A DNA stretch of 64,000 nucleotides. Origin: Comamonas serinivorans. Lineage in GTDB: Bacteria > Pseudomonadota > Gammaproteobacteria > Burkholderiales > Burkholderiaceae_C. This document shows positions 1 to 64,000 of this stretch, in pieces. The notes beneath the pieces were generated by a model. That model saw only the letters and a list, made by a program, of their open reading frames with translations, was not told the DNA's origin and did not search any database. The stretch spans positions 1,096,835 through 1,160,834 of the forward strand of contig NZ_CP021455.1 of assembly GCF_002158865.1 (NCBI RefSeq), given 5' to 3'. Numbering within the stretch: position 1 is the first letter of the stretch; every line of letters starts with the position of its first letter. The translations under genes and the position numbers were made by a program.

Positions 1-537
1 GCGCGCTGGGCCAACGTGCAGGACTTCTGCGACTGGATCGTGGGCCGCTGCGGCGGCGAGATCGAGGACGGCACCAACGTGATGAGCGAGCGCCGCAGCG
101 TGCTCGAGGTGGCGCAGACCATCGCCCTCATCACCTCGCTGAAGGAGAAGGAGCAGGACGCCAACCAGATCACGCTGTCCACCCTGCATGCCAGCAAGGG
201 GCTCGAGTGGCCGCACGTGATGCTGGTGGGCGTGGTCGAAGGCCTGCTGCCGTTCCAGAGCGATGCCGAGGGCGCCCCCCCCATGACCGCCCAGCGCGTG
301 GAGGAGGAGCGTCGGCTGATGTACGTGGGCATCACGCGCGCGCAGCGCAGCCTGCAGGTGAGCTGGAGCCGTCAGCGCAAGAAAGGGCGCAGCCACGTGC
401 CGGCCTTGCCCAGCCGCTTCATCGGCGAGATGGCGCTGAACCACGCCACCACCCGCGAAGACCCGCGCGAAAAGCTCAAGGCCTTGCGTGCGGAGTTCGC
501 CAAGCGCGCCGCCAGCGCGCCGCGCGGCAATGCCTGA
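1..537 (+). CDS. ATP-dependent DNA helicase (Rep/UvrD family), C-terminal fragment; 5' end lies outside the window
   Basis: Frame of ORF 16..537 is open from nt 1. Conserved UvrD/Rep C-terminal motifs: LSTLHASKGLEWPHVMLVGVVEGLLPF and MYVGITRAQRSLQVSW. Confidence 0.6.
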   Translation, partial: ARWANVQDFCDWIVGRCGGEIEDGTNVMSERRSVLEVAQTIALITSLKEKEQDANQITLSTLHASKGLEWPHVMLVGVVEGLLPFQSDAEGAPPMTAQRVEEERRLMYVGITRAQRSLQVSWSRQRKKGRSHVPALPSRFIGEMALNHATTREDPREKLKALRAEFAKRAASAPRGNA

Positions 538-594
538 TCAAGGGTATGACTGTGCTTCCGTTGTTTCTACATCGGCAATGAGGCGATACTGCGC

Positions 595-1095
595 ATGATG
601 CATCCCGACGCCACGACCCACACCAATCCCGCTTCGTCGGATGCTCGGGCCACCTTGCGCCTGCACGGCCTGGTGCCTTGCGGGGCCTGGGCGCCCGGCC
701 GCTACGCCAGCGTGAGCCATTTGCGCGACCAATGCGCGTTTGGCCTCGCCTACGAGGTGCAGGCCGATTGGCGCACGCGGCCGCATGTGGTGTACGCCTT
801 CGTCGCCGGCGAGGCGGTGCTCTATGTCGGCGAAACCTCGGCCGGCATGGCGGCGCGCTTTGCCGGTTACCGCTACGGCAACCCCCTGGTCAGCGACACG
901 GACAACCGTGTCAAGCTCGCCCTCACGCGCACCCTGCAGGCGGGCGGCAGCGTGGCCATCTGGGCCACGCAACCGCAGGCCAGCCTCAGCCTGCCGGACG
1001 GCACGGTGTTGACCGTGCCCGCCAGCAAGCCGCTGGAGGAGGTCCTGATCGCGCGGATTCGGCCCGAGCTGAATGTGAAAATGCTCGCTGTCTGA
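595..1095 (+). CDS. hypothetical protein with GIY-YIG-like motif (VVYAFVAGEAVLYVGETS)
   Basis: ORF with high GC3. Motif resembles the GIY-YIG nuclease core. No other homology recognised. Confidence 0.4.
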   Translation: MMHPDATTHTNPASSDARATLRLHGLVPCGAWAPGRYASVSHLRDQCAFGLAYEVQADWRTRPHVVYAFVAGEAVLYVGETSAGMAARFAGYRYGNPLVSDTDNRVKLALTRTLQAGGSVAIWATQPQASLSLPDGTVLTVPASKPLEEVLIARIRPELNVKMLAV

Positions 1096-1112
1096 TTTGC
1101 TGGATCGCCCCC

Positions 1113-1760
1113 ATGCCTCAACCCCACGACACCGCCACGTCCCTGTCTTCGCCCGTCACGTTCACGCGCCTGGTGCGGGCGCGCCTGTGGCGCTGGGCCG
1201 GTTTGATGGGGGTGCTGGGGCTCACGGCCTGCGCCTCGGACGATTTCATGCGGCAGTACCAGGACATCGGCCGCACGACCTTGCCCGCGCTGCCCACGCC
1301 GCGGGCCACGGCCGAACCAGGCACCTGCCGGGACGTGACGCGCATGACCGCCCGCGACCTCTACGGCGAGTGGCGGCTCAGCCTGCTCAAGCCCAACGTG
1401 GGCGGCCACATGCGGCTGTCGCAGCACCCCGAGTTCTCGGAAAGCCTGCGCGGCCACATCGCCTACGGCGACGTGCAGGCCATTGCCTCGGGCGACGTCA
1501 CGGCCGGCCAGTTCGACCTCGACGAGTCTGCGGACGGCAAGCGCATGACCGCCACCTGGTCCGGCAAACTGACGCCCGCCGCCTGTGGCAACGAAATCCG
1601 CGGCACCTGGACCGACCTGGAGCGCGACCAGAGCAGCGCTTTCGTGCTTCGGCGCGTGGGCGGCGCAGCGGCTGCGGCCGACGCCGCCAGCACGCCCGTG
1701 CGCGACGAACTGCCCGATGGCGTGCAGGTGTTGCCGGTGCCCGAACCGTCGCTGAACTGA
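1113..1760 (+). CDS. lipoprotein of unknown function
   Basis: ATG at 1113 in frame of ORF 678..1760. N-terminal signal peptide with lipobox LGLTAC. High GC3. Confidence 0.5.
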   Translation: MPQPHDTATSLSSPVTFTRLVRARLWRWAGLMGVLGLTACASDDFMRQYQDIGRTTLPALPTPRATAEPGTCRDVTRMTARDLYGEWRLSLLKPNVGGHMRLSQHPEFSESLRGHIAYGDVQAIASGDVTAGQFDLDESADGKRMTATWSGKLTPAACGNEIRGTWTDLERDQSSAFVLRRVGGAAAAADAASTPVRDELPDGVQVLPVPEPSLN

Positions 1761-1829
1761 GGCCTCAGCCGGGGCTGCGCGTGGCGCGGCTCCGGGCCGC
1801 GTCGGGCAAACAAACGCGTGGGATGCGGA

Positions 1830-2906
1830 TCAGGCGGCGTGGCCCGTGGCCAGGCTGCTCCGCGTCCTGACCTCGCCCGTTCGCTCGTCGATGGGCAGCA
1901 AGGGCAGGCGATCGCGGTGGTCGCCATACAGGCGCGCCACGCGTTCGTCCAGGCTGGGGTGGCTGGCCAGGCGTTCGCGCCAGCCACTGGCATTCTGTTC
2001 CCACTCGACCAGCAGCAGGTGGGCCATGGGCGCCCACAGCACGTCGCCCAGCGGCAGGCGGTTGGCGCGGCTGACGCTGTGCGTGACCTGCTGCGTCATC
2101 ACCTTGCGCAGCACGCCGCCCAGGCCGTCCACGTCGCGCGTCCACTGCACAGCGTGCGCGTCGGCCAGAAACTCGCGCTCGCGCGAGGCTGCGGCCTGCA
2201 GCAGGCGCGCGCCCAGCCAGCCCACGAAGCCCAGCGCCATGAACAGCCAGCCGATGGCGATCAGCTTGGGCAGCGGCAGGTCTTCGCGGCTGGTGTCGCT
2301 CATCCACTGGCCGTAGGTGTGCACCATGGCCAGGCCGCCCACCATGCCCATGAGCTGCAGGTTGAAGGCGGTGTCGCCCTCGCGCAGGTGGCTGCACTCG
2401 TGCGCCACCAGGCCTTGCAGCTCGCGGCGCGACAGGTGGGTGAGCGCGCCCTGCGTGACCACGATCAGCCAGTCCTTGGGCGTGAGCCCCAGCGCGAAGG
2501 CGTTGATCTCGTCGGCGCGGGGCAGCAGCATGACGCGCGGGCGGCGCATCTGGGCCGACAGCGCCATTTCGCTGACGATGTTGGCCAGCCGCTGCTCGGC
2601 AAAGCTGTGGGCCGTGCGCAGCTCGCGCGCACCCAGCCGCTGCGCCAGGCGCTCGCTGCCCTGGCGGATGACGCCGGCTTCCAGCCACCAGCCGCCCAGC
2701 GTCAGGAACAGCGCAATGCCCACGAAGGGCCAGGCCACCTTGGCGGGCAGGTGAAACGGCTGGCCGCTGACCAGGCTGATGACCCAGGCGCCACCCGCCA
2801 GCACGCCCAGCGGCGCCAGCACCGTGGCGGCGCTGACCAGGGCGAACGCCAGCATCAGCCGGCGCGAGCGTCGGCGGGCGGTGGCCTGGTGATCGAAGAA
2901 GCGCAT
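1830..2906 (-). CDS. M48 family zinc metallopeptidase (HtpX-like)
   Basis: HEXXH motif (HECSHL), N-terminal TM helices, ERVARL C-terminal motif typical of the M48/HtpX family. Confidence 0.8.
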   Translation of the reverse strand: MRFFDHQATARRRSRRLMLAFALVSAATVLAPLGVLAGGAWVISLVSGQPFHLPAKVAWPFVGIALFLTLGGWWLEAGVIRQGSERLAQRLGARELRTAHSFAEQRLANIVSEMALSAQMRRPRVMLLPRADEINAFALGLTPKDWLIVVTQGALTHLSRRELQGLVAHECSHLREGDTAFNLQLMGMVGGLAMVHTYGQWMSDTSREDLPLPKLIAIGWLFMALGFVGWLGARLLQAAASREREFLADAHAVQWTRDVDGLGGVLRKVMTQQVTHSVSRANRLPLGDVLWAPMAHLLLVEWEQNASGWRERLASHPSLDERVARLYGDHRDRLPLLPIDERTGEVRTRSSLATGHAA

Positions 2907-2928
2907 GGCGGCATCAGCAGGTTGTGAT

Positions 2929-2980
2929 GGGGGTATGGGCGAGTTGTCGATTTTGTGTCATCGGAAATATGGCCATACCC
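2929..2980. repeat. small nested-palindromic intergenic repeat (SPR family) copy
   Basis: GGGGGTATGGG...CATCGGAAATATGGCCATACCC. Confidence 0.55.
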
Positions 2981-3122
2981 TGTAAAAAATGGGGTGAAGG
3001 CGTGCCTGGCCGCCGTCACCGGTGCAGGGCCTGGGTGTGTGCCGGGTCCGGCGGAGTCAACGCGTCACCGGCCAGGCGGCCCTGCAGCGTGTGGACCCGC
3101 GCTGCGCAACGGCGCCGCGCCC

Positions 3123-3710
3123 TCAAAACTGCACCTTGACGGGCTGCCGCTCGGCCTCGCTTTGCGTGGCCTGCAGCGCGCTGGCGGGCGTGAAGCCGGC
3201 CAGGCGCGCGACGAGCACCGTGGGCACGACCTGGCTGGCCGTGTTGAAGTCCAGCACGGCATCGTTGAACGCCTGGCGCGCAAAGCCGATGCGGTTTTCC
3301 GTGCTCGTCAGCTCTTCGCTGAGCTCGCGCATGGTCTGGTCCGCTTTCAGGTCGGGGTAGGCCTCGGACACCACCATCAGGCGCCCCAGGGCGCCCCCCA
3401 GCAGGCCATCGGCGGCGGCCAGGCCGGCCATGGCCTGGGCGTTGCCGGGTTCGCGCCGGGCCACCGCGGCGGCCGACTGCGCCTGGCCGCGGGCCGCGAT
3501 GACGGCCTGCAGCGTGTCGTGCTCGTGGCTCAGGTACTTCTTCGCCACCTCGACCAGGTTGGGCACCAGGTCGTGGCGGCGCTTGAGCTGCACGTCGATC
3601 TGGGCGAACGCATTGGCGATGCGGTTGCGCAGCTCGACCAAGCGGTTGTAGGCCATGACGGCCCAGACGATCACGCAAGCCAGCACGGCCGCTGCAATCC
3701 ACCATCCCAT
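3123..3710 (-). CDS. lemA: LemA family protein
   Basis: 195 aa. N-terminal TM helix then the LemA-conserved YNRLVELRNRIANAFAQIDVQLKRRHDLVPNLVE block. ATG confirmed at 3710 on the reverse strand. Confidence 0.8.
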   Translation of the reverse strand: MGWWIAAAVLACVIVWAVMAYNRLVELRNRIANAFAQIDVQLKRRHDLVPNLVEVAKKYLSHEHDTLQAVIAARGQAQSAAAVARREPGNAQAMAGLAAADGLLGGALGRLMVVSEAYPDLKADQTMRELSEELTSTENRIGFARQAFNDAVLDFNTASQVVPTVLVARLAGFTPASALQATQSEAERQPVKVQF

Positions 3711-3775
3711 GTCGCACCTCCTCGATGTCGCCGCACCGTGCGGCGGTTGTGTGTCGGCCTGATGAGTCAGGGTTA

Positions 3776-3800
3776 GACATAACATGACGCATATTATGTC
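3776..3800. promoter_or_regulatory. AT-rich palindrome GACATAA-N11-TTATGTC between lemA and the downstream hypothetical gene
   Basis: Only AT-rich patch in a 350-bp divergent GC-rich intergenic region. Confidence 0.3.
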
Positions 3801-4061
3801 CAGCGAGCCACGCCTGGACAAGCGATTTTCGGGGCAGCCGTCGCGGCAGCGCAGAGCGATCTGTGCGTCACCGCGCGCTCCGTTCATGGCGTCTGGGCAT
3901 CGATGCAGCCGTTTCGCGTTACACGGGTGGTGTCGCGGGCTGTGTGCGCTGCATCGCGGTGCGGCCGCATAGACGCCGTTGGCGGGGTCTGCAGCCGCTC
4001 GGGTTGACCGGAGCCGCCGCCAGGGCCGGTTAGGATGCTGCGCTTTGCACGGACCCGAACC

Positions 4062-4376
4062 ATGAGCTTTGCCGACAACCTGCGTGACCTGCCCGCCATC
4101 GACCACCTGGCCGCCCTCGAGCTGCTGGACGAGGCGGGCCAGGTGGTGGCCTCGATCCCGAACCAGCCCGGCAAGGCGGGTTCGCTCAAGCTGTATGCGG
4201 CCCTGGCCGCCCGCCACGGCGCCATCAACCTGGCCGCCGCCGAAGAAGGCCTGGCCTTGTTCGCCGAACACACCGAGGATGCGCGCCAGCACCCGGGCAG
4301 CCACCCCAACATCGACCGCCTGTTCGAGGTCATCGCCACGGGCAAGCCCCTGTCGGTGCGCCTGTTGCCGGCTTGA
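4062..4376 (+). CDS. hypothetical protein
   Basis: ORF 4035..4376 with good GC3. Internal ATG (MSFADN) chosen. No recognised domain. Confidence 0.35.
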   Translation: MSFADNLRDLPAIDHLAALELLDEAGQVVASIPNQPGKAGSLKLYAALAARHGAINLAAAEEGLALFAEHTEDARQHPGSHPNIDRLFEVIATGKPLSVRLLPA

Positions 4377-4406
4377 GGGGAGCCTCCTCGCGGTGTTTTG
4401 ATTCAA

Positions 4407-4459
4407 GGGGGTATGCGCCCATTTCCGTTTAAAGAAAAACGCAAGTGGATGCATACCCC
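4407..4459. repeat. SPR family copy
   Basis: GGGGGTATGCGCCCATTTCCGTTTAAAGAAAAACGCAAGTGGATGCATACCCC. Confidence 0.6.
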
Positions 4460-4617
4460 ATGCATTGCGTGCGGATAAAGGGTGGCGCCATGCCGTCATG
4501 GCCAGCCATCCCGTCCCGGTGCCTCGGCCCCGCGCATGGGCTCAGGCACTTGGCCAGACGCCGACCCTACGGGCCGCCCGCCAACCGCAGACCCCCCATC
4601 GAGGTGGGTGCCGCCGG

Positions 4618-6603
4618 TCACTCGGGTGAGGGCGTCGGATCAGGGTGCCGCCTGCAGCCGTCAGTCGCCGGCTGCAACAGGTCTTGCACGCGTGCGCGCA
4701 TGGTCTCCAGCGTCTGCGCTTCGGGGGGCATGGCCTCGCCCACGCTCAGGCCCACCGGGCTGAAGGTCCCACGCCGGAATGGCTTGGTCATGGCGCCCGT
4801 GGGTTCGATGCGCGAGAAGTAGCTGCCCCAGAGGTTGGTCAGCGCCATGGGCACCACGGGCACGCTCAGGCCGTCGGCGCGCGCCTGCTCCAGGATCTTC
4901 AGCACCCCGCTCTTGAACGCACCCAGCTCGCCGTCGCGCGTGATGGCGCCTTCGGGGAAGATGGCCAGCAGCTCGCCTTCGCGCAGCACCTGGGCGGCTT
5001 CGACGAAGGCGCGCTCGTAGGCCGCGGGGTCGTCGCGTGCGGGGGCGATGGGGATGGCCTTGGCGAGCTTGAACAGCCAGCCCAGCACGGGCACCTTGAA
5101 GATCTGGTGGTCCATGATGAAGCGGATGGGCCGCGGGCTGGCCGCCATCAGCAGCACGGCGTCGATGAAGCTGACGTGGTTGGCGATGAGCACGGCCGGA
5201 CCGTCGGCCGGGATGTGGTCACGCCCGGTGATGCGGAAGCGGTACACCAGCTTGGTGAGCACCCAGGCGTGAAAGCGCAGCCAGTACTCGGGCACCAGGA
5301 AGAAGATGTAGGCCGCCACCAGCGCATTGGCGATGCCGGTGAACAGGAAGATCTGCGGGATGGAGAAGCCGGCCTGCAGCAGCGCGCCCGCGATCACGGC
5401 CGAGGCGATCATGAACAGCGCGTTGAGGATGTTGTTGGCCGCGATGATGCGCGCGCGGTGCGAGGGCCGGGCGCGCAGCTGGATGAGCGCGTACATGGGC
5501 ACGCTGAACAGGCCGGTGAACATCGACATCAGGCCCAGGTCGGCCATCACGCGCCAGTGCGCGCCCTGTTGCAGAAAGCCGCCCACGTCGAACAGGCCAC
5601 TGGCGGGCGGCGCGGGCAGGCTGCGCGTGGCGAAGAACAGGTCGATGGCGAACACCGTCATGCCGATGGCGCCCACGGGCACCAGCCCGATCTCGACCTG
5701 GTGGCCCGACAGCTTTTCGCACAGCAGCGCCCCCACGCCGATGCCGACCGAGAACACGGCCAGCAGCAGCGAGGCGACGTGGGCGTCGCAGTGCAGCACT
5801 TCTTTGGCAAAGGCCGGAAACTGGCTGAGGAACACAGCGCCGAAGAACCACATCCACGAGATGCCCAGCAGCGAGCGGAACACGGCCAGCTGCTCGTGCG
5901 CCAGGCGCAGGTTGCGCCAGGTTTCGGTCACAGGGTTCCAGTTCACCTGCAAGCCGGGGTCGGTGGCCGGCGACACAGGGATGAACTGCGCCGCAAGCCG
6001 CCCCAGCAGGGCCAGCACCACGCACGAGATGCCCACCCATTCGGGCCCCACCTGCGGCACCACCACCAGCACCCCGCCCACCAGCTGGCCCAGCAAGATG
6101 GCGACGAAGGTGCCCATTTCGACCATGCCGTTGCCGCCCGTCAGTTCGCGCTCGGACAGGTGCTGCGGCAGGTAGGCGAACTTCACCGGGCCGAACAGGG
6201 TGGAGTGCAGGCCCATGAGGAAGGTGCACAGCAGCAGCACCGGCACGTTGGCGCTGAAGAAGCCCCAGGCCGCCAGGGCCATGATGGCCACCTCCAGCCA
6301 TTTGACGAAGCGGATCAGCGCGCGCTTTTCCAGCTTGTCGGCCAGCTGGCCGCTGGTGGCCGAGAACACCAGATAGGGCAGGATGAACAGCGCGCCGATC
6401 ACCAGGCCCGCCATGTCGGCCGGCAGCCAGCTCACCTGCAGCATGTAGGTCACCATCACGGTGAACGCGAACTTGAAGAGGTTGTCGTTCGCGGCGCCGG
6501 CAAACTGGGTCCAAAAAAACGGCGCAAAGCGGCGCTGGCCCAGCAAGGCGAACTGCCCGGAGGGCGCTTGGCCGGCCTGGGCCTGGCGGGTCGATTCGGT
6601 CAT
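4618..6603 (-). CDS. MFS lysophospholipid transporter fused to 1-acyl-glycerol-3-phosphate (PlsC-type) acyltransferase domain
   Basis: 661 aa. N-terminal 12-TM MFS region. C-terminal HVSFIDAV...FPEGAITRDG acyltransferase motifs (HX4D, FPEG). ATG confirmed at 6603 (MTESTRQ). Confidence 0.8.
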   Translation of the reverse strand: MTESTRQAQAGQAPSGQFALLGQRRFAPFFWTQFAGAANDNLFKFAFTVMVTYMLQVSWLPADMAGLVIGALFILPYLVFSATSGQLADKLEKRALIRFVKWLEVAIMALAAWGFFSANVPVLLLCTFLMGLHSTLFGPVKFAYLPQHLSERELTGGNGMVEMGTFVAILLGQLVGGVLVVVPQVGPEWVGISCVVLALLGRLAAQFIPVSPATDPGLQVNWNPVTETWRNLRLAHEQLAVFRSLLGISWMWFFGAVFLSQFPAFAKEVLHCDAHVASLLLAVFSVGIGVGALLCEKLSGHQVEIGLVPVGAIGMTVFAIDLFFATRSLPAPPASGLFDVGGFLQQGAHWRVMADLGLMSMFTGLFSVPMYALIQLRARPSHRARIIAANNILNALFMIASAVIAGALLQAGFSIPQIFLFTGIANALVAAYIFFLVPEYWLRFHAWVLTKLVYRFRITGRDHIPADGPAVLIANHVSFIDAVLLMAASPRPIRFIMDHQIFKVPVLGWLFKLAKAIPIAPARDDPAAYERAFVEAAQVLREGELLAIFPEGAITRDGELGAFKSGVLKILEQARADGLSVPVVPMALTNLWGSYFSRIEPTGAMTKPFRRGTFSPVGLSVGEAMPPEAQTLETMRARVQDLLQPATDGCRRHPDPTPSPE

Positions 6604-6901
6604 GGGGGCTTGGGTCCTGTGACGGCCTGGGGAAATGCGAGTGTGCGGCGCAGATTGTGAAGCCATGGCCGGCCGCACGGCCAGCGCCTGGACAGGCGGC
6701 GACGCCGCCAGGCTTGGTCGGATGCGTCGTCGTCCCCATCGACGCGGCGAACAGCTACGGTGAGTGGAGAGGACCAAGAGGGCAGGCCTGGGGCATTCGC
6801 CTGAGGACAGGGCGGCCACGCCGCCTCGCAGCGTCGCCCGAGGTGCCGGACGCGCGGCGGCCGGTGGACTCGGTGGGCGGCAGCGCGAACGCGACCCGGC
6901 A

Positions 6902-7753
6902 TCAGCGCCGCCGCATGGCCCAGCCGATGGGCACCACCGCCAGCGCCGCCACCGCGTGCTTGAGGCTGTGGCCGGCCACCCAGCCCTGGGTCAGCTCGAA
7001 CACGGCGTGGTCGCCCAGCTCCAGCACCTTGGCGGCGATGTAGGCCAGCACCACCCAAAGCCAGCGCACCCCCAGGCCGTCCGGCCGGTTGGGACTCAGG
7101 CCCAGACCCACCAGCAGCGCCAAGCCGGCGCCTTGCACCAGCGCCCAGGGCGTCATGTTGCCCACCTGCCAAGCCCACAGGGCCGCGCTGGCCGAGGCCA
7201 GCAGCAGCGGCAGCGGCAGCGCGCGACCCAGGCGGGGGCTCACGCGGTCGGCCACAGCCAGGCCGATCACGCCGGCAAAGGCCAGCGACATGCCGAGCCG
7301 GTCCACGGCCAGGCCCGCATCGCCGGGCGCCCAGTGGTAGACGCTGGAGCCCGCGGCCGTGGCGATCAGGCCCAGCACCACCCATCGCACGAGCACCATG
7401 CAAGTATGGTCGGCCATTCGATCATGGATGAAGGTAGATGAACCGATACCCGATGAAAAGATGGCGGCTCGCCGCCACAGCCACAGCGCCGCCAGGACGA
7501 ACGGTGCGTTGCTGAGCACGTCCAGGGCGTGCGGCAGTGCGCCCCAGGCGCGCTGGTCGGCGAAGTCGTGGTAGCCGGCGGGCAAGGGTGCGGCGGGCAG
7601 GCCGGCGGCCAGCACCACGGCGGCCAGCAAGGCCAGCAGCACGAGCCACTCGGCGCGGCGCAAGGGACCGAGGGCAGGGTGGGCGGGTTGGACGACGCCG
7701 GCCACGCCGGTAGACGGGGACGGGCGAGCGGCGGGCGGGCGAGCGTGTGGCAT
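6902..7753 (-). CDS. integral membrane protein (ceramidase-like / unknown)
   Basis: Multiple TM helices, high GC3. Start chosen at ATG 7753 (MPHARPP). Family assignment tentative. Confidence 0.45.
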   Translation of the reverse strand: MPHARPPAARPSPSTGVAGVVQPAHPALGPLRRAEWLVLLALLAAVVLAAGLPAAPLPAGYHDFADQRAWGALPHALDVLSNAPFVLAALWLWRRAAIFSSGIGSSTFIHDRMADHTCMVLVRWVVLGLIATAAGSSVYHWAPGDAGLAVDRLGMSLAFAGVIGLAVADRVSPRLGRALPLPLLLASASAALWAWQVGNMTPWALVQGAGLALLVGLGLSPNRPDGLGVRWLWVVLAYIAAKVLELGDHAVFELTQGWVAGHSLKHAVAALAVVPIGWAMRRR

Positions 7754-7901
7754 TAGGCGCGACAAGGGGTGGACGCAGAAGTGGCCTGCACTGTGCGCAA
7801 GGCGCCGCCAACCGTCGCGTACATTGCGCCTCGGTGGCGCGGCTTCACGCTCAGGGTATCGTCGCACGCGCCCGAACCATCGACACGGAGGGAGGATTTC
7901 G

Positions 7902-8633
7902 ATGAGCACCACGCAGGACCTGGTCACCGCACTCAAACACGAACTGAAGGCCGCGCAGATGACCTATGCGGACCTGGCCAAGGAGCTCGGCATGGCCGAG
8001 TCCAGCGTCAAACGCATGCTGGCCAAAGGCGACATGCCGCTGACCCGCATCGACGCCATCTGCCGTGCGCTCAAGCTCGACTTTGCCGACCTGGCGCGCC
8101 GCGTGGCCGACGCCCAGCCCCTGCTCAGCCAGCTCACGCAGGCCCAGGAGGTGGCCGTGGTGGCGGACAAAAAGCTGCTGCTGTGCGCCATCTGCGTGCT
8201 GAGCCACTGGACGCTGGAGCAGATCTGCGAGGCCTACCGCATCGACGAGCCCGAGTGCATCCGCCACCTGGTGATGCTCGACCGCATCGGCATCATCGAG
8301 CTGCGGCCGCTGAACCGCTACCGCCTGAAGCTGGCCAAGACCTTCCGCTGGCGGCCCAACGGCCCGGTGATGGATTTCTTCCGCGAGAACGTGCTGCTGG
8401 ATTACTACGGCGGCAGCTTCGACCGCGACGACGAGGTGCTGCAGCTGGTGCACGGCACCATCGGCCACAGCATGGGGCCGGTGTTCGTCGAACGCATCCA
8501 GCGCATTGCGCAGGACTTTGCCAAGCAGCACCTGGCCGATCAGAAGCTGCCTGACGACATGCGCGAGGGCTACACCCTGCTGCTGTCCATGCGGCGCTGG
8601 GAATTCGCGGCCTTCACCGCCTTGCGGCGCTGA
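7902..8633 (+). CDS. XRE-family HTH transcriptional regulator
   Basis: N-terminal HTH (TYADLAKELGMAESSVKRMLAKG). ATG 7902 preceded by GGAGGGAGG RBS. Confidence 0.65.
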   Translation: MSTTQDLVTALKHELKAAQMTYADLAKELGMAESSVKRMLAKGDMPLTRIDAICRALKLDFADLARRVADAQPLLSQLTQAQEVAVVADKKLLLCAICVLSHWTLEQICEAYRIDEPECIRHLVMLDRIGIIELRPLNRYRLKLAKTFRWRPNGPVMDFFRENVLLDYYGGSFDRDDEVLQLVHGTIGHSMGPVFVERIQRIAQDFAKQHLADQKLPDDMREGYTLLLSMRRWEFAAFTALRR

Positions 8634-8770
8634 TCGGGGCGCGGCCCTGGACCCGGGTGTGGACCATCCCGCCGGCGGGGGAAGTCGGGCGCCGGGCTGA
8701 CGACCTGCGGGTGCCGCACATCCCGGCAAGGGTGTGAGGTCGCTGCACGGGCCTAGGGTGGAGATGTCGT

Positions 8771-8824
8771 GCAGTATGGGGCGGTCTCCGGTGCAAAGAA
8801 AACGACAGTTGGCGAATACGGGGC
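8771..8824. repeat. SPR family copy (divergent)
   Basis: GCAGTATGGGGCGGTCTCCGGTGCAAAGAAAACGACAGTTGGCGAATACGGGGC. Confidence 0.45.
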
Positions 8825-9263
8825 GAGTGCCGATGAAGCAATCGTGACGGTGGTGGCCCGCAGCTGAGCTGCATTGCAGTCTTGTGGGTCTTGCCCAGTC
8901 GCCCCAGACCAGCGCGGCCGCCAGCGGCCTCGCAGGGCGCTGGCCAGGCCTGCGCGCGGCGTTGAGCATGACGCACCGAGCCGCCAGCGTGTGGTCGCTG
9001 GGGTGTGCCAGAACTGCATTGCAGTCTCATACACAACCTCCAGCCACCGCAAACCGGGTGCGGCCACCTAGACTGGCGCGAGCGGTCAACGGCATGGTGG
9101 GCCCCAGGCCACGTTGAGGTGATACCGGGCCGGCACGAGGGGCTGCATGGCAGTCCCATGAATCGACCCCCAGCACCTGAGCGTGGGCCAGCCCATCGCC
9201 AGACCCAGGTTGCCCGGGCTGCATGCCGGGCGCCCCTCTTTCACCTGTTCCAGCGGAGTTTCC

Positions 9264-9992
9264 ATGAACCCACAGAAAGCTGTGCTCGTCATCGGTGCGG
9301 GCGATGCCACGGGAGGCGCGATTGCCCGCCGCTTTGCGCGCGAGGGCTACATCGCCTGCGTCACGCGCCGCAGCGCCGACAAGCTGCAGCCCCTGGTCGA
9401 GCAGATTCGCGCCGACGGCGGCCAGGCGCATGGCTTTGGCAGCGATGCCCGCCAGGAAGAGGCCATGGCCTCGTTGGTGGCGCACATCGAGCGTGACATC
9501 GCCCCCATCGAGGTGGCGGTGTTCAACATCGGCGCCAACGTGCGCTTTCCCATCACCGAGACCACCGCGCGCGTCTACTTCAAGGTGTGGGAGATGGCCT
9601 GTTTCGCCGGCTTTCTGATGGGACGCGAGGCGGCCAAGGTGATGGTGCCGCGGGGCCGCGGCACCATTCTGTTCACCGGGGCCACGGCCAGCCTGCGGGG
9701 GCGCGACGGGTTCGCGGCCTTTGCCGGCGCCAAGCACGGCTTGCGGGCGCTGGCACAGAGCATGGCGCGCGAGCTGTGGCCGAAGGGCATCCACGTCGCC
9801 CACCCCATCATCGACGGCGCCATCGACACCGACTTCATCCAGAGCAATTTCCCCGAACGCTATGCGACCAAGGCGCAGGACGGCATCGTCAACCCCGAGC
9901 GCATCGCCGAGCTGTACTGGCAGATCCACCAGCAGCCGCGCGACGCCTGGACGCACGAAACCGAGCTGCGGCCCTGGATGGAGCCGTGGTGA
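9264..9992 (+). CDS. SDR family NAD(P)-dependent oxidoreductase
   Basis: TGxxxGxG-like N-terminus (VLVIGAGDATGGAIA) and YxxxK-region motifs. RBS GGAG at 9255. Confidence 0.85.
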   Translation: MNPQKAVLVIGAGDATGGAIARRFAREGYIACVTRRSADKLQPLVEQIRADGGQAHGFGSDARQEEAMASLVAHIERDIAPIEVAVFNIGANVRFPITETTARVYFKVWEMACFAGFLMGREAAKVMVPRGRGTILFTGATASLRGRDGFAAFAGAKHGLRALAQSMARELWPKGIHVAHPIIDGAIDTDFIQSNFPERYATKAQDGIVNPERIAELYWQIHQQPRDAWTHETELRPWMEPW

Positions 9993-10220
9993 GGCCGCGT
10001 GAGCCTGGGTGACGCGCCGATGTGCGCGGGCCGGCGATGATGGCGAACACGGTGGCGTGGCGATCCGCCCATGAGCCTGGACCAGCCCGGCTACGCGGGC
10101 GATGGCCGCGACCGCGTGGCTGTCACCCAGCTGGGCGCGCCGTCTTGGCCGTGGGTGAGGTGGCGTGGTCCACAGGCGCCATCGGCGCGACACCCGTTGT
10201 GATGCAAAGATGAATTAAAC

Positions 10221-10272
10221 GCAGTATGCATGGCTTGCCGTTTGAAGATGAACGGCAATGGCTGCATACTGC
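10221..10272. repeat. SPR family copy
   Basis: GCAGTATGCATGGCTTGCCGTTTGAAGATGAACGGCAATGGCTGCATACTGC. Confidence 0.6.
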
Positions 10273-10293
10273 ACACTGAATGCAGGAGACACC

Positions 10294-10896
10294 ATGAGCA
10301 AGACCGCGGATTTTCTGTTTGACTTCGGCAGCCCCAATGCCTACCTGAGCCACAAGGTGATCCCGCAGATCGAGGCGCGCACGGGCGCGCGGTTCACCTA
10401 CGTGCCCATTTTGCTGGGCGGCTTGTTCAAGGCGGCCAACAACCGCTCGCCCATGGAGGCCTTCGCCGACATCCCGAACAAGCTCGCCTACGAGCGCGTG
10501 GAGCGCGAGCGCTTCGTCAAGCGGCATGCGCTCACCGCCTTCCGCCACAACCCGCACTTTCCGGTCAACACGCTGCAGATCATGCGTGGCGCGGTGGCGG
10601 CGCAGCAGCTCGGCTGCTTCGAGCGCTACGTCGACGTGGTCTACGCCAGCATGTGGGAGCGCGGCGCCAACATGGCCGACGCTGCCGTCATCGCGGCCGA
10701 ACTCACGGCGGGCGGGCTGGACGCGGCGGCCATCCAGGCCGCCTCGCAGGCGCCCGAGGTCAAGGCCGGGCTGCTGGCCAACACGCAGCAGGCCTTCGAG
10801 CGCGGGGCCTTCGGCTCGCCCACCTTCTTCGTCGGCCCGGAGATCTACTTTGGCAAGGACAAGCTGCGCGAGGTCGAAGAGGCGCTGGCGGCTTGA
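10294..10896 (+). CDS. 2-hydroxychromene-2-carboxylate isomerase / DsbA-like thioredoxin-fold protein
   Basis: FLFDFGSPNAYL N-terminus and GSPTFFVG...YFGKDKL C-terminus typical of the HCCA isomerase family. RBS AGGAG at 10283. Confidence 0.8.
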   Translation: MSKTADFLFDFGSPNAYLSHKVIPQIEARTGARFTYVPILLGGLFKAANNRSPMEAFADIPNKLAYERVERERFVKRHALTAFRHNPHFPVNTLQIMRGAVAAQQLGCFERYVDVVYASMWERGANMADAAVIAAELTAGGLDAAAIQAASQAPEVKAGLLANTQQAFERGAFGSPTFFVGPEIYFGKDKLREVEEALAA

Positions 10897-11023
10897 CGCC
10901 GAGCCTTGTTCACGGCCAACGCCGCGGCGTTGGGGCATGGCGCGGCCTGCTGAGGCAGCTCAGCGCCTGCAGCCCCATCACCACGTGCGTGCGACATTCC
11001 ATGAACCCCAAGGAGACACGGAC

Positions 11024-11437
11024 ATGAGCGACATCCATTACCAGGCCGTGCTGCCCGAGGGCTGGCAGCGCCCGCGCGGTTTTTCGCATGGCGTGGTGGC
11101 CCAGGGCAGCAAGCTGCTGCGCATCGCGGGGCAGATCGGCAGCAAGCCGGACGCGCACGGCGTGGAAGCGGGGCTGGATTTCGGCCAGCAGTGGGAGCGC
11201 GCGCTGGGGAATGTGGTGGCCGTGGTGCGCGCCGCTGGCGGCAGCGCGAGCCACCTGGTGGCGCTGCGCGTCTACGTCACCCGCATGGACGACTTTCGCG
11301 AGCACGGCGCCGCGATCGGCGCGGCCTGGTCCACGCACCTGGGCAAGCACTTTCCGGCCATGACGCTGGTGCAGGTGGCGGGCTTGCTCGATGCCCACGC
11401 CACGGTGGAGATCGAAGCCGAGGCCGTGCTGGCCTGA
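11024..11437 (+). CDS. ridA: RidA/YjgF family enamine/imine deaminase
   Basis: 137 aa with conserved YjgF-family blocks (VYVTRMDDF, TLVQVAGL). RBS AGGAG at 11011. Confidence 0.8.
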   Translation: MSDIHYQAVLPEGWQRPRGFSHGVVAQGSKLLRIAGQIGSKPDAHGVEAGLDFGQQWERALGNVVAVVRAAGGSASHLVALRVYVTRMDDFREHGAAIGAAWSTHLGKHFPAMTLVQVAGLLDAHATVEIEAEAVLA

Positions 11438-11929
11438 ACGCTCGCCACGACCGGCGAGGCGCCGACGTGGCGGTTCGTCGCCATCGCGGGAAGCCCCATG
11501 CGCAGCACCAGGTGCCTGGCTGGGCTTGCAGCACTCGGCACCACCGGGTCATTGGCGTCAACGCCAGAGGTGACCGCCACCAGCTGCCTGTGGTTCAGGC
11601 CCTGGCCGTTCACCAGGCCCATACCGGCTTTGCCGGGGCGGTCTGGGCGATGGTGGATGCTGCGGTGGAGCGCCAGCCGGGAAGCGGAACATCACCTTGT
11701 CCCGACTGCTTCGGCGCAGAGCCATGACGACACAGCTGACGTGCGGGGCGGTGATGCGTGACGCGTGACGATGGCCTGTTGGATCAACAGGCAGCCGAAC
11801 TGCAAATCACCACGGCCACCTCCGCCGCTGAGCAACGGAAGTGTTCGTCATGCGGTGAGCGCGTCTGCGTCTGAGATGTCCACGACCTCCCATGCAATCC
11901 GGGGCCGTCGGCCTGGCCCGGGCGACGTG

Positions 11930-12991
11930 TCAGACAGGGGTGCCTGGCGGCCGCTCGCCCTGGCCGTGTGCAGCCTGGGTTGGCGGGATGTGCTGGGCAT
12001 CGGCGGGGGAGTTTGCGCCAGTTTCCGATGATGTTTCGGGTTCATTGACGTAATACTGCTGGCCGCCACCCGACTCGTAGTAAATGCGTGTGAGCAGCTC
12101 GCCAATCAGGCCGGCGGCGACGAAGGTGATGCCCATCAGCACCAGCATCACGCCGACGATGAGCAGCGGGCGCCCGCCGATGTCGTGACCGAACAGCTTG
12201 AGGAGGAACAGCCAGGCCAGGATGAGGAAACCCGGCGTGGCCAGCCACAGGCCCACGCCCCCGAAGGCGTGCAGCGGGCGCTGGCGGTAGCGCATCAGGA
12301 AGACCATGAGGATCAGGTCCAGGATGACGCGGAAGGTGCGGTCGATGCCGTACTTGGACACGCCGCGTGTGCGGGCGTGGTGGCGCACGGGCACCTCGGT
12401 GATGCGGGCGCCGGCATCGCGCGCCAGCGATGGGATGAAGCGGTGCAGTTCGCCATAAAGGTGGATGCGGTCGATGATGTGCCGCCGGTAGGCCTTGAGC
12501 GCGCAGCCATAGTCGTGCAGCTGCACGCCGGTGGCCTGGGAGATCAGGCGGTTGGCGATTTTGGACGGCAGCTTGCGCGAGAGCGCCGCGTCCTGCCGGT
12601 CCTTGCGCCAGCCCGAGACCATGTCCACGTCGGGATCGGTCTCGAGCCGGTTCAGCAGCAGCGGGATGTCGTCGGGCTCGTTCTGCAGGTCGGCATCCAG
12701 CGTGACCACGTAGCGGCCGCGCACGCGGTCGAAGCCCGCCTGCAGGCCGCTGGACTGGCCGTAGTTGCGGGCCAGCAGCACGGGGCGCAGCCAGGGCCGC
12801 GTGCGGGCCAGCTCGAGCAGCAGCTTGCCGCTGCCGTCGCGGGAGCCGTCGTCCACGGCAATCAGCTCGAACGACAGCGGCTGGCTGCGCATGGCGGCCT
12901 CGATGCGCGTGACCAGGTCGGGCAGGTTGTCCACCTCGTTGTAGATGGGGACGACGATGGAGACCTCAGGGGGTGTGGAAATGGGCTGCAT
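11930..12991 (-). CDS. GT2 family polyprenyl-phosphate glycosyltransferase (ArnC/RgtE-like)
   Basis: VSIVVPIYNE...AVDDGSRD...TLDADLQNEPD motifs of ArnC/DPM-synthase-like GT2 enzymes plus two C-terminal TM helices. Start coordinate uncertain by 1 nt. Confidence 0.8.
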   Translation of the reverse strand: MQPISTPPEVSIVVPIYNEVDNLPDLVTRIEAAMRSQPLSFELIAVDDGSRDGSGKLLLELARTRPWLRPVLLARNYGQSSGLQAGFDRVRGRYVVTLDADLQNEPDDIPLLLNRLETDPDVDMVSGWRKDRQDAALSRKLPSKIANRLISQATGVQLHDYGCALKAYRRHIIDRIHLYGELHRFIPSLARDAGARITEVPVRHHARTRGVSKYGIDRTFRVILDLILMVFLMRYRQRPLHAFGGVGLWLATPGFLILAWLFLLKLFGHDIGGRPLLIVGVMLVLMGITFVAAGLIGELLTRIYYESGGGQQYYVNEPETSSETGANSPADAQHIPPTQAAHGQGERPPGTPV

Positions 12992-13159
12992 GGCGGGTGG
13001 ATGAGGCGGGCGATGACGCATGGGCACGCTGGCGAACCGGCGTCCGGTGTCCTGGCGACAGGCCTGGCGCTGCGGGGCAGGTGGATAATCACCGCAAACG
13101 CCGATTGTGCCCATTCCGAGTTCCGTCGCGCGCTGCGCCACCGCCTGCCGCCCACCTCC

Positions 13160-14752
13160 ATGCCCCGTTCGCCCGCTGCTTCCTCAGACGCCGCCCGTCC
13201 GTCCCCTGCGCAGCGGCCCTGGCTGCAAGCCCTGTACGACAACCCCTGGCCCTGGCTGCTGGCCTTTTTGCTGGCCCACGTGGTGTCGCGCGGCGTGATC
13301 TCAACCGGCATGAAATGGGACGAGTCCGAGCAGATTCTCTGGTCGCAGCAGCTGGCCCTGGGCTATGGCGCGCAGCCGCCGCTCTACACCTGGCTGCAGT
13401 GGGCCGTGATCCAGGTGCTGGGGCCGTCGGTGCTGGCGCTGGCGCTGGTCAAGCACGCGGCCATTGGCCTGACCTATGTGCTGGCCTGGCTGGCCGCGCG
13501 GCAGCTGCTCACGGCGCGCGGTGCCTTCTGGGTCGCCAGCGGGCTGCTGCTGATGCCGCCTTTCGGCTGGAACGCGGTGCGCGACCTGACCCACACCGTG
13601 CTCGTCACGGCGATGGCGCTGGGCCTGTGCGGGGCCGTGCTGCGCCTGGTGCAGGCGCCCAGACCGGGCCACTACGCGCTGGTGGGCCTGTTCTGCGGCC
13701 TGGGCATGATGGCCAAGTACAGCTTTGCCCTGAGCATCGGCGCGTTCTTCGTCGCCTGCCTCACGGTGCCGCAGGCGCGGCGCGCCCTGTTTCAGCGCGG
13801 CTGGTGGCTGGCGCCGCTGGTGGGCCTGCTGATCTTCGCGCCCAACGGCTGGTGGGTGCTGAACCATTGGCACGAGGCCACGGCGGCCACCCTGGACAAG
13901 ATGGAGATCTCGCAGCAGGTGTCGGTCTTCACCGGCGCCGCGAACCTGCTGCAGATCACGGCGTCCACGTTGCTGCTGTGGGCCCTGGTGGTGGTGCTGG
14001 CCTTTCGCGGCCAGCTGCGCGCGCCCTTGCCCGCCGACGCCGATGCCCGCTGGCCCTGGCGCAGCTGGGCCTGGCCGCTGCTGGGGCGCTACCTGCTGTT
14101 CGTCGGCCTGGCCATGGTGGCCATGGTCGTGCTGGGCGATGTGAGCAACTTCAAGGAGCGCTGGCTGCTGCCCCTGGTGGCCGTGGTGCCGTTGGCGTTC
14201 TTCGTCTGGCGCCCGTCGCTGCAGGCCGACGACAACCCGCGCGGCGGCCTGTACACCGGGGCGGTGCTGGTGTTCGCGCTGATCTTCTTCGCCATGGCGA
14301 CGGCGCGGCCCTGGGTGGCCGGTGCACGCAACCAGGACAAGCCCGGCGAGGCCGACGAGCTGACTTTTCCGGTGCCCGAGCTGGCGGCCCGGCTGCGCCA
14401 GGCGGGCTACGACGGGCGTGGCGACATCGTGGGCGCCGACCACATGCTGGCGGCCATGATGCGGTCCGAGTTTCCCCAGGTGCAGGCGCGCGGCTGCGCG
14501 CCTTTGCCAGGTCGCACGCCGGCGGCCTGCGTGGCCCAGGCCCTGCAGCAGGCGCGTGCCACAGGGCGGGGCCTGCTGCTGGTGTCGCGTGCCCGTGACG
14601 CGGGCTGGTGGGCCGCAGTATTGCCCCAGACTGGTTACAAAGAGTACGAGAGCATGGCCATACCTTCTTCCAAAATGCCTGTTGACGCGGCACCGATGCC
14701 GTTCCATTTCGTGTGGGTGCCCCCGCAGACCGTGCCGGGGGCGCAGCCATGA
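13160..14752 (+). CDS. GT39/GT-C family glycosyltransferase (ArnT/RgtA-D-like; lipid A/core glycosylation)
   Basis: Around 530 aa polytopic membrane protein with PMT_2/ArnT-like N-terminus ([17 protein letters not shown]...[12 protein letters not shown]). Divergent from the GT2 gene. Confidence 0.75.
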
Positions 14753-15768
14753 GCACGGTGCTGGTCACCGGCGTGGCGGGCTTCATCGGCATGCATTGCG
14801 CGCGCGAGCTGCTGGGCCAGGGCCACCAGGTCGTGGGCATCGACAACCTCAACGCCTACTACGAGGTCTCGCTCAAGCAAGCGCGGCTGGCCCAGCTGCA
14901 GGCGCACCCGCATGCCGCGAACTTCCGCTTCGAGCGGCTGGACGTGGCCGACCGCGACGGCATGGCCCGGTTGTTCGACGCCACGCGCCCCACGCGCGTG
15001 CTGCACCTGGCCGCCCAGGCCGGCGTGCGCTACTCCATCGACCAGCCCGACGACTACACCGACGCCAACCTGCTGGGCTTTGGCAACGTGCTGCAGAACG
15101 GCCGCCGCCACGCCGTGCAGCACCTGGTGTATGCCAGCAGCTCCAGCGTCTACGGCGGCAACGCCAAGATGCCCTATGCCGAGCGCGATGCCGTCGACCA
15201 CCCCATCAGCTACTACGCGGCCACCAAGAAGGCCAACGAGCTGATGGCGCACACCTACGCCCACCTTTACGGCATGCCGACGACGGGCTTGCGCTTCTTC
15301 ACCGTCTATGGGCCCTGGGGCCGGCCCGACATGGCCTTGTTCAAGTTCACGCGCGCCATGCTGGCGGGCGAGGCCATCGACGTCTACGGCCAGGGCCAGC
15401 TGGTGCGCGACTTCACCTTCATCGACGACATCGTCCAGGGGGTGCTGCGCGTGCTGGACAAACCCGCCACGCCCGATGCCCAGTACGACGCCATGGTGCC
15501 CAATCCGGGAACGAGCACGGCCCCATACCGCATCTTCAACATCGGCAACAGCCAGCCCACGGTGCTGATGGACTACATCGCCGCCATCGAGCGCGCCCTG
15601 GGCGTCACCGCCAACAAACGCATGCTGCCCATTCAGCCGGGCGACATGCAGGCCACTTCGGCCGACACGCGTGCCCTGCGCGACTGGGTCGGCTTCGAGC
15701 CCGGCACGCCCGTGACCGTCGGCGTGCAGCGCTTCGTGGATTGGTACAGGGAGTTTTTCCGCACATGA
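14749..15768 (+). CDS. NAD-dependent epimerase, UDP-glucuronate 4-epimerase family
   Basis: GFIG Rossmann motif and [10 protein letters not shown] (YxxxK). Similar to Cap1J/LpsL-type UDP-GlcA 4-epimerases. ATGA start/stop overlap with upstream GT39 gene. Confidence 0.8.
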
Positions 15769-17135
15769 AAGTCACCGTATTTGGCACCGGCTACGTGGGC
15801 CTGGTGCAGGGGGCCGTGCTGGCCGATGCCGGCCACCACGTGCTCTGCGTGGACGTGGACGCCGACAAGGTGGCGGGCCTCCAGGCCGGCCGCATGCCCA
15901 TCCACGAGCCTGGCCTGGAGGCGCTGGTGCACCGCACCCAGCAGCTCGGCCGGCTGGACTTCACCACCGATGCCGCCGAGGGCGTGCGCCGCAGTCCCGT
16001 CATCTTCCTGGCCGTGGGCACGCCGCCCGACGAGGACGGCAGCGCCGACCTGCAGTACGTGCTGGCCGTCGCGCGCACCATCGCCACGCACATGGATGGC
16101 CCCCGCACCGTCATCAACAAATCGACGGTGCCCGTGGGCACGGCCGACAAGGTGGCGCAGGTGTTGCGCCAGGTGCTGGCCGAGCGCGGTGCCGACCACG
16201 TGTTCGACGTCGTCTCCAACCCCGAATTCCTCAAGGAGGGCGCCGCCGTGGCCGATTGCCAGCGGCCGGACCGCATCATCGTCGGCACCGACAGCCCGCG
16301 GGCCGAAGCCCAGCTGCGCGAGCTGTACGCGCCCTTCAACCGCAACCACGACAAGATCGTGGTGATGGACGTGAAGAGCGCCGAGCTGACCAAGTACGCC
16401 GCCAACGCCATGCTGGCGACCAAGATCAGCTTCATGAACGAGATCGCCAACATCGCCGAGCGCATGGGGGCCGACATCGAGGCCGTGCGCCGCGGCATCG
16501 GCAGCGATCCGCGCATCGGCTACCACTTCATCTACCCCGGGGTGGGCTATGGCGGCAGCTGCTTTCCCAAGGACGTGAAGGCCCTCATCCACACCGCACA
16601 AGAGGCCGGCTTCGAGCCCACGCTGCTCGACGCCGTGGAGGCACGCAACCGCGCCCAGCGCGAGGTGCTGTTCTCGAAGATCAGTGCGCATTACGCGGCC
16701 CGGGGCGGGTCGCTGGCCGGCAAGACCGTCGCCGTCTGGGGCCTGGCCTTCAAGCCCAACACCGACGACATGCGCGAAGCGCCCAGCCGCAACCTGCTGC
16801 AGGCCCTGTGGCAGGCCGGCGCCACCGTGCAGGCGCATGACCCCGTGGCCATGGCCGAGGCCCGCCGCATCTTCGGCGAGCGCCCCGACCTGCGCCTGGT
16901 GGACAGCCCCATGGCCGCGCTGCAGGGGGCCGACTGCCTGGCCATCGTGACCGAGTGGCAGAGCTTTCGCGTGCCCGATTTCGACGAGCTGGCCCAGGCC
17001 CTGACAGACCGCATCGTGTTCGACGGCCGCAACCTGTACGACCCCGCCGTGGTCGCCCGCCACGGGCTGACCTACGTGTCGATCGGTCGGCCGGTGCGCG
17101 GTGAGCCCGCCGGAGACTGGCTGAATCCGGTTTGA
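15765..17135 (+). CDS. ugd: UDP-glucose 6-dehydrogenase
   Basis: [15 protein letters not shown]-terminus, GGSCFPKDV catalytic Cys motif. ATGA overlap with epimerase stop. Confidence 0.9.
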
Positions 17136-17143
17136 ACATCAGC

Positions 17144-17196
17144 CAGTATGGGTTGGTTGCCGTTGATGAAAAAACGGCAATGAGCTTATACCCCCA
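17144..17196. repeat. SPR family copy
   Basis: CAGTATGGGTTGGTTGCCGTTGATGAAAAAACGGCAATGAGCTTATACCCCC. Confidence 0.55.
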
Positions 17197-17219
17197 TTCA
17201 AGATGACACAAGGCAAGCC

Positions 17220-18149
17220 ATGAGCATCGGCCGCAGCATTCGCCTGTTCCTGGTGGACGGGTCTTCCAATGGCCTGCTGACCGCAGAAATCATGAACTGG
17301 ACCGGCCACGTGCTGACCGGTCCGCGCAGCAAGCTGGCCGAGGTGGTGCGGCGGCCCGAGTGCGCGCGCACCGGCATCTACTTCCTGATCGGCCCCGATC
17401 CCGACAACGCCTTGCTGACGCGCGTCTACATCGGTGAATCCGACGATGTGGCGGAGCGCCTCAAGCAGCACAACCGGCCCGAAACCCCGGACGGCAGGGG
17501 CGGCAAGGACTTCTGGGAGCGCGTGTGCCTGGTCACCAGCAAGGACATGAACCTGACCAAGGCGCACGCCAAGTACCTGGAGAGCAAGCTCATCGGCATC
17601 GCCACGGCTGCGGGGCGCTGCGTGGTGTCCAACGGCACGGCGCACGACTACGGGGCGCTGCCCGAGTCCGACCGCGCCGACATGGCGTACTTCCTCGACC
17701 AGATCCGCACCGTGCTGCCCGTGCTGGGCTTCGACTTTCTGCACGAGGCGCGACGGGCGCCGTCCACCTTGCCCGTCCCGCCGGTGGCCGACGCGCAAGG
17801 CTTCGAGATGAGCGTGCCGCGCCATGGCATCCAGGCCTTCGCCAAAGAGGTGGATGGCGAGTTCGTGGTGCAGCAGGGCTCGCGCGCACGCGGCAGCTGG
17901 ATCGGCGGCATCAGCGGCTACCAGGGGCTGTTTGAACAGCTGGTGGCCAGCGGCATCCTGCAGGCCGACGGGGCCGACCACTGCCGGTTTGCCGAGGACC
18001 ACGCCTTCAGCAGCCCCAGTGCCGCCGCGTCGGTGGTGTGCGGCCGCATCGCCAACGGCCGCACCAGCTGGCTGGTGCAAGGCAGCTTGCAAACCTATGC
18101 CGATTGGCAGGACGCCCAGCTCAAGGCCGACGGGGCGCCAGCCGAGTGA
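17220..18149 (+). CDS. GIY-YIG nuclease family protein (DUF4357-type)
   Basis: TGIYFLIG...RVYIGESDDVAERLKQH GIY-YIG core. 309 aa. Confidence 0.7.
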   Translation: MSIGRSIRLFLVDGSSNGLLTAEIMNWTGHVLTGPRSKLAEVVRRPECARTGIYFLIGPDPDNALLTRVYIGESDDVAERLKQHNRPETPDGRGGKDFWERVCLVTSKDMNLTKAHAKYLESKLIGIATAAGRCVVSNGTAHDYGALPESDRADMAYFLDQIRTVLPVLGFDFLHEARRAPSTLPVPPVADAQGFEMSVPRHGIQAFAKEVDGEFVVQQGSRARGSWIGGISGYQGLFEQLVASGILQADGADHCRFAEDHAFSSPSAAASVVCGRIANGRTSWLVQGSLQTYADWQDAQLKADGAPAE

Positions 18150-18518
18150 CGCGCGACTGGCTGTGAGGACGCGCTGACGCGCTGGGCAAACGCAGCCATT
18201 GGTGCGCCCCTCACCGCCGGCCGTTCAGGGGGTGCACCGTGTTGCCAACTTGGCGCCTCGCCTTTTTGCCGCGACCGCGCGGAGCAGCTTCCTTCACGGT
18301 CACTTTGCTTCGGCGTCCCGTGACAAGTATGCGCAGGCGAATGGCGCACGCGAGGACACGCGTAGGCGGTACACAGGCCGTGTCAACACAAACCGCGTGG
18401 TCACCTGCGACCACCCCGAGCCGCCGGTGAGGGCTGCGCATCGGCTGCGTGGCCCGCGGGGGCCACGCCGGTTCGCGCCCCGCGGCGGGTGCCAGGCTGG
18501 CGCAGACCCTGGGCCGAC

Positions 18519-19406
18519 TCAGCGCCCGAAGGCGAACACGGCCGGGTCGTGCTTGCTGGGCAGGGCCACGGCATTCGCCTCGGCGTTCGCCCCGCTGGCG
18601 CGCAGCCAGCTGCGCCACTGGCTCACGCTGCCGCTGCGCGTGTGGCCGCCCGGCAGGGTCAGGCCCCAGCTCAGCGACAGCCGCGTGTTGGGCTGCAAGC
18701 CTTGCACCAGCGCCTGCAGCAGCGCGGCGTTGCGGAACGGGGTTTCGATGGCGATCTGCGTTTGCCCGGTTTTGAGCGCGTGCGCCTCCAGCTGCTTGAT
18801 GCGCGTGCTGCGTTGGCTGGCGTCCTGCGGCAGGTAGCCGATGAAGGCAAAGCTCTGCCCGTTCAGGCCGCTGGCGGCCAGCGCCAGCAGCAGCGACACC
18901 GGGCCGGGCAGGACGACCACGGGCACGCCCAGGGCATGTGCGGCCCGCACCACGGCGCTGCCGGGGTCGGCAATCGCGGGCATGCCGGCCTCGCTGATCA
19001 GGCCCACGTCCAGGCCTTGCTGGGTGGGGGCCAGCCAGGCGCGGGCCGCGGCCTCGGTCTGGCGGCCGGCCTCGTGGGTGCCGTCGTGGTCGCCCTGCTT
19101 GTGCGCGGCGCGCGGCAGTTCGCTGATCTGCATCTGCTGCAGCGGCACGGCCAGCGGGCAGACCTCGCCGATGCGTTTGAGCACGGCCCGGGCCGTCTTG
19201 GCGTTTTCGCACACCCAGTGCGTGATCTGCGAGGCGGTGTGCAGCACGCCGTGGGGCAGCACCTCGGTGATGGGCACACCCGCTTCGCAGCCGAAGTCCA
19301 GCGGCGCCGGCACCAGCACCAGGCGCCCCGGCGCACGCGGGCTTGGTTGCTCGCTGGGGGATGAAGAAACTTCGGCAGTATCGGGATTTTCCGTTGAGTG
19401 CGTCAT
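18519..19406 (-). CDS. SAM-dependent tetrapyrrole-methylase-family methyltransferase (RsmI-like)
   Basis: GLISEAGMPAIADPG and VVVLPGPVSLLLALAASG blocks typical of the TP_methylase/RsmI family. ATG confirmed at 19406. Long antisense/overlapping ORFs in the track rejected. Confidence 0.6.
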   Translation of the reverse strand: MTHSTENPDTAEVSSSPSEQPSPRAPGRLVLVPAPLDFGCEAGVPITEVLPHGVLHTASQITHWVCENAKTARAVLKRIGEVCPLAVPLQQMQISELPRAAHKQGDHDGTHEAGRQTEAAARAWLAPTQQGLDVGLISEAGMPAIADPGSAVVRAAHALGVPVVVLPGPVSLLLALAASGLNGQSFAFIGYLPQDASQRSTRIKQLEAHALKTGQTQIAIETPFRNAALLQALVQGLQPNTRLSLSWGLTLPGGHTRSGSVSQWRSWLRASGANAEANAVALPSKHDPAVFAFGR

Positions 19407-19426
19407 CGGTAATGCTAGATACTGGG

Positions 19427-20047
19427 TCAGATGGGCATGCCGACGGCACGCAGCAAGCGGCAGGTGCGGATCAGCGGCAGGCCGATGAGGGCCGTGGGGT
19501 CGTCGTTGTCGATGGCGTCGAGCAGGCTGATGCCCAGGCCTTCGCTCTTGGCGCTGCCGGCGCAGTCGTAGGGCTGCTCGGCGTGCAGGTAGTGCTCGAT
19601 CTCGGCCTCCGTCAGCGTGCGAAAGCGCACGGCCACCTCCGCCACCTCGTGCTGCACAAAGCCGATGTCCTGGCAGACCACGGCCACGGCGGTGTGAAAC
19701 CGCACGGTCTGCCCGCTCATGCGCGTGAGCTGCGCCACCGCACGCTCGTGCGTGCCAGGCTTGCCCAGCGGCTCGCCATGCAGGTCGGCCACCTGGTCCG
19801 ACCCGATGACCGCGGCGTCGGGCCGCTGGCGCGCGACCGCCTGGGCCTTGGCCACCGCCAGGCGCAGCGCCAGGGCGCCGGGCAGCTCGCCCGCCAGCGG
19901 CGTCTCGTCCACCTCGGGCCCGATCACCTCGAAGGGCAAGCGCAGCCGGTGCATCAGCTCGGCCCGGTAGCGCGAGGTGGAGCCCAGCACCAGCGGACGC
20001 GGCAGGTTGAGGGACGAATTGAGGGAGATTTCGTGGACGTGCGACAT
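19427..20047 (-). CDS. maf: Maf-like nucleoside triphosphate pyrophosphatase
   Basis: LVLGSTSRYR, AVIGSDQV, GKPG blocks of the Maf family. Confidence 0.75.
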   Translation of the reverse strand: MSHVHEISLNSSLNLPRPLVLGSTSRYRAELMHRLRLPFEVIGPEVDETPLAGELPGALALRLAVAKAQAVARQRPDAAVIGSDQVADLHGEPLGKPGTHERAVAQLTRMSGQTVRFHTAVAVVCQDIGFVQHEVAEVAVRFRTLTEAEIEHYLHAEQPYDCAGSAKSEGLGISLLDAIDNDDPTALIGLPLIRTCRLLRAVGMPI

Positions 20048-20229
20048 GTGGCGATTGTGCCGCTGAGCGGTGCCGCCGCGCGGTAACGCCACGCGGTAAC
20101 GCCGTGTCGTGCTGTCGAGCCAGCCTGGGGGCGGTTTGCACCCACGCGTGTGGCCCGCGACCGTTCGGCGCCAGGCCCGGCCGCCACGTCCAGCCGGGAC
20201 TACACTGCGGGCCGCGCCCTGGAGGCCCC

Positions 20230-20862
20230 ATGCCCGACACCCACCACCTGATTGCCTTCGCCCTGCTGTCGCTGGGCATGGCCCTGACCCCGGGGCCCAA
20301 CATGATCTACCTGATCTCGCGCTCGATCAGCCAGGGCCACCGCGCCGGCTTGATCTCGCTGCTGGGCGTGGCCGTGGGTTTCCTGTTCTACCTGCTGTGC
20401 GCGGCGCTGGGCATCACGGCCTTGCTGATGGCCGTGCCCTTTGCCTATGACGCGCTGCGCCTGGGCGGCGCGGCCTACCTGCTGGTGCTGGCCTGGCAGT
20501 CGCTGCGGCCCGGCGGCAGCTCGCCGTTTCAGGTGCGCCGGCTGCCTGCCGACAGCCCGCGCAAGCTGTTCCTCATGGGGTTGGTGACGAACTTGCTCAA
20601 CCCCAAGATCGCCATCATGTACCTGTCGCTGTTGCCGCAGTTCATCGCGCCAGGCCAGGGCCACGTGCTGGCGCAGTCGCTGGTGCTGGGGGCCGTGCAG
20701 ATCGTGTTCAGCATCGCCATCAATGGCCTGGTCGTGTTCACGGCCGGCGGCATTGCCGTGTTCCTGGCCACGCGGCCGCGCTGGCAGCTGGTGCAGCGCT
20801 GGGTCATGGGCACGGCGCTGGCCACGCTCGCGGTGCGCATCGCGCTCGATGGCAAGCGCTGA
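20230..20862 (+). CDS. LysE/RhtB family amino-acid exporter
   Basis: 210 aa, 6 TM. LTPGPN motif near N-terminus, NPK motif (LLNPKIAIMY). RBS GGAGG at 20221. Confidence 0.8.
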   Translation: MPDTHHLIAFALLSLGMALTPGPNMIYLISRSISQGHRAGLISLLGVAVGFLFYLLCAALGITALLMAVPFAYDALRLGGAAYLLVLAWQSLRPGGSSPFQVRRLPADSPRKLFLMGLVTNLLNPKIAIMYLSLLPQFIAPGQGHVLAQSLVLGAVQIVFSIAINGLVVFTAGGIAVFLATRPRWQLVQRWVMGTALATLAVRIALDGKR

Positions 20863-20870
20863 CTGGCAAG

Positions 20871-20924
20871 CCAGTATGGGGTGTTGACCGATCTGAAATT
20901 GATCGACGACGGCTGATACCTCGG
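20871..20924. repeat. SPR family copy (degenerate)
   Basis: CCAGTATGGGGTGTTGACCGATCTGAAATTGATCGACGACGGCTGATACCTCGG. Confidence 0.4.
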
Positions 20925-21265
20925 TCCATGGCGGTGCTTGCGAGGGCCATTTGCGCGGACCTCGGTGCTGCTGTCGCTGTGTCGATCAGGCCCCAGCTTC
21001 TGCAGCAGGGCGCGCCAGCTGACGCGGCCGCGGCGCTCGGACCCGCTGTCGGCTTGGCACCAGACCCTGGCCGGATGCGACCTCGAAGCACGGGCGCAGG
21101 GTGCATGAACGGTTGGCCGCCTGGGCGAGCGACACCCCGATGTGCCTCCACCCCTTCGCACTTTGCGCCTGCCATGGCGTGCCCGTCGTGTGGCAAACCG
21201 GCGCCCGGCGTTTGCGGCATGGCGGGCCTGCGGTCGCATCCGGGGCGCCGCCGGAGTGAGGCACT

Positions 21266-21898
21266 TCAGCCGGCCGGATCGGCCTCGCGCCAGGCGCCGG
21301 GGGCCAGGCCGGCCAGCGTGTGCGGCCCGATGGCCGCGCGCACCAGGCGCAGCGTGGGGTGGCCCACGGCGGCCGTCATGCGGCGCACCTGGCGGTTGCG
21401 GCCCTCGCGGATGACCAGCTCCAGCCAGCAGTCGGGGATGTGCTGGCGCACGCGGATGGGCGGGTTGCGGGGCCACAGCGCCGGCGCCTCGGGCAGCAGG
21501 CGCGCCTGCGCGGGCAGGGTGGGGCCGTCGTTCAGCAGCACGCCGTTGCGCAGCGCCTGCAGCGCGGCCTCGCTGGGCACGCCCTCCACCTGCGCCCAGT
21601 AGGTCTTGGCCATCTTGTGGCGCGGGTCGGCGATGCGCGCCTGCAGTGCGCCGTCGTTGGTCAGCAGCAGCAGGCCTTCGCTGTCGGCGTCGAGCCGGCC
21701 GGCCACGTAGACGCCGGGCATGGCGATGAAATCCTGCAGCCCCTGCCAGCGGCCTTCGGGCGTGAACTGGCTCAGCACGCCATAGGGCTTGTTGAAGCAC
21801 AGCAGCCGCGTGGGCTCGCGCGAGGCCGGGCTGGCGCGGCGGGGTGTGCGCGGGCTGCGGGGGGCGTGGCGCGAGGGTGAGGGAGGACGAGCGGGCAT
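21266..21898 (-). CDS. rluE: RNA pseudouridine synthase (RluE/RsuA family)
   Basis: [17 protein letters not shown] catalytic-Asp motif and KTYWAQV block. Arg/Pro-rich N-terminal extension. Confidence 0.75.
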
Positions 21899-22235
21899 GG
21901 TGGGCTCGGTAGCAAGCAAAGGCGGGCCGCGTGCGAGGGCGAAGGCCGTGGCCACGGCCCATGCGGCAGGGGGCCGATCATAGGCGGGGAGGACCTGGCG
22001 GTGTGGCGGCGAGCCGAGCAGGTGTTCGAGCACTGAGCGGACAACGGCAGCGCCCCCGACTTGGCCAGCGGGTCCGTAGGCCGCGCCGGCCTTGGGCTGC
22101 TGGGGTGACCGCACCCAGCGCCTGATGAGCGGTGCGGTGCGACAATCGCAGATTGCCTTGCCCACTGCACCGCGGCAGGCGGCGCCGGCGCTGCATGCGC
22201 TGTCCTGCGCTCGCCCACGCCCGCACCGCCAGACC

Positions 22236-23612
22236 ATGACCCTGACCGCCTTGCCCCTGCGTTTGTCCACCACCCAGGCTGATTTCGAGCAGCGTTTTGC
22301 CGAACGCCTGCACTGGAGCGCCGACCAGGACGCCGCCATCGAGCAGCGCGTGGCCGACATCCTGGCCGACGTGCAACAGCGCGGCGACGCCGCCGTGCTG
22401 GACTACACGGCGCGCTTCGACGGCCTGCAGGCCCAGGCCATGGCCGATCTGGAGCTGACCCAGGCCGACTTCAAGCAAGCGTTCGACAGCCTGCCGGTGG
22501 AGCAGCAGCGCGCGCTGCAGGCCGCGGCCGACCGCGTGCGCCGCTACCACGAGGCGCAGAAAAAAGCCAACGGCGAGAGCTGGAGCTACCGCGACGAAGA
22601 CGGCACGCTGCTGGGCCAGAAGGTGACGCCGCTGGACCGCGTGGGCATCTACGTGCCGGGCGGCAAGGCCGCCTACCCCAGCAGCCTCATCATGAACGCC
22701 GTGCCGGCCCACGTGGCCGGCGTGGCCGAAATCATCATGGTGGTGCCCACGCCGGCCAAGGGCAGCGTGGCCACCGGCGGCAGCGGCGAGACCGGCTCGG
22801 CCGCCCCGCAGCGCGGCGAGCGCAACCCGCTGGTGCTGGCCGCGGCCCACGTGGCGGGCGTCACGCGCGCCTTCACCATCGGCGGCGCCCAGGCCGTGGC
22901 CGCGCTGGCCTATGGCACGGCCACCATCCCCAAGGTGGACAAGATCACCGGGCCGGGCAACGCCTACGTGGCCAGCGCCAAGAAGCGCGTGTTTGGCCAG
23001 GTGGGCATCGACATGATCGCCGGCCCGAGCGAAATCCTGGTGCTGGCCGACGGCAGCACGCCGCCCGACTGGGTGGCCATGGACCTGTTCTCGCAGGCCG
23101 AGCACGACGAGCTGGCGCAGTCCATCCTGCTGTGCCCCGATGCGGCCTACATCGACGCCGTGCAGCGCGAAATCGACCGCCTGCTGCCCGAGATGCCGCG
23201 CCGCGACATCATCGCCAAGAGCCTCAATGGGCGCGGCGCGCTCATCCTGACGCGTGACATGGACGAAGCCTGCGCCATCAGCAACCGCATCGCCCCCGAG
23301 CACCTGGAGGTCAGCAGCCGTGACCCGCACCGCTGGGAGCCGCTGCTGCGGCACGCGGGCGCGATCTTCCTCGGCGCCTACACCAGCGAAAGCCTGGGCG
23401 ACTACTGCGCCGGCCCCAACCACGTGCTGCCCACCAGCGGCACGGCGCGCTTTTCGTCGCCGCTGGGCGTGTACGACTTCCAGAAACGCTCCAGCCTGAT
23501 CGAGGTCAGCGAAGCCGGCGCGCAGGTGCTGGGCCAGACGGCCGCCGTGCTGGCCTATGGCGAGGGCCTGCAGGGCCACGCGCGCGCCGCGGAGATGCGC
23601 CTGAAGCGTTGA
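22236..23612 (+). CDS. hisD: histidinol dehydrogenase
   Basis: Full-length HisD homology including the QAEHD and [13 protein letters not shown] blocks. Confidence 0.9.
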
Positions 23613-23613
23613 G

Positions 23614-23667
23614 GGTAGTACGGGTCAATTCCCGTTGAAAATATAACGATAATGGATGCATACCCCT
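23614..23667. repeat. SPR family copy
   Basis: GGGTAGTACGGGTCAATTCCCGTTGAAAATATAACGATAATGGATGCATACCCC. Confidence 0.55.
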
Positions 23668-23964
23668 TGATGATTTGCCTCTGAATGCCGTTTTGGCGTC
23701 ACAAGCCCGGATGTTCACAGGAGCGGCCTGTCGAAGCCGACGCCTGCTGGCGGGGTGTTCACGCCAACGTTGGGTGGGCCAGGCGCGCTGTCGGTCCTGG
23801 TGCCCGTGGCTGGGCGCGGGTTGCATGGCGCGGGTTGTCGTCGCCAGCCAGCTTGGGCCAGCGGCCCATTCACCCGCAGGGCGCGGGAGATGCGGGGCCG
23901 GGCCATCCGGCCCGGGCGCATCCGTTTTAGGCTTGTGCTTTCCCTGCTGCGACAAGGACTGGCC

Positions 23965-24360
23965 ATGCCCACTCTGCCACGACGCCGTTTCCACACCCAA
24001 CTGCTGGGGGCCGCGGGGCTGGCTGCCCTGCTGACCAGCGCCGCCGCCTGGGCGCATCACGGCTGGTCCTGGGCCGACGGTGACCAGACCACGCTGACCG
24101 GCACCCTCGAAGCCATTGCCATGGCGCCGCCGCACCCCATGCTCCTGGTCAAGGCCGACGGCGTCACCTGGCAAGTCGACCTGGGCAACCCGTCGCAGAC
24201 CGAGCGGTCCGGCTTCACCGGACAGTCGGCCAAGGTCGGCGATGCCATCACCGTGCTGGGCAACCGCTCCAAGGACCACAGCCAGCGCCACATGAAGGCT
24301 GTGCGCATCACGCTGGACGGCAAGCACTACGACATGTACCCCGAACGCCTGGGCCGGTGA
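23965..24360 (+). CDS. secreted hypothetical protein
   Basis: Signal peptide MPTLPRRRFHTQLLGAAGLAALLTSAAAWA. 131 aa. High GC3. Confidence 0.5.
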   Translation: MPTLPRRRFHTQLLGAAGLAALLTSAAAWAHHGWSWADGDQTTLTGTLEAIAMAPPHPMLLVKADGVTWQVDLGNPSQTERSGFTGQSAKVGDAITVLGNRSKDHSQRHMKAVRITLDGKHYDMYPERLGR

Positions 24361-24387
24361 GCCGCGCACCCGCGCACGAGCCTGTCC

Positions 24388-24882
24388 ATGGACGACCTGC
24401 TGAACCTGCTGGCAGCGTGGCCCGGTGCGCGCTGGCTGCAGGGCTCGGGCACCGCCTACCTGGTCGTGAACGCGGCGCACATCCTGGGTCTGGGGCTGCT
24501 GATCGGCGCCATCGTGCCGCTGGACGTGGCCGTGCTGCGCCACAAGCCGCCGGCTGCTGCCGGCACGGCTGCCGAGCGCCTGCGCGTGCTGCTGGACGTG
24601 TTGCCGCGCGCCGCGGCGCAGGGGCTGGTGCTGGCGCTGCTCACCGGCGTCTGGCTGTTCAGCGTGCGGCCGCACGACTACCTGGGCAATGCGGCCTTCC
24701 TGGCCAAGCTGGCGCTGCTGACCCTGGCCCTGCTCAACGTGGCCTGGCAACACCGCGGTCCCGCCTGGGCGGCGCTGCGGCGTGGGGCGCCGTCCACGGC
24801 CGGCCAGCGCCTGCGTGCGGCCCTGTCGCTGCTGCTGTGGGGAGCGGTGCTGCTGGCGGGGCGGTGGATCGGGTTCGTGTGA
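24388..24882 (+). CDS. hypothetical membrane protein
   Basis: Four predicted TM helices. Likely co-transcribed with the preceding secreted protein. Confidence 0.5.
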   Translation: MDDLLNLLAAWPGARWLQGSGTAYLVVNAAHILGLGLLIGAIVPLDVAVLRHKPPAAAGTAAERLRVLLDVLPRAAAQGLVLALLTGVWLFSVRPHDYLGNAAFLAKLALLTLALLNVAWQHRGPAWAALRRGAPSTAGQRLRAALSLLLWGAVLLAGRWIGFV

Positions 24883-25444
24883 GCGACCGGACCCGCCGCG
24901 CGTGATCTGCGGCAGTGGGGACCGGGGTGCCGCCGCGTGAACCGCAGCCGTTCCCGCGGCAAGGCGGGCAACACCCGGCAGCAGGGGAACTCGCCGATTC
25001 ACGAAGGTGCTGCCTGAGCGGCGCCAATGGCTTGCCTGGCGCGGCGGGCGCAGAAGGCACCCGGGGCGCATCCACCGACAACCCCGCGAATCCCTCGCGC
25101 GGCGGCTTGGGAGACGAGCCTGTGCCGACAGGACTGGCACTGCCCAGTCCGGTGGACGACAACGCGACGGCCACCCATCCCCCGAGCCCTTTGCTGGCGC
25201 GAGGTGGCGTCGGCGACGGCGTGCGCCTGGACGCACAGGCCGTCAAGCCGGGGCCTCCTCAGTGCGCCCGATACCGCCCCCTTACGGGCGCGCTGGCATC
25301 ACCTCGACCCCTCGCCAACGGTGGCACGCTGCAGGCCGAGCCCGGCGCAGGGTGGAGACCCGCCACGCGGCCTGTGCCTCGGCGGGAGGGGCAACAGTCC
25401 TGAGGGTTTGATTCACTCTGAACCTGCTGGAGCAGACGCAGACA

Positions 25445-25497
25445 GAGGTATGAGGCTGTGTCCGTTTCAAGGTAAACGGACAGATGGTCATACTCGG
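25445..25497. repeat. SPR family copy
   Basis: GAGGTATGAGGCTGTGTCCGTTTCAAGGTAAACGGACAGATGGTCATACTCGG. Confidence 0.6.
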
Positions 25498-25617
25498 AAT
25501 CCGAACGTATGGTGGCCAGCATCTGATGACCGGGTTGGCGCGCGGGCAGGGCTGCAGCGACCGGGCCTCATGCGGTGGATGTACCCCCGCTACCCCGTCA
25601 ACCCGCGGGGCAGTGGG

Positions 25618-26385
25618 TCAACGCGGGTTGGTGGCGGCGGACGCAGCGGGCAGCGCAGGCGTGGCTGGCGCCGAAGGCGTCGGCGCGGTGCCGGTTGGCC
25701 TGGCGCTGGGCGCGGGCTCGGTGGGCACGTCGGTCACCACGGTCTGCACGCCGGCGGCGGCGTTCGGAAAGTCCTTCAACGCCGCGTTCAGCATGGCCGC
25801 GAAGATGGCGTCGTTGAGCCCGCTGGGGCTTTCGTTGCGGGCGCGGGTTTCGTACACCGTCTGGCCGGTGCTCAGGTTCTGGATCGCCACGCGCAGCTCG
25901 CGCAGGTAGGTGCTGGGCGGCATGTAGGCGCCGCCCCAACCCCATCCCGGGTAGCCGTAGCCCAGGCCAAACCGCCAGCCGGGACGCCACGGTCCCCAGG
26001 GGCCCCAGCCACCCGGGCCCCAGTCGTCGACCCAGGCGGTGCGCAGGCTGGCCGACACCTGCACCGCGAGGCTGGCCGACGCGTCGTCGCGCACGAGGCC
26101 GTGGCGGTCCAGCGCGGCCTGGGTCATGGCCTGCAGCGGCGCGAGGTCCAGCCGCGATTGCGACGGCAGCACGTCGAAACGGTAGCGAGCCCCTTGCCAC
26201 TGCATCGGGGCCGCGGTGCCCGCAGGGGCGCTGAAGGCCTGTACCTCGGTGTTCACACGCAGGGGGCCGCTGGCGCAGCCGGCCAGAACCAGCGCCGCCA
26301 CGAGGGCGCCGGCGCGGACACAGGTGCGCGCGCCCGCGCCCAGGGCGCGCAGCGGAAGCGGGGGGGAAATCGTCAGGGTGACCAT
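25618..26385 (-). CDS. lipoprotein (DUF4136-like), Gly/Trp/Pro-rich
   Basis: Lipobox LAGCAS, WGPGGWGPWGPW repeats. ATG confirmed at 26385. Confidence 0.55.
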   Translation of the reverse strand: MVTLTISPPLPLRALGAGARTCVRAGALVAALVLAGCASGPLRVNTEVQAFSAPAGTAAPMQWQGARYRFDVLPSQSRLDLAPLQAMTQAALDRHGLVRDDASASLAVQVSASLRTAWVDDWGPGGWGPWGPWRPGWRFGLGYGYPGWGWGGAYMPPSTYLRELRVAIQNLSTGQTVYETRARNESPSGLNDAIFAAMLNAALKDFPNAAAGVQTVVTDVPTEPAPSARPTGTAPTPSAPATPALPAASAATNPR

Positions 26386-26546
26386 GGGATGAAGGCGTGA
26401 AGCGGGGCGCAAGGCTGTGTTGGATGGCGCAGTGTGGCCGCAGTTCCACCGTCGTGTCGACAACAGGGTGAACGAGACCGCCGGGCGCGCGAGCCGGCCC
26501 ACCGGAAGTGGGCGTGGTCGCGCAGCGGGTTGGGACAGGCCGTGGC

Positions 26547-27512
26547 TCAGCTTTTCTGTGTCAGCGCGGCCATCTTCTGGTAGCGGGCCAGCTCGCGGCG
26601 CTGGAACTGCAGCATGTCGGCCGGGCCGTAGTCCAGCGTGGTGCCGGGCTTGCCCTGCATCTGCCGCTGCACCGTGGGCGACTTCAGGGCCTGCGCCGTG
26701 GCGCGCGAGAGGGCGTCGACGATGGGGGCCGGCGTGCCAGCCTTGGCCGACAGCGAGCTCCAGACGTAGGACTCGAGCTCGGCGTAGCCCAGCTCCTTCA
26801 TGGTGGGCACATCGGGCGCTTGCGCATCGCGCGTGGCGCCGGTCTGTACCAGGGCTTTGACCTTGCCGGCCTTGATCAGCTCCACGGCGCTGGTGGCGTC
26901 GCACAGGCCCAGGTCCAGCCGGCCGCCAACGAGGTCGATCATCATGTTGGCCGGGCCTTTGTAGGTGATGTGGGTGGCGGGCGCGCCCTCCAGCGAGGTC
27001 ACCCAGGTGGCGAGCAGCTTGTAGCCCTCGGTGTAGTTGCCGATGTTGAGCGGCCGGCCTGCGGCCTTGGCCTGTTGCAGCGCCTGCTTGAGGCCGGCAA
27101 ACGCCGTGTTGGCCGGGGCGACGATGAACGGGGCCGAGATGTTCAGACCATGGACGGGCGTCAGGTCCCTGAAGGGGTCGTAGCTCAGGTCCTTGACGGT
27201 CACGAGGTTGACGACCAGCACCGAGGTCGGCGCCACCAGCAGCGTGTAGCCGTCGGCGGGCTGAGCGATGACGTGGCTGGCGGCGATGGCACCCACCGCG
27301 CCGGGCCGGTTTTCGACCACCACGGGCACCTTGAGGATGCGCTGCAGTTCATCGGCCACGGCGCGGGCGTTTTCGTCGGCGCCGCCACCGGGGGTGTAGG
27401 GCATGACGACCTTGATGGATTTGCTGGGCCAGCCCGATTCGGCGGCCTGCAGGGCGGGGTGGAGCAGGCCGGCACCCAGGGCGGTGCAGGCTTGGCGGCG
27501 AGTGAGGCTCAT
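26547..27512 (-). CDS. Bug/TctC family tripartite tricarboxylate transporter substrate-binding protein
   Basis: Twin-Arg-like signal sequence then Bug-family blocks ([20 protein letters not shown]). Confidence 0.8.
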
Positions 27513-27883
27513 GGCGAGGTCCTTGGCAAAAACCGACGGCTGACGAGGGACGGGCACGGCGGGCATGCCGTGCGCGGGTTCACTGCCCGGCCAGCTTTGC
27601 AAGCCTGGGCGGCCGAGGCTGTGCTTTAGGCGTCAGCGCAGGCCGCAGATGCCGTGCCTGGCCGGTGGCGAACGCCCGCCTGCGGCCGCGGAGCGCGCGG
27701 CGGCCAGGCGGACTAAAATCACCGGCTTCGCACCAAGGAGCGCTGCAGTTGGCCCAGGCCTTGCCTGGCCGGGCCTGTCAGGCTTGGTGCGGAACGTGTC
27801 GCGCCGGCCACGCCTGCGCTGGCGCGTGGTGTCAACGGCGCTCACCTGTTGTGTTGCTTGTCGGTTTTTTGCAGGTGAGTGTG

Positions 27884-30652
<2,769 letters not shown>

Positions 30653-30657
30653 GGTGA

Positions 30658-30712
30658 GGAGTATGGAGTGTTTATCGATGATTCTTCATCGGAAATGGCT
30701 GCATACTCCATG
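30658..30712. repeat. SPR family copy
   Basis: GGAGTATGGAGTGTTTATCGATGATTCTTCATCGGAAATGGCTGCATACTCCATG. Confidence 0.6.
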
Positions 30713-30722
30713 TAGATGATGC

Positions 30723-31343
30723 TCAATCGCTGCGGCCGAATCCGGCGACAGGGTGTCGCAGGCGATCGTGGCGGTAGTCCTCGGCGACCTGTGCCCGCAG
30801 CACCTGCCAGTGCGCGCGGGACACATGCTGGCCCAGCGGCTGCCAGGCCGGGTAAGGGTTGTAGACCGCCACGTCGTCGGGGTACAGAAACGGCTGGAAC
30901 TTGAACGGGATGGGCAGCTGCGGTGCGGGCCCCAGGTTCAGCAGGGCCAGCAGACGCGCACAGCGGCCGCGAATGCGCTGCCAGTGTTCGCCCTCCACAA
31001 AGCCGCGGTGCGAGGTGTGCCAGGCCAGCTCGCGCACCACCTCGCGTTTCAAGGCTGGCGGAAAACGGTGCGCGTCGATCAGCCCATGCAGGCGCGGGTC
31101 GTCCAGCACGGCATCGGCCAGGTTCATCAGCTCGAAGTCCTGCAGCACCAGGGCGCAGAACAGCTGGTAGGCCGGGTTGCTGATGCGGTAGCCATGCTCC
31201 TCATCCAGCGTGATGGCGGCTTGGTGCGCGCCGGGGCTCACTGGCGTCAGCGTGCAGGTGTAGAAGTGCGCGAGCTGGGTGGCTGCTGGCAACTGGCCGA
31301 AGTGCAGCAACGCGTGCAGGTGGTTCAGGTCAAGCATCGGCAT
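30723..31343 (-). CDS. hypothetical protein (206 aa), downstream gene of the SPFH operon
   Basis: Good GC3. No recognised domain. 77 bp downstream of the SPFH gene on the same strand. Confidence 0.5.
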   Translation of the reverse strand: MPMLDLNHLHALLHFGQLPAATQLAHFYTCTLTPVSPGAHQAAITLDEEHGYRISNPAYQLFCALVLQDFELMNLADAVLDDPRLHGLIDAHRFPPALKREVVRELAWHTSHRGFVEGEHWQRIRGRCARLLALLNLGPAPQLPIPFKFQPFLYPDDVAVYNPYPAWQPLGQHVSRAHWQVLRAQVAEDYRHDRLRHPVAGFGRSD

Positions 31344-31420
31344 CCCCAGTCAGCGTCGCGCACAAAGCGTGGCAACTTGAGCGGCACGGTTCACGGTGCC
31401 GCTCATCCAGTGCTCGGCGC

Positions 31421-32581
31421 TCACCCTGGCTGGCGCAGCGTCACCAGGCCGTTCAGCACCTGATCGAGCCCGCCGACGACGGAGATCTTGTCGATGCGCT
31501 CGGCCACGCGCTCCAGCGTTTCCAGCTCCTTCATGCGCAGGGCGACGGGGTTGCCCTCCATCACCTTGGCGGTGTTCAACAGCGAACGCGTGGCCGCCGT
31601 TTCCTCGCGGCGGCGGATCACGTTGGCCTGGGCCGACTTTTCGGCCTCCACGACCTGGGCGAGGATGGTCTTCATCTCGCCGGGCAGGATGATGTCTTTC
31701 ACGCCCACGCTGTCCAGCGCCACGCCCGATTCAGCCAGGCGCTCGCGCACCTGGGCCAGCACGGCGCCATCGATGGCGGCCTTGTTTTCCAGCAACGCAT
31801 CCAGGTTCTGTTCGCCCACGGCGGCGCGCAGGCCGAATTGCAGCTCGCGGTAGACGTGGTCGGCTGGCTTGGGCATGCGCGCCAGCGCGCGCTGCACGTC
31901 GGTGAAGTGCCACACGGCCGAGAGGTTCAGTCGCAGGCCCACCTTGTCACGGGTCAGGATTTCCTGGCCATTCACCTCGGCGATCTGCGCTCGCAGGTCC
32001 ACGGTGCTCACGCTCACCTGACGGTTGAAGCGCCAGAAGCCATGCACGCCTGCCGGCAGCAGCGCTTGCATCTGGCCGTCCAGCGTGAGCACGCCAGCGT
32101 GGAACTCGGGCACCTGCACCAGCAGCACGCCGTCCAGGCCGCGCACGGCGCGCGGGCGCAGTGCCACGCTGTGCAGCTTGGCCAGCAACTCGGCGGGCAG
32201 GCGCGCGTCGGCGCTCAGGTCGACCACGTCCACGCGCTGTTCGCGCAGGCCGCGCCAGAACAGCTGGCGCGTGGACGGCGGCAGGATCTCGACCAGCACG
32301 CCGTCTTCGTGGCGCAGGCCGACCTCGGTTTCGCCCAGCACCACCTGCACGAACTCGCGGGCCAGCAGGGCCGGCTCGTGGGCTACGAAGTAGTCGGCCA
32401 GCTCGTGCTCAAAGCGCGCCGGCGCGTCCGGTTTGCCCAGCGAAAAGCGTTCCAGCGTCACATCGTCCAGGCCTGTGAACACGCGGTGCTTGCCCGGGCC
32501 AAACAGGCCGGCGAAATCGCCATCGCGCAGCAGCAGCGCGCGTTCGTGCTTTTTGACGGTGAAAATGGTGAATCCCAGCAT
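31421..32581 (-). CDS. SPFH/band-7 (slipin-like) domain protein
   Basis: C-terminal half carries the SPFH signature (VGVKDIILPGEMKTILAQVVEAEKSAQANVIRRREETAAT). ATG at 32581 with GGGAGAG RBS. Confidence 0.75.
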   Translation of the reverse strand: MLGFTIFTVKKHERALLLRDGDFAGLFGPGKHRVFTGLDDVTLERFSLGKPDAPARFEHELADYFVAHEPALLAREFVQVVLGETEVGLRHEDGVLVEILPPSTRQLFWRGLREQRVDVVDLSADARLPAELLAKLHSVALRPRAVRGLDGVLLVQVPEFHAGVLTLDGQMQALLPAGVHGFWRFNRQVSVSTVDLRAQIAEVNGQEILTRDKVGLRLNLSAVWHFTDVQRALARMPKPADHVYRELQFGLRAAVGEQNLDALLENKAAIDGAVLAQVRERLAESGVALDSVGVKDIILPGEMKTILAQVVEAEKSAQANVIRRREETAATRSLLNTAKVMEGNPVALRMKELETLERVAERIDKISVVGGLDQVLNGLVTLRQPG

Positions 32582-32609
32582 GTTGCTCTCCCGGTGTGTT
32601 GTTGGTCAT

Positions 32610-32659
32610 GGGTATGGCCGTGTCGTCATTGATGATCAGTCGCAAAAATTGCCATACCC
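32610..32659. repeat. SPR family copy (in 5' leader of SPFH gene)
   Basis: GGGTATGGCCGTGTCGTCATTGATGATCAGTCGCAAAAATTGCCATACCC. Confidence 0.55.
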
Positions 32660-32930
32660 AAGTTCTGTTCAAGGTGCCCAGCTCGCACAGGCTGCGGGCG
32701 ATCGGCGGGGTGCCGGCGCGCGTGGTCGTGCTCCCGGTTGTGTTGCTGGCACTGGCCTGGGCCAGGTGCACGGCCGCACAACCGCGATGGCGGCTGGCGC
32801 GCCAGGCACCGAAGCGCGAGGCACAGGCAGCCTGTGCGGGCAAGGTGCGCCGGGCGGCAGGACCAAGCCATTCGCCAAGCGCCGCCTTGCCAGGGCGGGT
32901 GGGGCTTTCGCCCCCATCCAAGCGGTGCAA

Positions 32931-33045
32931 GCACCGCGGCAATGGGCGGGAATCGAACCCGCAGCCGCCACCGAAGTCGCGGTGTTCAACCATGAACAAG
33001 TCTTGGACCGAAACCAAGCGTCACCTCAGCCCATCCGCGGCATAC
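32931..33045 (-). ncRNA. second tRNA-like structured element (canonical T-arm GCGGG-TTCGATT-CCCGC, anticodon-like hairpin CTTGG-TTTCGGT-CCAAG, extra hairpins, closing CCGCGG stem)
   Basis: Read on the minus strand. Lies about 80 nt downstream of the minus-strand sigma-54 promoter. No CCA or canonical acceptor, so it is not a standard tRNA gene. Confidence 0.45.
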
Positions 33046-33134
33046 CGCCCACCCAAGAACGGGTCTGGCGGGCGGCACCGGGCCGCATGCATGCGGCACC
33101 TCGTGCGGATGACTGCGTCCGACAGCAGGTGTCT

Positions 33135-33150
33135 TGCAGACGCCGTGCCA
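33135..33150 (-). promoter_or_regulatory. sigma-54 promoter on minus strand (TGGCAC-GGCGT-CTGCA), divergent from rtcR
   Basis: Reverse complement of plus-strand tgcagacgccgtgcca. Points toward the second tRNA-like element and the SPFH operon. Confidence 0.6.
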
Positions 33151-33280
33151 ACTTCCGGCCCAGGCCGTTTCCGCGTGGAGGCCGCTGCGCCAATGCCTTG
33201 ATTTGCAAGCGGTTCGGTGCCCCTGGCCCGCTGACCTGCGTGTCAGCGGGCGATCGTCGGTGTTTGCTAGACTGAGGACC

Positions 33281-33312
33281 CTTGATTCATCCGGCGCGTT
33301 CTTGATTCAGCC
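33281..33312 (+). promoter_or_regulatory. two direct copies of CTTGATTCA(T/G)CC upstream of rtcR ATG: candidate RtcR UAS / autoregulatory site
   Basis: cttgattcatcc at 33281-92 and cttgattcagcc at 33301-12. The same motif recurs upstream of the two plus-strand sigma-54 promoters. Confidence 0.4.
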
Positions 33313-34965
33313 ATGAAACCCATTCACGTCATCACCTTCCTGGGCACCCAGCTGGACAGCGGCAACGGTGCCGGCCGCTGGGAGAAGTGGCGGCCCACCG
33401 TGGCGCTGACCCAGCACGAGGACATGGAGGTCGCGCGGCTGGACCTGCTGCTGACCGGGCCCAGCCACCGGGCGCTGGCCGAGCGCGTGCGCGCCGACAT
33501 CGGCACGGTGTCGCCCGCCACCGAGGTCGTGCTGCACGAGTTGGCCGTGGACGATCCCTGGGACTTCGACGTCGTCTACACGCAGCTGTTCGATTGGGCC
33601 CGCGCGCAGGCCTTCGATACCGAGGCCGCGCAGTACTGGGCGCACATCACCACCGGCACGCATGTGGCGCAGATCTGCCTGTTCCTGCTGACCGAGTCGC
33701 GCGTGCTGCCCGGGGTGCTGTGCCAGACCTCGCCGCCCAAGCGGCAGCGCGAGGGCGCGGCCGGTGCCTACACGCTGATCGACCTCGACCTCTCGCGCTA
33801 CGACGCCATCGCCCAGCGCCATGCGGCCGACCAGCGCGATGCAGTGGCCTTCCTGAAAAGCGGCATCGCCACGCGCAATGCGCGCTTCAACGCGCTCATC
33901 GACGAGGTCGAGCGCGTGGCCGTGCGCTCCACCGCGCCGGTGCTGTTCGTGGGGCCCACGGGCGCGGGCAAGTCCTTCCTGGCCCGGCGCATGCACGAGC
34001 TGAAGAAATCGCGCCACCAGATCAACGGCGCCTTCGTCGAAGTCAACTGCGCCACGCTGCGTGGCGACGGCGCGGCCTCGACGCTGTTCGGCCACAAGCG
34101 CGGTGCTTTCACCGGCGCCGCCACCGACCGGCCCGGCCTGCTGCGCGCCGCCGATGGTGGGCTGCTGTTCCTCGACGAAATCGGCGAGCTGGGGGCCGAC
34201 GAGCAGGCCATGCTGCTCATGGCCATCGAAGACAAGCGCTTCTACCCCCTGGGTTCGGACCGCGAGGTGACCAGCGACTTTCAGCTGGTGGCGGGCACCA
34301 ACCGCGACCTGCGCGCCGAGGTCGCCGCGGGGCGGTTTCGCGAAGACCTGTTCTCGCGCATCAACCTGTGGACCTACGAGCTGCCTGGCCTGGCGGGCCG
34401 GCCTGAGGACATCGAACCCAACGTCGACTACCTGCTCACCCGCCATGCGCAAGCCTCGCGCCGCGCGGCCCGCTTCAACGTCGAAGCGCGCCGCGCCTAC
34501 CTGCGCTTTGCGCAAAGCGGCGAAGCGCTGTGGCGCGGCAATTTCCGCGACCTGTATGCCAGCGTGACGCGCCTGGCGACCCTGGCCGAGGGCGGGCGCA
34601 TCACCGAGCCGCTGGTGGTGGCTGAGATCAAACGGCTGCGCTGGATGTGGACGCGCGACAGCGCGGTGGCGGCGCCCGGCGCGCGCGCCTCGGGGGGCTC
34701 GCCGGGGGCGATGGCGGTCGATGCGGCGAGCGTGGACCTGGCCGACTTCTACGACGAAGCGGCCCTGGAGCAGATCGACCTGTTCGACCGCGTGCAGCTG
34801 CAGGGCGTCATCGCGGTGTGCCAGCGCTCGCGCACGCTGTCGGACGCGGGGCGCCAGCTGTACCAGGCCTCGCGGGCGCAACGCGCGGCGTTGAACGATT
34901 CGGACCGCCTGCGCAAGTACCTGGCCAAGTTCAACCTGAGCTGGGACCGCGTCAGCACACGATGA
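33313..34965 (+). CDS. rtcR: sigma-54-dependent transcriptional regulator RtcR (N-terminal CARF-like domain + AAA+ sigma-54 activator + C-terminal HTH)
   Basis: Walker A GPTGAGKS, GAFTGA sigma-54 contact motif, RtcR-specific N-terminal domain (VITFLGTQLD...WRPTVAL), C-terminal HTH. Confidence 0.9.
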   Translation: MKPIHVITFLGTQLDSGNGAGRWEKWRPTVALTQHEDMEVARLDLLLTGPSHRALAERVRADIGTVSPATEVVLHELAVDDPWDFDVVYTQLFDWARAQAFDTEAAQYWAHITTGTHVAQICLFLLTESRVLPGVLCQTSPPKRQREGAAGAYTLIDLDLSRYDAIAQRHAADQRDAVAFLKSGIATRNARFNALIDEVERVAVRSTAPVLFVGPTGAGKSFLARRMHELKKSRHQINGAFVEVNCATLRGDGAASTLFGHKRGAFTGAATDRPGLLRAADGGLLFLDEIGELGADEQAMLLMAIEDKRFYPLGSDREVTSDFQLVAGTNRDLRAEVAAGRFREDLFSRINLWTYELPGLAGRPEDIEPNVDYLLTRHAQASRRAARFNVEARRAYLRFAQSGEALWRGNFRDLYASVTRLATLAEGGRITEPLVVAEIKRLRWMWTRDSAVAAPGARASGGSPGAMAVDAASVDLADFYDEAALEQIDLFDRVQLQGVIAVCQRSRTLSDAGRQLYQASRAQRAALNDSDRLRKYLAKFNLSWDRVSTR

Positions 34966-34966
34966 T

Positions 34967-35019
34967 GGGGTATGGTGTGAATGCCGTTTTCCATGAAACG
35001 GAAATGGCCTGATACTGCC
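34967..35019. repeat. SPR family copy (2 nt after rtcR stop)
   Basis: GGGGTATGGTGTGAATGCCGTTTTCCATGAAACGGAAATGGCCTGATACTGCC. Confidence 0.6.
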
Positions 35020-35133
35020 AAGGCTAAGCATTCCACAATGGGATGATCAACAGCGCGCCCGCCGGCTTGCACGGTGGGGCGCATGCAGCGGCTGGCCCAA
35101 GGCCGGGTGCACGACATGGAGAGGGAGACGCAC

Positions 35134-35802
35134 ATGGCGCAGTACATCGAGGTCATTGGACAGGCCAGCGTGAGCGAAGTGGCCGTGGAGCAGCGCGTGG
35201 CGCTGACGGTGTCGCACCGCGGCAAGGGCGGTGGCATGTCGGACAAGGTGGTGGCGCACAAGGCCACGCAGCAGCGTGAGCGGGTGATCGCCACGCTGCT
35301 GGCCCACGGCATGCGGGAGCACGAATTGCATGAGGGCGGCATGGACAGCGGCACCTGGCACTTCAAGCGCAAGCGCGAGGTGCACCACAGCCACCGCATC
35401 CTGCTGATCTGCGAGGACGACGCGCGCCTGTTTGCGGCCCTCGAGGCCCTGGCGCCGCTGCAGGACGAGGGCGAGCTTGACTTGCAACTGGACATGCTGG
35501 ACGCCCGCTACGAGGTGCCGGCCGGTGCGCTGAGCGGGGCGCAGCAGGCGGCGGTGGCGCATGCCCGTGAGCATGCGAATGGCCTGGCGCAGGCTGCCGG
35601 CGTGGCGCTGGGCGCGGTGGTGCAGGTGCAAGAGCTGGCGCCGGCGCGGGAGCGTTCGGGTGCCTATGGCGAGTCCTGGTATGGCTTGGCCGCCGCAGGC
35701 GGCGCGGCTGCGGCACCGGCCATGACCCTCTTGGCGAGTAACCAGCGCACGCGCACCTTGAGCTACCGCGTGCGCTTTGCGCTGCAGCGGGCTGTGCCCT
35801 GA
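35134..35802 (+). CDS. SIMPL/DUF541-like protein without signal peptide
   Basis: IEVIGQASVSEVAVEQRVALTV repeat-like start. RBS GGAGAGGGAG. Confidence 0.45.
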   Translation: MAQYIEVIGQASVSEVAVEQRVALTVSHRGKGGGMSDKVVAHKATQQRERVIATLLAHGMREHELHEGGMDSGTWHFKRKREVHHSHRILLICEDDARLFAALEALAPLQDEGELDLQLDMLDARYEVPAGALSGAQQAAVAHAREHANGLAQAAGVALGAVVQVQELAPARERSGAYGESWYGLAAAGGAAAAPAMTLLASNQRTRTLSYRVRFALQRAVP

Positions 35803-35882
35803 CGCGCGTCGTTCGCCGCAACGCCTGGGCCGCGGTGGCCTGAATGTCGGTCCGACCGTGCACTGGGCAGGACGTGGGGCCA

Positions 35883-35917
35883 GTGAATCGCCTGCAACGC
35901 CCCTGCAGACGATTCAT
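35883..35917 (+). promoter_or_regulatory. inverted repeat TGAATCGCCTGCA-N7-TGCAGACGATTCA, candidate enhancer (UAS) about 110-140 bp upstream of the sigma-54 promoter at 36026
   Basis: 13-bp arms. Contains GATTCA as in the CTTGATTCAT motif. Confidence 0.4.
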
Positions 35918-36025
35918 GGGCGGGCGTAGAGTTCGCATCGAAAGCGATACAGTGGGATCGTGTTCGGCGGTCATGGTGGCGTGCAGCCCTGCTGTCGCCC
36001 TGGGGTGAAGCGGGATGGGCCGAAC

Positions 36026-36041
36026 TGGCACGGCCGTTGCG
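36026..36041 (+). promoter_or_regulatory. sigma-54 (-24/-12) promoter TGGCAC-GGCCG-TTGC
   Basis: Perfect match to TGGCAC-N5-TTGC. Lies 224 bp downstream of the SIMPL-like gene and immediately upstream of the tRNA-like element. Confidence 0.7.
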
Positions 36042-36058
36042 AAGGATGAGGTGAACGT

Positions 36059-36146
36059 GGGCCCAGGTCTGGGGTGGCGCAAAGCGAGCGCGTCGGACTT
36101 GAATCCGAAGGGTGCTGGTGCAAGTCCAGCCCCCAGACCTGGGCCC
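36059..36146 (+). ncRNA. tRNA-like (Y-RNA-like) structured element with 16-bp acceptor-like stem
   Basis: GGGCCCAGGTCTGGGG (36059-74) pairs perfectly with CCCCAGACCTGGGCCC (36131-46). Interior folds as TG / D-arm GCGC-AAAGCGA-GCGC / G / anticodon-like TCGGA-CTTGAA-TCCGA / variable AGGGT / T-arm GCTGG-TGCAAGT-CCAGC. No CCA. Confidence 0.6.
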
Positions 36147-36422
36147 GCGAAACCCGGGGGCGCGACGGCGCGAGGCAGGCCTTGACGCGGCGGCCGTGTC
36201 GGCAAGGGTGCAGCGAGAAGCGGCTACCAGGCCGGTTGCCACGCATCGCAGCCCGTCGGCCAGCCCGACCGGCAGGGGATGAGGTCAGGTGTGCAACGGT
36301 CTGGCGCAGTTCAAGGAGAACGCCCGACCATGCATCGGGAAGGTGCTGGACAAGCCAGCCGCCAGACCGTTGCGCATGGGCCAGTCCCCGTCCCGATCCA
36401 CACGAACACAGGGAGAGCGGCC

Positions 36423-39320
36423 ATGGGCCAGCACGACGAAGAGCACTCACCGGACGCCGGTGAGCACCCGGTGCCGCCGGCGCATGCGGCATCCGGGCTT
36501 GCCCAGGCGAACCCGGGCTGGGCAGCCGGCCAGCTTGCACGCGCCCGTGCGGCTTTGGCACAGGCACAGGTACAGCGGGACCCGTCAGGGCCCGACGCGG
36601 CCGGCGCTGCGTCATCCGCGGATACCGACGCTGCAGGCCACGCCGTGGCGCGTGCGCTGGCCAAGGTGAATGCCTGGCGCCAGGCCTTGGCCGGCATGGC
36701 CAGTGGCGAGCTGCAGGTGGGGTCGCGCACGCCGCTGCGCAACGTGGCGGCCTGGCTCACGCCGAATGTGTTGCACGGCGGATTCGCCTCGGGCCAGCTG
36801 ATGGCCGGGGGGCGCGCGCAAGCACACGAGACGCACTGGCTGGCGCAACTGGCGGCCGGTCAGCCGCTGGGCAGCACGCCGACCGACTGTGCCCGGATGG
36901 CCACGCTGGCGGCACAGCCCGTGGACCGCAGCACGCTGCCCCAGAAGCTGGACCGCACGCCGCTGAACGACTGGTTCCTGACCGAGGCGGGCCTGCAGCA
37001 GCTGATGCAGTGGCTGGACGACGGCCGCTGGCGCATCGCCGTGCCCGAGGAGGGCGCCTTGCTGGTGGTGGCCTGGCTGCTGAGGCAGGGGCATGACACC
37101 TCGGCGGCCCGCCTGTTGGACACCCTGTCGCCCTACTGGCACCGCGTTCGCTTTTACCCGCAGCCCGCTGCGACGCCCATGCCGGCGCTCGACCGCGTGA
37201 GCCTGCGCAGCGCGCAGGACGTGATGGCGCAGTTGAACCAGCTGCAGACGCCGCCCGCGGTGCTGGCCCAGCACCAAGCCATCCACGTGTGGCGCCCCTT
37301 GCTCGACGAGCTGGTGCTGCTGTGGCTGCAGGCCGTGCCCGGCGCGCTGCACGGCCCTGACGCTGCCGCGGCCCATGGCGAATCCGGGCGAGGTGCCGAC
37401 GGCGCCGTGACGGATGCGCTGCCGCGCCTGCGTGCCGGCACGCGCGAGGCCGAAGGCGGCTTGCCCCTGGCCGAGCCCGACGCCGACTGGCGGCAGCAGG
37501 CGGCGGCCTGGCGCCTGCGGGCGCGCGAGGCCGAGGCGCAGCACACGCGCAGCCGGGCGCACCGCAAGCCCGGCTCGCACGTGGCGCAGTTGTGGGCCAT
37601 GCTGGACCAGGTGCTGCAAGGTCAGGCCCTGAGCGAGGCACAGCGCCGCCGGCTGCGCTTTGTGCTGGCGTGCCAGGTCAGCGCCCATGGCGTGCCAGGC
37701 GATGCGAGGCACCACACCTGGCGCGCCGCGCAACGGGCGCAGACCGACACCGTGTGGCGCGCCCACTGGGCGTACGCACTGGCCGCGCGCGTGCAGGCGC
37801 AGGGCCCCTACGCGCTGGGCGATGGCCTGCCGGATCTGGACACCGCGCTGCAAGCTGCCACGGCGCAAGAGGCACAACAACATGCGCACCTGCCCGAAGG
37901 CACCGTGGTCTGGCCCAGCCTGCGCCGCAAGCTGCGCCGCGCCCACTTGGCCACCGTGCCGCAGCTGGTGCAAGCCGGCATCGTGCCGTCGAGCGAGGTG
38001 CTGGCCAGCGTGCTGCCCGGCACCACGGGCGCACAGCTGGCGCGCACCATGCCCGATGCGGCCAGCGCGCGGCTGCTGGGCGCGCTGTGGCGTGCGTTTC
38101 GCGGGCGACGCTCGGTGCTGCTGCTGAACCACGAGTCGCAGGTGCGCTTTCACGAGCTGCCCTGGGTGCTGCGCTTGCAGCAGCACGCCTGCGTGCCGGC
38201 GACGGCCGCCGGGACCGAGGGCGATTCGGCACATCGCTGGGACATGGCCGGCCTGGCGCGCAGCCAGGCGTTGGCGCAGCTGGATGCGGCCGCGCGCCTG
38301 GCGCTGACGCAATTCCCGCAATCGGCCTTCCCGAACCCGCTGCTGTGGGAGCTTCGCGCGCTGGCCGAGCAGGGTGGCTGGCAGCCGCCGTGGGTCGAAG
38401 ACATCGCGGCCGACATCTTCATGGGCAGCTTTGGGCCCAAGTTCGGGCAGGCCGTGCACGACGCGCTGCCCTGGTTGCAGGGCAGCCTGTATGCGCAGCA
38501 TTTCCAGCTCGACCTGGAGGCGCTGCGCCTGGCCATGGCGCCGGCCGTGGCCTGCCACGCGGCCTTTCAGCGTTACGCCGAAACGCCAGCGGGCTCACCC
38601 GGCAACCCCGCGGCCAAGCGCGAACAACAGGCCTTGCTGCAGCGCTATCACGCGGCGCCCGACCTGCTGGTGGCGCACCTGCGTGCGCGCACGGGCTGGT
38701 CGGCCGACGCCCGCGGCGTGGGCGCGAATGGCGCCGTCATCGAGCAGATGGGCCTGGTCAGCACGGCCAACTTCGCGCCGCTGGCGCAGCGCTTTGGCTG
38801 GGGCGTGGCCGGTGCCGGTTTGCGCGATGCCACGGCCCAGGCGCGCGAGCTCCAGGGGTGGGCGCAGGCCGCACGCACGGGCTTCGAGCGGCTGTGCGCG
38901 GGGCTGGACCTGGGCGTGCGCGAAGCCGGCGCCATGCTGGACAAGCCGCCAACCCAGATCCAGGCGACAAACCCGGCGGATGCCCATGCGGCAGCGACAG
39001 AAGCCCAGGCCGCCGACCGCCTGCTGGCCGAGCGCGTGCGCCGGGCCGCCACCAGCTGGCGCCAGGTCGTGCTGCTGCTGAGCCTGCTGCCCGCCGAGCA
39101 GCAGCGCGCCAACCTGCTGGGCATGCAGCGCCACCTCGCGGCCTGTGACACCCCCGCCAGCCGGGGCGTGACGCGCGCCCTGGCGCCCCAGCTGGCCGAC
39201 CTGATGGCCTGTGTGCAAGGCCAGGCGCGCGACGCCGGTCGGCCACCGTTCCACGGCTGGACCCAGCCAGGGCAGCGGGGCGTGCTGTTCACCCTGCGCC
39301 AGGGCCTGAAGGCCGGGTGA
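36423..39320 (+). CDS. large (about 965 aa) Ala/Leu/Arg/Trp-rich protein of unknown function in the rtc locus
   Basis: Uninterrupted frame with strong GC3 bias throughout. The antisense 648-aa ORF is rejected. Possible starts at 36279, 36330 and 36423; 36423 has the best RBS (AGGGAGAG). No catalytic motif recognised. Confidence 0.6.
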   Translation: MGQHDEEHSPDAGEHPVPPAHAASGLAQANPGWAAGQLARARAALAQAQVQRDPSGPDAAGAASSADTDAAGHAVARALAKVNAWRQALAGMASGELQVGSRTPLRNVAAWLTPNVLHGGFASGQLMAGGRAQAHETHWLAQLAAGQPLGSTPTDCARMATLAAQPVDRSTLPQKLDRTPLNDWFLTEAGLQQLMQWLDDGRWRIAVPEEGALLVVAWLLRQGHDTSAARLLDTLSPYWHRVRFYPQPAATPMPALDRVSLRSAQDVMAQLNQLQTPPAVLAQHQAIHVWRPLLDELVLLWLQAVPGALHGPDAAAAHGESGRGADGAVTDALPRLRAGTREAEGGLPLAEPDADWRQQAAAWRLRAREAEAQHTRSRAHRKPGSHVAQLWAMLDQVLQGQALSEAQRRRLRFVLACQVSAHGVPGDARHHTWRAAQRAQTDTVWRAHWAYALAARVQAQGPYALGDGLPDLDTALQAATAQEAQQHAHLPEGTVVWPSLRRKLRRAHLATVPQLVQAGIVPSSEVLASVLPGTTGAQLARTMPDAASARLLGALWRAFRGRRSVLLLNHESQVRFHELPWVLRLQQHACVPATAAGTEGDSAHRWDMAGLARSQALAQLDAAARLALTQFPQSAFPNPLLWELRALAEQGGWQPPWVEDIAADIFMGSFGPKFGQAVHDALPWLQGSLYAQHFQLDLEALRLAMAPAVACHAAFQRYAETPAGSPGNPAAKREQQALLQRYHAAPDLLVAHLRARTGWSADARGVGANGAVIEQMGLVSTANFAPLAQRFGWGVAGAGLRDATAQARELQGWAQAARTGFERLCAGLDLGVREAGAMLDKPPTQIQATNPADAHAAATEAQAADRLLAERVRRAATSWRQVVLLLSLLPAEQQRANLLGMQRHLAACDTPASRGVTRALAPQLADLMACVQGQARDAGRPPFHGWTQPGQRGVLFTLRQGLKAG

Positions 39321-39710
39321 GCAGGTCGGGTGAGGTCAGGTGAAGCCAGCGGGGCCATGGGGCCCCATCTTCCAGGTTGGCCCGAATGGTGACCGTGGGT
39401 CTGGGTGCCGGTGCTGCCGCCCCAGGCGTTCGCTGTGGGCGCCTGGCGGACTGGCGCCGAGGAACGGAGGAGCTTGCGCGACAATCCGGCATCCGGTCCG
39501 GGCGAGGCTCGCTAGGACATGGCCATGGCGCGCGGCGGTCAGCACGCGGCGGTGTCGGCCCCGCAGCCGCGCGATCCCGGTGGTCGGGTGCAAGTGCCCT
39601 GTCGGCTTGCGTTCCACGCCAACAGGCCTGCTGCCGTGCCTCGTGCCATGTCAACCGTTGCTTGACGGTCGGCGGGCCCCGTGCCCACGCCGTGTTGTTC
39701 AGAAGTACCC

Positions 39711-40454
39711 ATGCCTTTACGCATCGACGAAGCCATCACCCAGCTGGATCACGGCTGGCTCAGCCATTTGAAATCGCAGGGTTACGGCGGCGATGCCTTG
39801 CGCCAGGCGATCGACCTGGTGCTGTACGCCCAACAGCAGGCGGCGGCGCGCAACAGCGCCGAGTTCAAGGCCGCCATCGCGCGCGTCAACCACCTGGTGG
39901 GGGCGGGCATCGCGTGTGACAACAACGGCGACTACCTGTACACGGCCGAGTGGCGCGACCCGGCTTGCGCCGGGCTGGGCTTCGCCATCGAATACGCGGC
40001 CGACCCGGCCAGCTGGCGGGCCGAGTTCCGCATGCCCGGCTGCTGGCCGCACACCGTGGACAACCTCGACATCACCGACACCCGCGCTGTGGACCACGAC
40101 TTTGCGCTCTGGCTGGCGCGCGCCAGTGCCCGCCATTTCACGCACCTGATCGAACGCCAGCTGCCCGAAGGCGAAGCACTGCGCGCGCCCTGTACGGCGG
40201 CCGTGCGGGCCGGCACCTGGGCCGAATTCGTGTGCCTGCACCCACTGCAACCCGTGGCCCGCCTGGGGCACGAGCGGCTGGAGCAGGCCGCCTGGTCGGC
40301 CCAATACCCCAGTGCCGCCCAGCGCGAGTTGCAGGCCCGCTTCGATGTGCAGAGCGCCTTGCTGCTGCGCTTGATCGTGGTTCAGCAGGCAGCATGGGCT
40401 TGGCATGAAGAGTATGGCGACAATCGCGATGACGATTCAACGGGAAGGCATTGA
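39711..40454 (+). CDS. hypothetical protein (248 aa)
   Basis: Good GC3. C-terminus and stop are supplied by an inserted palindromic repeat unit. Confidence 0.45.
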   Translation: MPLRIDEAITQLDHGWLSHLKSQGYGGDALRQAIDLVLYAQQQAAARNSAEFKAAIARVNHLVGAGIACDNNGDYLYTAEWRDPACAGLGFAIEYAADPASWRAEFRMPGCWPHTVDNLDITDTRAVDHDFALWLARASARHFTHLIERQLPEGEALRAPCTAAVRAGTWAEFVCLHPLQPVARLGHERLEQAAWSAQYPSAAQRELQARFDVQSALLLRLIVVQQAAWAWHEEYGDNRDDDSTGRH

Positions 40455-40462
40455 TACTCCAT
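40408..40462. repeat. SPR family copy (overlaps 3' end of the 248-aa ORF)
   Basis: GAAGAGTATGGCGACAATCGCGATGACGATTCAACGGGAAGGCATTGATACTCCAT. Confidence 0.55.
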
Positions 40463-40814
40463 TTGATGTGGCGCTTGCTGAGGGCTGCTTGCCCGACACC
40501 GGAAGGCTGGCGTCGACGCAGGGACATGACGCGTGGCCAGCGGTGCATGGGCTCGCCAGCCGCCCGCACAGCGCCCCCAACCCGCTGACTGGGCGTCCTG
40601 ATGCAGCAGGCCTGGCTCGACCTGCCCGTGCTCTTTCGCCTGCATGCGCAGGCGCGTGGCCAACAGGTGGCGCAGCCCGAGCGGGCCGATGGGGTGTTCG
40701 CCATCCAGGGCACGGCCAGCGCGCAGCCTCACACCGTCCGAGACGGACCGCATCCGGGCCGATTGCCTGTGAAGGCGGGCTTGCAAGGGGCGCTGCATGG
40801 ATCGCTGGCGCGCT

Positions 40815-40828
40815 GGATGAATCAAGCC
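40815..40828 (+). promoter_or_regulatory. GGATGAATCAAGCC (reverse complement GGCTTGATTCATCC), candidate UAS about 110 bp upstream of the rtcA sigma-54 promoter
   Basis: Exact reverse complement of the CTTGATTCATCC copy at 33281. Confidence 0.4.
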
Positions 40829-40934
40829 AGTTTGGCTTGCGGTGGCTGAGCCGTGGCGAGGCGCAGGCGCCCTCGACGCCAAGTGCTTGATCCGGCAAGG
40901 GTTTGCGCGGCTCGCCTGTTGATTTGGCGGGGCC

Positions 40935-40950
40935 TGGCACGCCGCGTGCA
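40935..40950 (+). promoter_or_regulatory. sigma-54 promoter TGGCAC-GCCGC-GTGCA upstream of rtcA
   Basis: GG/GC spacing correct, one mismatch at -14. About 38 bp upstream of the rtcA ATG. Confidence 0.6.
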
Positions 40951-40987
40951 ACGAGGATGGCCACACACAACTCAACTGGGAGCACAC

Positions 40988-42193
40988 ATGCCAACCGACG
41001 ACCAGGTGGAGGCGAAGCCGCGTCACCGTGACCCAGCTCGCACGGCCACCGCCGCAGACACCAAAAGCGTGACCGGCGCAGCGCAGACGGGCCGTGGCGC
41101 AGCCATCGAGATCGATGGCTCGCAGGGCGAGGGCGGCGGGCAGATCCTGCGCACGGCGCTGGCCTTGTCCATGATCACCGGCCAGCCGCTGCACCTGCGC
41201 GCCATCCGCGCCAAGCGGCCCAAGCCCGGGCTCATGCGCCAGCACCTGATGTGCGTGCAGGCGGCCGCGCAGGTCAGCGGGGCCCACATCAGCGGGGCCG
41301 AGCTGGGGGCCACCGAGTTGCGCTTCGCGCCGGGCCCGGTGCGGGCGAGCGCCTACGAATTTGCCATGGCCAGCGCAGGCAGCTGCATGCTGGTGCTGCA
41401 GACCGTGCTGCCGGCGTTGATGCTGGCCGATGCCCCCAGCACGCTGGTGCTGCGGGGCGGCACGCACAACCCCATGGCGCCCAGCTTCCACTTTGTGCGC
41501 GATGCCTTTGCGCCGCTGGTGCAGCGCCTGGGCGCCGGCCTGACGCTGCAGCTGCAGCGGCTGGGCTTTTACCCCGCAGGCGGTGGCGAGGTCACGGCCA
41601 CCATCACGCCTGCGGCCCGCCTGACCCCGTTCGACCTGACCGAGCGTGGCGAGCTGCAGCAGGGCGATGCTCTGTGCCTGACGCCGGGGCTGTCGGGGTC
41701 GATCGCGCGCCGCGAGCTGACGGCGCTGGGCCAGGCCATGGGCTGGGGCGAGGACCGCTTGCGCTTTGGCGAGGCCAGGCAGCACGAGGGGCCGGGCAAT
41801 GCCTTGATCGCCCGCCTGCGCTACGCCCACGTGACCGAGGTGTTCGTCGAGCTTGGGGCCCGCAACCTGTCGTCGGAGCAGGTGGCCGGCAAGCTGGTGC
41901 AGGCCATCCGGGCGTTTCAACGCCGGCCAGGTGCCGCGGTGGGCCCACACTTGGCCGACCAGCTGGTGCTGCTGCAGGCCCTGGCCGTGTGGCAGGCCGG
42001 ACGGACCGGCAGCCAGGCGGATGCGCCCCACGCCGATGTGCCCCAGGCGGATGTGCCGCAAGCACGCTTCTCGTGCAGCGAGGTGACCGAGCACTTGCGC
42101 ACCAACTGCGTGGTGATCGAACGCTTTCTGCCCGTGCGCTGCACGCTGACCCAGGGCCCTGTGTCCCGGGTGACGGTGCGCTGGGCGGGGTGA
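40988..42193 (+). CDS. rtcA: RNA 3'-terminal phosphate cyclase
   Basis: IEIDGSQGEGGGQILRTALALSMITGQP, GSAGSC and FYPAGGGEV RtcA signature blocks. About 37-aa N-terminal extension and an internal ADVPQADVPQ duplication. RBS GGGAG at 40977. Confidence 0.85.
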   Translation: MPTDDQVEAKPRHRDPARTATAADTKSVTGAAQTGRGAAIEIDGSQGEGGGQILRTALALSMITGQPLHLRAIRAKRPKPGLMRQHLMCVQAAAQVSGAHISGAELGATELRFAPGPVRASAYEFAMASAGSCMLVLQTVLPALMLADAPSTLVLRGGTHNPMAPSFHFVRDAFAPLVQRLGAGLTLQLQRLGFYPAGGGEVTATITPAARLTPFDLTERGELQQGDALCLTPGLSGSIARRELTALGQAMGWGEDRLRFGEARQHEGPGNALIARLRYAHVTEVFVELGARNLSSEQVAGKLVQAIRAFQRRPGAAVGPHLADQLVLLQALAVWQAGRTGSQADAPHADVPQADVPQARFSCSEVTEHLRTNCVVIERFLPVRCTLTQGPVSRVTVRWAG

Positions 42194-42365
42194 GTCCCGC
42201 GCGCCAGTCGGGGCACTGAGGCGGGCTGGCGGGGCCCCTGGCCTCGCCGGCCGGGCCCATGCCATCCCGCGCAAGGCCCGCCGGCGCCGAGGTGCCCGGC
42301 GCCGCGCAACGGACGATGCGCGGAGCTAGGGCCGGGGTGAGCGGGATGGGCGACAATCGCGCGCC

Positions 42366-43250
42366 ATGACTGCAGCCAACCCCTCTGCGGATTCGACCGT
42401 GAATTCCAACGCCTACATCCTGACCCTGTCTTGCCCCGACCGCACGGGCATCGTCCATGCCGTTTCGGGCTTTCTGCTGGAGCAGGGCGGCAACATCGAA
42501 GAAGCCGCGCAATTCAACGACCCGGGCACCGGCCTGTTCTTCATGCGCGTGCGTTTTGCCAGTGCCAGCGCGGACTACGAGGCCCTGCGCGCCAAGCTGA
42601 CCGACTTCGCCAAGCCGCTGGACATGAAGCTGCGCCTGTATTCGACCAGCGAGCCCATGCGCACGGTGATCTTCGTCAGCAAGGAAGGCCACTGCCTCAA
42701 CGACCTGCTGTTCCGCTGGAAGTCGGGCCTGCTGCCCATCGACATCCGCGCCATCGTCAGCAACCACCGCGACTTCTACCAGCTGGCCGCGAGCTACAAC
42801 ATCCCGTTCCACCACCTGCCCATGACCCGGGACAACAAGGCCGAGGTCGAGGCCAAGCAGTTCGAGATCATCAAGCAGGAAAGCGCCGACCTGGTGGTGC
42901 TGGCGCGCTACATGCAGATCCTGTCGGATGACCTGTGCCGCAAGCTGGCGGGGCGGGCCATCAACATCCACCACAGCTTCCTGCCCAGCTTCAAGGGCGC
43001 ACGCCCCTACTACCAGGCGCACGAGCGCGGGGTGAAGCTCATCGGCGCCACGGCGCACTACGTGACGGCCGACCTCGACGAGGGGCCCATCATCGAGCAG
43101 GACGTGGCGCGCGTGGACCACTCGCGCACCGTGGAAGACCTGACCGCCATCGGCCGCGACACCGAGAGCCAGGTGCTGGCCCGCGCCGTGAAGTGGCACA
43201 GCGAGCACCGCGTGCTGCTCAATGGCCACAAGACCGTGGTGTTCCGCTGA
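42366..43250 (+). CDS. purU: formyltetrahydrofolate deformylase
   Basis: ACT domain then formyltransferase core (HHSFLPSFKGARPY). Confidence 0.9.
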   Translation: MTAANPSADSTVNSNAYILTLSCPDRTGIVHAVSGFLLEQGGNIEEAAQFNDPGTGLFFMRVRFASASADYEALRAKLTDFAKPLDMKLRLYSTSEPMRTVIFVSKEGHCLNDLLFRWKSGLLPIDIRAIVSNHRDFYQLAASYNIPFHHLPMTRDNKAEVEAKQFEIIKQESADLVVLARYMQILSDDLCRKLAGRAINIHHSFLPSFKGARPYYQAHERGVKLIGATAHYVTADLDEGPIIEQDVARVDHSRTVEDLTAIGRDTESQVLARAVKWHSEHRVLLNGHKTVVFR

Positions 43251-43385
43251 GCGCCTGAACGGGCGTCGTTCGCGGGTTTTGGGGAGTGCGCCGGCACGCC
43301 GGATGCCGGGTGCTCAACGGGGCCTGCATCGCACGCCGCAGCGCCAGCGGTGCGTGTCGTGTCTGGACGAGGTTGATGGGTGTGT

Positions 43386-43440
43386 GACGGGGTATTGGGT
43401 CAGCCCCGTTCATATATCAACGGCGAGTAAGCCATACCCC
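43386..43440. repeat. SPR family copy
   Basis: GACGGGGTATTGGGTCAGCCCCGTTCATATATCAACGGCGAGTAAGCCATACCCC. Confidence 0.55.
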
Positions 43441-43599
43441 TGATTGATTCGGGTGTGGCATTCACGCCATCCAGCGCCGAGGATGAGGCGCTCAAGAGGA
43501 GCACCACCACTGACGCCTGGCCACCCGCGCATCCCGCATGGCGGCGCGTGCAATCGGCCACGCGGCCACGCCGTCGACCTGCCGCGTTGGGCACGCGAC

Positions 43600-44067
43600 T
43601 CAGCGTGCGCTGGATTCGCCGGCCGCGGGCTGCACCGGCCTGGGGCTTGCGCTGTTGGCCGCCGGCACCACGGCAGGCTGCGCGGGCTTGCGTGCGGGTG
43701 CTGGGGCCGTCGCAGCGCGGGCGGCGGGGCGCGTGCCGCCAACCGGCAACTCGGCATACGGGCGCGACAAGCCGTTGGCCAGGCAGTTGCGCATGGCCTC
43801 GCGGCGCAGCTGCGTCGTGTGCTTGGTCGACTCCCCCTGCACGGCGTTCGAGCTGCGGCGGCAATCGCGCTCGATCGCGGCTTCGGCCTTGGCGCGTCGT
43901 TGCAGGCAGGCCTTGAACTCGCTGGGGCGCTGTTCGGCTGGCAGGGCTTGCAACTCGTGTTGGCACATCTGCATGCGCGTGGGCACGTGCCCGGCGGCGA
44001 CGCCGTCGGCCTGGGCGGCGGACCAGGGCAGCGTCAGGACCAACAGAAGCGGGGTGAGGGGTTTCAT
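43600..44067 (-). CDS. secreted Cys-containing protein (PsiF-repeat-like)
   Basis: Signal peptide MKPLTPLLLVLTLPWSAAQA. Two Cys-pair repeats. Confidence 0.5.
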   Translation of the reverse strand: MKPLTPLLLVLTLPWSAAQADGVAAGHVPTRMQMCQHELQALPAEQRPSEFKACLQRRAKAEAAIERDCRRSSNAVQGESTKHTTQLRREAMRNCLANGLSRPYAELPVGGTRPAARAATAPAPARKPAQPAVVPAANSASPRPVQPAAGESSAR

Positions 44068-44729
44068 GGTGACCGCATTGTCTCCGAGTCCCTGGCCGGC
44101 CCGCGTGACGATGCTGGCCGGTGTGGCGTGATGGAAACGGTGCAGGCGGCGCCCGCGCGTGGCCTGTAGATCCAGTGCGAATGCGCGTCGCGGGTCGCTG
44201 CGTGCGCCTCATGCCGACACGCGCGGCCACACAGGCTGTGTGGCTTGTCCTGCGGCTTCAGAGCGCTCAGGTGCATGCGCCGACGCTGATCGCCGGCTTC
44301 CACCGCCTGCGGCTTGGCCCATGCCCCTTAGACCGCGTGGCGCCGATGTGGCCAGCCGTGGGCATTCGACTGGGCAGCCGTTGGCGAGCGGTGCTTGGCG
44401 CGCCGGATGCGATCGTGTGGCTGAGCAGGACCAGTTCGGCAAAGGCGAGTGGCTTGGCACGCCGGTTTGGCATGCTGATTTGCAAAACAGTTGTGAGCAC
44501 GCGCCTGGGGCCTGGCCCTGGGGCAAGATCGGGCGTTTGGCGCGCATGGCCGCGGCGCGTGGGCCCGTGCGGTCATCGCAATGGCTTCGCGGCCGGCTGG
44601 TGTGCCAGCGCGGCGTGGTTCGCTGGGACCGGCGAGGCTGGCGCGGGCAGGCTGCCTGCGACGCCTTGCACTACGTGCGACTTGCGCATGCGGCCGCAGG
44701 CGCGGGTGAATGGGACGAAGGATGTGGGC

Positions 44730-45134
44730 ATGCAGGCCTTGATGGGGTTGATGTGGTTGCTGGTGTTTCAGGCGGGGGGCGAGTTGCTGGCCCAGAGCCT
44801 GGGACTGGCCTTGCCGGGGGCGGTGCTGGGCATGGCCCTGCTGGTGGTGGCCTTGCGCTGGCGCGCGGTGCGCGAGCCGGTGGCGGCCTGTGCCGACTTC
44901 CTGCTCACGCACCTGTCGCTGCTGTTCGTACCGGCCGGCGTGGGGGTCCTGGCCCACATGGGGCTGGTGACGCAGCATGGCCTGGTGCTGCTGGTCATCC
45001 TGCTGGTGTCCACCGCCATCGGGCTGGTGGTGACTGCCGTGCTGCTGAACTGGCTCACGCGCCATGAAGCCGCTCCATCGGCCGTCCCGCCTGGCGCGGC
45101 GTCGCTCCCTTCGTCGACGGAGCAGGGCGGATGA
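44730..45134 (+). CDS. CidA/LrgA family holin-like protein
   Basis: 134 aa, 4 TM. ATGA overlap with the following LrgB gene. Start is one of two adjacent in-frame candidates, uncertain by 1 nt. Confidence 0.65.
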   Translation: MQALMGLMWLLVFQAGGELLAQSLGLALPGAVLGMALLVVALRWRAVREPVAACADFLLTHLSLLFVPAGVGVLAHMGLVTQHGLVLLVILLVSTAIGLVVTAVLLNWLTRHEAAPSAVPPGAASLPSSTEQGG

Positions 45135-45880
45135 CGGCGCTCTCTGCCTGGGCCGGCCAGGCCGCAGCGCTGTGGCACAGCTGGGCGGCCACGCCGCTGT
45201 TCGGGCTCACGCTCACGCTCATGGTGTACCTGGCGGTGCAAACCGTGTACCGGCGCCTGGGCAACCTGACCTGGGCCAACCCCGTGTTCTGGTCGGTGCT
45301 GGTGGTGGCCGTGGTGCTCAGCGTCACCGGCGTGCCCTATGCGCGCTATTTCGCCAGCGCGCAGTTCATCCACCTGTTGCTGGGCCCGGCCGTGGTGGCC
45401 ATGGCCTGGCCGCTGTGGCAGCGCCGCGCGGCCTTGCGCCAGCGCGGCGTCAAGCTGTTGGCCGTGGCGATGGTGGGCGGCGCATGCGCCGCCGGCTCGG
45501 CCGTGCTCATGGCCTGGTGGTGGGGGCTGCCGCGCGAGGTGATCCTCTCGCTGGCGCCCAAGTCGGTCACCACGCCGGTGGCCATGGGCGTGGCCGACGC
45601 GATCGGTGGCATCCCGGCCCTGTCGGCGGTGTTCGCGGTGCTGACCGGCATGATCGGCGCCATTGGCGGCAAGACCGTGTTTGCCCTGCTGCGCCTGCCG
45701 GCCACCAGCCGCGGCGACATGGTGCGCGGCTTTGCCATGGGCACGGCGGCGCATGGCATCGGCTCGGCGCGCGCGCTGCAGGTCAACGCCGAGGCGGGCG
45801 CCTACGCCGGCCTGGCCATGGGGCTGCAATCGCTGCTGGCGGCCCTGCTGATTCCGCTGCTGGTGCAACTGTGGCCGTGA
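45131..45880 (+). CDS. lrgB: LrgB/CidB family protein
   Basis: Polytopic. LrgB-conserved block APKSVTTPVAMGVA. Confidence 0.8.
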   Translation: MTALSAWAGQAAALWHSWAATPLFGLTLTLMVYLAVQTVYRRLGNLTWANPVFWSVLVVAVVLSVTGVPYARYFASAQFIHLLLGPAVVAMAWPLWQRRAALRQRGVKLLAVAMVGGACAAGSAVLMAWWWGLPREVILSLAPKSVTTPVAMGVADAIGGIPALSAVFAVLTGMIGAIGGKTVFALLRLPATSRGDMVRGFAMGTAAHGIGSARALQVNAEAGAYAGLAMGLQSLLAALLIPLLVQLWP

Positions 45881-46192
45881 AGGCGGGTGGTCGGGCGGCC
45901 AGGCGAGCGCGTTCACCGTGGCCGACGTGGCGCGCGGCCATGGCGTCTGCCCCACGCCACTGAACACCACGCCCGCAACCGGGGTGGTGCTTTGATGGCC
46001 CAGGGCGGCGCTGCGCGCAGCATGCGCTCTGCCGCGGTTCGCGTGGGATGCCGCGCCGCCACGAATGCAATTGAGAATGCATGGCATGTGCATGCAGAGC
46101 GCCAATCAGGGGACATTGCGCCGCCGCTTTGTGGACGGCCCTGGGGGCGGGGATACTCTGGGCATTCGGATGAACCCTGAGGAGAATCGACC

Positions 46193-46669
46193 ATGCAAGG
46201 CGACGCCCAAGTTGTGGACTGCCTGATCGCGCTGCTGCGCGGCGAGCTTGCCGCACGCGACCAGTATTTCGTGCATTCGCGCACCTACGAGGACCAGGGC
46301 TTCACCAAGCTCTACGAGCGCCTCAACCACGAAATGGAAGAGGAAACGCAGCACGCCGACGCCATCCTGCGCCGCATCCTCATGCTGGGGGCGCGACCCG
46401 ACATGCGGCCCACCGCCTTCGAGCCGGGCCTGACGGTGCCCGACATGCTGCGCAAGGACCTGGCCACCGAGTACGAGGTGCGCGCCAACCTGCAGGCCGG
46501 CATTGCGCTGTGCGAGGCGCAGCGTGACTTCGTCACGCGCGACATCCTGCTCGCGCAGCTCCGCGACACCGAGGAAGACCACGCTTACTGGCTCGAAAAG
46601 CAGCTCGGCCTGATCGACAAGGTGGGCCTGCAGAACTACCTGCAGTCGCAGACCAGCGCTGGCGTGTGA
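46193..46669 (+). CDS. bfr: bacterioferritin
   Basis: Full-length Bfr homology including haem-ligand Met and di-iron Glu/His residues. Confidence 0.9.
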
Positions 46670-46986
46670 CAGCGCGGCGGGCCTTGGCTGGCTCGGCCAG
46701 CGGGTGACTGGTTGGCGGCGGGGCTTTGTCCCTGACCGCGGGCACTCGACCTTGGCGCGCCGCCGTTCCCTCCACCCGTTCGCTTGTTCAGCGGTGCGCC
46801 ACAGCTGCCGGCGAACACGGTGTTGCCACCTCCGTCAAGGGCAGACTCACCGCCAACACCTCACAGCCCACACCAACCATCTGACCTGTGCAGCCCTTGG
46901 CCATCCGCCACCCGGTGGTTGACGAGCTGTCAGCGTTTGCAACCAGCCATGACACATGTGGGTGCAGTGTATGGCTTTAGGTGTGA

Positions 46987-47039
46987 CCAGTATGGGTTGA
47001 TTGTCGTTGTTCAAAAAACGGAAATGGCCGCATACTGGG
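46987..47039. repeat. SPR family copy (with a partial upstream duplication GTGTATGGCTTTAGG)
   Basis: CCAGTATGGGTTGATTGTCGTTGTTCAAAAAACGGAAATGGCCGCATACTGGG. Confidence 0.6.
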
Positions 47040-47158
47040 TCAGCTGTTGAATGACCTGCGGCATGCCAGACGACCAACCGGTCCATCGCAGCCCGCGCGT
47101 GGGGCCACCCCAGGTGGTCATAATGGCCCCCGTCTCAACTGACCTGGATGCCCTTCGA

Positions 47159-47626
47159 ATGACCAAGTTCCATGTGCCCTTGCTCGCCGCCCTGATGGCC
47201 ACCGCGTTGACCGCCTGTGCGGGCAACCCCGGTGACAAGTCCGCCGCTGCCGCGCAGCCGCAGCCGGCCGCAGCGCCCGCCGCGCCGGGCAAGGCCGTGA
47301 CCACCGCGAGCGGCCTGACCTACCAGAGCCTGAAGGACGGCACGGGCGCATCGCCCAAGGCCACCAACACCGTGCGCGTGCACTACCACGGCACCCTGGC
47401 GGACGGCAAGGTCTTCGACAGCTCGGTGCAGCGCGGCCAGCCGGCCGAATTCCGCCTGAACCAGGTCATCCCCTGCTGGACCGAAGGCGTGCAGATGATG
47501 AAGGTCGGCGGCAAGGCCAAGCTGACCTGCCCGCCGCAGATCGCCTACGGTGCCCGCGGCGCCGGCGGCGTGATCCCGCCCAACGCCACGCTGACCTTCG
47601 AGGTCGAGTTGCTCGACGTCAAGTGA
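47159..47626 (+). CDS. FKBP-type peptidyl-prolyl cis-trans isomerase, lipoprotein
   Basis: Lipobox ALTAC. FKBP core (VRVHYHGTLADGKVFDSS...ATLTFEVELLDV). Confidence 0.8.
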   Translation: MTKFHVPLLAALMATALTACAGNPGDKSAAAAQPQPAAAPAAPGKAVTTASGLTYQSLKDGTGASPKATNTVRVHYHGTLADGKVFDSSVQRGQPAEFRLNQVIPCWTEGVQMMKVGGKAKLTCPPQIAYGARGAGGVIPPNATLTFEVELLDVK

Positions 47627-47909
47627 CGCCTGGCCTGCAAGCGGCAGGCCATGACACAGCCGACCTCAGGGTCGGCTTTTTTGTGGGCGAGCCGGGCGGT
47701 GACGCTGGCTTCGGGTGTGATGCGGTGAGCGCCCTGTGTCACCTCGCCCACGGCTTGCCATGGCGGTGCAGCGGGACTGACCCATCGGCGTCGGGGCTGC
47801 GGCCGTGAAGCGATGGCGGTTGCTGCACCACCGCCTGTGCGCCAGGGGGCGGCTGAGTGGCGGCCCGATGGCCCGGCGCGGGCGGGAACGGGGTTATCCT
47901 CCGCGTCCC

Positions 47910-49190
47910 ATGTCATTTCACTCTCTGGGCTTGAGCCCCGCGCTGGCGCGCGCCGCCGCCGACCTGGCCTTTGACCAGCCCACGCCGATTCAGGCCGAGG
48001 CGGTGCCCGTCATCCTGCGCGGGGCCGACCTGCTGGCGCGCGCGCAGACGGGCTCGGGCAAGACGGCGGCGTTTGCGCTGCCGCTGCTGCAGGCCTTCGA
48101 GATCTCGCCAGACCAGGGCCCGCGCCGCGTGCAGGCGCTGGTGCTGGCACCCACGCGCGAGCTGGCGGCCCAGATCGGCGAGACGCTGCGCAGCCTGGCG
48201 CGGCACCTGGCGCGGGCGCCGCGCATCGCGGTGGTGTTCGGCGGGGCGTCCATCAACCCCCAGATGATGCGGCTGCGCGGTGGCGCCGACATCGTGGTGG
48301 CCACGCCGGGGCGGCTGCTCGACCTGGTGGACCACAACGCGCTGCGTCTCGCCGAGGTGCGCACGCTGGTGCTCGACGAAGCCGACCGTTTGCTCGACCT
48401 GGGCTTTGCCGACGAGCTGGGCCGTGTGCTGGCGCTGTTGCCGGCGCGGCGGCAGAACCTGCTGTTCTCGGCCACGTATGGCGGCGCGGTGCAGGCGCTG
48501 GCCGAGCGCCTGTTGCACGAGCCGGTGCAGGTCACGATCGCAGCGCCTGCAGTGGCTGACGCGCTGGTGCAGCAACGCGCCATCGCCGTCGATGCGGCCC
48601 AGCGCGCACCGCTGTTGCGCCACCTGCTGCGCCATGCGGGCTGGAGCCGGGTGCTGGTGTTCGTGGCCACGCAACATGCGACGGAGCACCTGGCTGCCAA
48701 GCTGCGCAGCCACGGCATCGCCGCCGCGCCGCTGCACGGGCAATTGAGCCAAGGCGCACGCACGCAGGCGCTGGAGGCCTTCAAGGCCGCGCAGGTGCAG
48801 GTGCTGGTGGCCACCGACCTGGCCGCGCGCGGCATCGACATCGCCCAGCTGCCCGTGGTACTGAACTACGACCTGCCGCGCTCCACCGTCGACTACACGC
48901 ACCGCATCGGCCGCACCGCGCGGGCCGGGCAGGCCGGGCTGGCGGTGAGTTTCGTCAGCGCCGAGACCGAGGCCCATTTCGCGCTGATCGAAAAGCGCCA
49001 GGGCCTGAGCCTGACGCGCGAGCAGATTGCCGGCTTTGAACCCACGCAGACCGACGCGCTACCGCTGGCATTGGTCGATGGCACGGGCGGCATCAAGGGC
49101 AAGCGGCCGAGCAAGAAGGACAAGCTGCGGGCCGCCGCCGCCGCCGCAGCAGCAGCAGCCGCCGCCGACAGCCCGCACCAGGCGGACTGA
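47910..49190 (+). CDS. rhlE: DEAD-box ATP-dependent RNA helicase (RhlE-like)
   Basis: Q motif, AQTGSGKT, DEAD (VLDEADR), SAT, HRIGRTARAG motifs. C-terminal poly-Ala tail. Confidence 0.85.
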   Translation: MSFHSLGLSPALARAAADLAFDQPTPIQAEAVPVILRGADLLARAQTGSGKTAAFALPLLQAFEISPDQGPRRVQALVLAPTRELAAQIGETLRSLARHLARAPRIAVVFGGASINPQMMRLRGGADIVVATPGRLLDLVDHNALRLAEVRTLVLDEADRLLDLGFADELGRVLALLPARRQNLLFSATYGGAVQALAERLLHEPVQVTIAAPAVADALVQQRAIAVDAAQRAPLLRHLLRHAGWSRVLVFVATQHATEHLAAKLRSHGIAAAPLHGQLSQGARTQALEAFKAAQVQVLVATDLAARGIDIAQLPVVLNYDLPRSTVDYTHRIGRTARAGQAGLAVSFVSAETEAHFALIEKRQGLSLTREQIAGFEPTQTDALPLALVDGTGGIKGKRPSKKDKLRAAAAAAAAAAAADSPHQAD

Positions 49191-49251
49191 CGCGTAGCGA
49201 GCGTCAGGCCTGCGCGGGCCGGATGTCTGTGTCCAGGCTGGCGCATTGCAT

Positions 49252-49305
49252 GCCAGTATGGGGAAGATGCCGTTGTTAAAAAAACGGGAGGGGCTAGATA
49301 CTGCC
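49252..49305. repeat. SPR family copy
   Basis: GCCAGTATGGGGAAGATGCCGTTGTTAAAAAAACGGGAGGGGCTAGATACTGCC. Confidence 0.6.
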
Positions 49306-49372
49306 TGCTCGCTGCGCCTGCGTGGCATCACGCCGTGCAGCGGTCCGGCGCTTGGCTTGCGATGGCGCCTCG

Positions 49373-50305
49373 TCAGTCGTCCACGTCATCGTCGGGTGCA
49401 ACGCCTTGCGCCGCGGCCTGCGGGTAGATGGCCTGCACGCACGCCAGCCAAGCACGGGCGGCGCGCGAGAGGCGACCGCGCCGCCACAACAGGACCACGT
49501 CCCAGGCCAGCTCGGGCTCGATGAGCGGGCGGCTGGCCACGCGGGCGGGGTCGAAGCGCGCGATGACGTGCTCGAACATGACGCCCACGCCCAGGTTGGC
49601 GGCCACGAGGTCGCCGAGGAAATCCCAGTAACGCGTCTGCAGCTTCACCTCGGGCGTGAAGCCGGCTGCGGCGCAGGCGTCGAGCACGGCCTGGTGCAGG
49701 TGAAAGTCGGACGTGTAGAGGACGAAGGGCTGATCGGCCAGCTCGCGCCAGCGCACGGGCTGGTGGGGGTCGGCAACGGCCGCGGCCGGGAAGACCGCGC
49801 GCGTGACCTGGTGGGCGAGCACCCACTGCTGCAGCTCGGGATCGCGTTCGCCCCCGGGCTCGTCCCCCAGGCCCACCGTCATGTCGACCTCGCCGTCGAT
49901 CACCGCCTGACGCAGGCCGCGCGCGCCCAGCTCGGCCACCTGCAGCGTGACGCCCGGATGCAGCCGGGCAAAGCGCGCCAGCACCGGGGCCATGTAGTGG
50001 CCGCTGGTGGGCATGACGCCGACGGTGAGGGTGCCGCGTGCCATGCCGTCGACCTCGGCCACCTCCTGCTGCAGGCGCTGTGCATCGGCCAGCAGCTGCT
50101 GGCCGCGCGCGAACACGACCTGGCCGGCGTCGGTCAGCCGCACGCCACGGCCCTGGCGCACCAGCAGCGGGCCGCCCAGCTCGTCTTCGAGTGCGCGCAC
50201 CATCTTGCTGATGGTGGGCTGGGTGACGAACACGGCCTGGGCAGCGCGCGAGAAGCTGTTGTGGTTGACGACTTCGACGAAGTAGCGGAGCGCGCGCAAG
50301 TCCAT
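49373..50305 (-). CDS. LysR-family transcriptional regulator (CidR-like; divergent from the cidA-like gene)
   Basis: N-terminal LysR HTH (FSRAAQAVFVTQPTISKMVRALE) plus substrate-binding domain. Confidence 0.8.
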   Translation of the reverse strand: MDLRALRYFVEVVNHNSFSRAAQAVFVTQPTISKMVRALEDELGGPLLVRQGRGVRLTDAGQVVFARGQQLLADAQRLQQEVAEVDGMARGTLTVGVMPTSGHYMAPVLARFARLHPGVTLQVAELGARGLRQAVIDGEVDMTVGLGDEPGGERDPELQQWVLAHQVTRAVFPAAAVADPHQPVRWRELADQPFVLYTSDFHLHQAVLDACAAAGFTPEVKLQTRYWDFLGDLVAANLGVGVMFEHVIARFDPARVASRPLIEPELAWDVVLLWRRGRLSRAARAWLACVQAIYPQAAAQGVAPDDDVDD

Positions 50306-50310
50306 GGTGG

Positions 50311-50336
50311 ATCAATCATTCGTAGGGTGAATTGAT
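50311..50336. promoter_or_regulatory. LysR-type box ATCAAT-N14-ATTGAT in the cidR-like/cidA-like divergent intergenic region
   Basis: Perfect 6-bp inverted arms. AT-rich island in the 85-bp intergenic region. Confidence 0.4.
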
Positions 50337-50389
50337 TTCATGAAAATAAGTCATTTTGAGAATATCAGCGTAAACCCTAGGATGGGGCC

Positions 50390-50899
50390 ATGTCTCAGCC
50401 CCTGCAGAACGCGGACTTGTCGCACACCCACGCCGCACGCGCCGCCAAGGCCGCCCGGGCGCTGACCGGCGTGGTGGCGCAGGTGGCGGTGCTCAGCGCC
50501 ATCTGGGTGGCCATGGAGCAGCTGCGGCTGCTCCTGGGCTGGCGCATGCCGGCGGGCTTGCTGGGCCTGGCGCTGCTGGCCCTGGGCCTGTTCGCAGGCT
50601 GGGTGAAGGCCGATTGGCTGCGGCGGGGCACCAACTGGCTGTTGGCCGACATGCTGCTGTTCTTCGTGCCCGCCATGCTGGTGGTCACCGACTACCCCGA
50701 TCTGGTGCGCGCGCAGGGCTGGCGCATCCTGGCGGTGATCGTGCTGTCCACGGCGTGCGTGCTGGCCGTCACCGCGGTGGCGGTGGACCGGGTGTACCGC
50801 CTGGAGCTGGCGTGGGCGCGCCGCCGGTCCACCCGGCGTGCGCGGCTGAAGGTGCATGGGTATCAGGCTGCATCGATCGATCAACAAACGCAAAGCTGA
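50390..50899 (+). CDS. CidA/LrgA family protein
   Basis: 4 TM small membrane protein immediately upstream of an LrgB-family gene. Confidence 0.65.
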   Translation: MSQPLQNADLSHTHAARAAKAARALTGVVAQVAVLSAIWVAMEQLRLLLGWRMPAGLLGLALLALGLFAGWVKADWLRRGTNWLLADMLLFFVPAMLVVTDYPDLVRAQGWRILAVIVLSTACVLAVTAVAVDRVYRLELAWARRRSTRRARLKVHGYQAASIDQQTQS

Positions 50900-50939
50900 A
50901 GTACTGCGCCATGATGAAACCAAACACCGAGGGCGTGCC

Positions 50940-51644
50940 ATGCTGACCGCCGTGTCCCCGGAAGCGGTCGCCCTGGGCTCGCTGCTGGTCACGGTGGCTT
51001 GCTATGTGCTGAACAAACGCCTCTACCGCGCCTGCCCGCATGTGCTGCTGATGCCGTTGATCGCCACGCCCGCGCTGCTCATCGCGCTGGCCTGTGCGTT
51101 GCAGGTGAGCCATGGGCAGTACATGACCCACACGCACTGGCTGGTCTGGCTGCTGGGCCCCACCACGGTGGCGTTTGCCCTGCCGCTGTACGACCACCGG
51201 CAGGTGCTGGCGCGGCACGGGCTGTCCATCGGCACCGGGGTGGTGGTGGCCAGCGCCGTGTCGATCTGCACCACGGTGTGGCTGGCGCGTTGGCTGGGGC
51301 TGCCGGTGGCGGTGCAAAAAGGCCTGGCTGTGCGCTCGGTCACGACGCCGTTCGCCATCGAGGCCGAGCGCGCACTGGGCGGCCCGACCGACCTGGCCGC
51401 GCTGTTCGTGCTGTTGACGGGGGTGGCCGGCATGTTGCTGGGCGGGTTGGCCCTGCGCGGGCTGCCCCGCGTGCGCGAGCGCCTGGCCGGCGGCGCGGTG
51501 TTGGGCGCGGCGGCCCACGGCACGGGCGTGGCCACGGCGCGCCAGCTGGGCGAGGTGCAGGCGGTGGTCGCGTCGCTGGTGATGATGATCGCCGGGGCGG
51601 TGAACGTGCTGATCGCGCCGTGGGTGCGCCTGGTGTTCTTCTGA
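50940..51644 (+). CDS. LrgB/CidB family protein
   Basis: Polytopic. LrgB-like blocks (RSVTTPFAIEA). Confidence 0.75.
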   Translation: MLTAVSPEAVALGSLLVTVACYVLNKRLYRACPHVLLMPLIATPALLIALACALQVSHGQYMTHTHWLVWLLGPTTVAFALPLYDHRQVLARHGLSIGTGVVVASAVSICTTVWLARWLGLPVAVQKGLAVRSVTTPFAIEAERALGGPTDLAALFVLLTGVAGMLLGGLALRGLPRVRERLAGGAVLGAAAHGTGVATARQLGEVQAVVASLVMMIAGAVNVLIAPWVRLVFF

Positions 51645-51770
51645 CCCGTGTCGGCGTCGGCGCGATGCCGGCAGAGGTGACCGGCAGCTGGCTTTGGCAG
51701 CTTCGCGCTCGACACGGCGGCATGCGCCCCCCCAAAATGTTGTCGTTTGTAACGAAGCGAGGAGGCCGAC

Positions 51771-52634
51771 ATGGGCAACAGGGCATGCGCAAGCGGGGGC
51801 CGGTGCGGCGTGTTGGTCATCGGCGCCTGGCTGGCGGGCAGTGCCGCGGCGGCGGTGGTCACCACGCCGGCCGGGGTGCTGGTGGGGCCGGCCGGCGATG
51901 CGCCGGTGGCCGAGGTCTGGCAGCGCACCAACGTGCGCGTCGGGTCGTCGGCGGGCATCACGGCGGACTACCCGAACGCCAGCACGGCGTCGGGCCTGTT
52001 GACCTCGGACAGCGTGAACGGCAAGGCCGACTGGCAGTACCTGGCCGCCACCCCCTTGGGCCCCCTGAGCAGCTTCCGCTCGGCCACCTACCAGTGGTAC
52101 CGCGACGGCGCCAGCACCGTGGCGGGGCATTTCAGCCCGTTGCTGCGCATGCTGGTCGATGTGGATGGCAACCCGGCCACCACAGACCTGGCCTGGGTCA
52201 TTTACGAACGCGGCGCCATCGATGCCGTGACCCCGGTGCCAACCGACACCTGGGTCACCGAAACCATCGACGGCGACACGCGGGTGTGGGTGCATCAGGT
52301 GGGCTCGACCAACAACCAGGTGCCCTACACGCGGATGGCGGACTTCGCCGCCGGCACGCATGTGCCCGAAGCCGGCGGCACCCAGATCACGGGCGCCAGC
52401 CTGATCCTGGGCTTGCAGGCGGGCATCGGCTCGGGCTGGGACGGCGTGTTTCGCGGCGCGGTCGACCACATCGGCCTGGTGGCCCAGCGCAGCCTGGGGC
52501 CGGACAACTTCGAGCTGGCGCCCCCACCGCCGAGTCCCGCGCCCGCGGCCGTGCCGGCCGCATCGTGGTGGAGCCTGCTGGGACTGGGCAGCCTGCTGGT
52601 CTGCTGGGGCGCGTGGCGCCGCCGCAGGGCTTGA
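51771..52634 (+). CDS. secreted protein with C-terminal IPTL-CTERM-like sorting signal
   Basis: N-terminal signal peptide. C-terminus VPAASWWSLLGLGSLLVCWGAWRRRRA (motif, TM helix, Arg cluster). Confidence 0.5.
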   Translation: MGNRACASGGRCGVLVIGAWLAGSAAAAVVTTPAGVLVGPAGDAPVAEVWQRTNVRVGSSAGITADYPNASTASGLLTSDSVNGKADWQYLAATPLGPLSSFRSATYQWYRDGASTVAGHFSPLLRMLVDVDGNPATTDLAWVIYERGAIDAVTPVPTDTWVTETIDGDTRVWVHQVGSTNNQVPYTRMADFAAGTHVPEAGGTQITGASLILGLQAGIGSGWDGVFRGAVDHIGLVAQRSLGPDNFELAPPPPSPAPAAVPAASWWSLLGLGSLLVCWGAWRRRRA

Positions 52635-52901
52635 TGCACACGGGCTTGGCGTGGCTGGACGATGGCCTGGCCCACCAAGCCGCGCAGGACCTGGCCTCGG
52701 GCGGCGCGGCGTGCGCCCGCGCGCTCGCGTTGGTTCGGCCTCGCGTCCAACCGCCTGGTGCCCGCAGCACCCACCGCACGGCGGGCACAGGCCCGGCGAA
52801 AGCCTGGCCGGATCGGCACGGGAGCCGGCCGCGGCCGCACGCATACCCGTGAAGGCTGGATGAGGGCTGCATTCACTCCCGGGCGTCGTGACCGCCCGGG
52901 C

Positions 52902-53345
52902 TCACGCCAGGTACTGCGCGGCGAACTCGGCGCTGGGGGCAATGGGCGTGATCACGTCGATCAGCGTGCCCTCGGGCCCCTGGGCGATGAAGTGGCGCTG
53001 GCCAAAGGCCTCGCTGCGCAGCGGCAGCAGGATGGGCAGCACCTCGCGCAGGCGCGCCCACTCGGCGTCCACGTCCGCCACCTCCAGGTTCAGCAGCAGG
53101 CCGTGCGCCCGGGCGCCGCGCTGGGCTGCGGGCACGGTGTCGTGGCTGGCGTCCAGCACGGCCAGGTTGGCCTGAGGATTGCCCGCGGACTGCAGGTGCA
53201 CGTACCAGCTGCTCTCGAACAGGGCCTGAAAGTCGAAGTGGGTGCGGAAGAAGGTGGCGGTCTGCGCCACGTGGGCGGTCATCAGCACCGGGTAGAACGA
53301 GCGGATGGGCGACGCGGTGACAGGGCTGGCAGCAGGGGAGGGCAT
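52902..53345 (-). CDS. VOC (glyoxalase/bleomycin-resistance) family protein
   Basis: Paired beta-alpha-beta-beta-beta module pattern. ATG at 53345. Divergent from the TetR gene. Confidence 0.65.
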
Positions 53346-53354
53346 GGCGATTCC

Positions 53355-53400
53355 TTCAAAACATACAATCTGCATGTCTAAAGATTAAAACATACAGGCT
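53355..53400. promoter_or_regulatory. direct repeat AAACATACA-N2-CTGCA x2, candidate TetR operator between VOC and TetR genes
   Basis: aaacatacaatctgca and aaacatacaggctgca in an AT-rich 60-bp divergent intergenic region. Confidence 0.3.
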
Positions 53401-53406
53401 GCACGC

Positions 53407-54000
53407 ATGCAAGACAAGCCCACCCGAACCAACGCCGAACGCACGCAGGCCACGCGCGGTGCCCTCCTCACCGCGGCCCGCGCGCTGTTTGTGCAGCGCG
53501 GGTATGCCGACACCAGCACGCCCGAGATCGTGGCCGCCGCCGAGGTCACGCGCGGCGCGCTGTACCACCACTTCGCGGACAAGCGGGCGCTGTTCCTGGC
53601 CGTGGCGCAGGCTTCGGCGTTCGAGGTGGCCGAGGCCGTGGCGCACGCGAGCGACGGGGCCCCCGATGCCGTGCAGGCCCTGAACCGGGGCGCGCAGGCC
53701 TACCTGCAAGCCATGGCCGAGGCCGGGCGCGCGCGCGTGCTGCTCGTCGAGGCGCCGGCGGTGCTGTCGGCACCCGAGCTGCTGGCCCTGAGCGACCAGG
53801 CGGGTGCCCAGGCCTTGGCGCAGGGCCTGGGCGAGTTGTTTGGCGAGCGGGGCGTGGCGGTGCCCGCCGACGAACTGCATGCGCTGGCCCAGCTGTTGTC
53901 GGCCGCGTTCGACCGCATGGCCCTGGCGCTGGCGCGGGGCGAGGCGGTCGAACCCTATGCGGCCGCCATGCAGCGCCTGCTGGCGGGCTTGGCGGGCTGA
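53407..54000 (+). CDS. TetR/AcrR family transcriptional regulator
   Basis: N-terminal TetR HTH (TRGALLTAARALFVQRGYADTSTPEIVAAAEVTRGALYHHF). Confidence 0.8.
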   Translation: MQDKPTRTNAERTQATRGALLTAARALFVQRGYADTSTPEIVAAAEVTRGALYHHFADKRALFLAVAQASAFEVAEAVAHASDGAPDAVQALNRGAQAYLQAMAEAGRARVLLVEAPAVLSAPELLALSDQAGAQALAQGLGELFGERGVAVPADELHALAQLLSAAFDRMALALARGEAVEPYAAAMQRLLAGLAG

Positions 54001-54052
54001 GGAAGGCCTTTGGCGCGGGGCCGCTGCAGAAGCCGTGCTGCGCCGTTGTGGA

Positions 54053-54108
54053 GGATGAGTATCAGCCCATTGCCGTTCATCAACAAACGGTGATGGGGTG
54101 ATACGGTC
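54053..54108. repeat. SPR family copy
   Basis: GGATGAGTATCAGCCCATTGCCGTTCATCAACAAACGGTGATGGGGTGATACGGTC. Confidence 0.55.
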
Positions 54109-54127
54109 TGAAAATGGTTGAGGCCTG

Positions 54128-55264
54128 TCAAACGCCCATCTGGTCGAGTGCGGCCTGAAGCTGTGCCACGCTGCGGTCCACGTTGCCCCACTTGTCCAGG
54201 CCGAACAACCCGAGGCGGAAGGTCCGGAAGTCCGGCCCTTCGCCGCATTGCAGCGGCACGCCGGCGGCGGCCTGAACGCCCACGGCTGCGAACTTGCGCG
54301 TGTTCTGGATGTCCGGGTCGCTGGTGTAGCTCACCACCACGCCGGGCGACTGGAAGCCCGCGGCTGCCACGCTGGGGAAGCCGCGTGATTCGAGCAGGGC
54401 CCGCACCTGCGTGCCCAGCGCGATCTGCTGGTCGCGCAGCGTGGCCAGGCCGCGGTCGCGCGCTTCGAGCATGGTGTCGCGCACCTGGGCCAGTGCATCC
54501 GTGGGCATGGTGGTGTGGTAGGCGTGCTGGCCATTCACATAGCCTTCGGCGATCTGCAGCCACTTCTTCAGATCGCAGGCAAAGCTGGAACTGGTGGTGC
54601 CGTCGATGGCGGCGCGGGCACGCTCGTTCAGCATGACGAAGGCGCCGCAGGGCGAGGCGCTCCAGCCCTTTTGCGGGGCGCTGATGAGCACGTCGACGCC
54701 GGTTGCCGCCATGTCCACCCAGATCGCGCCCGAGGCGATGCAGTCCAGCACGAACAGCGCACCCACCTCGTGCGCGGCGTCGGCCACCGTGCGCAGGTAG
54801 TCGTCGGGCAGCAGGATGCCGCTGGCGGTTTCGCAATGCGGGGCGAACACGACCTTGGGCTTTTCGGCGCGGATGGTGGCCGCCACCTCGTCCGCCGGCA
54901 TGGGTGTCCAGGGCGCCTGCGGGCCGCTGCCGACCTGGCGGGCCGCGCAGACGGTGGCGCCGCCATTCAGGCCGAAATGGCCCATGTCGAAGATCTGCGA
55001 CCAGCGGAAGCTGAAGAAGCCGTTGCGCACGATGAGCACCTTTTCGCCGTTGGCGAACTGGCGGGCCACGGCCTCCATGCCGAAGGTGCCGCTGCCGGGC
55101 ACGATGGCTGCGGTGTGGGCGTTGTAGGTGGTCTTCAGCGTGGCCAGGATGTCCTGCATGACGCCGATGAAGCGCTGGGACATGTGGTTGAGCGCGCGGT
55201 CGGTGTACACGACCGAGAACTCGAGCAGGCCATCGGGGTCGACGTGGGGCAGCAGGGCGGGCAT
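54128..55264 (-). CDS. class V (AGXT-family) pyridoxal-phosphate aminotransferase
   Basis: Homology to serine-pyruvate/alanine-glyoxylate aminotransferases, including the SAPQKGW PLP-lysine region. Confidence 0.75.
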   Translation of the reverse strand: MPALLPHVDPDGLLEFSVVYTDRALNHMSQRFIGVMQDILATLKTTYNAHTAAIVPGSGTFGMEAVARQFANGEKVLIVRNGFFSFRWSQIFDMGHFGLNGGATVCAARQVGSGPQAPWTPMPADEVAATIRAEKPKVVFAPHCETASGILLPDDYLRTVADAAHEVGALFVLDCIASGAIWVDMAATGVDVLISAPQKGWSASPCGAFVMLNERARAAIDGTTSSSFACDLKKWLQIAEGYVNGQHAYHTTMPTDALAQVRDTMLEARDRGLATLRDQQIALGTQVRALLESRGFPSVAAAGFQSPGVVVSYTSDPDIQNTRKFAAVGVQAAAGVPLQCGEGPDFRTFRLGLFGLDKWGNVDRSVAQLQAALDQMGV

Positions 55265-55706
55265 GGGGGTCTCCGGGTGTGGGGTGGGCAATCGGCGTGC
55301 GGACGGTGCGACCGTGCGCGGTCTGCGCCGCAGGGCGCGCGGTGCGGGAACCTGGGGCCACCGGTTGGTGGCAGCGGCCCGATTCTAGGGCGTGCCTTCA
55401 GGTGCAGCGGCGGCCCGGCTGGGCGGGTTGGGCGGCATGGCTGCGGGCGGGTGCCGCTGTGCAAGGCATCGCCCGGGCGGTCGAGGCATCTTGGCCAGAG
55501 ATGGGTCGGGGCGGTCAGGTCGCGGCGGCTGAGCGATGGCGCCACGCTGGCGATGCTGCACGCCTTTTTCCGTCTCACCTGGGCTGTGCGCGGCCCGACG
55601 TGCTTGCCGCCATGGCGTTCAGCGTGGTGGGCCATTTCGCATCGCCGGCATCGGCGGTATGGGTGGGACGTGTGTGGCGTGAATGGCCAGTTCTGAGGTT
55701 TTGATG

Positions 55707-55760
55707 TGAGTATGGCCTCATTCCCGTTGTTCATTGAACGGGAACGAGGCCATACTCATG
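55707..55760. repeat. SPR family copy (near-perfect 54-bp palindrome)
   Basis: GTGAGTATGGCCTCATTCCCGTTGTTCATTGAACGGGAACGAGGCCATACTCATG. Confidence 0.65.
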
Positions 55761-55796
55761 TGCCATGATTCGCGCCACGCGTCAGCGCGCCGCTGC

Positions 55797-57044
55797 TTAC
55801 AGCCCGGTTTCCAGCGCCAGCAGGTCGTCCACGGTCTGGCGGCGGCGAATCAGCCGCGCCTGGCCGCCATCGACCAGCACCTCGGCCGCCAGCGGGCGCG
55901 TGTTGTAGTTGCTGGACATGCTGGCGCCATACGCGCCGGTGTCGTGAATCACCAGCAAGTCGCCGACCTGCGCGGCCGGCAGCATGCGCGGCAGCACCAC
56001 GCCGCCTTCGCCCTGGGTGAACACGTCCCCCGATTCGCACAGCGGGCCCGCCACCACGCTGGCCACCTCGGCGGCCTGGCTGCCATCCCGGCGCAGCAGG
56101 CCCATGGCGTGGTAGCTGCCGTACATGGAGGGGCGCATCAGTTCGTTGAAGCCCGTGTCGACCAGCACGAAATGCGAGCGGCCCTGGTTCTTGACGGCGC
56201 GCACCTGGCCCAGCAGCACGCCCGATTCGGCCACGAGGAAACGGCCGGGCTCGATCTCCAGGTGCAGGGCATGGCCCACGATGGCCTCGGCCTGCTGACG
56301 CGCGGCATGCCACAGGCTGAAGTAGTGCGCGGTGTCGATGCGATCGCCCCCCGCCTGGTAGGGGATGGACAGCCCGCCGCCGGCCGACAGGGCCTGCAGG
56401 TCCATGCCCGCGGCGCGGGTTTGCTCGACCAGGCCGACCATGGCGCCGCAGACGTTCTGCAGGTGGGCGTAGTCCACGCCCGAGCCGATGTGCATGTGCA
56501 GGCCGACCAGCGTCAAGCCATTGCGCTGCACGGCGGCCAGGGCCGCGGCCAGGTCGCCGTGCCAGATGCCGTGCTTGCTGTGCTCGCCGCCGGTGTTGGT
56601 CTTGTTGCTGTGGCCGTGGCCGAAGCCGGGGTTGATGCGCAGCCACACGGCATGGCCGGGCGAGGCCGCGCCGAGCTGGTCCAGCATGTCGATGGAGCCG
56701 GCGTTCACGGGCACGCGGTGTTCGACCACGGTGGCGAGCGTGGCCGGGTCGAACACGTCGGCCGTGAAGACGATGGGGGCGGGCTCGTCAAACCCGGGCT
56801 GGTAGCCGGCGGCCAGCGCGCGCAGGATCTCGCCGCGCGAGACGGCATCGACCCGGACGCCGCGCTCGCGCATCAGCGACAGGATGTGGATGTTGGAGCA
56901 GGCTTTTTGCGCAAAGCGCACGGTGTCGAAGGCCTGCAGCTGGGCGATGCGCTCGCGGATGGTGGCGGCGTCATACACCCACAGCGGGGTGCCGAACTCG
57001 TCGGCCAGGGCCCAGAGCTGGGCGGCAGAAAAAGGATTGGACAT
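55797..57044 (-). CDS. lysA: diaminopimelate decarboxylase
   Basis: Full-length LysA homology (FAQKACSN PLP-Lys region, GGGLSIPY, EPGRFLVAESG). Confidence 0.85.
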   Translation of the reverse strand: MSNPFSAAQLWALADEFGTPLWVYDAATIRERIAQLQAFDTVRFAQKACSNIHILSLMRERGVRVDAVSRGEILRALAAGYQPGFDEPAPIVFTADVFDPATLATVVEHRVPVNAGSIDMLDQLGAASPGHAVWLRINPGFGHGHSNKTNTGGEHSKHGIWHGDLAAALAAVQRNGLTLVGLHMHIGSGVDYAHLQNVCGAMVGLVEQTRAAGMDLQALSAGGGLSIPYQAGGDRIDTAHYFSLWHAARQQAEAIVGHALHLEIEPGRFLVAESGVLLGQVRAVKNQGRSHFVLVDTGFNELMRPSMYGSYHAMGLLRRDGSQAAEVASVVAGPLCESGDVFTQGEGGVVLPRMLPAAQVGDLLVIHDTGAYGASMSSNYNTRPLAAEVLVDGGQARLIRRRQTVDDLLALETGL

Positions 57045-57232
57045 GGGCAGGTGGCGTGGCGTCGGCCGGTGCAAGGCTGCGTGGCCGGTGAACCCGCGAT
57101 TGTCGCCGCAACGGCGCCAGGGGGCGCCGTGCGGGTGTGTCATTGAGGCGATGCAACAGGCGCCGGTGGCCTGCAGGCCATGGGCGGCATCGGCGGCCTT
57201 GCGCCGTGCGGGCTTGCCTGGGTGTCAGCCCC

Positions 57233-58801
57233 TTATCCGTTGTCGTCGCCGCCCTCGGGCAGGCGCTCGATCCGCACGGTCTTGATGCGCTGGGGATCCA
57301 CCTCGTCCACCGTGAACGCGTAGCCCTGGTGAACCGTGCTGGCGCCGCGCGCGGGCAGCTCACCAAACACGCGCAGCAGGTAGCCGGCCAGCGAATAGGC
57401 CTCGCTGCCCTGCACCAGGCCGTCCACGCCGAGGGTGCTTTCCAGCTGGTGCAGGTCAGCCGTGCCGGCCACGCGCCAGCGCCCGTCGCCGGCCGGCTGG
57501 ATCTCCAGCTGTTCGTCCTCGTCGGGGAATTCGCCGGCAATCGCTTCCAGCACGTCGATGGGGGTGACGATGCCCTTGAGGGTGCCGTCCTCGTCGTTGA
57601 CCAGCACCAGTTGGCCCTTGGCGCTTCGCAACACGCCGATCACGTCGATGACCAGCATGGATTCGGGCACGAACACGGGCTGGCGCAGGTAGCCGTTGGG
57701 CTCCAGCCGGCCCCTCTCTTCGATGGCGCCGAGCAGGTCCTTGGCGCGGGCCACGCCCAGCACCTGGTCCAGCGAGCCCTGGCACACCGGGTACATGCCG
57801 TGCGGCGCGGCCAGCAGCTTGCGTCGGTTCACGGCGCCATCGTCATCGACGTCCACCCACGAGATGTTGGAGCGCAAGGTCATGATGGAGCGCACGTTGC
57901 GCTCGGCCAGGCGCAGCACGCCGCCCACCATGTGGCGCTCTTCGGCCGCGAAGGCCGGTTCCGGGGCATCCGGCTCGGCTCCGCCACCCGCGGTGGCCGC
58001 CTGGGTGGCCTGCGCCGTCGTGCGGTGCCCCAACAGGCTCAGCACGCGCTCGGCCGTGCGTTGGCGCAGTGGCAGGCGCGCCTCGTGCTTGGCCGCGTTG
58101 CGGTTGGCCAGCTGGTTGAAGAACTCGATCAGGATGGAGAAACCGATCGCCGCGTACAGGTAGCCCTTGGGCAGGTGGAAGCCCAGGCCCTCGGCCACCA
58201 GCGACAAGCCGATCATGAGCAGGAAGCTCAGGCACAGCACGACGACGGTGGGGTGCGCGTTGACGAAGCGCGTGAGCGGCTTGGAGGCCAGCAGCATCAC
58301 GCCGATGGAGATGACCACGGCGGCCATCATCACGGGCAGCTGGTCCACCATGCCGACGGCGGTGATCACGGCGTCGAGCGAGAACACCGCGTCGAGCACC
58401 ACGATCTGCGCCACCACGAGCGAGAAGCTCGAGTAGGCGACTGTGGCGGTGGCCTGGTGCTGCACGCCTTCCAGCCGCTCGTGCAACTCCGAGGTGGCCT
58501 TGAACAGCAGGAACAGGCCGCCAAAGAGCAGGATCAGGTCGCGTCCCGAGAACGGATGGCCGAACACGTGGAACAGCGGTGACGTGAGCGTCACCAGCCA
58601 GGAGATCACCGACAGCAGGCCCAGGCGCATGATCAGCGCGAGGCTCAGTCCGATCACGCGGGCGCGGTCACGCTGGTGCGGCGGCAGCTTCTCGGCCAGG
58701 ATGGCGATGAAGATCAGGTTGTCGATGCCCAGGACGATTTCCAGGACGACGAGCGTGGCCAGGCCGACCCAGACGGCCGGGTCGGTCAGTAATTCAAGCA
58801 T
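57233..58801 (-). CDS. TerC-family membrane protein with CBS pair and CorC/HlyC C-terminal domain
   Basis: N-terminal TerC TM region ([16 protein letters not shown]). C-terminal CBS plus transporter-associated domain. Confidence 0.85.
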
Positions 58802-59112
58802 GGTGGGGATGGGTTAGGCGCGAGACCGGCCAGGCCGGCAAGGGCTGCCGGCAGCGGTGCGCACAAGAAGATGGGGGACGACCAGCACGGGATGCTGGCG
58901 GGTGGTGTCGAGCAAGGCCGTCGACTGGGGGGCTCGGCGTCGCTTGACGCAGAAGGAGAGTCCATGCGCAAAATTTTATCGGGGCCTCGAATGTCCCCGA
59001 GAGGCCCGGGCCGAAGGGGGCTTTAGCGGGCCGCCGAAGGCTGGTGCCATCGACCGGATGTCCGACAGGCATGGTCGGTCCTTCTATGCTTGGCCGTTTG
59101 AGCGGATCTCGC

Positions 59113-59703
59113 ATGCACCTTTTTCCACCGGCACACCCCTTGCTCACGCCGCGGCTGCAACTGCGGCGTTTTCGCGACACCGACTTCGCCGCGTATGCCG
59201 CCTACCACGGTGACCCGCAGGTGTACCGCTTTCTGTACCAGGCCGCACCCGAGGCCGACCGGCTGGGAACGCAGTTCGCCGAGGTGTTGCGCGCACCGTT
59301 CGACGGCGATGGGCACGCCTTGCGCCTGGCGGCCGTGCGCCAGGCCGATGAGGCCGTTGTCGGTGAGGTGCTGCTCAAGATCGCCAGCCTCGCGGCCTTG
59401 CAGCTGGAGGTGGGCTACATCTTCAACCCGCGCTTTGGCGGCCAGGGCTATGCGACTGAGGCGGTGCGCGCCCTGCTGAATTGGGGCTTCGAGGGCATGG
59501 GCGCCCACCGGATCTTTGCGCGGCTGGATGCGCTCAACACGGCCTCTGTCAAGGTGGTGGAGCGCCTGGGCATGCGCCGGGAAGCCCACTTGATCCAGAA
59601 CGACCGGTTCAACGGTGTCTGGGGAGACGAGTACATCCATGCGTTGTTGCGGTCCGAGTGGCCGCAGGTGGCTGTGTGCCCTGGCCAGGGCCCAGCAGGA
59701 TGA
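59113..59703 (+). CDS. GNAT family N-acetyltransferase (RimJ/RimL-like)
   Basis: Acetyl-CoA binding motif region (RFGGQGYATEAVRALLNWGF). Confidence 0.7.
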   Translation: MHLFPPAHPLLTPRLQLRRFRDTDFAAYAAYHGDPQVYRFLYQAAPEADRLGTQFAEVLRAPFDGDGHALRLAAVRQADEAVVGEVLLKIASLAALQLEVGYIFNPRFGGQGYATEAVRALLNWGFEGMGAHRIFARLDALNTASVKVVERLGMRREAHLIQNDRFNGVWGDEYIHALLRSEWPQVAVCPGQGPAG

Positions 59704-60055
59704 GGTGTTCGGCCTGGGGCAGGCCAGATGCCGGTCGAGCGACCCGGCCTCGGTCCCGATGATGGGGTGGCGAGGCATCGCAGCGCCATCTTGGGTGACT
59801 ACGCGATGGCATCGCCCATGGCGAACACCCTCTGCATGACGTGGGCGGCCACGGGTGTGAGGCTGCGTCTTGCCTGCGCGACCTGGCCGGGGGTCTGCTG
59901 ATGGATGCCATCGGCGTCGTGGCCTTCGCGCCGGTGCTGCTGGCGCGGCGCTGCTGGGCGTGGCCCTGCTGCTGCAACGCAGATCGCCCGCTCACCCGGC
60001 GCTGCAAGCCTGCTGGGCCGTTGTCCAGCCATCCACATCGCAGTGCAATTCTTGT

Positions 60056-60109
60056 GCAGTATGGGTCAACTTCCGTTTGATTGACATCGGATATGCGGGT
60101 ATACCCATG
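60056..60109. repeat. SPR family copy
   Basis: GCAGTATGGGTCAACTTCCGTTTGATTGACATCGGATATGCGGGTATACCCATG. Confidence 0.55.
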
Positions 60110-60149
60110 TTGATGTGGCGTTTGCGGTGCCCGCCCCGAAGTCGGGTGA

Positions 60150-61547
60150 TCAGTCGCGTGCCGGGGCACCGCCTGCAGCCGGCTCCCCCGTGTCAGCGGC
60201 CCCAGCCTGGGGACCACCGGGCTCGGCATCCATGGAGAAGCCGATCGTCGTGCGGCCCTGGGCGGAATGGGCCGACGCCTGCCCGCCGTGCATGCGCGCA
60301 ACGGCGCTGACGATGGCCAGACCCAGGCCGTGGTGGCGGGCGGCGTCGGTGCGCGCGGCATCCACGCGGTAGAAGCGGTCGAACAGGTGCGGCAGGTGGC
60401 TGGCATCCAGGGGCGCGCCCTGGTTGCTCACCGCCAGCGTCACCTGGCCGTTGCCAGGGACGATGTCGATGCAGAGGTCGGAGCCCGCATCGGCATGGCG
60501 CACGGCATTCGACAGCAGGTTGGACAGGGCGCGCTCCACCAGCGGCTGGTCCAAGGCGCCGACGTGGTCGCCCCGAATCCGCAGGCCCAGACCGGCCTCG
60601 GCCAACTCGGCTTCGTGGTAGCTGGCGACCCGCTGTGCCACCGCAGCCAGGCTGGCGGGTGGGCCGCGCCGTGCGAGCGCCCCGCGGTCGGCCCGGGACA
60701 GGAACAACATGTCCTGAACGATGCTGGCCATGCGGTGCAGCTCTTCGAGGTTGGCGCCCAGCGTGTCGCGCAGGGTGCCCGCATCGCGTTGCCGCCGCAG
60801 GGCAATCTCGGTGCCGCCGATGAGGTTTGCCAACGGGGTGCACAGCTCATGCGCCACGTCGGCGTTGAAGCCCTCCAGCTGCTGGTAGGCGTGCTCCAGG
60901 CGCTCCAGCAGCGCGTTGAACTGCTCGACCAGGGGCCGCAGCTCGTCGGGCTGGCCGGCGAGCAGAAGGCGTTGGTGCAGGGTGTCGGCGCTGAGCTGGC
61001 GTGCCTGGTCGGTCAGCAGCCGCAAGGGGCGCAGGCCCTGCCGCACCAGGACAAAGCCGCCGGCCGAGATCAGCGCGGCCCCGATCACGCTCGCCAGCAC
61101 CAGGATCCAGGCGATGCGGGCCAGCAGCACTTGGTCGTCGTCGATCGACAGGCCGAGTTGGCCGCTCACCCGGGGTCGGCCTGCACCCGGCACACCCGGC
61201 AGGGCGCTCTCGATGGCCCGGGTGCGTTGGGCACGGCGGGGCACGTCGCCCGCTGGCGGGCGTGCATAGAACACCGTGCCGTCGGCGTGGCGCAGCACCA
61301 GCGACATGTCGCCATGCCCGAGCAGGAACTCATCGAGCCGATGGCGCAGGTCCGCCGCGCTGGACTCCGCGAACAGGTGCGCGAGCAGGGTGGTTTTCTC
61401 GTCGAGGAAGCGCGTCTGCCGCGATTCCAGCCCCATCGCAATCGCGGCATAGATGGCGAGGCAGATGGCGGCCAGGCCGGCCAGGCTTTGCAACGCCAGC
61501 CACATCGACAGGCGTCGGCCCAGGGAATGAGGGCTGTGCGCTGTCAC
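60150..61547 (-). CDS. heavy-metal-type sensor histidine kinase (CusS/CzcS-like)
   Basis: Two TM, HAMP, H-box (ADVAHELCTPLA), N/G1/G2 ATPase motifs. GTG start overlapping the response regulator stop. Confidence 0.85.
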   Translation of the reverse strand: MTAHSPHSLGRRLSMWLALQSLAGLAAICLAIYAAIAMGLESRQTRFLDEKTTLLAHLFAESSAADLRHRLDEFLLGHGDMSLVLRHADGTVFYARPPAGDVPRRAQRTRAIESALPGVPGAGRPRVSGQLGLSIDDDQVLLARIAWILVLASVIGAALISAGGFVLVRQGLRPLRLLTDQARQLSADTLHQRLLLAGQPDELRPLVEQFNALLERLEHAYQQLEGFNADVAHELCTPLANLIGGTEIALRRQRDAGTLRDTLGANLEELHRMASIVQDMLFLSRADRGALARRGPPASLAAVAQRVASYHEAELAEAGLGLRIRGDHVGALDQPLVERALSNLLSNAVRHADAGSDLCIDIVPGNGQVTLAVSNQGAPLDASHLPHLFDRFYRVDAARTDAARHHGLGLAIVSAVARMHGGQASAHSAQGRTTIGFSMDAEPGGPQAGAADTGEPAAGGAPARD

Positions 61548-62233
61548 GTCGAACGGGGCTCCAGGACGTAGCCCATGCCGCGAACCGTGTGCAACAGGGG
61601 GTGCGAAAACGGCTCGTCTATCTTGCTGCGGAGTCGGCGCACGGCCACGTCGATCACGTTCGTGCCATGGTCGAAGTTCACGTCCCAGACCTGCTCGGCG
61701 ATCTCGGTGCGCGACAAGACCTCGCCCGTGCGCCGCATCAGCAACGACAGCAGCTGGAACTCCTTGGCCGACAGGTCCAGCCGCCTGCCGTTCCGCGTGG
61801 CGCGCCGGCGGACCAGGTCCAGGTGCAGATCGGCCACGGTCAGCTGCAGCGTGTCGGCCAGGCCCGGCGCGGTCGCGCGCCGCAGCAGCACCTCGATGCG
61901 GGCCAGCAGCTCGGTGAACGCAAACGGCTTGACGAGGTAGTCGTCGGCGCCGGCCTTGAGCCCCTGCACGCGGTCTTCGACCTGGCCCCGTGCGGTCAGC
62001 ATCAGGATGGGGATGTGGGCCCGCGGTGACTGCCGGAGCGCCGCCAGCACCCCCAGGCCATCGATGCCGGGCAGCATGCCGTCCAACACGATGAGGTCGT
62101 GGTGGCCTTCGGTCGCAAGGTGCAGGCCATCGATGCCGTTGTGCGTCACCTCCACCACATAGCCTTCTTCGCCCAGCCCCTTGCGCAGGTAATCGGCCAG
62201 CTTGACCTCGTCTTCGACCACCAGGATCTTCAT
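61544..62233 (-). CDS. OmpR-family response regulator (CusR/CzcR-like)
   Basis: Receiver domain (MKILVVEDE...DLIVLDGMLPG) plus winged-helix output domain. Confidence 0.85.
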   Translation of the reverse strand: MKILVVEDEVKLADYLRKGLGEEGYVVEVTHNGIDGLHLATEGHHDLIVLDGMLPGIDGLGVLAALRQSPRAHIPILMLTARGQVEDRVQGLKAGADDYLVKPFAFTELLARIEVLLRRATAPGLADTLQLTVADLHLDLVRRRATRNGRRLDLSAKEFQLLSLLMRRTGEVLSRTEIAEQVWDVNFDHGTNVIDVAVRRLRSKIDEPFSHPLLHTVRGMGYVLEPRST

Positions 62234-62392
62234 GGCGCGATCCGATCCGTGGCGCGCCTCTGACATGACAGAACTGTCATCTGCCGGACCCGTTCCTGTT
62301 GGGTGCGGCTTCCTACAGTGGCCCCCATGCCTCGTGGCATGCGAGACGCGTTGAGAACACGTCCGCAATTTCCGCTGACAGGAGTGATCACC

Positions 62393-62716
62393 ATGAACAA
62401 GACTTTTTCCATTTTGACCATTGTCGCTGGCGTGCTGTCGGCCCCGGTGGCCGCGCATGCCGCATCGGCCTGGCACGAGGGCAACGGCAACGTGGTTCAG
62501 TTCACGCCCCACCACATCGGCTCCCAGCCGCGGGCCGAAGTGCAGGCCGACACCCGTGCGGCGCGCGAAGGCGGCACCCTGAGCACCTACCAGAGAGCGA
62601 TTCCCGTGCCGGGCAAAAGTTCGGCCAGCCCCAAGACGCGCGCCGAGGTGATCGAGGAGATGCGCACCCAGTCGCCGGAAGCCCGCCAGGCGTACAAGGC
62701 GCTGTACGGCGGCTGA
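62393..62716 (+). CDS. DUF4148-like small secreted protein
   Basis: Signal peptide. Conserved C-terminal KTRAEV...AYKALYGG. RBS AGGAG. Confidence 0.55.
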   Translation: MNKTFSILTIVAGVLSAPVAAHAASAWHEGNGNVVQFTPHHIGSQPRAEVQADTRAAREGGTLSTYQRAIPVPGKSSASPKTRAEVIEEMRTQSPEARQAYKALYGG

Positions 62717-62808
62717 TCGCCGCCGGGGGGGCGCCGACGCGCGCCGCGCTCGCATCGTCCAGGCCTGGCAGACGGCCTGAGACGATCTCCCTACAATCGC
62801 CCTCGCTC

Positions 62809-63246
62809 ATGAACCAGGCATCCCTTCGCAGCGCATCGAGCGGCGGCTCCGCCGCCGCGATGCCGGCTCGCCGTCAGCGGCTGGCCGGCTGGCTGCTGCT
62901 GGCCTTGCTGTGCCTGATGCCGCTGCAATTCAGTTGGGCGGCCGTGGCCCGCTATTGCCAGCACGAGGCCGTGGCCCCGGCTCAGCAGCCCCATGCCGGG
63001 CACCACAGCCACGAGCACCGGGCGCAGGTGGCGGGCGTGGTGTCCAGCCTGCCCGATGCGGATTGCCACTACTGCCATGCCTCGGTGGCGCCGTTCGTGA
63101 TCTCGCAGTACGCGCAGCAGGCGCCCAGTGTGCCGCCCCAGCAGCGGCTGCAGTCCCCCAACCCCGCTTTCCCTGGCTGGATTCCGCCCGGCATCGACCG
63201 CCCCAATTGGCCTTGGACCGACCGTTCCGGCATGGCGGAGGCTTGA
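62809..63246 (+). CDS. CzcI-like His/Cys-rich periplasmic metal-resistance accessory protein
   Basis: Signal peptide. HxxH/CxxC (HHSHEH, CHYCH) metal-binding-like motifs. Directly upstream of an outer-membrane efflux gene. Confidence 0.45.
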   Translation: MNQASLRSASSGGSAAAMPARRQRLAGWLLLALLCLMPLQFSWAAVARYCQHEAVAPAQQPHAGHHSHEHRAQVAGVVSSLPDADCHYCHASVAPFVISQYAQQAPSVPPQQRLQSPNPAFPGWIPPGIDRPNWPWTDRSGMAEA

Positions 63247-63306
63247 GCTTGCTTTGACCTTGGCCATGTCGGATTCACGTTGGTTCGAGACTGAACGGAG
63301 AATTCG

Positions 63307-64000
63307 ATGGGCAAAGTTCGTGTGCCGCTCGCCTGGTTGGCGTGTGCGGCCTTGGCCGGCAATGCGCTGGCGGATGAGGGTCGGCTGGGGGATGCAGCAC
63401 CCCCTGTGCGAGGCGGGTTGAGCGAGCCCGCCCCTGCGCCCGCGACGGGCGCAGGGCTGGACCTGGCGACGGCGTTGCACCGCGCCGAGGCGCGCAGCCC
63501 CGACATGGCGGCCTCACAGCTGGAGGCGGAGGCGACGCGCCACGAGCTGGCGCAGGCGGGTGTTCGGCCCAACCCTGAACTGGGGGTGGACGTGGAGGAC
63601 GCGAACCGTCGCCAGCGCACGACCACCGTGCTGCTGAGCCAGCGCATGGAGCTGGGCGGCAAGCGCGACGCGCGGGTGCAGGCCGCGCGCAAGGCCAGCG
63701 AGCTGGCCACCGTTCAGACGCAGCAGCAGCGCGTGGAAACGCGTGCGGCGGTGACCCGCGCGTTCTTCGACACCCTGATCGCGCAGGAGCGCGTCCAGCT
63801 GGCGCAAGAGGCCTTGAACCTGGCGCAGCTCGGCGCCGCGGTGGCCGACAAGCGCGTGCAGGCGGGCAAGGTGTCGCCGGTCGAGCTGACCCGGGCCCGT
63901 GTGGCCCAGGCGCAGACGCGCATGGCGCTGACCCAGGCGCAGGGCGAGCTGCAGACCAGCCTGCACGCGCTGCATGCGGCGCTGGGCGGCGACACCCGCG
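63307..64000 (+). CDS. TolC-family outer-membrane efflux protein (CzcC/CusC-like), 3' end outside the window
   Basis: Signal peptide and coiled-coil OMF repeats. No stop before the window end, so it is absent from the ORF track. Confidence 0.7.
   Translation, partial: MGKVRVPLAWLACAALAGNALADEGRLGDAAPPVRGGLSEPAPAPATGAGLDLATALHRAEARSPDMAASQLEAEATRHELAQAGVRPNPELGVDVEDANRRQRTTTVLLSQRMELGGKRDARVQAARKASELATVQTQQQRVETRAAVTRAFFDTLIAQERVQLAQEALNLAQLGAAVADKRVQAGKVSPVELTRARVAQAQTRMALTQAQGELQTSLHALHAALGGDTR

Follow-up and report, generated by a model that had tools for sequence, protein, structure and literature searches.

Enhancers of the PspF and NtrC type, reportedly treated by Bush and Dixon (2012), consist of tandem activator sites that precede a sigma-54 promoter by 80-150 bp, with looping assisted by IHF, and such sites can overlap the promoter or leader of the divergent activator gene, leading to negative autoregulation. 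As regards RtcR, the Escherichia coli rtcBA promoter region was reportedly the subject of work by Genschik in 1998. The "rtcBA UAS plus IHF site" of E. coli has since been built into a hybrid promoter (Kotta-Loizou et al. 2022, PMC9650030). A 2016 review entered the RtcR enhancer as not known, and an in silico RtcR profile for Pectobacterium also dates from 2016. For the Pseudomonas aeruginosa RtcR, HT-SELEX yielded the motif TTATCC-N4-GGATAA, with GGATAA as the half-site (Wang et al. 2021, PMC8041468), and the unrelated factor PA4508 was reported to have a nearly identical one. Because the SELEX motif and the Pectobacterium profile exist, the statement made in a sequence-only reading of the present locus, that the RtcR site is not well defined, is only partly true.

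The locus analysed here is a 64-kb stretch of the Comamonas serinivorans genome (hereafter the window).

Organization of the rtcR locus

The rtcR gene (33313..34965, plus strand; Pfam RtcR 6e-76, Sigma54_activat 5e-49) encodes a protein with CARF, sigma-54 AAA+ and C-terminal HTH domains, which is 100 % identical to a C. serinivorans protein and is the only sigma-54 activator detected at the locus with Pfam. Only three matches to TGGCAC-N6-TGC are present in the window: P1 (TGGCACGGCGTCTGC; 33136..33150, minus strand), P2 (TGGCACGGCCGTTGC; 36026..36040, plus strand), which fits the consensus perfectly, and P3 (TGGCACGCCGCGTGC; 40935..40949, plus strand). A divergent sigma-54 promoter occupies the position of P1 in 22/22 GTDB relatives; P2 has orthologues in L041, L042, L043 and L040, and P3 has orthologues upstream of rtcA in L041 (16366) and L040 (6867). 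P1 is followed by a leader of ~555 nt, a slipin/SPFH gene (31421..32581, minus strand; Pfam Band_7 1e-25), which is the first coding gene of the operon, and a 206-aa ORF. The slipin product is 86 % identical to a Xenophilus protein preceding rtcB-rtcA in L001. The first product of P2 is a tRNA-like RNA domain (36068..36138, plus strand; Rfam tRNA 52.8 bits), labelled tRNA-??? by ARAGORN; a 16-bp stem at about 36056-36150 surrounds it, and the predicted folding energy is -76.5 kcal/mol (z = -4.6). P3 precedes rtcA, coding for RNA 3'-terminal phosphate cyclase (40988..42193, plus strand; Pfam RTC 5e-74; ATG frame checked), which displays 43 % identity to E. coli RtcA in tblastn; rtcB was not found within the 64-kb window.

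The exact IHF consensus WATCAANNNNTTR has a single match in the 64 kb (0.07 expected), namely AATCAAGGCATTG at 33191..33203 on the minus strand, 41-53 bp upstream of the P1 -24 element and between P1 and the boxes described below; equivalent consensus sites are present in relatives. An IHF-like site with one mismatch to the consensus (GATCAAGCACTTG; 40880..40892, minus strand) lies 43-55 bp upstream of the P3 -24 element. Its block CAAGTGCTTG is invariant in an alignment of three lineages (A2), and L040 possesses the perfect AATCAAGCACTTG. No IHF site was found between P2 and its upstream element.

A repeated motif upstream of P1 and P3

The exact motif CTTGATTCA occurs three times on the two strands of the window, against 0.17 copies expected; none of 100 dinucleotide shuffles reached three copies, and all three lie 107-160 bp upstream of a TGGCAC-N6-TGC promoter. 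Read in the direction of each promoter, on the opposite strand, it becomes TGAATCAAG. The sequences reported earlier for P1 and P3 were read back from the window at the same coordinates: CTTGATTCATCC at 33281-33292, CTTGATTCAGCC at 33301-33312, with the rtcR ATG next at 33313, and GGATGAATCAAGCC at 40815-40828. The P1-proximal candidate RtcR box TGAATCAAG occupies 33281..33289 (minus strand) in the rtcR 5' leader, whereas the P1-distal one, at 33301..33309 (minus strand), ends 3 bp before the rtcR ATG; the GGCGCG spacer core between them (33293..33298) is invariant in six rtcR leaders (alignment A3). At P3, the proximal candidate box TGAATCAAG (40818..40826, plus strand) is accompanied by a distal degenerate box TGGATCGCT (40798..40806, plus strand), which is part of a 17-nt direct repeat. 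With the T of TGGCAC as reference, the box starts fall at -159/-139 for P1 and -137/-117 for P3; the corresponding distances amount to 131 and 151 bp at P1 and 107 bp at P3.

P1 and P3 each have a pair of boxes that lie on one face of the DNA with a spacing of 20 bp and enclose a CGCGC core, and a repeat search retrieved direct repeats with 20-bp spacing of 12 nt at P1 and 17 nt at P3. The degenerate pattern TGRATM-N14-TGRATM matches only these two pairs of boxes in the window (0.02 expected), the match at P3 spanning 40798-40823. In addition, the P1 and P3 copies have 17/18 bases in common (CTTGATTCATCCnGCGCG; 2 matches in the window, 0.00 expected). These counts exclude a chance origin of the motif. 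Orientation of the boxes toward the sigma-54 promoter is identical at every promoter, and their position is conserved. It is extremely improbable that the motif is functionless, either a chance recurrence or the remnant of a duplicated promoter fragment: the 17 common bases could reflect copying, but the similarity stops at 18 nt, none being found between P1 and P3 outside these, so that a duplicated cassette is not the explanation. Moreover, shuffles hardly yield the 9-mer or the bipartite pattern, and the boxes keep their place and direction in lineages in which the intergenic DNA around them has diverged.

Comparison with related rtcR loci

We searched for the bipartite pattern in 43 related loci (639 kb; about 0.7 Mb with the window) and obtained nine matches against 0.29 expected, all nine of them in rtcR leaders or at about -136/-116 of RtcR-associated sigma-54 promoters. 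The closest relatives (82-87 % RtcR identity) carry TGAATCAA or TGAATC-N6-GATTCA together with altered HTH residues, and display the P1/P3-type architecture at -136/-116 of their Rsr and rtcA sigma-54 promoters. In L041, both of these promoters carry the bipartite element away from any rtcR gene. The CGCGC core is found in the L041 Rsr element as well as in the P3 element, and the TGrAyCG..CGCGCT block of P3 is conserved in L041 and L040. An unbiased enumeration returned TGAATC/GATTCA as the top hexamer, in 8/12 sigma-54 upstream windows of the closest relatives (p = 2e-9; top count of this type never above 5/12 in 3000 shuffles of the 12 subclade windows), these upstream windows being partly orthologous, so that the statistics overstate independence. 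The conserved core is TGAATC(A/G) plus the CGCGC spacer rather than CTTGATTCATCC.

RtcR loci at 57-73 % identity possess TGGATAAA at -136/-116 or a TGGATA-N6-TATCCA dyad instead. In these canonical relatives GATAAA is the top hexamer (11/16 windows, p < 0.001), and TGGATAAA is consistent with the SELEX half-site GGATAA; a clear TGGATAAA was not seen at some canonical loci (L003, L019, L045, L037). Relatives whose RtcR is at most 73 % identical lack the literal CTTGATTCA/TGAATCAAG motif. A degenerate dyad pattern has only two matches in 45 loci, in V. paradoxus (TGGATA-N6-TATCCA) and L043 (TGAATC-N6-GATTCA), with identical geometry. The N6 dyad, present in the relatives L043 and L041, was not found in the window, and GATA-N6-TATC matches are confined to rtcR-promoter intergenic regions, E. 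coli among them. All four copies of TTATCC in the window lie elsewhere than near its promoters. The window boxes agree with TGGATA at four of six positions (TGAATC) and do not contain the canonical GGATAA half-site, while having the position and geometry of the canonical RtcR box (-136/-116 direct repeats).

The HTH of the window's RtcR carries NDSDRL, a lineage-specific variant, and its HTH tail is conserved. HTH variants co-occur with motif type among the compared RtcRs, an association that amounts to one evolutionary event. The switch from TGGATA to TGAATC probably tracks substitutions in or next to the recognition helix (VV to AL/AI; NDADRL to NDSDRL). Given this comparative pattern, with one motif in the clade, TGGATAAA elsewhere and an altered HTH, the motif is best read as a lineage-specific RtcR enhancer, most likely a variant spelling peculiar to a small group of Comamonas relatives.

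The rtcR leader and other possible roles of the boxes

The P1 boxes sit between the rtcR ATG and the putative extended -10 of the rtcR sigma-70 promoter (TGcTAGACT; 33265..33273, plus strand), which is suggested by conservation: the closest relatives keep TAGACT, and more distant relatives keep TAGAAT. A consensus promoter scan made no call at this -10 because a -35 is absent. In the leader alignment TTGAT is invariant twice, as is GGCGCG, and no consensus RNA structure was found there. Since the P1 boxes overlap the rtcR leader, autoregulation is likely, and rtcR is probably regulated negatively through them.

Another possibility is that the twin TTGAT..GGCGCG..TTGAT is mainly an operator of the rtcR sigma-70 promoter and leader, serving RtcR autorepression only or another repressor, and dispensable for sigma-54 activation. 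The element does lie directly before the rtcR ATG and closely follows the conserved TAGACT -10, its position being invariant, and in five closer relatives (L024-L029, L031) no sigma-54 promoter is found within about 260 bp of the twin boxes, which therefore cannot be classical proximal UAS there; at the Rsr promoter of L024 the boxes are present only in degenerate form. We nevertheless regard the operator as unlikely, as the element is also found away from any rtcR gene: in L041 it lies at -136/-116 of both the Rsr and the rtcA promoter, and in the window at -137/-117 of the rtcA promoter. Its orientation toward the sigma-54 promoter is always the same, and these loci contain no other conserved regulator gene.

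As TGAATCAAG contains the IHF core WATCAA, the boxes might instead be extra sites for IHF or another nucleoid protein that shape promoter architecture, RtcR not being bound. AATCAA is indeed present in every box, and true IHF sites look similar (AATCAAGGCATTG at P1, AATCAATGGCTTA in L041). Such a role is highly unlikely, however: the TTR element 4 nt downstream is missing at all three of these distal boxes, which thus do not qualify as IHF sites, and in the window the consensus is complete only at the proximal site, 33191-33203. The boxes, at -109 to -159, are off the usual IHF position, itself already occupied; GGATAA, found at these positions in canonical relatives, is not IHF-like, and dyad variants change symmetrically in both arms.

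The upstream region of P2

The motif had been described as common to all three promoters, which holds for P1 and P3, with their three exact copies, but not for P2. There, CTTGATTCAT is absent and only TGAATC/GATTCA(T) is shared, a hexamer with 18 occurrences in the window against about 8 expected; no P2 box matching at least 7/8 positions was found. The inverted repeat placed at 35883-35917 is real, its limits being off by one base: the distal palindrome TGAATCGCCTGCA-N7-TGCAGACGATTCA occupies 35884..35916, 110-142 bp from the T of TGGCAC, its arms (35884-35896/35904-35916) are complementary at 12/13 positions, and the repeat search extends it to 35879-35896/35904-35921 at 83 %. There is also a proximal degenerate dyad, GCATCGAAAGCGATAC (35935..35950; -91 to -76), whose orthologue reads TGCATC-N6-GATTCA in L041 and, in L043, TGAATC-N6-GATTCA (alignment A1). 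The window dyad agrees with the dyad consensus at 9/12 positions, and the consensus has no match in the window at <=1 mismatch.

The enhancer claim is at its weakest for the distal palindrome, which could be an RtcR site of a weak or atypical kind or else the hairpin at the 3' end of the rtcR-SIMPL transcript. That the 35879-35921 palindrome is a 3' stem-loop of rtcR-SIMPL, acting as terminator or stabiliser and containing TGAATC/GATTCA in its arms by coincidence, is a tentative but serious possibility. It is located 77 nt past the SIMPL stop codon and as RNA forms a stable hairpin (-27.3 kcal/mol, z = -2.3); both the SIMPL gene and the palindrome are missing from the syntenic L041 locus, the latter not being conserved in that form in the L041/L043 comparison, and the half-sites, 27 bp apart centre to centre, do not fit a dimer site. 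Conversely, the hairpin is followed by GGGCGGGCG and not by the U-tract of an intrinsic terminator (it may be a 3' hairpin of the U-less kind), GAATCGC/CGATTC is found again in relatives, in upstream windows of the P2 and P3 types, and the palindrome sits at -142 to -110 from a perfect sigma-54 promoter.

A candidate RtcR enhancer

We consider it likely that the TGAATCAAG boxes represent the UAS, or enhancer, bound by the C-terminal HTH of the RtcR encoded at 33313-34965. The sequence-only reading had nominated them as such, and at P1 and P3 the comparison supports it through position, hexamer enumeration, the bipartite pattern and the SELEX half-site. The spacing, which had been said to fit sites of bacterial enhancer-binding proteins (bEBPs), does so: the boxes fall within the range of roughly 80-200 bp from a -24/-12 (GG-N10-GC) promoter, on its upstream side, and their distance from the -24 element is that of the TGGATAAA boxes in canonical rtcR-rtcBA loci. 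Other features of bEBP enhancers are likewise found: a cognate activator with sigma-54 AAA+ and C-terminal HTH domains (RtcR) is encoded at the locus, P1 and P3 have repeated sites in helical phase (P2 having its atypical palindrome only) and an IHF site between enhancer and promoter, and the boxes are conserved within the clade (>=82 % RtcR identity), with TGGATAAA in others.

In the mechanism that we infer, RtcR dimers would occupy the boxes, and tRNA fragments with a 2',3'-cyclic phosphate end would bind the CARF domain, upon which RtcR would oligomerise. IHF would bend the DNA and the AAA+ ring remodel the sigma-54 RNA polymerase, resulting in activation of the slipin operon (P1) and of rtcA (P3), and probably also of the operon of the tRNA-like RNA and an 891-aa product at P2. 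Occupancy of the P1 boxes would probably repress rtcR as well. Through the CTTGATTCA boxes, the poorly defined RtcR enhancer becomes directly testable.

Comparison with known systems

The closest counterpart of the window boxes is the canonical RtcR box, which belongs to the same regulator family, has its distance from the -24 element (-136/-116) in common with them, again with an IHF site in between, occurs either as a direct repeat of 20 bp or as an N6 dyad, and is located just before the rtcR ATG; it differs at 2/6 core bases (TGGATA vs TGAATC), and the CGCGC spacer core is restricted to the clade of the window. The N4 dyad obtained by SELEX is absent from the window and departs from the arrangements observed in this analysis. 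IHF sites (WATCAANNNNTTR) have AATCAA in common with the window box but differ in the missing TTR and in distance, the genuine IHF sites being separate. The tRNA-like RNA domain downstream of P2 resembles the Y RNA YrlA. The E. coli rtcBA region likewise combines a divergent rtcR/sigma-54 promoter with an IHF site and with a UAS adjacent to the start of rtcR, and its intergenic region (L023) contains a unique GATA-N6-TATC dyad at 3233-3246; E. coli, however, has one promoter for rtcBA, whereas the window has three promoters and rtcA alone. Finally, the tandem sites, the IHF site and the overlap with the divergent activator gene are all reminiscent of PspF and NtrC enhancers, the autoregulation of the window's rtcR being only inferred, but RtcR is controlled by a CARF domain sensing damaged tRNA rather than by a partner protein or phosphorylation.

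Repeated boxes upstream of P1 and P3

The pattern TGGCAC-N6-TGC matches the window exactly three times, at the sigma-54 promoters P1 (33150-33136, minus strand), P2 (36026, plus strand) and P3 (40935, plus strand). The sequence-only reading had placed the boxes, a repeated motif and candidate enhancer of the sigma-54 activator RtcR, at coordinates that were all recovered: CTTGATTCATCC lies at 33281-33292, CTTGATTCAGCC at 33301-33312, directly followed by the rtcR ATG at 33313, and GGATGAATCAAGCC at 40815-40828. When both strands are searched, the exact CTTGATTCA occurs in three copies in the window, solely at these P1 and P3 sites, against 0.17 expected from shuffled sequences, none of which (0/100) reached three. 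Read towards the promoter, the motif becomes TGAATCAAG at both P1 and P3, with its first base at -159 and -139 (P1) and at -117 (P3), counted from the T of TGGCAC. A second, degenerate box, TGGATCGCT, is found at -137 of P3, so that both promoters carry two boxes, spaced by 20 bp and with a CGCGC core between them. These 20-bp direct repeats were also found independently by a repeat search, and the bipartite pattern TGRATM-N14-TGRATM has two matches in the window versus 0.02 expected.

P1 and P3 further have in common the 18-nt CTTGATTCATCCnGCGCG (2 matches, 0.00 expected). When the regions upstream of P1, P2 and P3 were aligned locally, this 18-nt match was the sole similarity, and we therefore rejected a copied promoter cassette. 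The exact IHF consensus WATCAANNNNTTR has a single copy in the window (33191-33203), located between P1 and its boxes, and the IHF site at P3 (40880-40892), with one mismatch, belongs to a block invariant across three lineages. The boxes could themselves be sites for IHF or another nucleoid protein, but this is unlikely: the TTR element is missing from the distal boxes, which also lie outside the usual IHF position, already filled by a consensus site.

Gene context and leader RNAs

Pfam matches together with a GC3 frame plot served to assign the genes. Annotated C. serinivorans proteins match RtcR, the 891-aa protein and the slipin at 100 % identity. On the minus strand, the P1 operon comprises a non-coding leader of ~555 nt, a slipin/SPFH gene (32581-31421) and a 206-aa ORF. 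The plus strand encodes rtcR (33313-34965), a SIMPL-domain gene (35134-35802), the P2 operon and, driven by P3, rtcA (40988-42193). In the P2 operon a tRNA-like RNA precedes an ORF at 36279-39320 (annotated as 891 aa, CCO03_04750) and a 257-aa ORF (39681-40454). For the former, Pfam, NCBIfam and PDB sequence searches gave no match and only 38 homologues were detectable (distant ones occurring in Myxococcus and Promicromonospora); three related loci (L040, L041 and L043) keep it in synteny with rtcR, a sigma-54 promoter and rtcA. The 257-aa product is likewise without match. No rtcB was found in the 64 kb: rtcA has a sigma-54 promoter to itself, whereas relatives at 57-73 % RtcR identity all have rtcB-rtcA.

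The tRNA-like domain directly 3' of P2 (36040-36175, plus strand) matches the Rfam tRNA model with 52.8 bits and is called 'tRNA-???' by ARAGORN; it is closed by a 16-bp stem and folds at -76.5 kcal/mol (z = -4.6). This architecture is similar to that of the bacterial Y RNA YrlA, although the window has no gene for Rsr (Ro60), whereas such a gene is encoded in the relatives L024, L041 and L044. At a permissive Rfam threshold no Y-RNA family was found in the P1 or P2 leaders, the tRNA model alone giving a match. The P1-slipin gap (32582-33136, minus strand), which resembles a ~570-nt gap in the compared locus L001, holds a T-arm-like GCGGGTTCGATTCCCGC at ~32946-32962, in a region with a weak, partial match to the tmRNA/tRNA clan (E = 0.3); the P1 leader may contain a second tRNA-like or Y-like RNA. 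Two other Rfam matches at the gathering threshold, a SAH riboswitch (27729-27850, plus strand, 48 bits) and the Burkholderia sRNA Bcj11 (5794-5915, minus strand, 69 bits), are unrelated to the boxes.

Conservation in the closest relatives

Our closest group consists of loci with 82-87 % RtcR identity together with those syntenic for the 891-aa gene (L024-L031 and L040-L043). A metagenome scan with RtcR yielded solely loci at no more than 73 % identity, and a search for slipin homologues returned no sequence from the clade. Within the group, the rtcR leader has the order TAGACT -10 element, CTTGATTCATCTGGCGCGTCTTTGATTCAAGC, ATG, both TTGAT copies and GGCGCG being invariant in six leader sequences. 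Loci in which a Glt-symporter gene precedes rtcR and no sigma-54 promoter is adjacent keep this layout too. An RNA-level role of this leader was discarded, RNAalifold giving no consensus structure.

Related elements recur at other promoters of the group. In L041, the Rsr promoter has a perfect IHF site and carries TGAATCAAA-AGCGCGCCGAA-TGAATCAAG at -136/-116, and the rtcA promoter carries TGAATCGGA-CACGCGCTCAA-TGGATAGAA at -134/-114; the Rsr-side promoter of L030 has TGAATCAAT at -112. Dyads are seen at the P2 promoters of L043 (TGAATC-AATTGC-GATTCA at -125) and L041 (TGCATC-GATGGC-GATTCA). Hexamer enumeration upstream of the group's sigma-54 promoters ranked GATTCA/TGAATC first, in 8 of 12 windows (binomial p = 2e-9). 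This hexamer never exceeded 5 of 12 windows in 3000 dinucleotide shuffles, while any hexamer whatever reached 8 of 12 in 43 of them. Across 639 kb of related loci, TGRATM-N14-TGRATM has nine matches versus 0.29 expected, and all nine fall in rtcR leaders, the canonical enhancer of L014 or the Rsr and rtcA enhancers of L041. Chance or neutral duplication as the origin of the boxes is excluded by these shuffle expectations and by conservation inside otherwise diverged intergenic DNA. Nor could an operator serving purely rtcR explain all copies, some of which exist at rtcA and Rsr promoters far from rtcR.

A fourth sigma-54 promoter lies upstream of a ~730-aa gene in L040 (4330-4485), L043 (4700-4861) and L041 (~13850-14000). 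It is preceded by a conserved GGTGGCCATGTGGGTCCTTCCTTCT...GCTGCA..TGCAGCGTTTTTT, which has the look of a small RNA that is structured and carries a terminator; gene and element are both missing from the window. At 4395-4465 of the window, a near-palindromic, box-like TTTTGATTCAAGG adjoins the inverted repeat GGGGTATGCG...GCATACCCC, and similar GGGTATGCG..GCATACCC elements occur upstream of rtcR in L030 and L041. No sigma-54 promoter was detected near 4395-4465, and the element is probably a REP-like repeat.

The inverted repeat upstream of P2

The inverted repeat reported upstream of P2 is real (arms at 35884-35896 and 35904-35916, extended by the repeat search to 18 nt at 83 %), but P2 is where the proposal of one motif common to all three promoters is weakest: P2 has just the hexamer TGAATC/GATTCA in common with the other sites, and no box scoring at least 7 of 8 positions. 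This hexamer has 18 copies in the window against ~8 expected, five of them in the three upstream regions. Across 45 loci the dyad TGRATM-N6-KATYCA matches only P2 of L043 and the enhancer of V. paradoxus, the N6 dyad having no match in the window even with one mismatch. By alignment, the P2 orthologue of the L041/L043 dyad is GCATCGAAAGCGATAC (35935-35950, -91 to -76), with agreement at 9 of 12 positions. The palindrome itself is situated further upstream, has half-sites 27 bp apart, and is missing from the syntenic L041 locus, which is itself devoid of a SIMPL gene. One possibility is an atypical RtcR site, and GAATCGC does recur in P2- and P3-type windows; alternatively, the palindrome may represent the 3' hairpin of the rtcR-SIMPL transcript, as RNA of this sequence forms a stable hairpin, albeit without a U-tract.

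Canonical rtcR loci

At 57-73 % RtcR identity (22 GTDB loci, 8 metagenome loci, E. coli, Variovorax and Acidovorax), rtcR is in every case divergent from the sigma-54 promoter of rtcB-rtcA, with or without intervening Rsr or slipin genes, and in each locus an IHF consensus precedes the -24 element by ~30-55 bp. Allowing up to one mismatch, CTTGATTCA is missing from the rtcR/sigma-54 intergenic region in 21 of the 22 GTDB relatives, and the spelling found in the window is therefore clade-specific. The single exact copy, that of L014, turned out to be an IHF site. In its literal form the motif is not kept at this distance.

Unbiased k-mer enumeration in windows from -170 to -75 of these loci gave GATAAA as the top hexamer (11 of 16 non-redundant loci, p < 0.001 versus shuffles). 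TGGATAAA is positioned at -136 (L013, L014, L015), -116 (L014, L018), -138 (L021) and -134 (L001), and a perfect dyad, TGGATA-AAAGGC-TATCCA, occurs in V. paradoxus at ~-133 to -116. Just three matches to GATA-N6-TATC exist across 45 loci, all in rtcR-promoter intergenic regions. One is unique in the 7-kb E. coli K-12 locus (0.04 expected): the dyad GATAATGAAATATC, in the rtcB-rtcR intergenic region at 3233-3246 of that locus (L023). This dyad precedes the rtcBA -24 element by ~99-112 bp and offers a concrete candidate for the E. coli RtcR UAS.

A candidate RtcR enhancer and its possible divergence

What was observed for the boxes is their sequence, position, conservation and enrichment; the proposed RtcR enhancer is supported at P1 and P3, and the case for P2 is weak. 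Judged from sequence, the most economical reading is an RtcR enhancer in lineage-specific spelling, and we consider it fairly likely that the boxes are RtcR-binding enhancer elements. RtcR would bind them, IHF would assist looping, and P1 and P3 would be activated. Because the P1 boxes lie between a conserved -10 element (TGcTAGACT, 33265-33273) and the ATG, rtcR would also be autorepressed; the -10 element is predicted from conservation alone, the sigma-70 consensus scan not calling the rtcR promoter. Such autoregulation probably coexists with activation.

The two core types agree in their -136/-116 position, their geometry (20-bp direct repeat or N6 dyad) and their placement beside the start of rtcR, and both have an IHF site in between. 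The core differs, TGGATA having become TGAATC, with both arms altered in the dyad form. The otherwise almost invariant HTH reads RAQRAA(L/I)ND(S/A)DRL in the clade and R..R(S/T)VVNDADRL elsewhere. In the window (residues ~520-530, 34870-34900) RtcR has NDSDRL, and AAL where others have (S/T)VV; among the 120 best homologues, NDSDRL is found in five, exactly the closest relatives, the other 115 having NDADRL. Both positions are candidate specificity-determining residues. Tentatively, and with rather less assurance than for the enhancer itself, we suggest that in a small clade of Comamonadaceae, made up of C. serinivorans and a few uncultured relatives, RtcR may have switched specificity from TGGATA to TGAATC, in direct-repeat and dyad enhancers alike and alongside HTH substitutions (RSVV-NDADRL to RAAL-NDSDRL). 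Simultaneously the regulon would have been rewired, its three sigma-54 promoters driving the slipin operon, the YrlA-like tRNA-like RNA with the uncharacterised 891-aa family, and rtcA by itself, the locus having no rtcB.

Comparison with known RtcR sites

In bacteria, RtcR governs the RNA-repair (Rtc/Rsr) response, which answers damaged tRNA, toxins and ribosome-targeting antibiotics, and the signal it senses is now understood. The predicted C. serinivorans regulon grows past rtcBA, to the slipin operon and the Y-RNA-like/unknown-protein operon. Position-defined candidate enhancers are TGAATCAAG-N11-TGAATCAAG for this clade, TGGATAAA and TGGATA-N6-TATCCA for canonical loci and GATAATGAAATATC for E. 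coli, making the RtcR recognition sequence and its possible specificity switch directly testable and offering a natural pair of co-varying protein and DNA for mapping the recognition code.

That the RtcR site is not well defined, as had been assumed, is true in part. In a 2016 review on Salmonella the enhancer is entered as 'NK' (not known; PMC4987338), and a search of the literature turned up no RtcR site studied by footprinting, EMSA or ChIP. Kotta-Loizou et al. (2022) employed 'the E. coli rtcBA UAS', the sequence not being spelled out in the text consulted (PMC9650030). On the other side stand only an in-silico profile, proposed for Pectobacterium with SigmoID in 2016 (PMC4888284), and an HT-SELEX motif, TTATCC-N4-GGATAA, for P. 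aeruginosa RtcR in a 2021 atlas (PMC8041468). The same atlas has a near-identical motif for PA4508, and the specificity of the RtcR motif is therefore uncertain. TTATCC/GGATAA was not found near the window's three promoters. The SELEX motif (NTTATCCNNNNGGATAAN; PMC8041468, supplementary file 9) agrees with the GATAAA, TGGATAAA and dyad elements of the canonical loci, and the boxes would accordingly represent, as a computational prediction, a lineage variant of an already known type of cis-element for a known regulator.

What the first reader, a model, noticed from the sequence alone, without database searches (positions are those of the whole stretch)
35134..40454. rtc locus without rtcB: SIMPL-like ORF, a 965-aa protein of unknown function and a 248-aa ORF sit between rtcR and rtcA
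Canonical rtc operons are rtcR divergent from rtcB-rtcA. Here rtcR is followed co-directionally by a cytoplasmic SIMPL/DUF541-like ORF, then the sigma-54 promoter and tRNA-like RNA. Next comes a very large Ala/Leu/Arg/Trp-rich ORF (36423-39320; strong GC3 coding signal, no catalytic motif I can recognise) and a 248-aa unknown ORF. rtcA comes only after these. No RtcB ligase is present anywhere in the 64 kb. The large protein may be a previously undescribed RNA-repair/RNA-damage-response component that functionally replaces or complements RtcB.
Basis: partly seen in the sequence, partly recalled or inferred. Interest (0 to 1): 0.85.

Follow-up and report, generated by a model that had tools for sequence, protein, structure and literature searches.

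The report
tRNA-mimic RNAs plus unknown large protein
The large unknown gene between rtcR and rtcA does not stand in for the RtcB ligase; it belongs to a widespread, undescribed pair (one to four tRNA-shaped RNAs encoded directly in front of an ~800-residue protein with no detected fold match in the PDB) that several kinds of RNA-repair operon have picked up independently.

Summary
In Comamonas serinivorans the order is rtcR, a SIMPL-like ORF, a perfect sigma-54 promoter, a tRNA-like RNA, a 965-aa ORF ("BIG"), a 247-aa ORF, then rtcA. No RtcB is found in the 64 kb.

BIG has no Pfam, NCBIfam, PADLOC, PHROG or PDB match, and its confident AF2 model has no PDB fold match. It belongs to a large family (about 1,860 clusters at 50% identity).

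- It is present in 71 of 80 genomes across phyla, in 1-4 tandem copies. The window has two.
- It ends 0-2 nt before the ATG in actinobacteria.
- The cloverleaf is strongly conserved, but the anticodon varies freely.

BIG sits at the 3' end of Rtc operons that do contain RtcB, at the end of a Pnkp-Hen1-RlaP operon, and next to an RNA ligase and kinase. It is therefore an accessory of RNA repair, not an RtcB replacement. In most genomes it stands alone.

The best reading is a tRNA-mimic RNA-protein module, here under RtcR/sigma-54 control. The mechanism is inferred, not shown.

The parts
33313..34965 (+). rtcR: CARF-type RtcR domain plus sigma-54 AAA+ activator
   Evidence: Pfam RtcR E 6e-76 and Sigma54_activat E 5e-49. 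NCBIfam RNA_repair_RtcR equivalog scores 787.8 bits against a cut-off of 650.
35134..35802 (+). SIMPL/DUF541-like ORF (CCO03_04740). It is specific to this lineage and absent from the relatives' loci.
   Evidence: PF04402 E 8e-11. Only 3 homologues were found. It is absent between rtcR and the promoter in L082.
36026..36040 (+). Sigma-54 promoter (-24 TGGCAC / -12 TTGC) driving the two tRNA-like RNAs and BIG
   Evidence: It is the only perfect TGGCAC-N5-TTGC match in the window. Equivalent sites occur before the tRNA-likes in L081 (position 3) and L082 (position 9727). Activity was not tested.
36057..36150 (+). tRNA-like RNA A. The cloverleaf spans 36068-36139, and its acceptor stem is extended by about 11 further base pairs with the flanks.
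   Evidence: Rfam tRNA 52.8 bits. ARAGORN reports an irregular anticodon loop. CM R1 scores 75.8 bits. The extended stem appears in the fold and in the pairing check, with covariation in L081 and L082.
36290..36378 (+). tRNA-like RNA B. The cloverleaf spans 36300-36368, with an acceptor stem extended by about 11 bp. It ends 54 nt before the BIG start codon. Rfam and ARAGORN both missed it.
   Evidence: CM R1 scores 61.5 bits, but this sequence was in the seed alignment. The MFE fold gives a cloverleaf on a long stem. Counterparts exist in L081 and L082.
36423..39320 (+). BIG: a 965-aa, almost all-alpha protein of an undescribed family (CCO03_04750)
39711..40454 (+). 247-aa ORF (CCO03_04755). 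It follows BIG only in the Comamonadaceae-like clade.
40589..40769 (+). Remnant (C-terminal ~60 codons, with a frame break) of a ~730-aa gene that is intact between the 250-aa ORF and rtcA in relatives
   Evidence: tblastn of L081 and L082 proteins against the window gives E 6e-8 and 1e-4 for residues 672-732. The intact protein matches phrog_33734.
40935..40949 (+). Second sigma-54-type promoter (TGGCAC-N5-GTGC), 39 nt before the rtcA start codon
   Evidence: One-mismatch match. Conserved at the same place in L081 (6867) and L082 (16366), together with an upstream CAAGTGCTTG motif.
40988..42193 (+). rtcA, RNA 3'-terminal phosphate cyclase
   Evidence: Pfam RTC E 5e-74. NCBIfam equivalog NF003246 scores 373 bits against a cut-off of 352.

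Best explanation
The 965-aa ORF (BIG) and the two tRNA-shaped RNAs in front of it form one module. That module occurs in many bacterial phyla. It consists of 1-4 dedicated tRNA mimics encoded directly 5' of an ~800-aa all-alpha protein.

In this Comamonas lineage the module, together with a lineage-specific 247-aa protein, has been inserted between rtcR and rtcA behind its own sigma-54 promoter. RtcR should therefore switch it on, along with rtcA, when tRNAs are damaged.

The proposed mechanism is as follows:
- One transcript carries the mimics and the BIG mRNA.
- The mimics are cut out. In actinobacteria tRNA-processing enzymes would do this and leave a leaderless BIG mRNA. Here the long extended stems may make them targets for a double-strand RNase instead.
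- BIG binds tRNA-shaped RNA by its body rather than its anticodon. The ligand would be its own mimics and/or nicked cellular tRNAs.
- The pair acts as an accessory of the tRNA-damage response, as a sentinel, decoy or scaffold. This is functionally comparable to Ro60-Y RNA in Salmonella rtc operons.

BIG is not an RNA ligase and does not replace RtcB.

Shown: the gene and RNA anatomy, the conservation of the RNA-protein adjacency, and the recurrent RNA-repair neighbourhoods. Inferred: RtcR dependence, RNA processing, BIG-RNA binding and the role in repair.
For: - Adjacency, protein to RNA. In 80 genomes found through BIG alone, a covariance model finds a tRNA-like on the same strand directly upstream in 71, with 1-4 copies.
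- Adjacency, RNA to protein. A metagenome scan used only a T-arm pattern. Of 15 loci scoring at least 76 bits, 13 have BIG immediately downstream.
- The RNA is a real, selected structure. 99.6% of cells are paired, 17 of 21 pairs show compensatory changes, and 0 of 500 shuffles reach the observed values.
- Position. The last mimic ends 0-2 nt before the ATG in 53 of 75 loci, all actinobacterial. Elsewhere the gap is usually 8-32 nt (two Massilia loci have no ATG there and start at a GTG 26 nt downstream), and it is 37-57 nt in the window's clade.
- Conservation pattern. The body, C32, U33 and A38 are nearly invariant, while positions 34-37 have the highest entropy (1.4-1.9 bits). They include UCA and 6-nt loops.
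- Turnover. Between loci whose coding sequences are 92-95% identical, anticodons differ at up to 4 of 4 positions while the RNA bodies stay 98-100% identical.
- RNA-repair contexts. L008: rtcR | ... RtcB-RtcA-mimic-BIG. L020: rtcR | Ro60-RtcB-2 mimics-BIG. L031: Hen1-RlaP-RlaP-Pnkp-BIG. Massilia: BIG next to RNA_ligase and AAA_33. Close relatives: rtcR-sigma54-2 mimics-BIG-250aa-730aa-rtcA.
- Promoters. A perfect sigma-54 promoter lies 16 nt before the base of the first stem. A second one before rtcA is conserved in relatives.
- General precedent. Accretion of accessory genes around RNA-repair cores is described in PMC6514570 and PMC12776372. The rtc operon is induced through RtcR by damaged tRNAs (PMC7790460).
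Against: - There is no direct evidence that BIG binds RNA. It has no recognisable RNA-binding or catalytic domain.
- The AF2 model matches nothing, so fold gives no support.
- 9 of 80 genomes plus L085 and L087 have BIG without a mimic. L031 also has none. The RNA is therefore dispensable or encoded elsewhere.
- Most loci, including all actinobacterial ones, show no RNA-repair neighbours.
- The tight spacing to the start codon is equally well explained by a purely cis-acting leader.
- One metagenomic tRNA-like pair (L164) precedes an ECF sigma-factor gene rather than BIG.
- The covariance model does not cleanly separate mimics from true tRNAs. A genuine tRNA-Thr scored 78.6 bits.
- Sigma-54 sites with one mismatch are no more frequent in the window than chance. 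The promoter argument therefore rests on position and conservation.
Confidence: 0.5

Rival explanations
1. Cis-only leader. The tRNA-like elements are not partners of BIG but expression signals for its mRNA. One version is 'tRNA punctuation': RNase P and RNase Z cut them out and create a leaderless or near-leaderless mRNA. Another is a translational operator that occludes the start codon. In either case BIG's own function need not involve tRNA-shaped RNA.
For: The ATG lies 0-2 nt after the element in 53 of 75 loci, and within about 32 nt in almost all other loci outside the window's clade. Some genomes keep BIG without the element. The anticodon is unconstrained, as expected if only the shape matters for processing.
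Against: Any tRNA would serve for processing. Yet a specific sequence family is conserved from Actinobacteria to Proteobacteria, Planctomycetes and Cyanobacteria, and it is found almost only in front of BIG. Tandem copies (2-4) and encoded CCA ends in several lineages are not needed for a leader. In the window's clade the acceptor stems are extended by 8-12 bp, with no free discriminator and a normal SD 37-57 nt away. The leaderless logic does not apply there, yet the elements are kept.
Confidence: 0.25
2. Anticodon-nuclease decoy or sentinel. This is a sharper version of the main reading. The mimics are bait for tRNA-cleaving toxins, and their anticodon loops evolve fast to match whichever toxins are around. 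Cleaved bait carrying a 2',3'-cyclic phosphate feeds RtcR. BIG senses, protects or disposes of the bait.
For: Anticodon positions change faster than third codon positions between close relatives, and tandem copies carry different anticodons. The module is linked to repair systems for cleaved tRNA. RtcR is activated by tRNA fragments (PMC7790460). The 247-aa neighbour weakly resembles a toxin-immunity protein.
Against: The variation may come from cassette turnover or from simple lack of constraint. Several copies have 6-nt loops that mimic no tRNA. In Streptomyces the gene sits in a conserved chromosomal neighbourhood (12 loci share the same flanking genes) beside an MFS transporter and a GntR regulator, and none of the other genes typical of defence or conflict loci were seen there. 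BIG is absent from phages and nearly absent from plasmids. Here the bait is itself RtcR-dependent, so it cannot be the primary sensor.
Confidence: 0.15
3. One reading: BIG is a new RNA-joining or repair enzyme that substitutes for RtcB in this rtcB-less locus.
For: No RtcB is present in the 64-kb window. BIG lies between rtcR and rtcA behind a sigma-54 promoter.
Against: BIG co-occurs with RtcB in L008 and L020, and with the Pnkp ligase in L031. It has no ligase, nucleotidyltransferase or other catalytic signature and no fold match. Most homologues are far from any rtc gene. RtcB may simply be encoded elsewhere in the 4.5-Mb genome, which was not testable here.
Confidence: 0.03
4. The upstream elements are functional, if unusual, tRNAs. 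BIG would be an enzyme that uses a dedicated (aminoacyl-)tRNA as substrate or cofactor, as some peptide-modifying enzymes do.
For: The cloverleaf is complete. Gram-negative copies have canonical D and T loops and often an encoded CCA.
Against: The anticodon is unconstrained and includes UCA (it would read UGA) and 6-nt loops. Actinobacterial copies lack GG18-19 and T54-Psi55-C56. The window's copies have no free 3' end because of the extended stems. There is no resemblance to known tRNA-dependent enzymes.
Confidence: 0.07

Closest known systems
Ro60 (Rsr) with YrlA/YrlB Y RNAs in RtcR-controlled rtc operons (Salmonella rsr-yrlBA-rtcBA)
   Same: A protein and tRNA-mimicking non-coding RNA(s) are encoded side by side, with the RNA 5' of the protein gene in some species. 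Both sit inside RtcR/sigma-54 RNA-repair operons (PMC4201824, PMC7790460). In the window's clade the mimic sits on a long 5'/3' stem, as a Y RNA does.
   Different: BIG has no TROVE or vWA domain and no fold similarity to Ro60. The RNA has ordinary tRNA topology, whereas in YrlA the acceptor-like stem is a closed stem-loop (PMC4201824). No Rfam family other than tRNA reached its gathering score; the only other matches at E up to 10 are far-sub-threshold chance hits. Ro60 and BIG co-occur in L020 and L082, so they are not alternatives.
Canonical rtc operon (rtcR divergent from rtcB-rtcA)
   Same: RtcR, sigma-54 promoters and RtcA are all present.
   Different: rtcR is co-directional, and there is no rtcB in 64 kb. 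There are two separate sigma-54 promoters. About 6 kb of extra content lies between rtcR and rtcA.
Accessory genes accreted to RNA-repair cores (RlaP, PrfH, archease, Hen1)
   Same: Like RlaP, BIG turns up in operons built around different ligases: RtcB, Pnkp and an Rnl-type ligase (PMC12776372, PMC6514570).
   Different: BIG brings its own RNA gene. It mostly occurs outside repair operons. No enzymatic domain is recognisable.
tRNA-mimic leaders used for autoregulation (E. coli thrS operator), and tRNA-like 3'-end processing (MALAT1/mascRNA). Both are cited from general knowledge.
   Same: A tRNA-shaped element sits directly at a translation start or at an RNA processing site.
   Different: Here the element is a complete cloverleaf in 1-4 tandem copies, conserved across phyla. 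It is tied to one protein family that is not a known tRNA-binding enzyme.
Type III toxin-antitoxin systems (ToxIN: tandem RNA repeats upstream of the toxin gene). Cited from general knowledge.
   Same: Tandem structured RNA units lie directly upstream of, and are co-transcribed with, a protein gene.
   Different: Most loci carry a single unit. BIG is an ~800-aa helical protein, not a small endoribonuclease. There is no PADLOC match. In Streptomyces the chromosomal location is syntenic.

Membership tests
RtcR-regulated rtc RNA-repair locus | RtcR activator (CARF-like RtcR domain plus sigma-54 AAA+ domain) | tested here: met
   Pfam RtcR and Sigma54_activat. NCBIfam equivalog scores above its cut-off.
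RtcR-regulated rtc RNA-repair locus | Sigma-54 (-24/-12) promoter in front of the regulated genes | tested here: met
   A perfect TGGCAC-N5-TTGC lies at 36026-36040, and a conserved variant lies at 40935-40949. This is a sequence match only. Activity was not tested.
RtcR-regulated rtc RNA-repair locus | RtcA cyclase | tested here: met
   NCBIfam equivalog NF003246 scores 373 bits against a cut-off of 352.
RtcR-regulated rtc RNA-repair locus | RtcB ligase in the operon | tested here: not met
   tblastn with RtcB from L020 and L008 gives no hit in the window. The rest of the genome could not be searched.
RtcB ligase (for BIG itself) | RtcB domain or fold | tested here: not met
Ro60/Y RNA RNP | TROVE (HEAT-ring) plus vWA protein | tested here: not met
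   BIG has no TROVE or vWA_Ro60 hit, whereas true Ro60 in L020 and L082 does. tblastn with Ro60 finds nothing in the window.
Ro60/Y RNA RNP | Y RNA: Ro-binding stem plus a tRNA-like module with YrlA topology | tested here: not met
   No Y-RNA or YrlA family appears in the Rfam scan of 35800-36450 even at E up to 10; tRNA is the only match above its gathering score. The topology is a standard cloverleaf. A long terminal stem is present only in this clade.
Genuine decoding tRNA | Cloverleaf with 7-nt anticodon loop, conserved anticodon identity, canonical D/T-loop tertiary bases and a free 3' end | tested here: not met
   The cloverleaf is met. However, the anticodon is unconstrained and includes UCA and 6-nt loops. 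The T and D loops are non-canonical in actinobacteria and in the window. In the window the 3' end is paired.
SIMPL/DUF541 (for ORF 35134-35802) | Pfam PF04402 match above the gathering score | tested here: met
   43 bits against a cut-off of 25.2, covering the whole profile.
Known anti-phage defence systems | Match to a PADLOC model | tested here: not met
   No PADLOC hit for BIG, the 247-aa ORF or the SIMPL ORF. BIG has no match in phage genomes.
Type III toxin-antitoxin | Tandem RNA repeats processed by a small endoRNase toxin encoded downstream | tested here: inconclusive
   Tandem copies occur in 20 of 75 loci. BIG has no nuclease fold match. Processing and toxicity cannot be tested with these tools.

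The most novel reading that the evidence does not exclude
Bacteria from at least eight phyla carry a previously unrecognised ribonucleoprotein. It pairs a dedicated tRNA mimic, whose anticodon evolves faster than neutral sites, with an ~800-aa protein that has no detected fold match in the PDB. The pair surveys or buffers damage to the tRNA pool, for example as bait for anticodon nucleases. RNA-repair operons (Rtc, Pnkp/Hen1, Rnl) have recruited it repeatedly as an accessory. It would be a second, independent invention of the Ro60-Y RNA principle.
Probability: 0.4. Interest if true: 0.88.

Novelty: categorically new. Interest (0 to 1): 0.8.

Why it matters
If the pairing is functional, it defines a new and widespread bacterial non-coding RNA class that is absent from Rfam. 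It also defines a large protein family that is absent from Pfam and has no detected fold match in the PDB.

It ties both to RNA-damage responses. In that field, the signals and accessory factors of the Rtc system are still poorly understood.

It gives testable handles:
- a defined RNA-protein pair in tractable organisms such as Streptomyces, Variovorax and Massilia;
- a predicted RtcR-dependent promoter;
- a striking 'free anticodon on a frozen body' pattern that may report an arms race with tRNA-cleaving toxins.

It also matters for annotation. These elements are currently likely to be called ordinary or 'undetermined' tRNA genes.

Tried and rejected
- Domain fusions. The top 150 of 1,860 family clusters show one uniform architecture, so they give no fusion clue.
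- A conserved protein partner. All-against-all clustering of ORFs in 80 loci found no neighbour shared beyond close relatives. A Pfam census of 128 neighbours in 23 non-actinobacterial loci gave only sporadic RNA-repair families. My first guesses for the RlaP and Hen1 loci (L001, L027) were wrong; the genes are in L031. Streptomyces neighbours are an MFS transporter and a GntR regulator.
- Y-RNA identity. No Y-RNA or YrlA family matched in the Rfam scan even at E up to 10; apart from tRNA only far-sub-threshold chance hits appeared.
- Mobile-element origin. BIG has no match in phages and only 7 in actinobacterial megaplasmids.
- Literature. Six full-text searches, with different combinations of terms including tRNA-like/tRNA mimic, RtcB/RtcR/rtcA, Pnkp/Hen1, leaderless mRNA and Streptomyces, found no description of this pair. 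Burroughs & Aravind 2016 (NAR 44:8525) is not held and could not be checked.
- The T-arm pattern used for the metagenome scan was unspecific. Most of the 120 loci it returned were ordinary tRNAs. The covariance-model score alone does not separate mimics from all true tRNAs: L190, a tRNA-Thr, scored 78.6 bits.
Full report
**What is in the window.**
The window is 69.7% G+C and comes from Comamonas serinivorans. The large ORF is identical to CCO03_04750.

On the + strand the order is:
- rtcR at 33313-34965. Pfam RtcR and Sigma54_activat both match, and the NCBIfam RtcR equivalog scores above its cut-off.
- A SIMPL/DUF541-like ORF at 35134-35802.
- The only perfect sigma-54 consensus in the 64 kb, TGGCAC-N5-TTGC at 36026-36040.
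- A tRNA-like RNA at 36068-36139 (Rfam tRNA 52.8 bits; ARAGORN 'tRNA-???').
- The 965-aa ORF at 36423-39320.
- A 247-aa ORF at 39711-40454.
- rtcA at 40988-42193.

tblastn with two divergent RtcB proteins and two Ro60 proteins finds nothing in the window.

Three features were missed:
- A second tRNA-like element at 36300-36368.
- A second sigma-54-type promoter, TGGCAC-N5-GTGC, at 40935-40949 directly before rtcA. It is conserved in relatives together with an upstream CAAGTGCTTG motif.
- A fragment, at 40589-40769, of a ~730-aa gene that is intact in relatives.

**The large protein (BIG).**
It has no match in Pfam, NCBIfam, PADLOC, PHROGs or PDB sequences, whether searched as a single sequence or as a profile.

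The family is nevertheless large and uniform. There are 39 hits in the word-indexed search and 1,860 clusters at 50% identity in the exhaustive search. The best 150 are nearly all (148 of 150) 700-850-residue proteins, matched over essentially their whole length and showing a single architecture.

Members come from Actinobacteria, Beta- and Gammaproteobacteria, Myxococcota, Planctomycetota, Verrucomicrobiota, Acidobacteriota, Chloroflexota, Cyanobacteria, Armatimonadota and Rhodothermales. The family is absent from phage genomes and nearly absent from plasmids.

Conserved motifs include:
- GSRTP..W.T..V..GGFATG
- VPEEGALLVVAWLL
- AFRRRRSLLLLN...Q...ELPW
- E.AADIFMG
- NG.VIEQ.Q.LTTHNLA
- AYAWRQ

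They include many invariant arginines, but I can recognise no catalytic signature.

**The key result: BIG comes with its own tRNA-shaped RNA.**
In 80 genome loci retrieved through the protein alone, ARAGORN finds a tRNA-like gene on the same strand just upstream in most of them.

I built a covariance model from 38 of these elements. For the cloverleaf, 99.6% of cells are paired, 17 of 21 pairs show compensatory changes, and 0 of 500 shuffles reach the observed values. The model finds the element in 71 of 80 loci. Among the 75 loci (genome loci plus the window and its relatives) where copy number and spacing were tabulated, 55 have one copy, 19 have two and one has four.

The last copy ends 0-2 nt before the ATG in 53 of 75 loci, all actinobacterial ('...CACGTCGGC tt ATG'). 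In other phyla the ATG usually lies 8-32 nt downstream; two Massilia loci have no ATG there and start at a GTG 26 nt downstream. In the window's clade the gap is 37-57 nt with a Shine-Dalgarno sequence.

The reciprocal test used only a T-arm pattern on metagenomes. Most of the 120 loci it returned were ordinary tRNAs. Of the 15 loci whose element scores at least 76 bits:
- 13 have BIG directly downstream;
- one is a normal tRNA-Thr;
- one (L164) is a tRNA-like pair in front of an ECF sigma-factor gene.

The link therefore holds in both directions, although the model does not perfectly separate mimics from real tRNAs.

**Properties of the RNA.**
Two sequence types exist.
- The Gram-negative type keeps canonical D and T loops, starts with U1-A72, and often encodes CCA.
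- The actinobacterial type starts with C1-G72, lacks GG18-19, has GGCGGAA in place of TTCGAAT in the T loop, and has no CCA.

Within each type the stems, C32, U33 and A38 are almost invariant. Positions 34-37 are the most variable columns, at 1.4-1.9 bits. Anticodons include CGG, UCC, CGA, CUG, CCA, GCA, UUU, GUA, UCA and several 6-nt loops. This rules out a decoding role.

Some Streptomyces loci have coding sequences that are 92-95% identical, with third codon positions 86-91% identical. Between these loci the anticodon region differs at up to 4 of 4 positions while the RNA bodies remain 98-100% identical. Individual copies also appear to be gained and lost. This suggests faster-than-neutral turnover. 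Because changes may occur as whole-cassette events, I treat it as suggestive only.

In the window and its two closest relatives, both copies have acceptor stems prolonged by 8-12 covarying base pairs that include the 'discriminator' position. Six other lineages tested lack this extension. In this clade the RNAs therefore resemble a tRNA domain on a long terminal helix. They cannot be processed like ordinary pre-tRNAs.

**Genomic contexts.**
- Close relatives (63% and 55% identity, from metagenomes) have: rtcR, sigma-54 promoter, two mimics, BIG, a 250-aa ORF, a ~730-aa ORF, rtcA. One of them has Ro60 nearby.
- In Chloracidobacterium (L008) the order is rtcR | DUF6847, two ORFs, RtcB (with an intein), RtcA, mimic, BIG.
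- In a Pirellulaceae MAG (L020) the order is rtcR | Ro60, RtcB, two mimics, BIG.
- In a Rhodothermales MAG (L031) BIG is the last gene of Hen1-RlaP-RlaP-Pnkp-BIG, on a mobile element.
- In Massilia, BIG lies between an EF-G paralogue with two EFG_IV mini-proteins and a convergent AAA_33 kinase and RNA_ligase pair.

That gives five independent lineages, out of roughly 27 non-actinobacterial lineages sampled, with an RNA-repair system within a few genes. In four of the five the system is on the same strand as BIG. Assuming about 0.1% of genes are RNA-repair genes, roughly 2% of loci would show this by chance. That background figure is my assumption, not a computed one.

By contrast, none of about 55 actinobacterial loci has such neighbours. 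No protein partner is conserved across the family.

BIG is indeed an undescribed protein with a recurrent link to RNA repair. However, it co-occurs with RtcB and with Pnkp, so it is an accessory, not a substitute ligase.

**Most likely mechanism (inferred).**
- RtcR, activated by damaged tRNA (PMC7790460), drives sigma-54 transcription from 36026. The transcript starts at the foot of the first long stem and carries both mimics, BIG and probably the 247-aa ORF. A second RtcR/sigma-54 promoter drives rtcA.
- The mimics are excised.
- BIG recognises the tRNA body, whether of its own mimics or of nicked tRNAs, independently of the anticodon.
- The pair acts as a sentinel, decoy or scaffold in the tRNA-damage response. 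This is the same logic as Ro60-Y RNA, without any homology to it.

The main rival is that the mimics are only cis-acting leaders that create or control a (near-)leaderless mRNA. That rival explains the spacing. It does not explain the family-specific sequence conservation across phyla, the tandem copies, the encoded CCA ends, or the retention of the elements in a clade where the leaderless arrangement is gone.

**Novelty.**
I found no Rfam or Pfam family and no paper describing this pair. The most relevant survey, Burroughs & Aravind 2016, could not be read. I therefore rate the module as categorically new. The RNA-protein adjacency is very likely real. The function remains a hypothesis.

Noticed in passing
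window 40589-40769 (+); L081 4543-6741; L082 14028-16208; L062 12415-14676 (-): The window holds a remnant of a ~730-aa gene that is intact in relatives between the 250-aa ORF and rtcA. In L081 that gene has its own sigma-54-like site (position 4485). The intact protein matches phage family phrog_33734, of unknown function. A homologue also lies next to BIG in a Pyrinomonadaceae genome. By eye its C-terminal part looks TerD-like, but Pfam gave no hit.
   Followed up: partly
window 32938-33006 (-): A weak tRNA-like match lies just upstream of rtcR on the opposite strand (R1 19.9 bits, E 0.0075). It has an intact canonical T arm (GCGGGTTCGATTCCCGC) and a broken acceptor stem. It may be a tRNA fragment or an old integration scar.
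   Followed up: no
window 40880-40889; L081 about 6810; L082 about 16305: A CAAGTGCTTG motif is conserved about 50-60 nt upstream of the sigma-54 promoter of rtcA in all three relatives. It is a candidate RtcR or IHF site. It was not found upstream of the first promoter.
   Followed up: no
L088 4223-7792 and L076 6744-9277 (Massilia): An EF-G paralogue, a 176-aa ORF and two small proteins consisting only of EF-G domain IV (a tRNA-anticodon-arm mimic) lie directly upstream of the tRNA mimics and BIG. An AAA_33 kinase and an RNA ligase lie downstream.
   Followed up: partly
L164 727-894: A metagenomic pair of high-scoring tRNA-like elements (73 and 88 bits; one has a CAU anticodon and an odd D arm) is followed by an ECF sigma-factor gene rather than BIG. 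It is the only clear exception in the reciprocal test.
   Followed up: partly
L029 9641-9973; L015, L034, L046, L055, L058, L075 9820-9971: Tandem arrays of 2-4 mimics occur with 4-nt spacers. Copies carrying the same anticodon sit at different array positions in related strains (for example, CTCA is distal in L046 and proximal in L015). This suggests gain and loss of whole copies.
   Followed up: partly
L008 6717-8669: The RtcB of the Chloracidobacterium rtc operon carries an intein (Pfam Intein_splicing, E 7e-20).
   Followed up: no
window 27729-27850 (+) and 5794-5915 (-): An SAH riboswitch (48 bits) and a Burkholderia-type sRNA, Bcj11 (69 bits), are the only other Rfam matches above gathering score in the window.
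   Followed up: no
window 39321-39710: A 390-nt gap lies between BIG and the 247-aa ORF. It has no called gene, no predicted terminator and no obvious promoter. Relatives have a gap of similar size that shares only the last ~20 nt (TTGTTCAGAAGTACCC).
   Followed up: no

What the first reader, a model, noticed from the sequence alone, without database searches (positions are those of the whole stretch)
36026..36150. Sigma-54 promoter driving a tRNA-like cloverleaf with a 16-bp acceptor-like stem (Y-RNA-like) downstream of rtcR
A perfect sigma-54 promoter (TGGCAC-N5-TTGC, 36026-36041) is followed within about 20 nt by an 88-nt element at 36059-36146. The terminal 16 nt (GGGCCCAGGTCTGGGG and CCCCAGACCTGGGCCC) are perfectly complementary. 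The interior has the order and spacing of a tRNA: 2-nt U8/G9-like linker, a 4-bp/7-nt D-arm, 1 nt, a 5-bp anticodon-like hairpin, a 5-nt variable loop and a 5-bp/7-nt T-arm. It has no CCA, a non-canonical T-loop (TGCAAGT) and no GG in the D-loop. Bacterial Y RNAs (YrlA) are tRNA-mimicking modules closed by a long Ro-binding stem, and they sit in RtcR/sigma-54-controlled rsr-yrlBA-rtcBA operons. Here the element leads an operon that lacks both Rsr and RtcB, which is an unusual arrangement.
Basis: partly seen in the sequence, partly recalled or inferred. Interest (0 to 1): 0.88.

Follow-up and report, generated by a model that had tools for sequence, protein, structure and literature searches.

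The report
tRNA-like RNAs paired with unknown protein
The flagged element is real: it is one of two tandem tRNA-shaped RNAs that are very unlikely to decode, it follows an RtcR/sigma-54-type promoter, and it belongs to a widespread RNA family, undescribed as far as I could find, that sits directly in front of one uncharacterised ~800-residue protein and recurs inside bacterial RNA-repair operons.

Summary
Window 36059-36146 (Comamonas serinivorans) is a cloverleaf (Rfam tRNA 52.8 bits, gathering score 29) closed by a 16-19 bp stem. It has a 6-nt anticodon loop and no CCA, and it follows an exact sigma-54 -24/-12 motif downstream of rtcR. It is not a YrlA Y RNA: it has normal rather than permuted tRNA topology, no Ro60-site motif and no YrlA model hit, although that model finds a YrlA in a control locus.

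It belongs to a family that travels with the downstream gene (36423-39320). This protein family has about 1,840 clusters, no Pfam/NCBIfam/PADLOC match, and a confident model with no solved structural relative. In 72 of 82 loci from many phyla, 1-4 tRNA-likes lie directly upstream on the same strand. All four stems covary. The body is strongly conserved, while anticodon positions drift at about the neutral rate and loops are 5-7 nt.

The module recurs next to RtcR/RtcB/RtcA/Rsr and Pnkp/Hen1/RlaP genes in five phyla. I infer a dedicated tRNA-mimic partner of this protein that acts in the RNA-damage response, analogous to Ro60-Y RNA. No experiment supports this yet, and the biochemistry is unknown.

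The parts
33313..34965 (+). rtcR, the sigma-54-dependent activator with a CARF-type RtcR domain
   Evidence: NCBIfam NF038308 RNA_repair_RtcR 788 bits (cut-off 650); Pfam RtcR and Sigma54_activat.
36026..36040 (+). Sigma-54 -24/-12 promoter motif TGGCAC-N5-TTGC. The inferred start site is near 36052, about 4 nt before the RNA helix.
   Evidence: It is the only exact match in the window. TGGCAC-N5-NTGC sits at the same relative position in L081 and L082. The start site is inferred, not measured.
36056..36149 (+). tRNA-like RNA copy 1. The cloverleaf core is 36068-36138, closed by a 16-bp perfect stem (36059-36074 with 36131-36146) that can extend to 19 bp. It has a 6-nt anticodon loop CUUGAA, T-loop UGCAAGU and no CCA.
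   Evidence: Rfam tRNA 52.8 bits; ARAGORN; family model R1 70 bits; fold z = -6.4; stem extension of 12 bp beyond the acceptor stem.
The core is 36300-36368, closed by an 18-bp stem with 2 G.U pairs. It has a 7-nt loop CCAUGCA with C33 and a 5-nt T-loop.
   Evidence: R1 52.3 bits, E about 4e-11. The minimum-free-energy fold is this cloverleaf, z = -4.95. Second copies are present in L081 and L082.
36423..39320 (+). Gene for the partner protein (CCO03_04750, 'hypothetical'), about 965 aa with lineage-specific insertions; typical family members are about 780 aa.
   Evidence: GC3 0.87. 38 word-index homologues and 1,839 profile hits. No Pfam, NCBIfam or PADLOC match. A start at 36423 is inferred from the homologues' N-terminal NPGYAxGQL motif, a GGGAGAG Shine-Dalgarno sequence, and the overlap of the longer ORF with copy 2.
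39711..40454 (+). Lineage-restricted 247-aa protein of unknown function, conserved in the same position in L081, L082 and L083.
40589..40769 (+). Remnant (about 60 C-terminal residues) of a ~730-aa gene that is intact between the 250-aa gene and rtcA in L081 and L082.
   Evidence: tblastn with L081 p732 residues 672-732. A homologue is also adjacent to the module in the acidobacterial locus L072.
40853..42193 (+). rtcA, RNA 3'-terminal phosphate cyclase. This is the longest ORF; the true start is probably near 41100.
   Evidence: Pfam RTC 248.8 bits, aligned from residue 92; NCBIfam NF003246 372.7 bits.

Best explanation
The two elements are tRNA-shaped RNAs that almost certainly do not decode. 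They are members of a conserved family whose dedicated genetic partner is the protein encoded immediately downstream.

Shown:
- The RNA and the protein gene lie on the same strand with 0-54 nt between them and no terminator, in 72 of 82 loci from many phyla.
- The cloverleaf is kept by compensatory changes.
- The tRNA body, including C32 and U33, is under strong purifying selection.
- The anticodon bases are unconstrained.
- The module recurs in Rtc and Pnkp/Hen1 RNA-repair operons.

Inferred:
- The RNA is cut out of the transcript. In most lineages this would be done by the normal tRNA-end machinery, which in Actinobacteria would leave a leaderless mRNA. In the window clade it may be done by RNase III acting on the 16-19 bp stems.
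- The excised RNA binds the protein as a tRNA mimic. It could be a pseudo-substrate, a gate or a scaffold for a factor that handles damaged tRNA, much as Y RNA serves Ro60.
- In C. serinivorans the unit is switched on by RtcR and sigma-54 when RNA damage is sensed. The RNA has lost its free CCA end to a long closing stem.
For: Linkage
- ARAGORN finds a same-strand tRNA-like directly upstream in 63 of 80 loci, against 10 tRNAs in the other 1.57 Mb.
- The family model R1 finds 91 copies in 72 of 82 loci at 65-92 bits. Genuine tRNAs in the same loci score 44-57 bits.
- The protein is the only gene conserved across the loci.

Structure
- 99.9% of cells are paired and 14 of 21 pairs carry compensatory changes.

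Constraint pattern
- C32 is present in 91/91 copies and U33 in 89/91.
- There are 37 different 'anticodons', loops are 5-7 nt, and position 37 is a pyrimidine in 23/91.
- Anticodon mismatch tracks four-fold-site divergence (0.07, 0.39, 0.43, 0.60 at d4 0.11, 0.21, 0.31, 0.42), while the body stays at 2-8%.
- The D-arm, the anticodon stem and the variable loop AGGGC are nearly invariant. My understanding is that RNase P and RNase Z need only the acceptor/T-arm region, so this is more conservation than processing requires.

RNA-repair context
- RtcR, RtcB and RtcA in L008; RtcR, Rsr, YrlA and RtcB in L027.
- RtcR and RtcA in L082 (with Rsr nearby); RtcA in L081, whose contig ends just upstream of the sigma-54 motif.
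- A sigma-54 activator and RtcB in L007.
- Hen1, RlaP and Pnkp in L037 and L052/53; Hen1 and Pnkp in L030.

Window clade
- It keeps two copies although they have lost the features that favour tRNA-end processing and lie 54 nt from the start codon, which has its own Shine-Dalgarno sequence. This points to a role for the RNA itself.
- The stem extension is kept with different sequences in the orthologues.

Protein
- It is Arg-rich with net charge +17 and conserved Arg clusters, for example FRRRRS.
Against: - No transcript, processing or binding data exist. The RNA-protein contact is inferred only from genetic linkage.
- The protein's fold matches nothing solved, so no biochemical activity can be assigned.
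- 10 of 82 loci lack a detectable tRNA-like, including L037, where the gene sits inside a Pnkp/Hen1 operon. The RNA may therefore be dispensable or encoded elsewhere.
- About 88% of loci have no RNA-repair gene within 10 kb.
- The 0-2 nt spacing to the ATG in 46 of 47 actinobacterial loci is equally well explained by a purely cis role.
Confidence: 0.45

Rival explanations
1. The element acts only in cis. It is a processing and expression module: the tRNA-like is the 5' UTR, and cleavage by RNase P and RNase Z (or RNase III in the window clade) sets the mRNA 5' end, giving a leaderless mRNA in Actinobacteria. This would couple expression of the protein to the tRNA-processing capacity of the cell. 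The excised RNA would be a by-product, as with the tRNA-like mascRNA cut from MALAT1.
For: - The ATG lies 0-2 nt after the tRNA-like in 46 of 47 actinobacterial loci, with no room for a Shine-Dalgarno sequence. Elsewhere the median gap is 19 nt and a Shine-Dalgarno sequence is often absent.
- No terminator separates the RNA from the ORF.
- N-CCA is encoded in 17 of 91 copies and follows the host convention for tRNA genes (PMC4681348).
- The anticodon is unconstrained.
Against: - The D-arm, the anticodon stem, C32/U33 and the variable loop are conserved far more than end-processing should need.
- The family keeps its sequence across phyla and is distinguishable from genuine tRNAs: 65-92 against 44-57 bits.
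- The window clade keeps two copies that have paired leaders, degenerate T-loops, a 54-nt spacer and a Shine-Dalgarno sequence.
- Up to four tandem copies are kept in one locus.
Confidence: 0.2
2. The element is a sentinel or decoy substrate. Its anticodon loop is cut by the same ribotoxins that cut tRNAs. [quoted passage not shown]
For: - tRNA halves with cyclic-phosphate ends, or nicked tRNAs, are the proposed RtcR signal (PMC7790460 and PMC10159003; PMC11090510).
- In the window clade the RNA heads an RtcR-type operon that ends in the cyclase RtcA.
- Tandem copies never share an anticodon: 0 of 22 pairs.
- It is linked to Pnkp/Hen1/RlaP, systems that repair anticodon-loop cuts (PMC12776372).
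Against: - The anticodon changes at about the neutral rate, not clearly faster.
- Loops of 5-6 nt and the random sequences argue against mimicry of particular target tRNAs.
- Most loci have no RtcR.
Confidence: 0.13
3. The module resembles a type III toxin-antitoxin system. The protein would be a tRNA-targeting toxin, and the co-transcribed tRNA mimic would be its RNA antitoxin, acting as a pseudo-substrate inhibitor.
For: - The RNA lies upstream of the protein gene in 1-4 tandem copies.
- It has the shape of a likely substrate.
- It neighbours RNA-repair systems.
Against: - No nuclease fold or motif is recognisable, and there is no PADLOC hit.
- The protein is absent from phage and viral collections, and on plasmids it occurs only on 7 actinobacterial replicons of 0.36-5.7 Mb.
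- It is large (about 780 aa) and of uniform architecture across phyla.
- No terminator lies between the RNA and the ORF.
Confidence: 0.08
4. The element is a YrlA-type Y RNA bound by Ro60.
For: - It has a long terminal stem with a tRNA-like head and lies in an RtcR operon.
- Rsr lies about 4 kb from the module in relative L082 and in the same operon in L027.
Against: - The topology is not permuted, and no GNCGAA motif is present.
- The YrlA model is silent here but positive in the control locus.
- There is no Rsr in the window.
- The family tracks the ~780-aa protein, not Rsr.
Confidence: 0.02
5. The element is a genuine decoding tRNA, a decaying tRNA pseudogene, or the relic of an integration site.
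For: It scores above the Rfam tRNA gathering score. Many non-actinobacterial relatives have canonical D-loops and T-loops and an encoded CCA.
Against: - Window copy 1 has a 6-nt loop and copy 2 has C33. Both 3' ends are buried in a 16-19 bp helix.
- The anticodon is not conserved between orthologues, and position 37 is a pyrimidine in 25% of copies.
- Strong purifying selection and covariation rule out a pseudogene.
- The fixed position upstream of one gene in many phyla rules out a chance integration relic.
Confidence: 0.02

Closest known systems
YrlA Y RNA with Ro60 (Rsr), in rsr-yrlBA-rtcBA operons
   Same: - Both are tRNA-mimicking non-coding RNAs encoded beside a large RNA-handling protein.
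- Both lie in RtcR/sigma-54-controlled RNA-repair operons.
- In the window clade the tRNA-like head is closed by a long stem formed from the 5' and 3' ends.
- Both can occur in more than one copy.
   Different: - YrlA's tRNA-like domain is permuted and its stem carries the Ro60 site GNCGAAN0-1G (PMC4201824). This family has normal tRNA topology with a closed anticodon arm and lacks that motif.
- The genetic partner here is a protein of about 780 aa with no solved structural relative, not the TROVE/vWA protein Ro60.
- Both RNA classes occur together in L027.
tRNA-like elements excised from longer transcripts (tRNA-mRNA co-transcripts; MALAT1 mascRNA; mitochondrial tRNA punctuation)
   Same: A tRNA shape inside a longer transcript whose excision by the tRNA-end enzymes would define the end of the neighbouring RNA. 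The 0-2 nt spacing to the ATG in Actinobacteria fits this.
   Different: Here the element is tied to one particular protein family across phyla, its sequence is conserved outside the parts that processing enzymes read, and its anticodon is free to vary. Processing has not been shown.
Type III toxin-antitoxin systems (ToxIN)
   Same: One to several tandem structured RNA units lie directly upstream of, and are co-transcribed with, the protein they are thought to partner.
   Different: The RNA is a cloverleaf, not a pseudoknot repeat. There is no terminator between the RNA and the gene, the protein has no ToxN/AbiE-like fold, and the module is not found on phages, on viral contigs or on any plasmid record smaller than 0.36 Mb.
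tmRNA with SmpB
   Same: A tRNA-like RNA with a dedicated protein partner acting in rescue of the translation apparatus.
   Different: There is no mRNA-like module and no G3:U70 alanine identity pair as a rule (5 of 69 copies). The free CCA end is lost in the window clade, and the partner is unrelated to SmpB.

Membership tests
YrlA / bacterial Y RNA (Rfam RF02553) | Score against the family covariance model | tested here: not met
   There is no YrlA hit at E<=10 in 35900-36400 or at E<=0.01 in the whole window. As a positive control, the same model gives 52.5 bits (E 2.4e-10) at L027 7946-8087.
YrlA / bacterial Y RNA (Rfam RF02553) | Terminal stem carrying the Ro60-binding motif GNCGAAN0-1G (PMC4201824) | tested here: not met
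   There is no + strand GNCGAA between 36025 and 36434, so none in either copy. The stems are perfect or G.U-containing duplexes.
YrlA / bacterial Y RNA (Rfam RF02553) | Permuted tRNA-like domain: the RNA ends are at the anticodon-stem position and the acceptor analogue is closed by a loop | tested here: not met
   The ends are at the acceptor stem and the anticodon arm is a closed hairpin.
YrlA / bacterial Y RNA (Rfam RF02553) | Encoded next to rsr (Ro60) | tested here: not met
   There is no Rsr in the 64-kb window by tblastn. Rsr is present near the module in L082 and L027 only.
YrlA / bacterial Y RNA (Rfam RF02553) | Bound by Ro60 in cells | not testable with these tools
   This needs immunoprecipitation.
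Decoding tRNA | Cloverleaf scoring above the Rfam RF00005 gathering score | tested here: met
   Copy 1 scores 52.8 bits against 29. Copy 2 is not detected by RF00005 or by ARAGORN.
Decoding tRNA | 7-nt anticodon loop with U33 and a purine at position 37 | tested here: not met
   Copy 1 has a 6-nt loop, CUUGAA. Copy 2 has CCAUGCA, with C33. Across the family, loops are 5-7 nt and position 37 is a pyrimidine in 23 of 91 copies.
Decoding tRNA | Anticodon conserved between orthologues | tested here: not met
   There are 37 different triplets, and mismatch tracks four-fold-site divergence.
Decoding tRNA | Free 3' end with discriminator and CCA (encoded or addable) | tested here: not met
   In the window both copies bury these positions in an 11-12 bp extension of the acceptor stem. 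17 of 91 relatives do encode N-CCA.
Decoding tRNA | Aminoacylation and use on the ribosome | not testable with these tools
   This needs acid gels or periodate assays.
Protein-linked tRNA-like family defined here (model R1) | Score against the family model above the range of genuine tRNAs (44-57 bits) | tested here: inconclusive
   Copy 1 scores 70 bits, which meets the test, but it was in the training alignment. Copy 2 scores 52.3 bits, inside the range of genuine tRNAs, and is accepted on position and on its orthologues in L081 and L082.
Protein-linked tRNA-like family defined here (model R1) | Same strand, directly upstream of a member of the ~780-aa protein family | tested here: met
   The window copies end 274 and 46 nt before the ATG at 36423. 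The same holds in 72 of 82 loci.
Protein-linked tRNA-like family defined here (model R1) | Invariant C32-U33 and variable loop AGGGY | tested here: met
   Copy 1 has C32, U33 and AGGGU. Copy 2 has C32 but C33, and AAGGU.
RtcR / sigma-54 regulon | Adjacent rtcR and a -24/-12 promoter in front of the unit | tested here: met
   rtcR is at 33313-34965. The exact motif is at 36026-36040 and is conserved in L081 and L082.
RtcR / sigma-54 regulon | RtcR-dependent transcription | not testable with these tools
   This needs RNA-seq or a reporter in rtcR mutants.
Type III toxin-antitoxin | A terminator between the RNA repeats and the toxin gene, and a toxin with a ToxN/AbiE-type RNase fold | tested here: not met
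   There is no + strand terminator in 35750-36480. Spacing is 0-2 nt in Actinobacteria. There is no fold match and no PADLOC match.

The most novel reading that the evidence does not exclude
A previously unrecognised two-part system: a protein with no solved structural relative plus its own dedicated tRNA mimic. It would form a ribonucleoprotein that surveys or handles damaged tRNA, and would be a third accessory arm of bacterial RNA repair beside Ro60/Y RNA and RlaP. It is present in about 1,800 protein clusters across many phyla. Its anticodon bases are deliberately ignored, and excision of the RNA also creates the protein's own (leaderless) mRNA.
Probability: 0.35. Interest if true: 0.9.

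Novelty: new variant of a known kind. Interest (0 to 1): 0.8.

Why it matters
Bacterial RNA repair (Rtc, Pnkp/Hen1) still lacks clear natural substrates and accessory factors, and Y RNA is so far the only dedicated non-coding RNA known in these operons.

This result gives a concrete, testable RNA-protein pair: a tRNA mimic whose body is conserved while its anticodon is free, and a large protein family that no domain library describes and whose confident model matches no solved structure. The pair is found in Streptomyces, Variovorax, Myxococcus, Planctomycetota, Verrucomicrobiota, Chloroflexota, Cyanobacteria and others, and is recruited again and again into both repair systems.

It also matters for annotation. 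These genes are likely to be called as tRNAs with arbitrary isotypes, which inflates tRNA counts and suggests spurious suppressor or 'SeC' tRNAs. ARAGORN did this here.

The arrangement in Actinobacteria, with the ATG 0-2 nt after the tRNA-like, is a clean natural case for studying how tRNA-end processing could generate a leaderless mRNA.

Tried and rejected
- Homology of the large protein: Pfam, NCBIfam, PADLOC and a PDB sequence-profile search all gave nothing.
- Mobile or viral origin: no hits in GenBank phages or IMG/VR, and only 7 large actinobacterial plasmid records of 0.36-5.7 Mb.
- Diversifying selection on the anticodon: rejected as unproven. With correctly paired proximal copies the anticodon changes at about the four-fold-site rate. 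An earlier run was biased because ARAGORN had missed second copies.
- The 10 loci without a tRNA-like: nhmmer with --max, relaxed ARAGORN and R1 all found nothing.
- Literature: eight full-text searches found no description of this RNA-protein pair. Burroughs & Aravind 2016 (NAR, RNA repair systems) is not held, so prior mention there cannot be excluded.
- The non-coding stretch 32606-33306: Rfam found nothing.
Full report
1. THE OBSERVATION

The sequence is as described.
- An exact TGGCAC-N5-TTGC lies at 36026-36040.
- Nineteen nt later an 88-nt element begins, whose terminal 16 nt (36059-36074 and 36131-36146) are perfect reverse complements.
- The interior has tRNA order: TG, a 4-bp/7-nt D-arm, G, a 5-bp anticodon-like arm, AGGGT, and a 5-bp/7-nt T-arm.

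Rfam's tRNA model scores the core 36068-36138 at 52.8 bits against a gathering score of 29. ARAGORN calls a tRNA with a 2-nt 'anticodon', because the loop CUUGAA has 6 nt, not 7. The region folds far better than shuffles, z = -6.4, and the helix can reach 19 bp, 36056-36149.

The sigma-54 motif alone is weak. There is 1 exact match against 0.29 expected, and 26% of shuffles have at least one. Its position and its conservation in relatives make it credible (section 5).

2. CONTEXT

The window is from Comamonas serinivorans. I called genes by GC3 and annotated them. On the + strand the order is:

| Feature | Coordinates |
|---|---|
| rtcR (NF038308, 788 bits) | 33313-34965 |
| SIMPL-family gene | 35074-35802 |
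| Sigma-54 promoter motif | 36026-36040 |
| tRNA-like RNAs | 36056-36377 |
| Long ORF with no match in any domain library | ends 39320 |
| 247-aa unknown | 39711-40454 |
| rtcA | ORF 40853-42193 |
| purU | 42330-43250 |

No RtcB or Rsr is found in the 64 kb.

3. THE KEY RESULT: THE RNA TRAVELS WITH THE DOWNSTREAM PROTEIN

The long ORF belongs to a family with 38 clusters by word-index search and 1,839 by full profile search, nearly all about 780 aa. At least 562 loci exist among GTDB species genomes, of which 80 were fetched.

- ARAGORN found a same-strand tRNA-like directly upstream in 63 of the 80 loci, against 10 tRNAs in the other 1.57 Mb.
- A covariance model built from these (R1) found 91 copies in 72 of 82 loci: 55 single, 16 double, one quadruple. 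They score 65-92 bits, while genuine tRNAs in the same loci score 44-57 bits.
- All-against-all clustering of ORFs showed that the protein is the only gene conserved across the loci.
- The carriers include Streptomyces and other Actinobacteria, Variovorax, Planctomycetota, Verrucomicrobiota, Acidobacteriota, Chloroflexota, Cyanobacteria, Myxococcus and others.

4. A SECOND COPY IN THE WINDOW

R1 finds a second, more degenerate copy at 36300-36368 (52.3 bits). Its minimum-free-energy fold is a cloverleaf closed by an 18-bp stem, 36289-36377, z = -4.95. Its T-loop has only 5 nt and its loop reads CCAUGCA.

This copy overlaps the start of the longest ORF. Together with the homologues' N-terminal motif and a GGGAGAG Shine-Dalgarno sequence, this places the protein's start at 36423.

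5. THE WINDOW CLADE

The closest relatives are metagenomic loci L081 and L082, with 55-63% protein identity. Their order is: a sigma-54 motif (TGGCAC-N5-GTGC or ATGC), two tRNA-likes, the protein, a ~250-330 aa protein, a ~730 aa protein, and RtcA. In L082, RtcR lies upstream and Rsr about 4 kb away.

In the window the ~730-aa gene has been lost, apart from a C-terminal remnant at 40589-40769.

The extended closing stem is specific to this clade. It adds 8-12 consecutive bp beyond the acceptor stem in 5 of the clade's 6 copies. The sixth, L082 copy 2, has an 8-bp extension interrupted by one C/A mismatch. The 85 other copies have 0-2 bp. The extension sequences differ between orthologues (GGGCCCAGG, GCAAAGG and TTCAAG in copy 1), which is compensatory change.

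Relatives outside the clade often encode N-CCA (17 of 91). In the window the former discriminator and CC positions are paired with the leader.

6. WHAT IS CONSTRAINED

On 69 distinct sequences the cloverleaf is 99.9% paired. 14 of 21 pairs carry changes on both sides, and slid controls drop to 33-44%.

- U8, A9, the D-stem, G30, G31, C32, U33, the variable loop AGGGC and the T-stem G-C pairs are invariant or nearly so.
- Positions 34-37 are the most variable unpaired columns.
- Across the 91 copies, C32 is present in 91/91 and U33 in 89/91.
- There are 37 different 'anticodons'. Loops are 7 nt (77 copies), 6 nt (10) or 5 nt (4). Position 37 is a pyrimidine in 23 copies. To my knowledge decoding tRNAs almost never have a pyrimidine there.
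- With correctly paired proximal copies, anticodon mismatch follows four-fold-degenerate divergence of the adjacent gene (0.07, 0.39, 0.43, 0.60 at d4 0.11, 0.21, 0.31, 0.42). The body stays at 2-8%.

So the anticodon bases are unconstrained and the rest is under strong purifying selection. I do not claim diversifying selection. Still, no tandem pair shares an anticodon (0 of 22 pairs).

7. COUPLING TO THE ORF

In 46 of 47 actinobacterial loci the ATG lies 0-2 nt after the tRNA-like, with no room for a Shine-Dalgarno sequence. Elsewhere the median gap is 19 nt. The window has 54 nt and a Shine-Dalgarno sequence. No + strand terminator lies between the RNA and the ORF.

Encoded CCA follows host convention: it is present in Variovorax-type copies and absent in Actinobacteria, where most genuine tRNA genes also lack it (PMC4681348). 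From this I infer that typical members are matured like tRNAs, and that in Actinobacteria the 3' cut would leave a leaderless mRNA.

8. FUNCTIONAL CONTEXT

Outside its own gene, the neighbours that recur across phyla are RNA-repair genes.

| Locus | Lineage | RNA-repair neighbours |
|---|---|---|
| Window | Betaproteobacteria | RtcR, RtcA |
| L081 | close relative of the window | RtcA (contig ends upstream of the sigma-54 motif) |
| L082 | close relative of the window | RtcR, RtcA, Rsr nearby |
| L008 | Acidobacteriota | rtcR divergent from DUF6847, two unknowns, RtcB (with intein), RtcA, tRNA-like, protein |
| L027 | Planctomycetota | rtcR divergent from Rsr, YrlA, RtcB, two tRNA-likes, protein |
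| L007 | Planctomycetota | a sigma-54 activator upstream and RtcB downstream |
| L037 | Rhodothermales | Hen1, RlaP, RlaP, Pnkp, then the protein |
| L030 | Planctomycetota | Hen1 directly after the protein, and Pnkp |
| L052/53 | Planctomycetota | Pnkp, RlaP, Hen1 |
| L048 | Armatimonadota | a weak RtcB fragment |

That is 9-10 of 82 loci in about five phyla. I estimate that chance adjacency within 10 kb would be well under 1%; this is an estimate, not a computed figure.

These systems repair ribotoxin cuts in tRNA anticodon loops (PMC12776372). RtcR is proposed to sense tRNA halves with cyclic-phosphate ends or nicked tRNAs (PMC7790460 and PMC10159003).

9. THE PROTEIN

The protein is Arg-rich (81 R against 13 K, net charge +17) with conserved Arg clusters and acidic residues. 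That is compatible with RNA binding but does not establish it. It is absent from phage and viral collections, and on plasmids it occurs only on large actinobacterial replicons.

10. COMPARISON WITH KNOWN FAMILIES

It is not a YrlA. The features that define YrlA, taken from Chen et al. 2014, were tested:
- Permuted topology: not met.
- The GNCGAA Ro60-site motif: not met.
- An adjacent rsr: not met in the window.
- The Rfam YrlA model: silent here, yet positive at L027 7946-8087 in the same operon as two copies of this family.

It is not a decoding tRNA or a pseudogene (sections 5 and 6). What it may work like is Ro60-Y RNA: a tRNA mimic partnered with a large protein in the RNA-damage response.

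11. MECHANISM AND CONFIDENCE

| Reading | Confidence |
|---|---|
| Excised tRNA-mimic partner of the downstream protein, induced by RtcR and sigma-54 in this genome | 0.45 |
| Purely cis processing and expression leader | 0.20 |
| Sentinel or decoy for anticodon nucleases | 0.13 |
| Type III toxin-antitoxin-like antitoxin | 0.08 |
| YrlA | 0.02 |
| Genuine tRNA, pseudogene or integration relic | 0.02 |

Two points favour a role for the RNA itself. First, the D-arm, the anticodon stem and the variable loop are conserved beyond what I understand RNase P and RNase Z to require. Second, the window clade keeps two copies that have lost processing-friendly features and lie far from the start codon.

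The main weaknesses are that there are no expression or binding data, that 10 of 82 loci lack the RNA, and that the protein's activity is unknown.

12. NOVELTY

Eight full-text searches found no description of this RNA-protein pair. One key comparative paper could not be read.

I rate it a new variant of a known kind: a tRNA-mimic non-coding RNA in RNA-repair operons, but with a new RNA family and a new protein partner.

Noticed in passing
window 33136-33150 (- strand) and 32606-33306: A sigma-54-like site with one mismatch (TGGCACGGCGTCTGC) points leftwards from just upstream of rtcR. It faces about 700 bp with no coding signal (GC3 about 0.66 in all frames), followed by a Band_7/SPFH gene (31421-32581, -) and a 206-aa unknown (30723-31343, -). 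This could be a second RtcR-dependent unit. One-mismatch sites are not enriched in the window (11 against 11.4 expected), and Rfam finds nothing there.
   Followed up: partly
window 40589-40769: A remnant of a ~730-aa gene with no Pfam match. The gene is intact between the 250-aa gene and rtcA in L081 and L082, and a homologue lies next to the module in the acidobacterial locus L072. The C. serinivorans operon is therefore a decayed version of the clade's layout.
   Followed up: partly
window 36279-36645: The deposited start of CCO03_04750 (891 aa, so about 36645) looks too far downstream, and the longest ORF (start 36279) overlaps tRNA-like copy 2. The homologues' N-terminal motif and a Shine-Dalgarno sequence favour 36423. 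In the same way, the rtcA ORF (start 40853) carries about 85-90 residues ahead of the RTC domain that relatives lack.
   Followed up: partly
L027 7801-8087: Two YrlA-like RNAs lie between rsr and rtcB in a Pirellulaceae MAG. They score 52.5 and 22.4 bits, both below Rfam's gathering score of 69, so planctomycete Y RNAs are probably missed by standard annotation.
   Followed up: partly
L008 6828-8780: The RtcB of a Chloracidobacterium MAG carries an intein (Pfam Intein_splicing, 71.9 bits). The operon also begins with a DUF6847 protein and two unknowns.
   Followed up: no
L032 9641-9973: Yinghuangia aomiensis has four tandem tRNA-like copies with four different loops in front of the gene. This is the largest array seen.
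   Followed up: partly
L015 versus L016, and L057 versus L069: In some close species pairs, all three anticodon positions and position 37 differ while the body differs by 1-4 nt. The same two loops, CUCGGGA and CUUCCUA, recur across Streptomyces. This suggests block replacement or sorting of old paralogues, not point drift.
   Followed up: no
L082 1590-1661 (- strand), 3275-3341 and 3547-3593 (- strand): A further tRNA-like hit (43.9 bits) lies near an HNH gene, and two weak hits lie downstream of rsr. The weak hits may be the tRNA-like domains of Y RNAs in the window's closest relative.
   Followed up: no
window 27729-27850 and 5794-5915 (- strand): An SAH riboswitch (48 bits) lies ahead of the B12-dependent methionine synthase gene. 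A Bcj11 Burkholderia-type sRNA (69 bits) is also present. Both look like ordinary annotations.
   Followed up: no
L046 and L079 (Actinomadura), and several other loci: ARAGORN labels family members as tRNA-SeC(tca), Pro, Gly, Ser and so on. Automatic pipelines are likely to report these as extra or suppressor tRNAs.
   Followed up: no
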